From: Candidatus Korarchaeum cryptofilum OPF8
GTDB lineage: Archaea > Korarchaeota > Korarchaeia > Korarchaeales > Korarchaeaceae
Direction: 5' to 3'
DNA: 32,000 bases
NCBI RefSeq assembly: GCF_000019605.1
Contig: NC_010482.1
Span: 1,290,001 to 1,322,000 of the forward strand
A model generated the notes under the pieces. The model had not been told where the DNA came from and ran no database searches. It saw only the letters and a list, made by a program, of their open reading frames with translations. The position numbers were made by a program, and so were the translations under genes. Position 1 is the stretch's first letter. Every line of letters begins with the position of its first letter. This document shows, one piece after another, positions 1 to 32,000 of the stretch.

Positions 1-1
1 G

Positions 2-286
2 GGTAAGAAGGGAGTGGTAGTTATTGATAGGAGCATATCCTTCAGTTCGGGTGGACCCATTGGGACTGAAGTGAGATCCTCTCTCTACGATTTGAGCGGG
101 GCTCCTCCGGTAGTGAATTATATAAGCGGCCTTGGAGGCAGGGATCTCACTTACAAAGATGTGATCGCGATGTTCAAGGATGCAGTCAGTAGGATAGCTT
201 CTGGTAGAGTGAGGAAGCCGTATTACTGGTACAAATTGAAGCCGGAGTATCAGAGGATTGAGCTAGCTGAGGAGGTGGTGATATGA
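2..286 (+). CDS. 2-oxoacid (pyruvate-type):ferredoxin oxidoreductase alpha subunit, C-terminal fragment (5' end outside window)
   Basis: The frame is open from the window edge (GKKGVVVIDRSISF...). Its stop overlaps the ATG of the TPP-binding beta subunit (ATGA at 283-286), the usual alpha-beta order of archaeal OFORs. Assigned by sequence recognition plus context. Confidence 0.7.
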   Translation, partial: GKKGVVVIDRSISFSSGGPIGTEVRSSLYDLSGAPPVVNYISGLGGRDLTYKDVIAMFKDAVSRIASGRVRKPYYWYKLKPEYQRIELAEEVVI

Positions 287-1170
287 GCCTCACGATACAT
301 GAGCTCAGGAAGAGGAGCAGCTCCTACCTCCCGGGTTCAGCTGCATGCCCTGGATGCGGGGCTACTATAGCTTTCAGGATAGCCTCAAGGGTTCTGGGGC
401 CCAATACAGTATATGTGATCCCCGCATGTTGTTCCAGCATAATACAGTCGCCTTACCCCAGAAGCGCATTCTCAGCCCCCATCCTCAACTTCGCCTTCGC
501 AGCGGCTGCGGCAGCGGCTTCAGGAGTTTATAGAGCATATAAATTCCAAGGGAAGGATGTGAATGTGGTAGTCTGGGCTGGCGATGGGGGTACAGTTGAT
601 ATAGGGATACAGGCCCTATCTGGGGCAGCCGAGAGGGGAGAGGACATAATTTACATCTGTTACGATAACGAGGCCTACATGAATACGGGAATACAGAGAT
701 CTGGAGCCACACCCTGGGGAGCTGTGACTAAGACTACGCCTACGGGCAAGAGGGAGATGCCGAAGGACATGCCCATGATAGTCGCTGCCCATGGAGTGCC
801 CTACGTCGCTACTGCGAGTGTTGGCTATCCATTTGACCTTGCAAACAAGTTGGAGAAGGCGAAGAAGATAAGGGGATTCAAGTACATTCATATACTCTCT
901 CCATGTCCTCCTGGATGGGATTTTCCGGTCGAGAAGACAGCTGAGCTTGGAAAGCTTGCTGTGGATACATATTTCTGGCCCCTTTATGAGATAGAGAATG
1001 GGAAGCTGAGGATAACGGTAAAGCCTAGGAAGAGGCCTATTAAGGACTTCCTCGCTATGCAGGAAAGGTTTAAGTCATTAAAGGATGAGGATATCGAGGA
1101 GTTGGAGAGGAGGATCACTGAGAAGTGGAACTTTCTACTTCAGCTTGAGGGACTCGAGAAGATCTTCTAA
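283..1170 (+). CDS. 2-oxoacid:ferredoxin oxidoreductase beta subunit (TPP-binding)
   Basis: 295 aa. Has N-terminal CPGCG cysteines and the TPP-binding GDGG...YDNEAYMNTG motif typical of PorB/VorB/KorB-type beta subunits. Substrate specificity cannot be read from the sequence. Confidence 0.9.
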   Translation: MSLTIHELRKRSSSYLPGSAACPGCGATIAFRIASRVLGPNTVYVIPACCSSIIQSPYPRSAFSAPILNFAFAAAAAAASGVYRAYKFQGKDVNVVVWAGDGGTVDIGIQALSGAAERGEDIIYICYDNEAYMNTGIQRSGATPWGAVTKTTPTGKREMPKDMPMIVAAHGVPYVATASVGYPFDLANKLEKAKKIRGFKYIHILSPCPPGWDFPVEKTAELGKLAVDTYFWPLYEIENGKLRITVKPRKRPIKDFLAMQERFKSLKDEDIEELERRITEKWNFLLQLEGLEKIF

Positions 1171-2674
1171 CTCCTTTTTTAATTGATAGGAGAGTCGATA
1201 TTATCAGAGCTAATCCCAAGGCCTCAGTCAGGACTCCCAGTACCGTCAAGTAGATCGCTAGAGTTGCGCTATCCTCCGATCCATCCTCGAGGATCTTAGC
1301 GGCAATTCCTGCGAATGGATTGAACCAGGAAGTCTGTTTCACATAACTCCAAGCCGTCCTCGTGAGGGAAGACCTTTGAACGCTCTCCGAGATTATCATA
1401 CCATAGGATCTGAAGAAATCCGAGACATTCTCCCCAGCTGCTCTGTTCAGGTACTTTAAAAGGTCCTCGGGTGAATTGACCGTTGCCTTATCCTTCCTCA
1501 TCTCGGCGAAGAGCTTCTTATATATATCATCTCCGTACTTCCTGGCGAGATCTTTAGCTATTATCAAGCTAGCGGAGTAGTAGAGGGAAGGATCCCCGGG
1601 CAACCCTCCTCCTCTCCAATCTAACAGGAAGCTGAAATCTCCTCCCGTATAAGCCATTATCTGCCTCACAGTATCGTTATCTGGCTCCTCAGGGGGGTTC
1701 ATTCCCATCTCCCTCACTATCACAGAGCTGAGGTATTGCGCTAATCCCTCATGGAACCACCTCAACTCCACGCCCAAGCCAGCGGCTTGCATATATTGGT
1801 GGAGGAGCTCGTGTATCAACGTGAGGGGAAGCTCGTACTCCGGCATCCTAGCGAGCATCATATTGAGATTCACTTCACCCTGAGTTATCACGTCCGATGT
1901 ATAGCGAGGTCCAGTGTATCCTTGCGTCGTTATGTCCTCCATCTTCTCCGGGACGAAGAGGTTAACCTTTACCGGTATCTCCTCCCTCAGAGAGGTTATA
2001 TTCTGGATCATTTTCAGCGATTTCTCGTAATATTTTGTTATATTTCCTGCGAAGTCTTGATATCTAGCTGGGTAAACTACGGTGAGCTTTCCAACTTTCA
2101 TTTCCTTCATCTCAGCTTTTTCCGTCTCGAAGGATATCAGAACCCTGAGCGTATTGTTCCTCATCCCATTGAGGTAGTACTTCACGACGTTGTAATCGCT
2201 CCCGTTCTCTATAGCATAGCCAGAGGGCTCCACTCCCTTTATTGAGTACATTTTTGGTAATTTAACGAGAATTAGAGCATCATCCATCCTATTAAACCCT
2301 ATTTGTGTCGAGAAAAATGCGCCATTTGGTTCGACTATTAATGCTCCGAACCTATAGCTCCAGTTTATCTCGATAGTGGTCCCTGGAGAATAGGAGAAAG
2401 TGTAATTCGAGTAGAAGTAATAGCTAGTATTCTCTATAACCTTCTCATTCTTTATCGAACCAGATACCACTCTGAGGGAGTATTTCTGAAACTTCGGGAC
2501 CAGCACCCAGCTGCTTCCCGATGAGTTAGACTCAAATCTAGTGATTATATCGACCCATCCAGTCTCCTTAACAGTGTAAGTGTATGTATAGATGCCCTTC
2601 CCATCCGCGAAAGCTATTTGAAAGTAGGGAATTGAGATCAGTATTATCAGAGCGAAAGCCAATCTTCTCATCAT
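1115..2674 (-). CDS. Membrane-anchored extracytoplasmic zinc metallopeptidase (MA-clan, Peptidase_MA_2-like)
   Basis: Has an N-terminal signal/anchor (MMRRLAFALIILISIPYF) and HELLH at 1799-1813 followed by WFHEGLAQY (gluzincin-like third ligand). A C-terminal TM helix is followed by a basic tail. The ORF-track start at 2680 is GTG. The ATG at 2674 lies about 28 nt from a TATA-like element at 2698-2706. Confidence 0.6.
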   Translation of the reverse strand: MMRRLAFALIILISIPYFQIAFADGKGIYTYTYTVKETGWVDIITRFESNSSGSSWVLVPKFQKYSLRVVSGSIKNEKVIENTSYYFYSNYTFSYSPGTTIEINWSYRFGALIVEPNGAFFSTQIGFNRMDDALILVKLPKMYSIKGVEPSGYAIENGSDYNVVKYYLNGMRNNTLRVLISFETEKAEMKEMKVGKLTVVYPARYQDFAGNITKYYEKSLKMIQNITSLREEIPVKVNLFVPEKMEDITTQGYTGPRYTSDVITQGEVNLNMMLARMPEYELPLTLIHELLHQYMQAAGLGVELRWFHEGLAQYLSSVIVREMGMNPPEEPDNDTVRQIMAYTGGDFSFLLDWRGGGLPGDPSLYYSASLIIAKDLARKYGDDIYKKLFAEMRKDKATVNSPEDLLKYLNRAAGENVSDFFRSYGMIISESVQRSSLTRTAWSYVKQTSWFNPFAGIAAKILEDGSEDSATLAIYLTVLGVLTEALGLALIISTLLSIKKGVRRSSRVPQAEVESSTSQ

Positions 2675-2734
2675 TATCACGAGTCCTATCGAAATCTCTA
2701 TTTAAGTAGTTTTCGGGCAATCGTAGGGGATCGT

Positions 2735-4039
2735 ATGGAGATACTCATCAAGGGATTGAGGTTCCTAGTGACTCAGGATGATGAGAGGAGGATCTTGAGG
2801 GACAAGGATATCCTGATCAAGGAAGGGATAATTGAGAAAATTGGAAATTTACGCGAATCGGCTGATGAGATCATAGATGGAAGGGACCTCGTTGCGATCC
2901 CTGGGCTCATAAATACGCATACACATATACCCATGACGCTCTTCAGAGGTGTAGCAGATGACATCCCCCTCTTCCCCTGGCTCAATGAGAAGATATGGCC
3001 AATGGAAGCGAACCTAAGGCCCCATCATATAAGGGCCGGGACTGAGTTAGGAATCCTAGAGTCTGTGAGGACGGGGACCACAACGATATTCGATATGTAC
3101 TTCTTCGAGGATGTCATAGCGGAAGTTTTCAAGGAATTTGGGGTCAGAGGTGTGCTGGCATCAGCTATAATAGATTTCGGAACTCCCGAGTGCAAAAACT
3201 TCGAGGAATGCCTCAAAATAGCTGATTCCTTCATAAATAAGTGGATCAATGATCCCTTAATACTGCCCTGCTACGGGCCGCACGCCCCTTACACGGTCTC
3301 GCCATCTAACTTAGTTGAGATAGCTAGCAGGACGGGATCATGGATCCAGATACACGTATCGGAAACGGAGGGGGAAGTTAAGGATATTAAGGGGAAATAT
3401 GGGAAGAGCCCAGTCAAGCTAATTGAGGAGGTAGGTGTTCTAAGTAAGAGGACTGTTCTAGCGCATCTGGTATGGCCTGATGATGAGGATCTCCCCATAA
3501 TAGCTAACTCAGGCTCTTTAGTTTCGCATAATCCCATAAGTAACCTTAAGCTCTCCTCTGGAATCGCACCAGTACCTGAGATGATCGAAAAGGGGGTTAG
3601 AGTATCCCTAGGAACGGATGGAGCAGCTAGTAACAACTCCTTAGATATGTTTGAGGCGATGAAAACGGCTGCGATCATACAAAAAGCTAGGAAAATGGAT
3701 CCCACTGTTATGCCAGCTCAATTGATCCTAGACATGGCAACTAGAATTCCTGCTGAACACTTACCTTGGAGGATAGGGAGGATAGTGGAGGGATACGAGG
3801 CAGATATAGTGCTCCTTAACACTAAGGTTCCCTGGTGGAACCCCCTGCATTCCGTGATATCCCATTTAGTGTACTCAGCTAAATCGACTGACGTCAAGTA
3901 CGTCCTAGTCAAGGGGAATTTGCTCTATGATGGGAGCTTCAGGGCTAAGGGAGAAGAGAAAATATATGAAGAGGCTGAGAAAAGTTCAATAGATCTACTT
4001 GAGAAATCTGGAGTAACTTCAATGCTTAATAGCATGTAA
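2735..4039 (+). CDS. mtaD: Amidohydrolase, 5'-methylthioadenosine/S-adenosylhomocysteine deaminase type
   Basis: 434 aa. Has PGLINTHTHIPMTLFRGVADD (metal-binding HxH), later HVSET and GTDGAASNN motifs, and the overall MtaD/TrzA/SsnA family layout. Confidence 0.85.
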   Translation: MEILIKGLRFLVTQDDERRILRDKDILIKEGIIEKIGNLRESADEIIDGRDLVAIPGLINTHTHIPMTLFRGVADDIPLFPWLNEKIWPMEANLRPHHIRAGTELGILESVRTGTTTIFDMYFFEDVIAEVFKEFGVRGVLASAIIDFGTPECKNFEECLKIADSFINKWINDPLILPCYGPHAPYTVSPSNLVEIASRTGSWIQIHVSETEGEVKDIKGKYGKSPVKLIEEVGVLSKRTVLAHLVWPDDEDLPIIANSGSLVSHNPISNLKLSSGIAPVPEMIEKGVRVSLGTDGAASNNSLDMFEAMKTAAIIQKARKMDPTVMPAQLILDMATRIPAEHLPWRIGRIVEGYEADIVLLNTKVPWWNPLHSVISHLVYSAKSTDVKYVLVKGNLLYDGSFRAKGEEKIYEEAEKSSIDLLEKSGVTSMLNSM

Positions 4040-4585
4040 AAGATCGGCATAGCTCGGAGTGACTACCCTACAGGTCATATTCAATTTTCTGACGAGATCT
4101 ATAGATCTCCCTCCCTCCACCTCCACGAACTCTCCCAGCCCCTCCACATCATCTAGGTATACCTTGCCATCAATTCCATTGATCCTCAATTCCCTCCTCA
4201 CCTTCCTGACGCGGAGCTTCTCAGCGATCCCATAATCCTTAAGTCGCTCCATCATTTCCTCTAACTCCTTCGAACATTTGAGTGGAATTCCGAGAGCCCT
4301 TAATGCAGAATCGCATTCTTCGCTGCCTAAGGGTCCCTCTATCTCCTCCCTCAACTTCTCCCCATTCACGATGGATCTAGGGCCCTTGTAAGTGAGTAGG
4401 GTGCCTTTCCCCGTCACCCTTATCCTGAGGGCCGCATCGTTCAGCATGAGCCTACAATCATCGAAATCTAAGTAGATATCCTCTTGAGAATCGCTGCCAA
4501 TTATCTCATAATCCAGTCCTAGGGACTCCAAGGATCTCAAGAATTCTGAATGATTTACCCTCAACTTGACCTCCCTCTCGAGCAT
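4019..4585 (-). CDS. CYTH-domain protein (class IV adenylate cyclase / triphosphate tunnel metalloenzyme family)
   Basis: The N-terminus at the ATG at 4585 reads MLEREVKLRV, the ExExK signature of CYTH domains. At 188 aa it fits the family size. The ORF-track start at 4669 is a TTG that adds 28 unconserved residues. The 3' end overlaps mtaD by 21 nt (convergent). Confidence 0.75.
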   Translation of the reverse strand: MLEREVKLRVNHSEFLRSLESLGLDYEIIGSDSQEDIYLDFDDCRLMLNDAALRIRVTGKGTLLTYKGPRSIVNGEKLREEIEGPLGSEECDSALRALGIPLKCSKELEEMMERLKDYGIAEKLRVRKVRRELRINGIDGKVYLDDVEGLGEFVEVEGGRSIDLVRKLNMTCRVVTPSYADLLHAIKH

Positions 4586-4732
4586 GACATAACACCCATT
4601 TCCCGAAGGATCAGCCACTTTTACGGTTATGCTACTATTTAACGTGTCACATCGGAACTTCCTCAACAACGATTTGAATTAGCAATTATCTCGTTGAAGT
4701 GATATTGAAGATAACGGAGGTTTCTTAGAGCA

Positions 4733-4817
4733 TGCGGGGGGTGGGATTCGAACCCACGAACCCCTAAGGGAGCGGATCTTAAGTCCGCCGCCTTTGTCCC
4801 GGCTCGGCCACCCCCGC
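4733..4817 (-). tRNA. tRNA-Leu (anticodon UAA)
   Basis: Hand-folded cloverleaf. Acceptor stem is GCGGGGG/CCCCCGC with discriminator A. Anticodon stem is GCGGA/TCCGC with loop CTTAAGA. It has a long variable arm (class II) and a T-arm GTGGG-TTCGAAT-CCCAC. No intron and no encoded CCA. Confidence 0.9.
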
Positions 4818-4839
4818 CGCATTATAGTGGGGGATTCAG

Positions 4840-4850
4840 TTTTTATATTC
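4840..4850. promoter_or_regulatory. TATA-like element (TTTTTATATTC) shared by divergent tRNA-Leu and the atpF operon
   Basis: It is the only A/T-rich block in the 62-bp spacer. Its centre is about 28 nt from the tRNA 5' end (4817) and about 35 nt from the atpF ATG (4880). That ATG is preceded by the SD-like GAGGTG at 4868-4873. Confidence 0.45.
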
Positions 4851-4879
4851 TTTTCCTCCCATTTGAAGAGGTGCGCTGC

Positions 4880-5224
4880 ATGAGTGAAAGGGGAAGTATA
4901 GCCAGCTCCCCGATCGCTGTAACCGATGATGAGATCCTTGCTCTAGCATTTGAGATGATTGGAATTTCTAGTAAGGTCTTAAAGGGGAGAAGTGCCCTCA
5001 TTAAGTTCTTCAGGGAGAACGAAAATGAGCTGCCTCACGTGGTCTTCGTAAATGAAAGGGTTGCAGAGGAAATAAGTGACTATAGAGAGGATCTCTTGAG
5101 GAGGGGTAAAAATAAACCTATTTTTGCTATTGTTCCCGATATGGAGGGTTCTAGAGGGGTTAGATTGAGGGAACTATCCTCTTTATTAGCAAGAGCTCTT
5201 GGAAGCGAGGAATTAAGGTTTTAG
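4880..5224 (+). CDS. atpF: A-type ATP synthase subunit F
   Basis: About 114 aa. The IAVTDDEILALAFEMIGIS N-terminus resembles the subunit F consensus (IAVIGDxDTxxGFxLAGI), and it is the first gene of the ATPase cluster. The ATG at 4880 is preferred over the GTG at 4871 because GAGGTG (4868-4873) sits at SD distance. Confidence 0.75.
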   Translation: MSERGSIASSPIAVTDDEILALAFEMIGISSKVLKGRSALIKFFRENENELPHVVFVNERVAEEISDYREDLLRRGKNKPIFAIVPDMEGSRGVRLRELSSLLARALGSEELRF

Positions 5225-5233
5225 GGTGATATT

Positions 5234-5530
5234 ATGCCCAGACTAGTTGAAGCAATAATGGAGGCTGAGAAAGAAGCCTCTAGGATAGTGGAAAGTGCCC
5301 AGGAGGAGGCAAAGAGGATAATAGAGAGCGCGGAGGAGGAGGCAAAGAGGATAATAGAGGAAGCGAAGAAGATGCCAATAGAGTCCGCTGTAATAGAAGA
5401 TATAACGAGGGATGAGGAGAAACTCCTCAGCGAGGCCACTAAGAAATCTGAAGAATTGAGAAAGAGAGCTATGGAGAGGATAGAGGAGGTCATAAATGAG
5501 ATATTGAGGGAGGTGATATACGGTGAGTGA
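5234..5530 (+). CDS. atpH: A-type ATP synthase subunit H (peripheral stalk, G-like)
   Basis: A 98-aa all-helical E/K/A-rich protein with (E)EAKRIIE repeats, directly upstream of atpE. GGGTGAT SD lies before the ATG. The assignment rests on size, composition and position. Confidence 0.65.
   Translation: MPRLVEAIMEAEKEASRIVESAQEEAKRIIESAEEEAKRIIEEAKKMPIESAVIEDITRDEEKLLSEATKKSEELRKRAMERIEEVINEILREVIYGE
5301..5366 (+). repeat. In-frame 33-bp tandem duplication inside atpH
   Basis: The sequence aggaggaggcaaagaggataatagag occurs at 5301-5326 and again at 5334-5359 (26/26 identical, period 33 nt). It encodes EEAKRIIESA twice. Confidence 0.85.
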
Positions 5531-6143
5531 GGTTACCGAGACCGCGGACTCCCAAGCTATCGTCAGAGCTATCCTGAAGGTCGCGGAGGATAGAGCTGGG
5601 GCCATATTGGAGGAGGCCCGGAGGAGGGCGAGGGAGATAGTAGAATCTGCTAAGAAGGAAGCTGAGCAAATAGTGAGGGCCAGGAGGGAGAGGGCTGAGA
5701 GGGAGATGAGAGAGGAAATCGCCAGAAGGAGGAGTGCTGCTGAAGTAGAGGCGAATCAAAGGATTTTAAGGACAAAGAAGGAGATCATTGATAATTTAAT
5801 TAGGATGTTGCAGGAGAGACTTCAATCTATAGCCGATGGCGAGGATCCCAACTGGAACTATCGTGAGATCCTGAGGAATTATTGTCTCGAAGGCATAAAG
5901 GCTCTGGGGGAGGGAGAGATATACCTGATCGGAAGGGAGAAGGATAGAGAACTCCTAGAGAAGATAGCTAAAGAGCTTAAAAATGTTAAAGTTGATCCTA
6001 GAAGCCTGCCCATAATCGGTGGGGTCGTCTTGAGGGACTCGAGGGATGAGAGGAGGTATTACAATACCTTCGACGGCAGACTGAGGGACTACTTAGAGAG
6101 GAAGATGCCTTATATAGTTGAGAGGATCTTCGGGGGGGTTTAG
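5523..6143 (+). CDS. atpE: A-type ATP synthase subunit E
   Basis: 206 aa with a long N-terminal charged helix and a C-terminal globular part (IGGVVLRDSRDERRYYNTFDGRL), typical of subunit E. The GTG start overlaps the atpH stop (GTGAGTGA). Confidence 0.8.
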   Translation: MSEVTETADSQAIVRAILKVAEDRAGAILEEARRRAREIVESAKKEAEQIVRARRERAEREMREEIARRRSAAEVEANQRILRTKKEIIDNLIRMLQERLQSIADGEDPNWNYREILRNYCLEGIKALGEGEIYLIGREKDRELLEKIAKELKNVKVDPRSLPIIGGVVLRDSRDERRYYNTFDGRLRDYLERKMPYIVERIFGGV

Positions 6144-7931
6144 ATGCTAGAGCAGACCTACGTTGGGAAGGGCGTCATAGTACATGTGAAGGGACCCGTT
6201 GTTATAGCTGAGGGGATGAGAGGTTCGAAAATAAGAGAGGTCGTTTATGTCGGAGAAGAGAGATTGATAGGGGAGATTGTGAGGATAGAGGAGGATAGAG
6301 CTGTTATACAGGTATATGAGCCTACGGGCGGCGTTAAAGCGGGAGAACCTGTTGAGAGGACTGGAGAACCGCTTTCAGCCGAGCTAGGACCTGGTTTACT
6401 GGGTCAGGTATTGGATGGGCTCGGGAGACCACTGGATATAATCGCTGAGAAAGCTGGAGGTCCCTTCATAGTTAGGGGGATCAAATCCCCGACATTACCT
6501 AGGGATAGGAAGTGGCATTGGATACCACAAGTGAAGCGTGGCGATTTGATTCAGTCGGGCGATGTCCTCGGAAAGGTCAAAGAGGGTCCGATAGACCATA
6601 AAATAATGCTTCCGCCTAATATCATGAGGGCGAGAGTTTTAGAAACATATCCAGAGGGAGATTACACGATAGAGGAAGGGATCGTCCTTATAGAACATGT
6701 TGGAGGAAAAGAGGAGCTTAAAATGTATCAAAAATGGCCTGTGAGAAACCCAAGACCATTTAAGGAGAAATTAGATCCTAGCGAGCTCTTAATCACTGGT
6801 CAAAGGGTCATAGATACGTTCTTCCCGATAGTTAAGGGAGGAACTTCTGCTGTTCCGGGAGGCTTCGGGACAGGGAAAACGGTCACTTTGCACCAGATAT
6901 CGAAGTGGGCTGATGCCGATGTGGTTGTCTATGTCGGATGTGGAGAGAGGGGCAATGAGATGACCGATCTCCTGCATACATTCCCCAAGTTAGTGGATCC
7001 CAAGACGGGGAGGCCCTTACTGGAGAGGAGCGTCCTGATAGCTAATACTAGCAATATGCCGGTGCCCGCGAGAGAGGCTAGCATATTCATGGGGGTCACC
7101 TACGCCGAATATTACAGGGATATGGGGCTCCACGTAGTGCTGACAGCAGATTCTACCTCAAGATGGGCCGAAGCCCTGAGGGAGCTCAGCTCCAGGTTGG
7201 AGGAGATACCGTCTGAGAAGGGATTCCCTGCCTATCTGCCGGATTTCATAGCTTCCTTCTACGAGAGGGCTGGTAGGGTCAAGGTCATTGGAAATAGGGA
7301 TGAGATTGGTTCTATAGCCATAATAGGGGCCGTCAGCCCTTCGGGAGGCGACCTAAATGAACCAGTGACTCAGCACACGATGAGGTATGTAGGCGCTTTC
7401 TGGGCTCTTGATAAAGATCTCGCATTTAAGAGACACTTCCCATCCATAAACTGGCTTAGAAGTTTCTCAAAGTATGCTCCTGCCTTGAAGAACTGGTGGA
7501 TAAACGCGACAGGCCATGATATGGTCGAATACAGGGATAGAGCTATGTCCTTACTGCAAGCGGCATCTAGCTTGGAAGAAGTAGCCAGAGTAGTGGGTGA
7601 GGCAGCCCTTTCCGATGAGAACAGGCTCGTTCTACTGTCCGCTGAGCTAATAAAGGAGGGATTCCTAGTTCAGAGTGCATATCACGAAGTCGATACCTAC
7701 TGCTCCCCCAAGAAGCAGGCGATCCTCCTCAGGACGCTCCTAGAGTTCTATGAGAGGGCTAAGCCTCTAATAGAGGCGGGCGTTCCGATGTCTAAAATAG
7801 CTGAGATGAGATCCCTCGGGCTCTTGAGGAGGCTCAAGTTCGTACCTGAGAAGGAGTTTGAGGCAGCTGCGAGGGATGCTATCTCCCAGCTTGAGGCGGA
7901 AATATCGTCCTTGTTAGCGGAGGTGAGGTAA
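6144..7931 (+). CDS. atpA: A-type ATP synthase catalytic subunit A
   Basis: 595 aa. Has Walker A GGFGTGKT, the non-homologous insert region characteristic of A/V-type A subunits, and conserved ERGNEM and SRWAEALRE motifs. Length is normal, so no intein. Confidence 0.97.
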
Positions 7932-9328
7932 TGCCTATCAGAGGGATCGCTTTCAGAGGTATAGATCAGGTTAAGGGTCCCCTCGTCATAATGAGAGGGG
8001 TGCCTGGCGTAGCTTATGAGGAAGTGGTCAGGATATACTCGGAGGATGGGAGGGAGTGGCTCGGCCAAGTGTTAGAGGCCGGGAGGGATAAAGTCGTCAT
8101 ACAAATACTGGGGGATACTGAGGGGCTCGATGCTAATGCTATAGTCAAGTTCACCGGGTCGACGCTCAAGGTGGCTGTATCCGATGAAGTCCTCGGCAGG
8201 GTCTTCAATGGGGCGGGTGAGCCCATCGATGGAGGCCCTAAAATAAGGGCGGAGGATTTCAGGGACATAAACGGGGCACCGATAAACCCTGTGAAGAGGG
8301 ATTACCCCGATGAGTTCATAGAGACAGGGATAAGCGCGATAGATGGTATGCTCAGTTTGATAAGGGGTCAGAAGTTACCCATATTTTCGGAATCAGGGCT
8401 TCCGCATAACGAAGTCGCTGCTCAGATAGCGAGGCAAGCAGTAGTCCTCGGGAGGGAGGAGAAATTCTCCATAGTATTCGCCGCCGTGGGACTCAAGTAT
8501 GACGATGTTCTCTTCTTCAGGAGACAATTTGAGGAATTCGGGGCCTTAAGTAGGTCTGTTCTCTTCCTAAATCTTGCAAACGATCCTGTTATTGAGAGGA
8601 TAACTACACCTAGAGTTGCCCTAACGGTAGCTGAGTATCTAGCATTTGATCTAGGGATGGATGTCCTAGTAATAATCGATGATATGACAAATTACTGTGA
8701 AGCTTTACGAGAACTCAGCTCAGCTAGAGAAGAGGTCCCGAGCAGGAAGGGGTATCCGGGATACATGTACAGCGATCTAGCTAGCATATACGAGAGGGCT
8801 GGCAGGATCATCGGGAGACCTGGTTCGATAACATTCATGCCGATACTCACGATGCCCGGAGGGGATTTAACTCACCCGATTCCAGATCTCACGGGTTATA
8901 TAACTGAAGGGCAGATATTCTTAGATCTTGATCTGCATAACAGGGGGATATATCCACCTATTAACGTGCTGCCCAGCCTCAGCAGGTTGATGAAGGATGG
9001 GATAGGACCTGGGAAGACTAGGGAGGATCACAAGGAAGTATCTGATCAACTTTATGCCGCATATAGCCAGGGAACTAAGGCTAGAGAGCTCGTCCAGATA
9101 GTTGGAGAGGCTGGACTCAGCCAGAGGGAGAGGTTATACTTGGAATTTGCCAGGAGGTTTGAGAGAGAATTTGTTTCCCAAGGTTTCAAGGAGAGGAGAA
9201 CTATAGAGGAGACGCTCAACATAGCATGGGACATACTCTCAGTCCTCCCGGAGTCCGAGCTCACTAGGATAAGTGAGAAGACCATAAGCAAGTACCATCC
9301 GAGGAGGAGGCTCCTAGTGGAAAGGTGA
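7931..9328 (+). CDS. atpB: A-type ATP synthase subunit B
   Basis: 465 aa. Has conserved [26 protein letters not shown] and [30 protein letters not shown] blocks. The start overlaps the atpA stop (TAATG). Confidence 0.97.
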
Positions 9329-9332
9329 TCTC

Positions 9333-9950
9333 ATGAGCTTCAGATCCGTGGGGAGGGTACTCCCCACTAAAGGGTTTTTGATAAGGCTGAGGGAGAGGAC
9401 AAGGCTCCTCAAGTCAGGAGTAGAAGCTCTGAAGATGAAGAGGGACCAGTTAGTTAGGGAGTGCCAGTCGCTGATACCCGATCTCAAGAGGAGGAGCGAT
9501 ATAGAGAGAAAGCTCGAGGATGCTTATAAGATTCTTAGGCTCGCTTATTCAGCCGCCGGACCTGAAGAGATGAAGAAAGCTGCTTTATTAACGACCCCCC
9601 TCCTCACGGAGATGAGAGTGAGGAGCGTGATAGGAGTAGAGGTACCAGAGACCAAAGTAATCGGTTTGAGTCTCGCTACTTCTCCCTCCCTAAATGCCGT
9701 GGTCATAGCTGCTTCTAGGAAATTCGCCGATGCTATAAGGGAGATGATGCCTCTGGTGAATTCTGAAGCGAAGTTTGAGAGGATTGCCACTGCTCTATCC
9801 GATACGATGAGGAAGGTGAATGCCCTAGAGAAGATAGTCATTCCGGATCATGAAGCCGCCATAAGGTACATAGAGGAGATGTTGGAGGAGGAATCCTTGG
9901 AGGAGTTCATCATGGTCAAGAAATATAGGGAGATAAAGAGGGGAGAGTAA
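9333..9950 (+). CDS. atpD: A-type ATP synthase subunit D (central stalk)
   Basis: 205 aa. Has the N-terminal LPTKGFLIRLRER...LKMKRDQL pattern of subunit D. AGGTGATC SD lies upstream. Confidence 0.9.
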   Translation: MSFRSVGRVLPTKGFLIRLRERTRLLKSGVEALKMKRDQLVRECQSLIPDLKRRSDIERKLEDAYKILRLAYSAAGPEEMKKAALLTTPLLTEMRVRSVIGVEVPETKVIGLSLATSPSLNAVVIAASRKFADAIREMMPLVNSEAKFERIATALSDTMRKVNALEKIVIPDHEAAIRYIEEMLEEESLEEFIMVKKYREIKRGE

Positions 9951-10972
9951 TGCTTAGGAATGCTAAGATAAAGTATCTCGTGGTTAGAACTCATGGCCTT
10001 TCCTCTCATTTGATAGATCCATCTGAACTTAGGTCTTGGATATTCATAGAGGACGATAGAGCTCTCTTCGATAAGATATCCCAGACGTCTTATGGCGGCT
10101 TCTTCGAGAAGCCGGAGGATCTATCGGATCCCGTTAAGATAGGAGAGGTCACTATGAGGGTCAACTTCATCAGAGCTAACAAGCTCATCTCTATAGCGAG
10201 AGCTTCCCCTCTGGAGAATATCCTCAGAGTCTACATGAGCAAGTACGACCTTGAGAACATCAGAAGGATCGTATTCTCACTGCTCTTCGGTAGGCTGGAG
10301 AGGGTAAGCTTGCTACCTCATCCTGGCTACTTGTACGATACCGCTAAGCTCTCGAAGGCGGAGAGGTTGGAAGATCTACTCGATCTCATTGAGGAAAGGA
10401 AGCTCTCATCCTTGATATCAAACTGGCTCTCTGGGGATAGGAATACGTCGGAGCTCGATCTCATACTGACTAAGGTTTACATAGACTCCCTAATCAAACC
10501 CCTCAAGAGGGGCACTCCCCTATATGAGATAATACGCTCCTACCTAGAGAACATGACCCTAGGCCTATTACTCAAGGCCAAGTACCTCGGGGTGAGCAAT
10601 GACCTCATAATCAGAGCGCTCTCCGGGGTCCCCTTCAAGAAGTTATTGGAGGCCGTTAGCCAGTCCGGGGATCTGTCGGACTTCTTAGATAAGCTTCTGA
10701 ATATAGCCCCATATAGGGAAGTATCCGTTGAGGTCAGGGACTCCTTGAGGGATGTCGGCGAACCATGGGTCATAGAGCACTCGGTACTCAAGAGGGCTTA
10801 TACGGAAGCGGTGAGGATCTCCATGATGAGTCCTATGAGCGAAGCCTACATATTATCTTACCTGATCTCATCGGAGTGGGAGTCCCAGAGCCTCAGGACC
10901 GTGCTCTTCGGTAGGATAAGTGGTGTTTCCAAGGATACGCTCTATCAACTCCTATCGCCAAGAGGTGAATAA
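9950..10972 (+). CDS. atpC: A-type ATP synthase subunit C (d-like)
   Basis: A 340-aa helical protein at the position and size expected for subunit C. The start overlaps the atpD stop (TAATG). Confidence 0.8.
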   Translation: MLRNAKIKYLVVRTHGLSSHLIDPSELRSWIFIEDDRALFDKISQTSYGGFFEKPEDLSDPVKIGEVTMRVNFIRANKLISIARASPLENILRVYMSKYDLENIRRIVFSLLFGRLERVSLLPHPGYLYDTAKLSKAERLEDLLDLIEERKLSSLISNWLSGDRNTSELDLILTKVYIDSLIKPLKRGTPLYEIIRSYLENMTLGLLLKAKYLGVSNDLIIRALSGVPFKKLLEAVSQSGDLSDFLDKLLNIAPYREVSVEVRDSLRDVGEPWVIEHSVLKRAYTEAVRISMMSPMSEAYILSYLISSEWESQSLRTVLFGRISGVSKDTLYQLLSPRGE

Positions 10973-11037
10973 TTTATCTATAAAATACTCCCCTCTTCCA
11001 TCTCTATCTTTTCTGTATTAAAATAAAAGGGGTTTGG
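10973..11037. terminator. Convergent intergenic T/A-rich region between atpC (+) and atpK (-)
   Basis: A 65-bp spacer with oligo-T tracts on both strands (ctatcttttctgtatt on + and ccccttttatttt on -). Archaeal termination commonly uses oligo-T. No strong hairpin seen. Confidence 0.35.
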
Positions 11038-11355
11038 TTATCCTCCCATTATCAGGAAGGCCACCAGAAGCCCATAAACCGCGACTCCCTCAGCCAGACC
11101 TCCTAATATCAGTACTTGAGTGAAAGCCTTGGGATTCTCAGCCAAGAGGGCGCTTCCTCCGACAGCCACACCGTGCAGAGCTATACCCGCTCCAATAGTA
11201 CTTCCCAAGATTGCTAGAGCCATGCCTACGAACTTTAAGCCGCTAATTTCTCCTGTAGTTGTCTGTTGAGCCGCTACTATAGAGAATGATAGCGGGAGCA
11301 ACAGCAGCGGGAGCCCAAGGACGAGATAAAGGGCCAGCTTCCTCCTCGAGGCCAT
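11038..11355 (-). CDS. atpK: A-type ATP synthase proteolipid subunit K (c subunit) with an N-terminal signal-like extension
   Basis: The C-terminal 70 aa form a canonical two-helix proteolipid (GAGIALHGVAVGG...LAEGVAVYGLLVAFLIM, with the carboxylate E). The ATG at 11355 is preceded by the perfect SD GGAGGTGATC. The ORF-track start at 11382 is further upstream and less likely. Confidence 0.9.
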   Translation of the reverse strand: MASRRKLALYLVLGLPLLLLPLSFSIVAAQQTTTGEISGLKFVGMALAILGSTIGAGIALHGVAVGGSALLAENPKAFTQVLILGGLAEGVAVYGLLVAFLIMGG

Positions 11356-11399
11356 GATGGGATCACCTCCCCCACGACCCAACTTAAAAATAAAATTTT

Positions 11400-13802
11400 T
11401 TATTCGAGGATGAGTGGCTCAATTAACTCCGAGGCCCTCCTGAATTCCCTACCTGAAGCCCTGTAGAACTTGGTGAAGAACTCATAGAACGTCAGCCTAG
11501 TCGCTTGTATGAATGAGAGGAGCCCTTCAAGTCCCATGACCAATATATTCATTAAGGAGAAACCTATGAGCGCCAGTGGGCTCAGGAGAGAGGCGAATTC
11601 ATTGACCATGATCGCCTCCTTCCCGAACATCAGCTGGACCGTGAGTATGCCGAAGACTTCATGAATAACTGCGAATGCAGCAAGCCTTATGTAAGAGAGT
11701 GAGTTGCTGAATAGCGCTAATACGCTCTCTAGAAGTGTTGATATCATCTCGGAGAGGCCCTCTCCTACCCCATGGCCCTCCCTTACGGATCTGATTACAG
11801 GCGCAACGCATGTTATCATGAGAGGTATCGACATCGCTTGGAATAAGGGGTCGCTTAGAGTCCCTCCTATGCTCGCATTATTCCTGATCGCTGCATAAAC
11901 AGCGCCAGCATACATTATGAAAGTCATGAGACCTCTATACTCTAGGAAGGCAGCGAAGAGGTCTCTCTCGAGCAGCTTATTTGCGGTGTTGATCAGGAAG
12001 CCTATGGACATCTGGAAGGCACCGAAGATGAGAGCTACAGCCATTAATCTCATTGTATCGTGCAGAGGGCTTAGGATAGGATGCTCAGTGATCGACATGA
12101 AGAAGAAAGCTCCATAAAGGTATCCGAAGATTGCTGCTGCGATCCCTGAATATAAGAGAATTCCACCTAGCTCCTTCATAGATCCGCTGGTCTTCTTCCA
12201 TAGGAATAGGCCGAATAGGGCGAGCGTTATCCCATGACCGAGATCCCCGAACATCATCCCGAACATCAAGGGGAAGAATATCGCGGTGAGAAAAGTCGGA
12301 TCCAGTTCTCTAACTGATGGAAGACCGTATAACTTGTGAGTGAGGAGTCTAATCGGCTTTATCACATTTGGAATCCTGATTCTTGAGGGAGCTTCCTCCC
12401 ATTCAGATTCCTCGAACTCGAGTGCTAAGAATTCTCCTAGTCTCTCCTCAAGCTTTCTCTCGAAGGATTCTTTCTTGGATTTGGGAACCCAGCCTGATAT
12501 CACACATATCTCCTCTCCCTCATACATGAGCATCCCGATCCTCTGCATCAGAGCCTTCTCCCTCAGGCTGAGCGCTATAGCAGCTAGCTCAGCTGAAATC
12601 TCAATTATTTTGCTCTTTAGATCTTTTTCCTTTTTCTTCAAGTCTTTTATGTAATTTTTGTCCACTAATTTGCTTAAATTTTCTACCTCTTCTTCAATTT
12701 TTCCTCTCTCAGCTATCAAGGGCTTCGCATTCTCTATTAGTTCGCTCACCCTCCTCTCAGCCTCACCGGCGACTACCACCTTTATCGAGAGGAGACCCTC
12801 CCTAATTGTTGAGAAATCTTTTCTAATATTTGAGAATTCATCTGAAATTTTTTCAATAAAACCCCTTATTTCAGAATCAATTGCATCAATTTCCTCCTCT
12901 AGTATGCTCATCTGTTGAGAGACCTTCGATATAACGGGCTCCCTCTCAGCGATTATAGGACTGAGCTCCGGAACCCTCTTCACGCTATCCCTCATCTTCT
13001 TCCACAGGGAATCTACTACTCTGAGCTCAGCCAACTTCTCCTTCTTAGAATTGCACTCTGCAATTTTATTTAAAATGTAATCCATTTTTCCCATTATTTC
13101 TTCAATTTTCTCAGATATTTTGGAAATTTCTGTTAAATTTTTTGCCTCACTTGAGAGCTCATTTATCCTAATCTTCGTTTCCTTCAGGGATTCCCTGATG
13201 TTCTTGATTATTTCATTGAGGTCCTCAAGCGATAGGGACTTATCGGAGGCCATCTTGAGGAGGGAAGATGACCTTAACAATCCCCTATCAATCTCTAGAA
13301 GGGCCCTTCCGAGCCTGAGTTTTGAGGGATCTTCCTCTAAGACTTCCAGAGCCGCGCTATAGTAGCTCAGGATCTTTCCCTCGATCTCGCTCAATTTTTC
13401 CTCAATTTCTTTCATTTTCTCCGATCTCTCTTTTAATAAATGCTTCGCTTTTTTCGAGAGTTCTATTTCTTTTTTAATCTTCAGGTATTCTCCCACTATG
13501 CCATCGAGTTCCGAGATCAGCGATTTACTATCATTTCCTCCCGTTGAGTTTCTCTCCGATGACTTCACTATAAGCGATAAGGGAATTCCCGAGAGTACAC
13601 TAGCTCTCTCTAATGCCCTAACGATCTCCTCATAAGTCTCAAGTTCCCTAGACTCGACATCTTGAGGAGGCTTCACACCGGGAAGCCCTTGGGGCGGTTC
13701 TAAGTGAACATCATCGAATTTCAGTAACTCAGAAGCCAGATCCTCCTTGTGCATCTTTGTCGTGTAAGCGTAGAACTTCAGGACCTCCTCGGGTTTCAGC
13801 AC
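11400..13802 (-). CDS. atpI: A-type ATP synthase subunit I (a subunit), long form
   Basis: The C-terminal ~300 aa are a polytopic domain with conserved LSYIRLAAFA (essential Arg) and MFGDLGHG. The proposed GTG start at 13802 gives the N-terminus (M)LKPEEVLKF, matching the MxxPExM N-terminus common in archaeal AtpI. The ORF-track ATG at 13853 would leave only 8 bp to the divergent wecB ATG. Confidence 0.88.
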   Translation of the reverse strand: MLKPEEVLKFYAYTTKMHKEDLASELLKFDDVHLEPPQGLPGVKPPQDVESRELETYEEIVRALERASVLSGIPLSLIVKSSERNSTGGNDSKSLISELDGIVGEYLKIKKEIELSKKAKHLLKERSEKMKEIEEKLSEIEGKILSYYSAALEVLEEDPSKLRLGRALLEIDRGLLRSSSLLKMASDKSLSLEDLNEIIKNIRESLKETKIRINELSSEAKNLTEISKISEKIEEIMGKMDYILNKIAECNSKKEKLAELRVVDSLWKKMRDSVKRVPELSPIIAEREPVISKVSQQMSILEEEIDAIDSEIRGFIEKISDEFSNIRKDFSTIREGLLSIKVVVAGEAERRVSELIENAKPLIAERGKIEEEVENLSKLVDKNYIKDLKKKEKDLKSKIIEISAELAAIALSLREKALMQRIGMLMYEGEEICVISGWVPKSKKESFERKLEERLGEFLALEFEESEWEEAPSRIRIPNVIKPIRLLTHKLYGLPSVRELDPTFLTAIFFPLMFGMMFGDLGHGITLALFGLFLWKKTSGSMKELGGILLYSGIAAAIFGYLYGAFFFMSITEHPILSPLHDTMRLMAVALIFGAFQMSIGFLINTANKLLERDLFAAFLEYRGLMTFIMYAGAVYAAIRNNASIGGTLSDPLFQAMSIPLMITCVAPVIRSVREGHGVGEGLSEMISTLLESVLALFSNSLSYIRLAAFAVIHEVFGILTVQLMFGKEAIMVNEFASLLSPLALIGFSLMNILVMGLEGLLSFIQATRLTFYEFFTKFYRASGREFRRASELIEPLILE

Positions 13803-13826
13803 ACTGTCACCCAAGGTCAGCGCATC

Positions 13827-13840
13827 TATATTTAATAAAA
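13827..13840. promoter_or_regulatory. Central TATA-like element (TATATTTAATAAAA) between divergent atpI and wecB
   Basis: It is the only A/T block in the region. Its centre (~13833) is about 31 nt from the atpI GTG at 13802 and about 29 nt from the wecB ATG at 13862. This fits leaderless or near-leaderless transcripts in both directions. Confidence 0.45.
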
Positions 13841-13861
13841 GATTTTTTCCCATGTGGATAG

Positions 13862-15223
13862 ATGAGGCTGATCATCTCAGTAGGGACCAGGCCCGAGATA
13901 ATCAAGATGGCGCCCCTCTATGAAGCCCTGAGTAAGCTGAATGAGATAGAACTTCTCTTAGTTCATACTGGGCAGCATTACGACTGGGAAATGAGCGGCA
14001 TTTTCTTCAAGGAGCTGGGAGTTGAGGAACCGGATATCAACCTCAACATAGGATCGGACGATCAGGTATCTCAAACATCCGCAGTCATGAAAGAAATTGG
14101 AAAGATAATTGAGAGTTATGAGCCTGATGGAGTAATAGCAGTAGGGGATACTAACTCCGTTTTGGGAACCGCGATAGCAGCATCTAAGATGGAGGTTCCC
14201 TTCATTCATGTGGAATCGGGTCTGAGGAGCTACGATTTCTCGATGCCTGAGGAGATAAACAGGAGGATCTCTGATCATTTGGCTTCATTAAATTTTGCAC
14301 CAACATCCAGAGCTTTCTCAAATTTGATGGAAGAAGGCATATCCCCTAAGACAACTTTCTTGAGTGGGAATACGATAGTGGATTCCGTTATTAAGGTCCT
14401 GAGGAAGGTTTCCGCTAAGAGGACTTTAGAAAAGTTCGACCTTGACGGAGCTCAGCCCCTAGTAACCTTGACACTCCACAGGAAGGAGAATACCGAGTAT
14501 GAGCATAAGCTCATAGGGGTATTGAAGGCTCTGGAGGAGCTAGATGATATCACCTTCGTCTGGCCAATTCACCCCAGGACTCAGAAGGCACTTAAGACAT
14601 TCGACCTATGGAATAAGCTGAAGTCCCTGAAGAATGTCAGGATACTGGAGCCTCTCGGCTATCTGGATTTCTTAGGGCTTCTTATTTCCTCAGATCTCGT
14701 AATGACTGATTCTGGGGGCGTCCAGGAGGAGGCCGCTACCCTCAAGAGGCCCTGTATAATCTTGAGAGAGAACACGGAGAGGCCTGAGATAATAGAGATG
14801 GGTTTCGGGGAGATAGCCGGCACGAATCCGACGGCTATAATATCCCTGGTTAGAAAGTACCTTTACCAAGCGAACCTGATTGAGAGGCTTAAGAGAACAC
14901 CTAATCCATTCGGGGATGGGAGCTCATCGAAGATCATAGCTTCTGTCATACAGAGGATATGGGATCTCAAATCCCTGAGAAGGCCGCCGACCTTCAAAGG
15001 AGGGTCCCCCCACTATCTAGCCTTCCGCGTAGATGAATCGATGAGGGGCTATACTGTAGCATCCTTCAGGGAGGCTTGCGGCTACGACGTCGTGAGCATC
15101 TATGATGCGAGCGGTAGGGCTATACATTTCGATGAAGGAACCCCTCTAATTCCCAACTACATAGTTAGGGTGAGAGGGGATCCCGTGAACTACGGAAGAT
15201 TTAAGAAATTGGTGAAGATCTGA
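13862..15223 (+). CDS. wecB: UDP-N-acetylglucosamine 2-epimerase (non-hydrolysing) with an ~85-aa C-terminal TrkA-C-like extension
   Basis: The N-terminal ~365 aa match the WecB/MnaA pattern (VGTRPEIIKMAPL, HVESGLRS, TDSGGVQEEA, NPFGDG). Residues 369-453 lie beyond the normal family end. Confidence 0.9.
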   Translation: MRLIISVGTRPEIIKMAPLYEALSKLNEIELLLVHTGQHYDWEMSGIFFKELGVEEPDINLNIGSDDQVSQTSAVMKEIGKIIESYEPDGVIAVGDTNSVLGTAIAASKMEVPFIHVESGLRSYDFSMPEEINRRISDHLASLNFAPTSRAFSNLMEEGISPKTTFLSGNTIVDSVIKVLRKVSAKRTLEKFDLDGAQPLVTLTLHRKENTEYEHKLIGVLKALEELDDITFVWPIHPRTQKALKTFDLWNKLKSLKNVRILEPLGYLDFLGLLISSDLVMTDSGGVQEEAATLKRPCIILRENTERPEIIEMGFGEIAGTNPTAIISLVRKYLYQANLIERLKRTPNPFGDGSSSKIIASVIQRIWDLKSLRRPPTFKGGSPHYLAFRVDESMRGYTVASFREACGYDVVSIYDASGRAIHFDEGTPLIPNYIVRVRGDPVNYGRFKKLVKI

Positions 15224-15269
15224 CTAATTCTCACTTCGCATTCCACCATTTTTATTTACTACTACATGA

Positions 15270-15899
15270 ATGCACATGCCACTTGAGGTCTTCCTCTCTC
15301 TGGATCTGATTCACCTAGAGGAAGCGCTTGATATCGCTGAGAAGGCTAGATCAGCGGGTTTCAGGTGTTTTGAAGCGGGAACCCCGTTAATAAAGTCTGA
15401 GGGTATGAGATCCGTTAAGCTCCTCAGAGGGAGATTCCCAGAGGCGATTATATTCGCTGATACTAAAACCATGGATACGGGATATCTTGAAGCCACGCTG
15501 GCATTCTCATCGGGAGCCGATATAATGAGCGTAATGGCCGTAGCTCCCGATGAGACGATAAGGGAGGCAGTTAGAAGGGCTAGAGAAGATGGAAAGGAGG
15601 TTATCGCTGATACTCTAGGTATCAGGGATCCCGAGACTAGGATCGGGAGGCTCATCGAACTCGATGTAGATAGGATATGCTTACATAAGGGTGTGGATGA
15701 AGGTATATTCTCTGAATTCGATATCTTGGAGAAGATAAGGGGACATGGAATAAAAATAGGGATCGCTGGTGGAATAGATGCCACTACTATAAGGGATGTG
15801 GCTAAGAAAGTAGATTTTGTGATGGTTGGAAGGGCAGTAACGAAAGCCAGCGATCCTAGGAGAGCTGCTGAAGAGATATTATCTGCTATTAAAGTTTAG
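15270..15899 (+). CDS. hxlA: 3-hexulose-6-phosphate synthase (OMP-decarboxylase-fold HPS/KGPDC family)
   Basis: About 209 aa. Has LSLDLIHLEEALDIAEK...FEAGTPLIKSEGMRSVKLL...ADTKTMDTG, the HPS signature. Start is 15270 or the ATG at 15276, with the TATA-like ATTTTTATTTAC at ~15247-15258. Confidence 0.8.
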   Translation: MHMPLEVFLSLDLIHLEEALDIAEKARSAGFRCFEAGTPLIKSEGMRSVKLLRGRFPEAIIFADTKTMDTGYLEATLAFSSGADIMSVMAVAPDETIREAVRRAREDGKEVIADTLGIRDPETRIGRLIELDVDRICLHKGVDEGIFSEFDILEKIRGHGIKIGIAGGIDATTIRDVAKKVDFVMVGRAVTKASDPRRAAEEILSAIKV

Positions 15900-18765
15900 A
15901 TCTCTTTTTCTTCCCCATCATCCTCCTCTTAACAGCCTCAGTTTCGATCCTCGCTAAAGCCTCAAAGAAACGCTCATTCACTTCATCAACTTCAGATAGG
16001 AGTCTCTCTATGTCTATGGGATCCACTGCCCTCGCAGCCATCGCAACTATAGCTGGCAATCCATATCTCTCACTTAGCAGTCCGAACTCATAACATCTAT
16101 CTGCAAGCTCCCAGTTACCGACAGATGGCTTCCCTTTCTGCCTCGATTCCTCTACATATCTCTTAGCTTCCGATACTAGGTAACCGGTGACAGCGGCTAT
16201 CCTCCTGCTGCCGCAGTTAGGGCATACTGGTGCTCCGATTTCCATCAAGCTATTAACATCGGAATCCATGAACCAGCTCCAGCAATCGGAGCATACTAAG
16301 GTCACTTGCTGAGAGAGTATCCTGTTCTTGAAATTCTCTAGCAACCTTCTAGAGAGCTCCGCGGGTGGTATGACTTCTAGAGGTAGACCGGATCTATCGA
16401 GCCCCAATAATGCGAGGGGGCTAGGTCCCTCCTTCTCCGATCTAACTACCTCTATTTCCTCCCTCTCAATACATCTGAGCAGCTCCATCGCACCCTCTAT
16501 ATCGAAGTCCTTTATCAGAGTCTCCCGAAGGGCTTCCTCGTAAGGAGGTGTACCCTCATAGGCCCTCGCCAGCTTATTGAGGCTTATGATCTTAGAGCTA
16601 GCGTAATCCTTTATCAATCCCATCCTCTTCAAAGTGTGTAAAAGCCTCAACCTGAAGAAGGAGCTATTCTCAATAGCTTCCAGGAAGAACTCCTCACCCT
16701 CACCTACAAGAGATTTCATCACATTAACGATAGGTTCCGATGAGACCCCCAGAACCAGTATCCTATAGGGGTCCTCGGATACCCTGACCAGAAGCTTAAA
16801 ACGCTTCAACATAGCTTGAGCTATCGCTCTACCCAGTGTCCTGTTCACCAAGTTGCCGTAAGTCGAGTGGATCACGACGCCTCCTCTCACATCCTCCACA
16901 ACGATACGCTTATCTGTGGGTAACGGGAATCCGCCCTCTATATGCTCCAATATCGGAGAGAGAGCTCTCCTTATATCTTCCTCTGTGGAAAATCCATATT
17001 CTTTTGCGATTTCATGTGAGAGAGAATCCAATTTTCCCCTCCTATATGCCTCCTCAACCCTACCCCTCAGCCTCCCCACTTCGGAGGCGACTTCCATCGA
17101 TACAGGTAACTGCTCGCCTATCCAGCTCGGGATAGCTCCTATTGGATCGAATACCTGCTCTACATATATAGTTCCTCCCTCTATCCTCTTCATCCTCCAC
17201 ACAGATCCTCTGAAAACGAATTTAGCTCCAGGGAAGAGATATTCGAGGACGAAAGCTTCATCTAACTTTCCAATGTAGAACCCGGTAATTTCGTCAACGA
17301 CACTATATCCTACGGTCTCGGGTATGGTTGAGACGTTGTTGAAGAAGTAATCGAAGGCCAGTTCACTTGCCCTCCTCACGGAATCCATATTCTCATCGTA
17401 CCATACGACCCTAGGCCAGGCCCTAGACATGAAGGAGAGGAGCTTCCTGCAATCCTCAGCACTCAGATCTCTGTAAGGGTAGCATCCATTAGCTACCTTG
17501 ACTATATCATTGACGCTAAGCTCCCTCTCCCTCAGGAGCATCCCGACGATCGTATGATAGAGGACGTCATATGACTTCTCGAGGGGCCTTATCTCCTCTA
17601 ATTTCCCCTCTAAAGCGTTCTTCGATAAGACGAGAGATTCCAAGAAATCATCGGAATCTTGAGCGACTATGAGGCCCCTAGCTACCCCTCTAGGGCCATG
17701 ACCGGATCTCCCTACCCTCTGAAGCAGCTTTAACGCTTGCCTCGGCGATCCATATTGGAGGACCATATCTATATGACCTACATCTATCCCCAGCTCCATC
17801 GAGCTAGTGCTTATCACAGCCGATAGTTCACCCATCTTCAGAAGGCTCTCGCTCTCAACTCTGGCTTCCCTAGATAGGGAGCTATGATGGACGTGGATCT
17901 TAAGTTCACTGAATATCTTGCTCATCCTATAGCCCAGAGCTTCAGCCATCGACCTCGTATTAGTGAAAACTATTGCGGATCTAGAGGACCTTATCGCATC
18001 AGCCAGCACCCTGACTCTAGCTATTGCATCAGGCTCGAGTAAGAGTTTTGATGAGAGTCTGAGGTCTTCTTCAGCAACTTTTGGGAAAATAACCTTTATT
18101 ATCATTTTCCTTTCCTCTCCTGAGGTCACTACCTCGCCCTTCTTCGAGTAAGAGAAGAAGCTAAGGGCTAGATGAGGATTGCCTAAGGATGCCGAGAGCA
18201 TAACCCTTTGGAAATCCCTCCTCGTTATCCTCTTGAGTCTTTCCAGAGCTATTGAAAGCTGGACACCCCTCTTATCATCGAGGAGTTCATGAACTTCATC
18301 TATAACTACGTACTTCACTCTCGAGAGATGAAGGGAGAGCTTAGGTGATGAGAGCATTATCTGAAGGGTCTCCGGGGTAGTTATGATTATCTCAGGCGGA
18401 GATTCGGATTGCCTCTGCCTCTCGGATTTTAGAGTATCCCCATGCCTGACTCCCACATTTAGCCCGCATTTAGATGCCCAGAAAATTATCCTATCCTCCA
18501 GATCCCTGTTCAGAGCCCTCAAGGGAGTTATATATAATAGGAGAAATCCCATTTTCTCATTTTCAGCTAAAATTTTCGAGATTATTGGCCATATTGCTGC
18601 CTCTGTCTTTCCTGAGCCAGTAGGTGCGATTAGGAGGACGTTATCCCCTCTCATAACATACGGAATTCCCTTCCTCTGTATTTCGGTTAGCTCCGTTATT
18701 CCCTTATCTCTTATAGCTGAAATCAAGCATTTCGGAAATAATTTAAAAATATCCTCCGAGTTCAT
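15889..18765 (-). CDS. lhr: Lhr-family (Lhr-core type) ATP-dependent DEAD/DEAH-box helicase
   Basis: 958 aa. Has Walker A APTGSGKTEAA, DEVH box (VIDEVHELLDDKRG), motif VI QRVGRSGH and a long Lhr-type C-terminal region with a zinc ribbon (CSDC...CPNCGS). The 3' end overlaps the hps stop by 11 nt. Confidence 0.9.
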   Translation of the reverse strand: MNSEDIFKLFPKCLISAIRDKGITELTEIQRKGIPYVMRGDNVLLIAPTGSGKTEAAIWPIISKILAENEKMGFLLLYITPLRALNRDLEDRIIFWASKCGLNVGVRHGDTLKSERQRQSESPPEIIITTPETLQIMLSSPKLSLHLSRVKYVVIDEVHELLDDKRGVQLSIALERLKRITRRDFQRVMLSASLGNPHLALSFFSYSKKGEVVTSGEERKMIIKVIFPKVAEEDLRLSSKLLLEPDAIARVRVLADAIRSSRSAIVFTNTRSMAEALGYRMSKIFSELKIHVHHSSLSREARVESESLLKMGELSAVISTSSMELGIDVGHIDMVLQYGSPRQALKLLQRVGRSGHGPRGVARGLIVAQDSDDFLESLVLSKNALEGKLEEIRPLEKSYDVLYHTIVGMLLRERELSVNDIVKVANGCYPYRDLSAEDCRKLLSFMSRAWPRVVWYDENMDSVRRASELAFDYFFNNVSTIPETVGYSVVDEITGFYIGKLDEAFVLEYLFPGAKFVFRGSVWRMKRIEGGTIYVEQVFDPIGAIPSWIGEQLPVSMEVASEVGRLRGRVEEAYRRGKLDSLSHEIAKEYGFSTEEDIRRALSPILEHIEGGFPLPTDKRIVVEDVRGGVVIHSTYGNLVNRTLGRAIAQAMLKRFKLLVRVSEDPYRILVLGVSSEPIVNVMKSLVGEGEEFFLEAIENSSFFRLRLLHTLKRMGLIKDYASSKIISLNKLARAYEGTPPYEEALRETLIKDFDIEGAMELLRCIEREEIEVVRSEKEGPSPLALLGLDRSGLPLEVIPPAELSRRLLENFKNRILSQQVTLVCSDCWSWFMDSDVNSLMEIGAPVCPNCGSRRIAAVTGYLVSEAKRYVEESRQKGKPSVGNWELADRCYEFGLLSERYGLPAIVAMAARAVDPIDIERLLSEVDEVNERFFEALARIETEAVKRRMMGKKKRSKL

Positions 18766-18912
18766 CCACTCAATTCACCATTCTCCTCTCTCATCTTGGG
18801 TCCTTCGCTATTGTTGATACGCCCCCCAGCTAGATAATCTTTTTTAACCCGTAGGGTAGCGATACTCGGTACATCAACAAGTGTTCTATGATCTAAAGTG
18901 GGGTGATCTGCG

Positions 18913-20556
18913 ATGGCCTCTGCAGGTGAAGTGAGTGGAGGTGCGATACCCGTCCTGATATTGAAGGAAGGTACCTCTAGAACGAGAGGGAGGGAAGCTT
19001 TGAGGCTGAACATAACAGTCGCGAAGGCAATAGCGGACACTATAAGGACTTCTCTGAGCCCAAAGGGAATGCAGAAGATGCTAGTTGACCCATTTGGAGA
19101 CGTCATAATAACACATGATGGAGCAACTATAATGAAGGAAATTGAAGTTGAGCATCCTACCGCGAAGATGATGGTCGATCTGGCGAAGTCTCAGGAGCAG
19201 GAGGCTGGAGATGGAACCACGACAGTCGTCTTACTGGCCGGTGAGTTGCTATCGAAAGCCGAGGATCTATTGGATCTCGGCATTCACCCGACGGTCATAA
19301 TATCGGGCTACAGGAAAGCCGCTGAGAAGGCTATAGAGTACCTGAATGAGATAGCTATGAGAGTGGATTGGAAGGATAAGGAGTTGCTCAAGAAGATAGC
19401 TAAGATAGCTATGGGTAGCAAATCCATAAGGGTCGCTCAGGACTACTTAGCGGATCTTGTCGTTGACGCCGCACTGCAAGTCGTTGAGGAGAGGGACGGC
19501 AGGAGGATAGTGGACCTCGAGAACATAAAGCTGGAGAAGAAGGAGGGGGGCTCACTCTTCGATACGAAGCTGATAAGGGGGATAGTCGTAGATAAGGAAG
19601 TAGTACATCCCAGGATGCCTAAGAGGGTTGAGAAGGCTAGGATAGCCCTTATAGAGAGCGCTTTAGAGATAAAGAAGCCTGAAATTTCCTCTAAAATAAG
19701 GGTAACCTCCCCAGCTCAGGTCAAGGACTTCTTGGATCAGGAGAAGCAGATGCTCGCAGAACTCGTCGAGAAGATAGCTGCAGCAGGAGCTAATGTGGTC
19801 TTCTGTCAGAAGGGTATAGATGATGTTGCCCAGCACTTCCTAGCCAAGCACGGCATACTCGCAGTGAGGAGAGTGAGGAAGTCCGATATGGAGAAGCTAG
19901 CTAAGGCCACGGGAGCAAAGATAGTAGTTAATGTGAAGGAGATATCGGAGAAGGACCTAGGATTCGCTGAACTCGTTGAGGAGAGGAGAGTTGGAGAGGA
20001 TAAGATGGTATTCGTTGAGGGGTGCAAGGACCCGAGAGCTGTGAGCATACTCATAAGGGGAGGAGAGAAGCAGGTAATTGATGAGGCAGAGAGGAACCTC
20101 CATGATGCTTTAAGTGTCGTGAGAAACGTTATAGAGGATGGAAAGATAGTAGTAGGGGCTGGAGCAGCATGGATGGACCTAGTGCTTAAACTGAGGAATT
20201 ACTCAGTGCAGTTAAGCGGGAAGGAGCAGAACGTAGTTGAGAAATTCGCTGAGGCTTTAGAGTCTATTCCGAAGACACTAATAGAGAACGCTGGCCACGA
20301 TCCCATAATAAAGCTCGCAGAGCTGAGGAAGGCTCATGCTGAGGGCAAGAAGGAGTATGGATTCAACATATACACGGGAGAAGTTGAGGATATGTATAGG
20401 AGAGACATAATAGAGCCGGAGAGGGTGCTAAGGAGGGCCATAGAGTCCGCTGCTGAGTTCGCCACGACAATATTGAAGATAGATGACATAATAGCCGCTG
20501 CCGGTAAGAAGTTCGAGCCCGGAAAGGGAAAGGGAGAAAAGAGCGAGAGTGATTGA
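18913..20556 (+). CDS. ths: Thermosome subunit (group II chaperonin)
   Basis: 547 aa. Has LSPKGMQKMLVD, GDGTTTVVLLAGELL, VGAGAAWMD and the IDDIIAA C-terminal motif. GGGGTGAT SD lies 7 nt upstream of the ATG. Confidence 0.97.
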   Translation: MASAGEVSGGAIPVLILKEGTSRTRGREALRLNITVAKAIADTIRTSLSPKGMQKMLVDPFGDVIITHDGATIMKEIEVEHPTAKMMVDLAKSQEQEAGDGTTTVVLLAGELLSKAEDLLDLGIHPTVIISGYRKAAEKAIEYLNEIAMRVDWKDKELLKKIAKIAMGSKSIRVAQDYLADLVVDAALQVVEERDGRRIVDLENIKLEKKEGGSLFDTKLIRGIVVDKEVVHPRMPKRVEKARIALIESALEIKKPEISSKIRVTSPAQVKDFLDQEKQMLAELVEKIAAAGANVVFCQKGIDDVAQHFLAKHGILAVRRVRKSDMEKLAKATGAKIVVNVKEISEKDLGFAELVEERRVGEDKMVFVEGCKDPRAVSILIRGGEKQVIDEAERNLHDALSVVRNVIEDGKIVVGAGAAWMDLVLKLRNYSVQLSGKEQNVVEKFAEALESIPKTLIENAGHDPIIKLAELRKAHAEGKKEYGFNIYTGEVEDMYRRDIIEPERVLRRAIESAAEFATTILKIDDIIAAAGKKFEPGKGKGEKSESD

Positions 20557-20813
20557 GATTGAATAGCGATCTGTTGGGTCCTAAAAGACTAACGAAATTT
20601 GAAAAGGTCAGGATAATATCTGTGAGAGCCCAGCAGATCGCCACCGGATCCCCTCTTTTTTTGGAGGAGAACGAAATACCGGAGGGATTGACAGATCCCA
20701 TAGAATTAGCAAAACTGGAGCTTGAGAAGGGCAAGCTCCCTATTCTGATAGGCAGAAAGGAGGGGGAGAGGGTCTCCCTCATAAATATAGAGAGGCTGTT
20801 GAGGGGAGAGTAA
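20553..20813 (+). CDS. rpoK: DNA-directed RNA polymerase subunit K (Rpo6/omega-like)
   Basis: LTKFEKVRIISVRAQQIATGSPLFL matches the Rpo6/RpoK core (LTRYExARIIGARALQ). There is no in-frame ATG. Candidate starts are the TTG at 20553 (overlapping the thermosome TGA as TTGA), the TTG at 20559, or the TTG at 20574. Confidence 0.85.
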   Translation: MRLNSDLLGPKRLTKFEKVRIISVRAQQIATGSPLFLEENEIPEGLTDPIELAKLELEKGKLPILIGRKEGERVSLINIERLLRGE

Positions 20814-20887
20814 CCTTTTTAATTAGATCAAGGTGAAGTTCAGTAACCTCAGACCCTTCGCGACAGGGGATATAAGAGGTGAGGTAC

Positions 20888-21169
20888 ATGGTGGCAGAGG
20901 AAGGAATAGTGTTTGTTGGAAAGAAACCGGCCATAAACTATGTTATGGCCACAACTCTCCAGATAAATAGAGGTGTTAAGAAGATAGTGCTGAAGGCAAG
21001 GGGCAGGTCCATCTCAAGGGCGGTGGATGTGGCTGAGATAACCAGGCTCAAGTACTTCCCGGGCAAGCTGAAGATCACAGACCTCAGGACCGGGACTGAG
21101 GAGATAATAGACGAGAATGGAAGCAGAAGGGATATAAGCGTCATAGAGATAGAGATGACCCAGGTTTAA
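20888..21169 (+). CDS. albA: Chromatin protein Alba (Sac10b family)
   Basis: VFVGKKPAINYVMA...IVLKARGRSISRAVDVAEI...VIEIEM is near-canonical Alba. The ATG at 20888 follows the SD GAGGTGAGG, and the GTG at 20879 lies inside that SD. Confidence 0.92.
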   Translation: MVAEEGIVFVGKKPAINYVMATTLQINRGVKKIVLKARGRSISRAVDVAEITRLKYFPGKLKITDLRTGTEEIIDENGSRRDISVIEIEMTQV

Positions 21170-21239
21170 GCCCGGGAATCTTCCAACGATTTTTGACCGA
21201 AAATTTCTTATTCTCCCTTTTCTTATCCTCTGGATCCTT

Positions 21240-22859
21240 ATGAGCGAAAGTGGCCCGACTTTCTGGCTGGATAGGATAGCTAGGAATGTAGTCGAGAGGG
21301 AGAGGAGAATAGGGAGGAATCTAAAAGTCTTAAGGGTCGAATCTGGAATAGGAGCTAGTGGATTCCCGCATATAGGATCCGTTGGGGACTCCCTCAGAGC
21401 TTATGGTGTTAAGTTGGCTTTGGAGAGCATGGGCTACAAGAGCGAGTTAATAGCTTACAGCGATGATAGGGACGGCCTGAGGAAGGTCCCCGCCGGCATA
21501 CCTGAGGATTACAGCAAGTACTTAGGGATGCCCGTGAGTGAGATACCCGATCCCTTCGGATGTCATGTGAGCTACGGAGAGCACATGAGCTCTATATTGA
21601 TGGATGCTCTCGAGAAGCTCGGTATAGAGTTCACCTTCATTTCAGGGACTGAGGCCTATAGATCGGGCCTCTTGGATGAGCAAGTCAGTAAGCTGATAGC
21701 GAATAGCGGGAGAGTCGATAGGATCATAAGGGAGGAGGTCGGCACAAACAAACCGGAGGGATGGATCTATTACTGGCCAAAGTGCGAGAAATGTGGAAGA
21801 ATATATACGACTAGAGTAATTGAGGTGATTCCTGAGGAGGGGAAGGTCATTTACAAGTGCGATCAGGGATTCAAGGGTGTGAGAGGTTGCGGGCACGTGG
21901 GCGAGGCTAGCTACCTGAGGGGAGAGGGGAAGTTGTCCTGGAAGGGGGAGTTCGCCGCGAGGTGGTCGGCTTTGGGAATAGTATTTGAGCCCCACGGCAA
22001 AGATATATCTGATTCTTTCAGAGTAAATGCGAGAATAGCTAAAGAAGTTTTAGAATATGAGCCGCCTCTCACCGTCAGGTATGAGATGTTCTTAGATAGG
22101 ACGGGGAGGAAGATAAGCAAGAGCGCCGGGAATGTGATAACCCCACAGATGTGGATGGACTTTTCACCTCCAGAAGCTCTAAGAATGATGATGTTCAAAA
22201 GATACCACGGGACTAGAAGTATTTCTCTACAAAAGTCCCCCCTTTACATAAATGAGCTGGAACTAAACTTAAGGAGATATCACGGGCTGGAGAAGGTTGG
22301 GAGCGAGAGGGATAGAGTGACAATGAGGAGGCTCATGGAATTCACCTATCTTATGGAGGGAGTCCCGAATCCTCCTCCATATAGGTACTCAGCCGTGTTG
22401 AATGTCATCTCTATGCTCCCTCAGGAGCTCGGATTTGAGGAGATCCTGAGGATAACGAGAGAGCTCATATCCAGGTACTACGATATGAAACCCGAGGATC
22501 TTGAGAAAGATACTATCTTCGAGAGTTACGTCAGGTACGCATACAATTACGTTAAGTATTTTGGGAGGGGAGTCAGAGAGAAAATAGAAATCAAGAAGAG
22601 CACTTTAGATGCCATAAATTCGTTCATTGAGGCTATAAATCCTGACATGAGCCCCGATGAGATGCAGAACATCGCATTCGAAATAGCTAAAAAGTTTGAA
22701 GTACCGCCCAAGGAATTCTTCTCAGCCATATACTTGGCGGTGCTCGGTCAGCCCCAAGGACCCAGACTGGGGCCCCTGATCGGCAGGCTTGGGGTGCAAA
22801 GATTTAAGGAAATATTGATGAGATCCTTAGAGGAGAGGGGAGTAGTTGGAGAGGGATGA
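21240..22859 (+). CDS. lysK: Lysyl-tRNA synthetase, class I
   Basis: 539 aa. Has the HIGH-type motif PHIGS, the KMSKS-type motif KISKSAGN and a Cys cluster (CEKCGR...CD...GCGH), as in archaeal class I LysRS. Confidence 0.93.
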   Translation: MSESGPTFWLDRIARNVVERERRIGRNLKVLRVESGIGASGFPHIGSVGDSLRAYGVKLALESMGYKSELIAYSDDRDGLRKVPAGIPEDYSKYLGMPVSEIPDPFGCHVSYGEHMSSILMDALEKLGIEFTFISGTEAYRSGLLDEQVSKLIANSGRVDRIIREEVGTNKPEGWIYYWPKCEKCGRIYTTRVIEVIPEEGKVIYKCDQGFKGVRGCGHVGEASYLRGEGKLSWKGEFAARWSALGIVFEPHGKDISDSFRVNARIAKEVLEYEPPLTVRYEMFLDRTGRKISKSAGNVITPQMWMDFSPPEALRMMMFKRYHGTRSISLQKSPLYINELELNLRRYHGLEKVGSERDRVTMRRLMEFTYLMEGVPNPPPYRYSAVLNVISMLPQELGFEEILRITRELISRYYDMKPEDLEKDTIFESYVRYAYNYVKYFGRGVREKIEIKKSTLDAINSFIEAINPDMSPDEMQNIAFEIAKKFEVPPKEFFSAIYLAVLGQPQGPRLGPLIGRLGVQRFKEILMRSLEERGVVGEG

Positions 22860-23322
22860 AAGGATAAAAAATTTATTGATGCTCAGGGACTTCCTGAAGA
22901 GGAGGGCCGAGAAGCTAGAGAAGGAACTCATATCCCTTAGGAGGATGATAGAGTCTCTAGATGAGGTTCTCCTAGAGCAGACGATTGTAACAGCAGATAA
23001 ACTTAAAGAAACTCGGAAGAATATTGAAGAGAGGAAATTGTACTCTGATGATGGCAAGTTCCTTGGAAATCTGATTCTGGATAGGGATAAGGGGACGCTC
23101 ACATTCACCCCTGAGGATAATGTCCTCATAAACTCAAAGGAAAGACCGATAAGGTCCTTCCTAGCTAGGAAGATAGAGGAGCTGGGCGGGAGCATGGAAG
23201 TCGAGGAAGATGCTAGAGGGATGCTCAGAGGCCTCAAGGTGATGCTCAAGGACAGGAAGGATGTAGATAGGATAGTCAACTACATGAGGTGGGCATTCTC
23301 GAAATCTATCGTCAGCCAATAA
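22846..23322 (+). CDS. Hypothetical coiled-coil protein
   Basis: About 158 aa, with a charged helical N-terminus then a mixed domain. Start is either the TTG at 22846 (14-nt overlap with lysK) or the ATG at 22879. I recognise no family. Coding is supported only by length, composition and the absence of a better competing frame. Confidence 0.5.
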   Translation: MERDERIKNLLMLRDFLKRRAEKLEKELISLRRMIESLDEVLLEQTIVTADKLKETRKNIEERKLYSDDGKFLGNLILDRDKGTLTFTPEDNVLINSKERPIRSFLARKIEELGGSMEVEEDARGMLRGLKVMLKDRKDVDRIVNYMRWAFSKSIVSQ

Positions 23323-23578
23323 AGATGGGAAGTGAATTCGCATTTACTGAGAGAAGGATATATATTATAACTAAGATGACCACTACTTCTAGAATTTCTT
23401 TACTAGTATTCTCGAGGAAGGGGAGGAGTATGAACGCTATTATCACAAGCACCACTATTGCCGTAGATAGAACTGGATTTATGATGGGCCATAAATCCCT
23501 CAAAAGTTCAAGTAAATTAGATAGTATGAATGCTAGAGCCCCTCTCAGATATTCGAGGAAGAGGGAGCTAGGATCCAA
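23312..23578 (-). CDS. Small polytopic membrane protein, last gene of the small-protein operon
   Basis: 88 aa with 2-3 hydrophobic helices. The start overlaps the upstream gene stop by 11 nt. Preferred over the + strand ORF 23289-23672, which is compositionally poor and cuts across two coupled - strand genes. Confidence 0.5.
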   Translation of the reverse strand: MDPSSLFLEYLRGALAFILSNLLELLRDLWPIINPVLSTAIVVLVIIAFILLPFLENTSKEILEVVVILVIIYILLSVNANSLPIFIG

Positions 23579-24371
23579 TTTCCATCTCCCTCAAGCACAC
23601 GAAACCTTTATATTCCCTCCCTTTAGCTATTATCAACGCGTAGGGATCCTTCAGAGTTATATAGAGGTGTAAGTAGACCCTAGGCTTTTCATCCTCGAAC
23701 CAATAGAAATAGCTATAATTTATCTTAAGCTCTAAATCAGAAGAGTATTCCTTCCTTATCTCCGCTACCGCCTCTTTAAGGCAATTGAAGAAAGCTGATA
23801 AATTATATTTTGAGGTAGAAAGCTCCCCTTCCAGTGAGCACTTAGAAACCGCGTTTTTTATATCTCTCTCGAGCCAGTCAAGCATCCTCTTCATCCTGTA
23901 GTAAGCCGTTATCCCGCATCCCATCGCATCAATGTTACGCTCCCCCTTTATCCCCGTTAATCCATCTTCTATGCCTACTTTACCTTTTGCAGTGAAGCCT
24001 ATGCCTCCATTCCTGCACTTCTCCCCAAAATAGCCTTTTTCTCCCCCGCGAGTTTCGAAGGCTTCGAAGCTCAGATCTATGGATGGGAGGAAGGCCTTGT
24101 TGCTCAAATCGCTAGCGATCATTTCCCTGAACTCATTACCATCTATTTTCGGAAGCACGTTGCAAGCGGTATTATTCATGGAATAGAGGAAGCTATCGAC
24201 CTTATACCTGGCGTATATCAGAGCTCTAGGCTCAATGGATTCGAGCTCAGCATATAAAGAGTACGCTCTCAGCTTACCCTTATACTCATAATACTCCGCC
24301 TGAGGCGTATAATGAGTAACTAAGAAGAAAGCCAGCATTAAAGCGAAAAATACTATTAGGGCTTCTCTCAT
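23568..24371 (-). CDS. N-terminally anchored extracytoplasmic protein (pilus-associated candidate)
   Basis: 267 aa with one N-terminal hydrophobic helix (MREALIVFFALMLAFFLV). The remainder is soluble and contains several Cys. The ATGA overlap with the upstream gene at 24368-24371 indicates translational coupling. Confidence 0.6.
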   Translation of the reverse strand: MREALIVFFALMLAFFLVTHYTPQAEYYEYKGKLRAYSLYAELESIEPRALIYARYKVDSFLYSMNNTACNVLPKIDGNEFREMIASDLSNKAFLPSIDLSFEAFETRGGEKGYFGEKCRNGGIGFTAKGKVGIEDGLTGIKGERNIDAMGCGITAYYRMKRMLDWLERDIKNAVSKCSLEGELSTSKYNLSAFFNCLKEAVAEIRKEYSSDLELKINYSYFYWFEDEKPRVYLHLYITLKDPYALIIAKGREYKGFVCLREMEIGS

Positions 24372-24637
24372 CCTCCTCCCCTCTTCTCGCTCACCTCCAC
24401 TTTCAGGAAGCCATTCGGACCTGGGATCATGAGGCAGTAAGCTATTTCAGAGGAGCTGCATTCCTTAACCGTCACATTCATCAGTAACTTATATCCCAGC
24501 TCCTTAACTCGAGCTAACGCTTTCAATGCAGCTTCCTCCTTCCACTCCACCTGATAGCCCTGATGGATGAAGATGGGCTTCAGGAATACGAAGAGGAGCA
24601 AAAAAACGCTTATGAGTAGAGCTAAGAGTAGCCTCAT
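24368..24637 (-). CDS. Small N-terminally anchored protein (minor-pilin-like candidate)
   Basis: 89 aa with the N-terminal helix MRLLLALLISVFLLLFVFL and a small beta-rich C-domain. Coupled on both sides by 4-nt overlaps. Confidence 0.55.
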   Translation of the reverse strand: MRLLLALLISVFLLLFVFLKPIFIHQGYQVEWKEEAALKALARVKELGYKLLMNVTVKECSSSEIAYCLMIPGPNGFLKVEVSEKRGGG

Positions 24638-24702
24638 ACTAACGCCCAGATTATCAGGAAGCTGAGGGCAGCTACGACTATTAGGAGCTCGAGTTCATCC
24701 AT
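24634..24702 (-). CDS. 22-aa single-helix micro-ORF (MDELELLIVVAALSFLIIWALV)
   Basis: Not in the ORF track (too short). The ATG at 24700-24702 starts 1 nt after the upstream TAA (24704-24706). Its TGA (24634-24636) overlaps the next gene's ATG (ATGA). The peptide is one hydrophobic helix with an acidic N-terminus. Translated by hand codon by codon. Confidence 0.4.
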   Translation of the reverse strand: MDELELLIVVAALSFLIIWALV

Positions 24703-24703
24703 A

Positions 24704-24913
24704 TTAACCCCCATAGCCACTATCTAATCCATAGTCACTAGCGTCTAATCCTAGGGATTCAGCCAGCCTTTGAACTTCCTCTATAGCTTTTAGGATCTCC
24801 TCAGCTTCGCTTTTATCGAAGAGTTGATCCGCTAGTGTTAGAAGAGATATTAAAGCTAAGACGATAGCTAAAGTCATCAGATCTAAGAGTATCTCCCTAA
24901 TGCCTCCCTCCAT
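24704..24913 (-). CDS. Small pilin-like protein (Flp-sized)
   Basis: 69 aa. MEGG-IREILLDLMTLAIVLALISLL is followed by a short acidic helical tail. It shares the I-[ER]-x-[IV]-L-L-x-L N-terminal motif with the 133-aa and 87-aa proteins. Overlaps the upstream gene by 17 nt. Confidence 0.55.
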   Translation of the reverse strand: MEGGIREILLDLMTLAIVLALISLLTLADQLFDKSEAEEILKAIEEVQRLAESLGLDASDYGLDSGYGG

Positions 24914-25298
24914 CTGACCACCTCAACTCAGCTACCGCAAAACCATCCGCGGAGCGACGCCATGAGGCTACGAACCTCCCGTAAAGGTAAGCCTCCCCTT
25001 CACAGCTCAATTGAAACGGGTAGCTCAAGCTCACCGAAGAGTTCCCTGCCTCAAGATATACAGTACCGCCCTCGCATCTATACACAACTTTAACGGGCAG
25101 GAATACGTAGCTTGAAGCGACTCCGCCCCCGATACTATTAGTTATAGCTAGATCAACTGCCCTCGCAGCGACATTGAGGCAATTCTGATCCCTCTCCCCC
25201 GCTACTTGAGCCATCCCCTGATTTATCGCTGGCAATATCGCTATGATCGTAGCCAATCCTATTAACGTTAACAGCACCTTCTCAATTGAGAGAATCAT
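24897..25298 (-). CDS. Pilin-like protein with N-terminal hydrophobic helix and beta-rich Cys-containing domain
   Basis: 133 aa. MILS-IEKVLLTLIGLATIIAIL is followed by a globular part with 3 Cys. This is pilin-like architecture. Confidence 0.6.
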   Translation of the reverse strand: MILSIEKVLLTLIGLATIIAILPAINQGMAQVAGERDQNCLNVAARAVDLAITNSIGGGVASSYVFLPVKVVYRCEGGTVYLEAGNSSVSLSYPFQLSCEGEAYLYGRFVASWRRSADGFAVAELRWSDGGRH

Positions 25299-25422
25299 TC
25301 AACTCCCTCCACAGCAGGATGAAGAAGAGAGCCGCGGCTAAGGGATAGTAGAGAGGAGCTGATGATAGCGAGATCAGGATTAGGAGCATGCCGAGCAGTA
25401 GCGAGTATATGAGCCTCATCAT
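25282..25422 (-). CDS. 46-aa two-helix micro-ORF (MMRLIYSLLLGMLLILISLSSAPLYYPLAAALFFILLWRELNDSLN)
   Basis: Not in the ORF track. The ATG ATG at 25417-25422 follows the GAGGA-containing sequence GAGGAAGCGAATTAT. Its stop at 25282-25284 gives a 17-nt overlap with the next gene, the same overlap length as the 24897-24913 junction. The peptide is a hydrophobic hairpin. Hand-translated. Confidence 0.4.
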   Translation of the reverse strand: MMRLIYSLLLGMLLILISLSSAPLYYPLAAALFFILLWRELNDSLN

Positions 25423-25498
25423 ATAATTCGCTTCCTCTAATCTTTAAGATCTAAGAACTTTTTGAAAATTAAATAATTCTTTCGCGAATATATCATGC

Positions 25499-25505
25499 TT
25501 TAAAT
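25499..25505 (+). promoter_or_regulatory. TATA-like box (TTTAAAT) for the 87-aa pilin-like gene
   Basis: Centred about 23 nt upstream of the ATG at 25525 in a 102-bp A/T-rich divergent spacer. Fits a leaderless transcript. Confidence 0.45.
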
Positions 25506-25524
25506 CCCCTAGCCCCTAACTATT

Positions 25525-25788
25525 ATGCAACAGACTATAGAGACCATCCTCCTGATCCTGATAACGGTGGCTCTGATAATCACCGCACCTTTAATGCTGG
25601 CAGAAGGAGCGTGGAAGATAGCCTCGGAAGCGGGGACTAAGGCATGGACCGATGTAGGTAACGCTTGGAACAGCTGGTTGAACTTCTATAACTGGCTCAT
25701 GGATTCCATAGATAATCTCCTCTTCGGAGGAGGTAAAGGAGGAACTGCGACTAATACCACCGCAGGGAATTCTACGTCTGGGAAATAA
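25525..25788 (+). CDS. Small pilin-like protein, candidate major subunit
   Basis: 87 aa. MQQTIETILLILITVALIITAPL matches the archaeal class III signal core QxSxExxxL (as Q-Q-T-I-E-T-I-L-L) starting at residue 2. It has a Trp/Asn-rich middle and a G/T/N/S-rich tail with the N-glycosylation sequons NTT and NST. It has its own promoter and an oligo-T terminator. Confidence 0.6.
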   Translation: MQQTIETILLILITVALIITAPLMLAEGAWKIASEAGTKAWTDVGNAWNSWLNFYNWLMDSIDNLLFGGGKGGTATNTTAGNSTSGK

Positions 25789-25796
25789 CGAGCTCC

Positions 25797-25816
25797 CTTT
25801 TCTTCTCTCTTTTTTA
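25797..25816 (+). terminator. Oligo-T/pyrimidine tract after the 87-aa gene
   Basis: cttttcttctctctttttta begins 9 nt after the stop codon. T-runs are the usual archaeal termination signal. Confidence 0.4.
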
Positions 25817-25847
25817 TAAAGAAATCGAGCTCTTTAGAGCGGGTAAC

Positions 25848-26759
25848 TCACAAAAAGTGGAAGAGGTAGCTTGCTAGTAGGAATGCTGAGGAATAAGCTA
25901 GAGCTGCCTGAATCGAGTAAGCTAGAGGCTTCGATATCAGTATAGCTATAGCTAATCCTAAGGAGAAGAGAGTTAGTTGAGGAGCGTTTAAGCCCAGCTG
26001 CCCCAAAATATAGCTGAGAGCTACGTTTATCGCTGCAACTACGATGAGAGAAATTATGAGGAGGATGCGAGTGGATTTTATGTTGGCCTTCCACTCATCC
26101 AGTATCTCATTTAAGGCCCTCAGTATTGAGGCAGTCCTGCGCATCATATTCTTCAATGCCTCCCTGTCCGATACGGTTTTCAGGAACTCGAAGTATTCTG
26201 GTAGCTCAACATCATCGACTACGCTAGCCTCATATAATTTGAGGTGCCTCAAAGCGTATATTACGCCTGATCCTCTCTCCAAATCGCTGGCCATAGCATC
26301 AGCTACATTTGGATCTTCTATCTTCAGCTCGCTATATCCTGGCATGAGAGGGTATAATGAGAGCAGGAGGAGGGGGAGGAAGGGAGGTATAATTATTCTG
26401 TAGCTGAGGAACGCTATGAACAAAGATAAGCCTAGGGAGAGAGTTATCCCTATCTCTATCCAGTTCCTCCTGACCTTTAAATCCTCCTCATAGAGCTTCG
26501 AGATCAAATTTAGTGCTGCTTTCGTAGCTGATTCCTCCTCAGCCCCCTCCAGTAAGCCAGCCAAATACTTTTTGAGGAAACCTAAGGCATCGTAAACCGC
26601 TTTTTTCGCAGAGATTCCTTCAACCGCTACGCAGCCATATCTGTTTAAGGCCATCAAGCCAAGAGCGGGGGAGCTGAGGTAACCTATCACAAATTTCTGC
26701 ACTAATTTTATCCTCTTTACGGTCTTACTCTCCGCCTTTTCTCCTAGCAACCTCCTCAT
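25848..26759 (-). CDS. Polytopic membrane protein, putative assembly platform (TadB/C- or FlaJ-like by context)
   Basis: 303 aa. It alternates a helical cytoplasmic segment (1-100), 2 TM, a second soluble helical segment (~145-215) and 2-3 TM. The ATG overlaps the ATPase gene end by 35 nt. Homology to T2SSF is inferred from architecture and position, not verified. Confidence 0.6.
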   Translation of the reverse strand: MRRLLGEKAESKTVKRIKLVQKFVIGYLSSPALGLMALNRYGCVAVEGISAKKAVYDALGFLKKYLAGLLEGAEEESATKAALNLISKLYEEDLKVRRNWIEIGITLSLGLSLFIAFLSYRIIIPPFLPLLLLSLYPLMPGYSELKIEDPNVADAMASDLERGSGVIYALRHLKLYEASVVDDVELPEYFEFLKTVSDREALKNMMRRTASILRALNEILDEWKANIKSTRILLIISLIVVAAINVALSYILGQLGLNAPQLTLFSLGLAIAILISKPLAYSIQAALAYSSAFLLASYLFHFL

Positions 26760-28209
26760 TCGTATCCGCTCCCCTCAGCTTCCTCAAGAAGTCAAGGTAT
26801 TCTAAGTTCATATCAACCGGATGCCAGCCATCGTTCCACCTCCTCATCTCAGCTACTCTCTTATCCCTCATCAGTATAGCTAGGGTATCCCTAGGCAGCA
26901 TCTGCCCGAAGGCTTCGAACTTCTCTACGAGCTCCTGAAAACCCCTAGCGTGAGTAGTAGCTATCACCTTTAAACCGGAGCTATAAGCTAGATTGAAGGC
27001 TTCAGCGGCCTCTTTAGTCAGTATCTCCCCCAAAAATACGATATCAGGATTTCTGTGAAGCAAAAAGCGGATGAAATCGAATTTTCCGCTGACCTCGTAA
27101 GGGCTGTGGTGCATCCCATAAATGCTTAAATCCTCTATTTCGCGGACCTCCTCAACGCTTATCAACCTGAGCTCCTCAGGAAGGCAGGCAAGCAAGGCGT
27201 TAGCTAGCGTAGTCTTCCCAACGCCAGTGCGACCGAAGATTAAGATGGGAAAACCAAGTTCTATACTCTTGAGGATCGTTGATGCTTCCTCCTCCTTTAT
27301 ACTCCCCAGCTTTATTAATCTTGGCAGGGAGAGCTTCGATATAGCTGATAAATTCCTTATATCCAGCGCCCCTCTGCTCGCTGGAGGAATATCTAAAGCT
27401 ATCCTGAACTTGTTCTGGCCAAGAGTTATGTCCACCTCAGCTAAGCTTTTTCTGAAATCGAAGCCAGCGTTGATATCCGCTTCGATAAATGTCTTGAACT
27501 TCTCTAACTCTTCCTCGTCGAATACGTAATTCTTCACTTCGAACCTCCCGTGAATTATGTGATCCAGTATGAGCGGGGAGTTGAGGAAAGCGTAGCCCTC
27601 AGTCACATCCTCAGCCATCATTATGGCCAGAGCGGGCCAGAGCTTAGTCGAGCGTATCGATGCCTCTAAAGCTAATTCCTCATCTTCGCAGCCAACCTCC
27701 TCAAGATACTCCATAGCTTTAGCTTTCCTGAGCTCCACGCTCTTCCAGAGCAGCTCTCCTTGATTCTCATAGCTCTCTGGATATAAGCCTTTCAGCATAT
27801 TCGCTAAGATATGAGCCTGGATCAAGCGATCTGGATAGCTGTGAGGGTAATAAACGGCTTCTCTACCTGAAAGTATGAGCTTCCCTCCGGGAAAGGGTAT
27901 CTCAATGCCTTCGGGTGGCGGAGGTAGCTGAAGCGTTACTATCTCCTCTCTTCTGTTTACCTTGGGCCTCGGTATCCTTGGGAGCTTCCTTAAGAGCTCC
28001 TCCACCTCATCTAGAGCGAAGAAAAGGTAAAGCTCTCTAGCGACTCGCTTAAAAAATGGAGATTTTATTTTGAGGGGTCTTTTGAACCTTTTATTTATCT
28101 CATTCAGCTTACTTTCCATCCTCCCGAAACTGACCTTGAGAGCTCTCCCCTTATACCTCCTCAACAGCTGCTGAGCTACCTGCTCCGCTCTCCTCTCCGC
28201 TTCTATCAA
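26725..28209 (-). CDS. Type II/IV secretion-system family ATPase (PilB/FlaI/TadA/VirB11 superfamily), divergent
   Basis: Has Walker A GRTGVGKTT (27208-27234), Asp-box-like ISVEEVREI, Walker B-like NPDIVFLGEI and His-box-like LKVIATTHA, preceded by ALDIRNL. The start is uncertain: TTG at 28209 (59-nt overlap with the upstream gene), TTG at 28164, or ATG at 28119. Confidence 0.85.
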   Translation of the reverse strand: MIEAERRAEQVAQQLLRRYKGRALKVSFGRMESKLNEINKRFKRPLKIKSPFFKRVARELYLFFALDEVEELLRKLPRIPRPKVNRREEIVTLQLPPPPEGIEIPFPGGKLILSGREAVYYPHSYPDRLIQAHILANMLKGLYPESYENQGELLWKSVELRKAKAMEYLEEVGCEDEELALEASIRSTKLWPALAIMMAEDVTEGYAFLNSPLILDHIIHGRFEVKNYVFDEEELEKFKTFIEADINAGFDFRKSLAEVDITLGQNKFRIALDIPPASRGALDIRNLSAISKLSLPRLIKLGSIKEEEASTILKSIELGFPILIFGRTGVGKTTLANALLACLPEELRLISVEEVREIEDLSIYGMHHSPYEVSGKFDFIRFLLHRNPDIVFLGEILTKEAAEAFNLAYSSGLKVIATTHARGFQELVEKFEAFGQMLPRDTLAILMRDKRVAEMRRWNDGWHPVDMNLEYLDFLRKLRGADTNEEVARRKGGE

Positions 28210-28786
28210 CTTCAGCTCCCTCCTCGCCCCTTCTTAATAAAGCTAAGAGCAATCCGGCTATTATTACAGCTAAGCCTAAGGGAAGGAACACCGACTCTTG
28301 ATGGGCTTGAGCTTCGTATCTCACGTTATCCCCTCTCAACAAAATCTTAGAGTTGGGAGTGCAGTAGACCTTGATCCATCCTTCCTCTTCCTCCACCCTG
28401 GCCTTCTCCCTGACCAAGTTGATATCGTAAACTGAAGCTTTACCCTCTATATTCAGCTCCTCAGTCCTGAAGAGCAGAGTAGCTCCATCCACGAGCTTAT
28501 AGCTTTTTCCATTGATTTTCACATCATTTGAGGCTACTACCATCGGTAGCTTAGCCTTCACGCTCAAATTGCTACCTTCAGCTACCTTCCTGGCATCTAT
28601 TCTGTAGAGGCTCAAGCATACGCTTCCATTCCCAGTGACTTTAACATAGGTAGTGTTGCAATCCAGTAATTCGTAGGTCTCAGCTTCGAGGAAGCCCACT
28701 TTATGCCATACTAATGTATTCGTACCCAGATAAGCGAGGAAGATGCCTAAAAATATGAGGGGAATTGCGATTCTCCTCATCCTCAT
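28151..28786 (-). CDS. Bitopic membrane protein (N- and C-terminal TM helices, extracytoplasmic beta-rich middle, acidic tail)
   Basis: 211 aa. Has MRMRRIAIPLIFLGIFLAYLG at the N-terminus and FLPLGLAVIIAGLLLALL near the C-terminus. The ATGA overlap with the 703-aa gene at 28783-28786 indicates coupling. I recognise no family. Confidence 0.6.
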   Translation of the reverse strand: MRMRRIAIPLIFLGIFLAYLGTNTLVWHKVGFLEAETYELLDCNTTYVKVTGNGSVCLSLYRIDARKVAEGSNLSVKAKLPMVVASNDVKINGKSYKLVDGATLLFRTEELNIEGKASVYDINLVREKARVEEEEGWIKVYCTPNSKILLRGDNVRYEAQAHQESVFLPLGLAVIIAGLLLALLRRGEEGAEVDRSGEESGAGSSAAVEEV

Positions 28787-30894
28787 AATTTCAACCTCCT
28801 AATAGCTAGAGCTGCAAAGAGCATAGTTATCGGCAGCAGGTACCAGGGTATCGAGAACTCATTCCTGGCTGCGACTTCGCAGGGTAGCTCTAAAACCTCG
28901 AGCTCTGAAGAGCTACCATTCATAGTATTCGTAATATTCGCTGTCTTCTCTACTGTCTCTACTGGAGGCCTGGCTTTCACTGTGAAGCTAACTTCTCTGG
29001 GCTTTCCATCCTTATAGTAGTATTTAGCTACCCATACCCCTTCCTTATCAACCACATACTTTAATATAGTGAGCCCAGTGTTAGCGACTTCCCTCTTCTC
29101 CGGGTTTATCAGGACGAGCATGCCTTTATACGGCGAGAACACTTTCACGGTTACTTCATCTCCCACGTAAGGCTCAGGAGGATGTACCTCTATCTTCACC
29201 TCACTAGTGTTAGAGGCACTCTGTTTAGTGCCTGAGGCACTCATGTTAGTGCCTTTAGTGCTGTTAGCACTCGTCCCTGAGGAGCTACTATTCGAGCTTG
29301 AGCTACTTCCACCTGAGCTACCTGATGATCCACCACTACCTCCTGAACCTCCTGATGATCCACCTCCTGATGAACTACCTCCTGAAGAGCCTCCACCCGA
29401 TCCTCCTCCACCTGAGCTACCTCCCCCGCCTGGAGTCACTTCCACACTTACTTCCTTGGTCACAGTTACGCCATCCATATCAGTAGCCACTACCTTTATC
29501 GTTAAGGTGCCCTCTTTACTCGGCGTATATTCGAAGCTCCCAGTTCCTGAGAATTCCTTATCTCCGATGATAGTCCTCACATTTAGGCCTGGCGAATCGT
29601 CGCTAGCCTCTACCGTCACAGTTATAGTCTCTCCCACCTTCGCCTCAGTCTTATCCACGCTCACCGAAACTTCAGGCTCCTCGTTGACTAGAGTGAATGA
29701 TGCTTTAGCTTCGCTCTCCCCATCCACATCCCTAGCTGTAGCTAAGATAGTGTAGCTCCCAGCCCTCAAATCAGCTGGAATCGTTATAGAATTGCTCCCC
29801 TTCCCTATACTGAATGTTTTATCTCCTATAGCTACGCTACCCGTAACGCTATCCCCATCCTCCTCGGTCACCGTGACGGTAAAGCTGTCGCCTCTCTTCA
29901 TCTGATTTGGAGCATCTATCGTAACCGAAGGTGGCGAGCCTCTCACTTTTATGCTGAAGCTCTTGCTAGAGCTCCCATCCACGTCGCTTGCTTGAACTGA
30001 GGCTGTATACTCCCCCTTCGGCAGATCTATCGTTACTGAATTGCTCCCCCTGCTTAAAGAGTAACTCTTATCGCCTATATTTAGCGTAGCTGTGACTGTA
30101 TCACCATCGGCCTCATCTATAGTTACCGTTATAGCTTCGCCTCTCTTCACTTCGTTAGGTGCGTTTACGCTTATTGAAGGCGGTGAACCCAGAAGCGTGA
30201 CGCTTATGCTCTTACTCTTAGAGTCCGAAACACCTGAATATGTTTTGGTGGCTATAACAGTTATCTGCATTGTTCCTGCGGGTTTGTTCCTCATATCGTA
30301 ATTTATCGTGCTGCTGAAGCTTCCAGCTCCGGTTTTAGCTAAGGTGTAGCTGTTCCCGTTGAAGCCAGCTATAACGTTTAGAGAGCCGTAGCTATCATCT
30401 ATAACACTTAAACCGCTAGCCGTTATCGTTACGGAGCCTTGCTTGGGCAAAGCCGTTGGATTAGCTGATGCTGAGAAGTCGGGGATGCTCACTATATAAG
30501 CTTCGGAGGAGTATTTTTCCAGAGGACCCGTGCTACCCGGAATATCACCTGGATAACATGCCGGCCCGCTGATCTCGCCTGAAACACGGATCTTGAACTT
30601 GCCCCCGGGTACGTCGCTCACTGTACAATAACCGCTCCTAGTGCAATACTCCTTCGAGGTCTGACAATCACCGTTGGTCGCGCTCACACTGATGCTGCAG
30701 CTGCCCCCACATTCGCAGCTTCCATCAACACTAGCTGAAACATCTATACGTTGCCCGGGCTTCACTGCTGCAGGAACGTTCGCATGCAGGCTTATGCTTC
30801 CAGAGCACCTATTCCCTAAACATTTATTGACTTCACCAATGGCTAGGGGTATGATCAATGAGAATAACAAGAGGACCAAGACGGACCTATGCAT
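28783..30894 (-). CDS. Large secreted/anchored surface protein: signal peptide, Cys-rich head, Ig-like tandem repeats, Gly/Ser linker, C-terminal TM anchor
   Basis: 703 aa. The layout is: signal MHRSVLVLLLFSLIIPLAIG; 11 Cys within aa 25-113; about 5 beta-sandwich-like modules including 3 clear ~84-aa repeats; a ~77-aa G/S/N/T low-complexity tract; and a C-terminal IPWYLLPITMLFAALAIRRLKL anchor. It is the first gene of the ATPase operon. Confidence 0.8.
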   Translation of the reverse strand: MHRSVLVLLLFSLIIPLAIGEVNKCLGNRCSGSISLHANVPAAVKPGQRIDVSASVDGSCECGGSCSISVSATNGDCQTSKEYCTRSGYCTVSDVPGGKFKIRVSGEISGPACYPGDIPGSTGPLEKYSSEAYIVSIPDFSASANPTALPKQGSVTITASGLSVIDDSYGSLNVIAGFNGNSYTLAKTGAGSFSSTINYDMRNKPAGTMQITVIATKTYSGVSDSKSKSISVTLLGSPPSISVNAPNEVKRGEAITVTIDEADGDTVTATLNIGDKSYSLSRGSNSVTIDLPKGEYTASVQASDVDGSSSKSFSIKVRGSPPSVTIDAPNQMKRGDSFTVTVTEEDGDSVTGSVAIGDKTFSIGKGSNSITIPADLRAGSYTILATARDVDGESEAKASFTLVNEEPEVSVSVDKTEAKVGETITVTVEASDDSPGLNVRTIIGDKEFSGTGSFEYTPSKEGTLTIKVVATDMDGVTVTKEVSVEVTPGGGGSSGGGGSGGGSSGGSSSGGGSSGGSGGSGGSSGSSGGSSSSSNSSSSGTSANSTKGTNMSASGTKQSASNTSEVKIEVHPPEPYVGDEVTVKVFSPYKGMLVLINPEKREVANTGLTILKYVVDKEGVWVAKYYYKDGKPREVSFTVKARPPVETVEKTANITNTMNGSSSELEVLELPCEVAARNEFSIPWYLLPITMLFAALAIRRLKL
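29203..29433 (-). repeat. Low-complexity Gly/Ser(-Asn/Thr) linker coding tract
   Basis: aa 488-564 read GGGGSSGGGGSGGGSSGGSSSGGGSSGGSGGSGGSSGSSGGSSSSSNSSSSGTSANST.... The DNA is an imperfect cctcctga/ccacc-type short repeat, which also creates the spurious Pro-rich + strand ORF. Confidence 0.85.
29437..30192 (-). repeat. Three tandem ~84-aa Ig-like protein repeats (aa 235-486)
   Basis: The repeats are GSPPSISVNAPNEVKRGEAITVTIDEADGDTVTATLNIGDKSYSL..., GSPPSVTIDAPNQMKRGDSFTVTVTEEDGDSVTGSVAIGDKTFSI... and EEPEVSVSVDKTEAKVGETITVTVEASDDSPGLNVRTIIGDKEFS.... Each ends in ..A.D.DG......(F/V)(S/T).(K/L/E)V. Similarity is at the protein level, and the DNA has diverged. Confidence 0.7.
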
Positions 30895-30912
30895 AGAGGA
30901 ACGGGGTACTGA

Positions 30913-30925
30913 GATTAAATATGTG
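30913..30925 (-). promoter_or_regulatory. TATA-like element (ACATATTTAATCT on - strand) upstream of the 703-aa gene
   Basis: An A/T block about 20-30 nt upstream of the ATG at 30894. No SD lies in between, which suggests a leaderless operon transcript. Confidence 0.4.
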
Positions 30926-30989
30926 ATAACTTGTCGTAAGAAATCCGGATGGGAATGAAAGTTTTACTGTCAAGGTATAGTTGAGGTGA

Positions 30990-31063
30990 TGCGGCCGCCG
31001 GGATTTGAACCCGGGTCTGGGACGTGGCAGGCCCCCATCCTGTCCAGGCTAGACTACGGCCGC
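30990..31063 (-). tRNA. tRNA-Gly (anticodon GCC)
   Basis: Hand-folded. Acceptor stem is GCGGCCG/CGGCCGC with discriminator A. Anticodon stem is GGGGC/GTCCC with loop CTGCCAC. T-arm is CCGGG-TTCAAAT-CCCGG. 74 nt, no intron, no encoded CCA. Confidence 0.9.
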
Positions 31064-31081
31064 CTGGCATAATCGAGTTAC

Positions 31082-31092
31082 ATATATTTAAG
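31082..31092. promoter_or_regulatory. TATA-like element (ATATATTTAAG) shared by divergent tRNA-Gly and nep1
   Basis: Its centre (~31087) lies 24 nt from the tRNA 5' end (31063) and 22-28 nt from the nep1 ATGs (31109 and 31115). It is the only A/T block in the 45-bp spacer. Confidence 0.45.
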
Positions 31093-31108
31093 CTTGACCA
31101 CTCGTGTG

Positions 31109-31765
31109 ATGGGAATGATAACGCTAGTGCTCGTCGAATCCTCCCTATCCAGGCTTCCAGACTGGGCTAGGAGGAAGGATGTCATCTCTAATTATAAGAA
31201 GGTTTATGGGAAGCCTTATGATGTGCTTGATGTAAATGCTATACCTCCTAGGATGAGGAAAATGGTGGGTGAGAAGGAGGGGAGGCCCGATATAGTTCAT
31301 AGAGCCCTACTCTCAATCACAGATCACCCTCTCTACTCCATGGGGAGGATATCCCTCTACATGCATACAGTCGAGGAGAGGATCTTCAGCTTCTCCCCCT
31401 CAATTAGACCACCTAGGAATTATCTGAGGTTCCTCGGATTGATGGCTGAACTCCTTAGGGAGGGATGGGTTGGGGAGAGTAGGGAAACGGCTTTGATAAG
31501 GGAGGTAGATCTCACGCTGGAGGAGATAGCCGATGGTTCCATACTCCTGGATGAGAGTGGAGAATTCTTGAACCCGATAAGCTTCCTCAAGAGTTTAAAT
31601 GAAGGTAAATTCATCGTTGGATGTTTTCCACATGGAGAATTCTCAGAAAAAGTTGAAAGACTTGCTAAATTTAAGTTGTCCCTCCATAGAGGGACCCTCT
31701 CATCATCAGCAGCTATATCGATGCTCCTGAGTTATGCTTACTACAAGGAGGTCTGGGATCCTTGA
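31109..31765 (+). CDS. nep1: Ribosomal RNA small-subunit methyltransferase Nep1 (Emg1 family, SPOUT)
   Basis: LVLVESSLSRLP...GRPDIVHRALLSITDHPL matches the Nep1 signature (RPDIxHxxLL). The ATG at 31109 (or 31115) is preferred over the TTG at 31094 because of the TATA spacing. Confidence 0.85.
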   Translation: MGMITLVLVESSLSRLPDWARRKDVISNYKKVYGKPYDVLDVNAIPPRMRKMVGEKEGRPDIVHRALLSITDHPLYSMGRISLYMHTVEERIFSFSPSIRPPRNYLRFLGLMAELLREGWVGESRETALIREVDLTLEEIADGSILLDESGEFLNPISFLKSLNEGKFIVGCFPHGEFSEKVERLAKFKLSLHRGTLSSSAAISMLLSYAYYKEVWDP

Positions 31766-32000
31766 GGAGGGATAAGAGGAGGGAGAGGGACATAGCCAGG
31801 CAGAGGATAGAGAGACTTTTGAGCTTAGCTGATGAGATATACATGAGGGATAAGGAGCTCGCTATATCCTACGGCGAGCTTGCTAGGAGGATCTCGATGA
31901 GGTATAGGGTTAGGATACCCAGGAAGTGGAGCTGGAGATACTGCAGAAACTGTAAGAAGTTTCTCTACCCCGGGATAAACATGAGAGTCAGGATCAGGTC
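31762..32000 (+). CDS. rnp4: RNase P protein component 4 (Rpp21/Rnp4), 5' part (3' end outside window)
   Basis: Hand-translated: LRRDKRRERDIARQRIERLLSLADEIY...ELARRISMRYRVRIPRKWSWRYCRNCKKFLYPGINMRVRIR. It shows the typical Rpp21 helical N-terminus and the start of the zinc ribbon (CxxC, PGxNxRVR). The TTG start overlaps the nep1 TGA (TTGA). Not in the ORF track because the frame is open at the window end. Confidence 0.75.
   Translation, partial: MRRDKRRERDIARQRIERLLSLADEIYMRDKELAISYGELARRISMRYRVRIPRKWSWRYCRNCKKFLYPGINMRVRIR

What the first reader, a model, noticed from the sequence alone, without database searches (positions are those of the whole stretch)
23312..30894. Two-operon type IV filament-like locus with atypical, unrecognisable components
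The locus has three transcription units.

Operon A (- strand) is chained by start/stop overlaps:
- a 703-aa surface protein
- then a 211-aa bitopic protein (ATGA overlap)
- then a 494-aa PilB/FlaI/VirB11-superfamily ATPase
- then a 303-aa polytopic membrane protein (35-nt overlap)

A separately promoted + strand gene encodes an 87-aa pilin-like protein.

Operon B (- strand) holds seven small genes of 46, 133, 69, 22, 89, 267 and 88 aa. Each has an N-terminal or sole hydrophobic helix. The junctions are a 17-nt overlap, a 17-nt overlap, a 1-nt gap, then 4-, 4- and 11-nt overlaps.

An ATPase, a membrane platform and many small N-terminally anchored proteins together are the hallmark of type IV filament machines. 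Several features are unusual:
- There is no FlaH/KaiC-like gene and no flagellin-sized subunit, so this is not an archaellum.
- No prepilin peptidase is present in the window.
- The platform is about half the usual archaeal FlaJ/TadC size.
- The ATPase is motif-divergent with a short C-terminal domain.
- A large Cys-rich Ig-repeat protein leads the ATPase operon.
- I recognise none of the small proteins or the 211-aa and 267-aa proteins as a known family.
Basis: partly seen in the sequence, partly recalled or inferred. Interest (0 to 1): 0.8.

Follow-up and report, generated by a model that had tools for sequence, protein, structure and literature searches.

The report
Korarchaeal pilus locus with leaderless pilins
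This is the type IV pilus-like gene cluster of the archaeon Korarchaeum cryptofilum, whose motor genes were already catalogued but whose subunit genes were not, and whose candidate main subunit starts exactly where related subunits are normally cut, so it appears to be made without the removable leader considered universal for such filaments.

Summary
In detail: every ORF, length and junction is as described, and the small ORFs are conserved coding genes. The window is Candidatus Korarchaeum cryptofilum OPF8 (NC_010482, window coordinate = genome coordinate minus 1,290,000).

The ATPase (arCOG01818) and short TadC platform (arCOG01811) were already listed as a type IV pilus-like pair by Makarova et al. 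2016. That census assigned none of the small genes and listed no pilin for this genome.

I find that p87 belongs to a small family of short archaeal pilins. More distant Korarchaeota encode them with classical class III leaders (...FLxDE[SR]G|[LV]TQTxExALL), in loci that also carry an A24 prepilin peptidase. In the genus Korarchaeum, every family cluster with an intact N-terminus starts with Met at the +1 position (MQQTIETILL). The ORF cannot be extended upstream.

p133 is predicted (pLDDT 87) as a 54-residue N-terminal helix plus a beta-sheet, with an invariant Glu6. Foldseek finds no significant match to it.

The ATPase motifs are canonical, not divergent. Best reading: a Tad/Epd-like adhesive pilus whose pilins have secondarily lost their leaders, a new variant of a known kind. 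Whether any processing still occurs is untested.

The parts
28783..30894 (-). S703: surface protein. Sec-type signal peptide, Cys-rich N-terminal region, PKD/Ig repeats, Gly/Ser-rich linker, C-terminal TM anchor with a basic tail. First gene of operon A.
   Evidence: Pfam PKD, PKD_4 and Big_13 hits. TM segments at 4-22 and 680-698, 10 Cys. arCOG02508 in Makarova Table S4. Orthologs lead the ATPase operon in L001, L007, L002, L010 and L086.
28151..28786 (-). B211: membrane protein with TM helices at both ends, a beta-rich ectodomain with 3 N-glycosylation sequons, and an acidic/Gly-rich C-terminal tail. Role unknown.
   Evidence: No Pfam or NCBIfam hit. TM at 3-21 and 166-184. Conserved upstream of the ATPase, down to 26% identity in L009, L010 and L002.
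26725..28209 (-). Secretion/assembly ATPase of the PilB/FlaI/VirB11 superfamily (arCOG01818), with canonical catalytic motifs and a short C-terminus.
   Evidence: PF00437 at 53 bits, E 2e-14. Closest solved relatives are afGspE 2oap (E 1.9e-15), FlaI 4ii7 (E 2.6e-13) and VirB11. Motifs. Korarchaeota-specific clade.
25848..26759 (-). Short platform protein (TadC/T2SSF-like, arCOG01811): two repeats of a cytoplasmic helical domain followed by two TM helices.
   Evidence: PF00482 at 23.1 bits, just below the cutoff of 25.2. Four TM helices. TadC in Makarova Table S4. Its C-terminal half matches the second of two split platform genes in L088 (E 6.5e-5).
25423..25524 (.). Divergent intergenic promoter region between p87 and operon B, with a TATA-like element about 25 nt upstream of each ATG. 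This suggests leaderless mRNAs.
   Evidence: Sequence. GCTTTAAAT is conserved upstream of the p87 ATG in four Korarchaeum loci. An in-frame TAG lies 5 codons upstream of the p87 ATG.
25525..25788 (+). p87: candidate major pilin. It is short and all-helical, with no leader (Met occupies the +1 position of homologous prepilins), a near-invariant Glu6, and a Gly/Thr/Asn tail with 2 N-glycosylation sequons.
   Evidence: Alignments A3 and A4. Homolog N-termini. AF2 model with helices 2-36 and 40-66, pLDDT 63. All four PDB profile hits are archaeal pilins or an archaellin-like protein, and all are weak. Weak Flp_Fap hits in 5 of 26 members.
25282..25422 (-). p46: small hydrophobic hairpin membrane protein, first gene of operon B.
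   Evidence: Conserved in L001, L006, L007, L011 and L086. Not found in the distant loci.
24897..25298 (-). p133: candidate minor pilin. Long N-terminal helix plus a beta-sheet head, invariant Glu6, three invariant Cys, no leader.
   Evidence: Alignment A2. AF2 pLDDT 86.6, helix 2-55 plus 6 strands. Foldseek against the PDB found no significant match. Weak in-register homolog in L088 (E 0.002).
24704..24913 (-). p69: small protein with an N-terminal hydrophobic helix after MEGG/MEGS, then an amphipathic helix. Possible pseudopilin with a very short leader.
   Evidence: Alignment A8. Positional homologs of 117-118 aa in L088, L092 and L093 begin MN[RI]EVG|EA[LI]RTLIF.
24634..24702 (-). p22: conserved 22-aa single-TM micro-protein with an acidic N-terminus.
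   Evidence: Conserved in all Korarchaeum loci and as a 33-aa ORF at the same operon position in L088, L092 and L093.
24368..24637 (-). p89: signal-anchored small extracytoplasmic protein.
   Evidence: Strong synonymous bias (20 synonymous against 4 non-synonymous codon changes versus L001). Positional homologs of 90-93 aa in L004, L088, L092 and L093.
23568..24371 (-). p267: signal-anchored extracytoplasmic protein with 6 Cys. Unknown fold; the largest component of operon B.
   Evidence: No Pfam or NCBIfam hit. Collinear alignment with the 303-322 aa proteins of L088 and L004 (A5).
23312..23578 (-). p88: small two-TM membrane protein with a TTG start; last gene of operon B.
   Evidence: Conserved with a TTG start in L001, L006, L007 and L086. 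Weaker codon-position bias. Positional homologs of 103-117 aa in L088, L093 and L004.

Best explanation
The locus encodes the single type IV pilus-like (Tad/Epd-like) surface filament system of Korarchaeum cryptofilum.

The hexameric-type ATPase (494 aa) and the short TadC-like platform (303 aa) would extract membrane-embedded subunits and polymerise them. p87 is a short helical protein with a probably glycosylated tail, transcribed from its own promoter, and is the likely major pilin. p133 and probably p69 would be minor or priming pilins. p89 and p267 are extracytoplasmic, and p46, p22 and p88 are small membrane proteins; all five are conserved accessory components of unknown role. S703 is a membrane-anchored, S-layer-like or adhesin protein, and B211 is a bitopic partner encoded with the motor.

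The special feature is that p87 and p133 have no class III leader. Translation starts at the residue that corresponds to +1 of the cleavage site in homologous prepilins. The in-locus A24 peptidase of more distant relatives has been lost here. The pilins are therefore most likely inserted and assembled without prepilin-peptidase processing.

Shown: gene content, conservation, homology and register of the N-termini, and absence of a peptidase from the window.
Inferred: filament formation, the role of each component, and independence from a peptidase.
For: **Motor.** PF00437 scores 53 bits. The PF00482 hit is borderline at 23.1 bits. The catalytic motifs are canonical. The nearest solved relatives are afGspE and FlaI. 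Makarova 2016 lists the pair as arCOG01818 and arCOG01811 TadC.

**p87 family.** A profile search returned 30 proteins. An exhaustive search of 1.84 billion representatives returned 36. The small ones read are short proteins, nearly all with a basic leader, a Gly, then a hydrophobic helix.
- The eight Korarchaeum clusters with an intact N-terminus begin M-[QIL]-[QN]-T-x-E-T-I-[IL]-L.
- Relatives begin ...FLxDE[SR]G|[LV]TQTxExALL, or MRRRRG|VTGTLEQALL in P0160.
- Met1 aligns with +1, and E6 is nearly invariant.
- An in-frame stop 5 codons upstream and a conserved TATA-like box about 25 nt upstream exclude a longer ORF.

**Locus context in relatives.** L088, L092 and L093 (ATPase about 41-42% identical) show the same order in three different chromosomal neighbourhoods. 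That order is leader-bearing pilin where one is seen (L088, L092), ATPase, split platform, Peptidase_A24 (40 bits against a cutoff of 26.5), then a convergent operon matching p133/p69/p22/p89/p267/p88 in order.

**p133.** The AF2 model has pLDDT 86.6, with a 54-residue N-terminal helix and a beta-sheet. Glu6 is invariant.

**Conservation.** All components show purifying selection.

**Peptidase.** No A24 homolog lies in the window (all E > 0.4).
Against: - There is no experimental evidence for a filament in Korarchaeum.
- Foldseek gives no significant structural match for p133 (best E 0.04, TM at most 0.26).
- The p87 model is of low confidence (pLDDT 63).
- Pfam pilin profiles (Flp_Fap, Pilin_N, Class_IIIsignal) do not reach threshold on any member. 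The PDB pilin hits are individually non-significant (E 0.046-2.9).
- The p133-to-p87 N-terminal similarity is weak by hhalign (probability 3%).
- Within the genus Korarchaeum the flanking housekeeping genes are also syntenic, so adjacency there is not independent evidence of a functional link.
- Korarchaeota with 51-59% identical ATPases (L002, L008-L010) keep operon A without an adjacent small-gene cluster.
- K. cryptofilum still encodes a FlaK/PulO-family peptidase elsewhere (gi 170290017). It could trim a few N-terminal residues.
Confidence: 0.7

Rival explanations
1. It is a canonical type IV pilus whose pilins are still processed. The unlinked FlaK/PulO-family peptidase of K. cryptofilum removes a very short leader: one to four residues, for example M|QQTIE to expose Gln as in EppA substrates, or MEGG|IRE in p69. 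On this reading the pilins have minimal leaders rather than none.
For: A FlaK/PulO peptidase (arCOG02298) is present elsewhere in the genome. After Met, p87 reads Q-x-T-x-E-x-x-x-L, close to the QXSXEXXXL motif whose Gln is +1 of EppA-cleaved pilins. p69 and its relatives have Gly or Ser just before the hydrophobic helix.
Against: Other Korarchaeum species have MINTME or MLNTVE, with no Gln at position 2. There is no basic residue and no Gly/Ala at -1 in p87 or p133. Every leader-bearing relative read here has Gly (occasionally Ala), usually preceded by a basic residue, at those positions. The alignment places Met itself at +1. The dedicated in-locus peptidase of relatives is missing here.
Confidence: 0.2
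2. The ATPase and platform no longer build a pilus. As proposed for the Thermoproteales subclade 4D systems that lack pilins, they have been repurposed, for example for export or anchoring of the co-operonic surface protein S703. The small proteins would then be ordinary membrane-anchored factors, not filament subunits.
For: In Makarova's tree the Korarchaeum ATPase sits on a very long branch (1.65) beside a Thermoproteales-only clade. That paper describes a pilin-less, TFIIB-linked subclade 4D, and a TFIIB-like gene neighbours the ATPase in L004. Operon A occurs without adjacent pilin-like genes in L002, L008-L010 and L089. No fold match to known pilins was found.
Against: The p87 family is homologous to proteins with textbook class III leaders, encoded next to an A24 peptidase and the same ATPase clade. 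p133 has pilin architecture with an invariant Glu in the N-terminal helix. A stand-alone p87-like pilin with a short leader (P0160) occurs as an isolated gene away from any ATPase locus; whether it belongs to the lineages that lack an adjacent pilin cluster was not established.
Confidence: 0.07
3. The system is decaying. Loss of the leader and of the peptidase inactivated the pilins, and the locus is a non-functional remnant.
For: Loss of the leader, the in-locus peptidase and the ParA/TadZ-like gene relative to L088-type loci.
Against: All twelve genes are intact and conserved across Korarchaeum species down to about 57% ATPase identity, with excess synonymous change in most of them. The ATPase motifs are intact. 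The leaderless N-terminus itself is conserved, with a near-invariant Glu6.
Confidence: 0.03

Closest known systems
Archaeal clade 4 type IV pilus-like systems (Makarova, Koonin and Albers 2016), specifically the arCOG01818 ATPase plus arCOG01811 short TadC of K. cryptofilum and the neighbouring Thermoproteales subclades
   Same: It is the same locus, and the ATPase and TadC are listed there. The large Cys-containing surface protein with a C-terminal TM anchor and the many fast-evolving small secreted components match their description of the Thermoproteales 4B and 4G systems.
   Different: That census lists only three Korarchaeum neighbourhoods and no pilin. The small genes have no arCOG and are not FlaFind-positive. 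Here they are linked to a class III pilin family and shown to lack leaders.
Bacterial Tad/Flp pilus (type IVc)
   Same: Shared features are a short helical major pilin without a globular head and a leader ending ...FLKDESG| in the distant Korarchaeota relatives. Also shared are a small A24 peptidase of about 130 aa without a methyltransferase domain, a platform split into two half-size genes, a ParA/MinD-like gene and small pseudopilin-like genes. NCBIfam's best hit for the ATPase is a TadA-family model.
   Different: The Flp_Fap profile is only sub-threshold (best E 0.018). By score the ATPase is nearer archaeal GspE/FlaI than CpaF. There is no secretin. In the window itself the peptidase and ParA-like gene are absent, the platform is one gene, and the pilins have no leader.
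Epd pili of Methanococcus maripaludis (EppA-processed DUF361/Class_IIIsignal pilins)
   Same: A short major pilin lacking a globular domain (2026 preprint). A Q-x-[ST]-x-E-x-x-x-L motif at the start of the mature protein, which p87 shows directly after Met.
   Different: Pfam Class_IIIsignal does not match p87 or its family. No EppA-type peptidase lies in the locus. Makarova's tree places the ATPase in clade 4, not the Epd clade 1.
Archaellum
   Same: A FlaI-like ATPase and a FlaJ/TadC-like platform.
   Different: There is no FlaH/KaiC, FlaF/G or FlaX/CDE and no archaellin-sized subunit. Makarova et al. note that the archaellum is absent from Korarchaeum.

Membership tests
Type IV filament (TFF) superfamily | PilB/FlaI/VirB11-type secretion ATPase with Walker A, Asp box, Walker B and His box | tested here: met
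   PF00437 at 53 bits against a cutoff of 24.9. Motifs at 326, 353, 390 and 418. PDB relatives afGspE, FlaI and VirB11.
Type IV filament (TFF) superfamily | Polytopic platform protein of the T2SSF/TadC/FlaJ family encoded with the ATPase | tested here: inconclusive
   PF00482 at 23.1 bits, just under the cutoff of 25.2. Four TM helices. 35-nt overlap with the ATPase gene. Assigned to arCOG01811 TadC by Makarova 2016.
Type IV filament (TFF) superfamily | Subunits with a hydrophobic N-terminal alpha-helix (pilin fold: long alpha1, with or without a beta head) | tested here: met
   p133 AF2 model with helix 2-55 plus 6 strands, pLDDT 86.6. p87 model with helices 2-36 and 40-66, pLDDT 63. However, there is no significant Foldseek match and only weak sequence hits to solved archaeal pilins.
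Type IV filament (TFF) superfamily | Subunits made as prepilins with a class III signal peptide (basic leader, Gly/Ala at -1) | tested here: not met
   The p87 and p133 ORFs are maximal and start at the position aligned with +1. Homologs outside the genus Korarchaeum do carry such leaders.
Type IV filament (TFF) superfamily | A24 prepilin peptidase | tested here: not met
   None in the 32-kb window. It is present in-locus in L088, L092 and L093. One is listed elsewhere in the K. cryptofilum genome by Makarova 2016; this could not be examined here.
Bacterial Tad/Flp pilus | Flp-family major pilin (Pfam Flp_Fap) | tested here: inconclusive
   No hit on p87. Sub-threshold hits on 5 of 26 family members, best E 0.018 at 14 bits against a cutoff of 32.
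Bacterial Tad/Flp pilus | TadZ/CpaE ParA-like ATPase, TadV peptidase and TadB plus TadC as two genes | tested here: not met
   Absent from the window. Analogous genes are present only in distant relatives: a weak CbiA hit, Peptidase_A24 and a split platform.
Epd / Class_IIIsignal (PF04021, DUF361) pilins | Match to the family profile, and a QXSXEXXXL motif with Gln at +1 after EppA cleavage | tested here: not met
   No PF04021 hit at E up to 1 on p87 or on 54 family members. The motif Q-x-T-x-E-x-x-x-L is present directly after Met in K. cryptofilum, but sister species have I/L-N-T-x-E.
Archaellum | FlaH/ArlH KaiC-like ATPase, FlaF/G stator proteins and archaellins | tested here: not met
   No such Pfam or NCBIfam hits on any ORF of the locus. 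The literature notes its absence in Korarchaeum.

The most novel reading that the evidence does not exclude
The genus Korarchaeum builds a type IV filament from natively leaderless pilins, with translation starting at the +1 residue. This would be a natural type IV filament system that needs no prepilin peptidase. It would be an exception to the rule that all type IV filament subunits are made as prepilins and matured by an A24 peptidase. The trajectory from a long leader (FLKDESG|) through a short one (MRRRRG|) to none (M) would be preserved in living relatives.
Probability: 0.4. Interest if true: 0.8.

Novelty: new variant of a known kind. Interest (0 to 1): 0.62.

Why it matters
Prepilin leaders and their dedicated peptidase are treated as a universal, defining part of type IV filament machines. 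A 2026 survey of archaeal systems lists the class III signal peptidase among the components common to all of them.

A lineage whose conserved, selected pilin genes begin exactly at the cleavage site would be a natural experiment on what the leader is for. Candidate roles are membrane orientation, prevention of premature assembly, and exposing the N-terminus that pairs with the conserved Glu. Leader-bearing sister lineages are available for direct comparison.

The work also fills a gap in the published census by supplying the missing pilin set for Korarchaeum. It defines a small, previously unnamed family of short archaeal pilins with Flp-like leaders, which bears on the proposed archaeal origin of bacterial Tad pili.

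Tried and rejected
- **Foldseek of the p133 model against the PDB:** no significant hit. No known pilin structure can be named as a match.
- **Pfam and NCBIfam on every small ORF:** nothing significant.
- **Pfam on 54 members of the wider p87 family:** only scattered sub-threshold Flp_Fap and Pilin_N hits. I therefore do not file it under Flp or Class_IIIsignal.
- **hhalign of the p133 family against the p87 family:** in register but only 3% probability. Common origin of the two N-termini is not established.
- **Structure prediction of p267 with orthologs taken from loci:** p267 and B211 remain without a fold.
- **The 22-aa micro-protein as a pilin:** rejected, because its N-terminus is acidic in all relatives.
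- **The 71-87 aa divergent genes of L088, L092 and L093 as p87 equivalents:** rejected. They are soluble and unrelated.
- **Archaellum and type IV secretion readings:** rejected, because FlaH/F/G and VirB4/VirD4-type genes are absent.
- **Literature search for leaderless pilins:** found nothing.
- **Bacterial sigma-70 promoter tool:** not used, because it does not apply to archaea.

Full report
**1. Observation**

The junctions match:
- ATGA overlap between the 703-aa and 211-aa genes.
- 35-nt overlap between the ATPase and the platform.
- In the small-gene operon: overlaps of 17 and 17 nt, a 1-nt gap, then overlaps of 4, 4 and 11 nt.

The small ORFs are real genes. They are conserved as proteins in related loci. 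Most show a marked excess of third-position and synonymous substitutions. Two examples against L001 are p89, with 20 synonymous and 4 non-synonymous codon changes, and p133, with 27 and 16. The signal is weaker for p88. It is too small to judge for the 22-aa ORF, but that ORF recurs at the same operon position in loci whose ATPase is only about 42% identical.

**2. Identity of the window**

Neighbouring genes are archaeal: A-type ATPase, thermosome, class I LysRS and Nep1.

The gene coordinates in Supplementary Table S4 of Makarova, Koonin and Albers 2016 (PMC4858521) for Candidatus Korarchaeum cryptofilum OPF8, NC_010482, match the window ORFs exactly after subtracting 1,290,000. That census already lists:
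- the ATPase (gi 170290933, arCOG01818);
- the platform (gi 170290932, arCOG01811, "TadC");
- the 703-aa protein (arCOG02508, secreted PKD protein).

In the same census the 211-, 87-, 133- and 89-aa genes have no arCOG and are not flagged as pilins. Only two other Korarchaeum neighbourhoods are listed, a surface protein and a FlaK/PulO peptidase about 0.9 Mb away, and no pilin at all. In their tree the ATPase lies in clade 4 on a very long branch (1.65), sister to a Thermoproteales-only clade.

**3. The motor**

- *ATPase.* It matches PF00437 (53 bits). It has canonical Walker A, Asp box, Walker B and His box, so "motif-divergent" is wrong. Only 73 residues follow the His box, so the short C-terminus is correct. 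Its nearest solved relatives are A. fulgidus GspE (2oap, E 1.9e-15), FlaI (E 2.6e-13) and VirB11; CpaF is more distant.
- *ATPase family.* In a 5.8-billion-protein search, the named members of the family down to about 40% identity are Korarchaeota or unclassified Thermoproteota. Scores then fall sharply to Asgard archaeal and bacterial CpaF-like proteins.
- *Platform.* It has four TM helices and a borderline T2SSF hit (23.1 bits against a cutoff of 25.2). In distant relatives it is split into two genes of about 165 and 190 aa. The second of these matches the C-terminal half of the window protein (E 6.5e-5).

**4. Synteny**

- The complete layout is conserved in L001, L006 and L007 (ATPase 78-89% identical), and in L086/L087, a more distant Korarchaeum species whose p133 is 62% identical. 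It is partly visible in L011. The layout is surface protein, bitopic protein, ATPase, platform, divergent p87, then p46-p133-p69-p22-p89-p267-p88. In these genomes the housekeeping flanks are also syntenic, so this alone does not prove a functional link.
- In Korarchaeota with 51-59% identical ATPases (L002, L003, L008-L010), operon A lies in a different place and is followed by SMC, with no small genes.
- The decisive loci are L088, L092 and L093 (ATPase about 41-42% identical), which sit in unrelated chromosomal neighbourhoods. There the order is a ParA/MinD-like gene, membrane and surface proteins, a 92-114 aa pilin gene in L088 and L092, the ATPase, the two platform halves, and a 128-134 aa Peptidase_A24. 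The peptidase scores 40 bits against a cutoff of 26.5 and shows the conserved Asp and GGGD motifs. A convergent operon follows whose members match p133, p69, p22, p89, p267 and p88 in order and size. L004 shows the 3' half of the same operon before its contig ends.

The small-gene operon therefore travels with this ATPase clade and with a prepilin peptidase.

**5. p87 is a pilin that has lost its leader**

*The family.* A profile of p87 and its relatives retrieved 30 proteins. An exhaustive HMM search of 1.84 billion representatives retrieved 36 at E of 0.001 or better. Five of these are much longer proteins (435-3142 aa), several matched through repeated copies of the C-terminal helix. The small ones I read are 47-151 aa. 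Outside the genus Korarchaeum nearly all have a textbook class III signal: a basic leader of 6-25 residues ending in Gly (occasionally Ala), followed by a hydrophobic helix with an early Glu. Examples:
- ...KRFIKGFLEDESG|LTQTTETALLIAATIAAFF
- ...FLADERG|VTQTVEQALLIAATVAAFF
- MRRRRG|VTGTLEQALLVAVTIALF (P0160)
- ...LLMDKRG|SPLLEEGLLVGLALVLF (this group is named UPF0333 by JGI)

*The leaderless members.* Every Korarchaeum-genus cluster with an intact N-terminus starts MQQTIETILL, MINTMETIIL, MLNTVETIIL or MLNTAEIIIL. These are eight clusters in all: six from the first search and two more, P0162 and P0179, from the exhaustive search. In the alignment Met1 occupies the +1 position and Glu6 aligns with the Glu of the leader-bearing proteins. 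Across 26 members Glu6 is nearly invariant and Leu10 invariant.

*No room for a longer ORF.* An in-frame TAG lies five codons upstream. A conserved TATA-like GCTTTAAAT sits about 25 nt upstream of the ATG in four species, which implies a leaderless mRNA.

*An intermediate.* P0160 has a six-residue leader, and its C-terminal half is close to that of p87. It is encoded as a stand-alone gene away from any ATPase locus. I did not establish which Korarchaeal lineage it comes from.

*Supporting evidence, all weak.*
- The only four PDB sequences hit by the family profile are archaeal pilins or an archaellin-like protein, aligned at the cleavage site (E 0.046-2.9).
- Flp_Fap is the most frequent sub-threshold Pfam hit (5 of 26 members).
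- The AF2 model is two helices plus a disordered Gly/Thr/Asn tail with two N-glycosylation sequons (pLDDT 63). It has no globular head, as described for Epd- and Tad-type pilins.

**6. Other small proteins**

- *p133.* Homologs occur only in Korarchaeum (nine clusters, 54-98% identity). Glu6 and three Cys are invariant. The confident AF2 model (pLDDT 86.6) has a helix at 2-55 followed by six strands, the classical pilin architecture. Foldseek finds no significant PDB match. It too starts directly at the hydrophobic helix (MILSIEKVLL). Its weak homolog in L088 (E 0.002) has a TTG start at the equivalent position.
- *p69.* It and its 117-118 aa positional homologs begin MEGG|IREILL and MN[RI]EVG|EA[LI]RTLIF, which may be very short leaders.
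- *p89 and p267.* Both have signal-anchor-like N-termini and no recognisable family. p267 aligns collinearly with the 303-322 aa proteins of L088 and L004.
- *p46, p22 and p88.* These are small membrane proteins.
- The similarity between the p133 and p87 N-termini is in register but not significant by hhalign.

**7. Interpretation**

The best-supported explanation is a Tad/Epd-like type IV pilus. The proposed roles are:
- p87: major subunit.
- p133, and perhaps p69: minor or priming pilins.
- The other operon B products: conserved accessory factors.
- S703: a membrane-anchored S-layer-like or adhesin protein, as Makarova et al. describe for the Thermoproteales 4B and 4G systems.

The distinctive point is evolutionary. 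Relative to sister Korarchaeota, the genus Korarchaeum has lost the in-locus A24 peptidase and the ParA-like gene. It has fused the platform halves. Its pilin genes now start at the former cleavage site.

From established knowledge, methionine aminopeptidase does not remove Met before Gln, Ile or Leu. Type IVb pilins naturally carry Met, Leu or Val at +1. A Met-initiated mature-like pilin is therefore chemically plausible.

Whether the unlinked FlaK/PulO homolog still trims these proteins cannot be decided computationally. That is the main rival reading (confidence about 0.2). A repurposed non-pilus machine, or a decaying locus, is unlikely given the homology to class III pilins and the purifying selection.

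**8. Novelty**

- The ATPase/TadC core is already known.
- The pilin set and its family are newly assigned.
- The leaderless state appears not to be described. A full-text search found nothing on leaderless pilins. A 2026 preprint surveying archaeal type IV filament systems mentions neither Korarchaeota nor leaderless subunits, and it lists the class III signal peptidase among the universal core components.

I classify the locus as a new variant of a known kind, with moderate to high interest that depends on experimental confirmation.

Noticed in passing
window 22846-23322 (+): A 158-aa coiled-coil-like protein with no Pfam hit overlaps the 3' end of the LysRS gene. It is conserved next to the small-gene operon in all Korarchaeum loci, with a weak homolog in L013.
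   Followed up: partly
window 30990-31063 (-): tRNA-Gly(GCC) lies directly upstream of the 703-aa surface protein gene on the same strand. A TATA-like ATATTTAAT sits between them, about 25 nt before the ATG.
   Followed up: no
window 29207-29755 (+): A 182-aa antisense ORF rich in Pro/Leu/Glu mirrors the Gly/Ser-rich linker of the 703-aa protein and is almost certainly spurious.
   Followed up: no
P0166 (3142 aa) and P0173 (1356 aa), hits of the p87-family profile: Giant proteins match the C-terminal amphipathic helix part of the p87 profile (positions 48-79) in 5-9 repeated stretches. This is an unexplained repeated motif.
   Followed up: no
L004 10614-11573 (-): A TFIIB-like Zn-ribbon protein sits between the ATPase/split platform and the small-gene operon. 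It echoes the TFIIB association that Makarova et al. reported for the pilin-less Thermoproteales subclade 4D.
   Followed up: no
L088 15373-15588, L092 13377-13622, L093 13479-13742 (+): A conserved soluble 71-87 aa protein (...LVPFLRPS...IRIANP...) is transcribed divergently from the small-gene operon in the leader-bearing clade. It has no counterpart in the window.
   Followed up: partly
L090 3585-3812 and L091 1169-1396: The short-leader pilin P0160 (MRRRRG|VTGTLEQALL) is a stand-alone gene between XPB/DUF790-type genes and LeuRS. It is a candidate trans-encoded pilin for Korarchaeota whose ATPase operon lacks adjacent pilin genes.
   Followed up: partly
window 5523-13853: The A-type ATP synthase genes (A, B, D and others) lie on the + strand, with the subunit I gene (817 aa) on the opposite strand at 11400-13853.
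   Followed up: no
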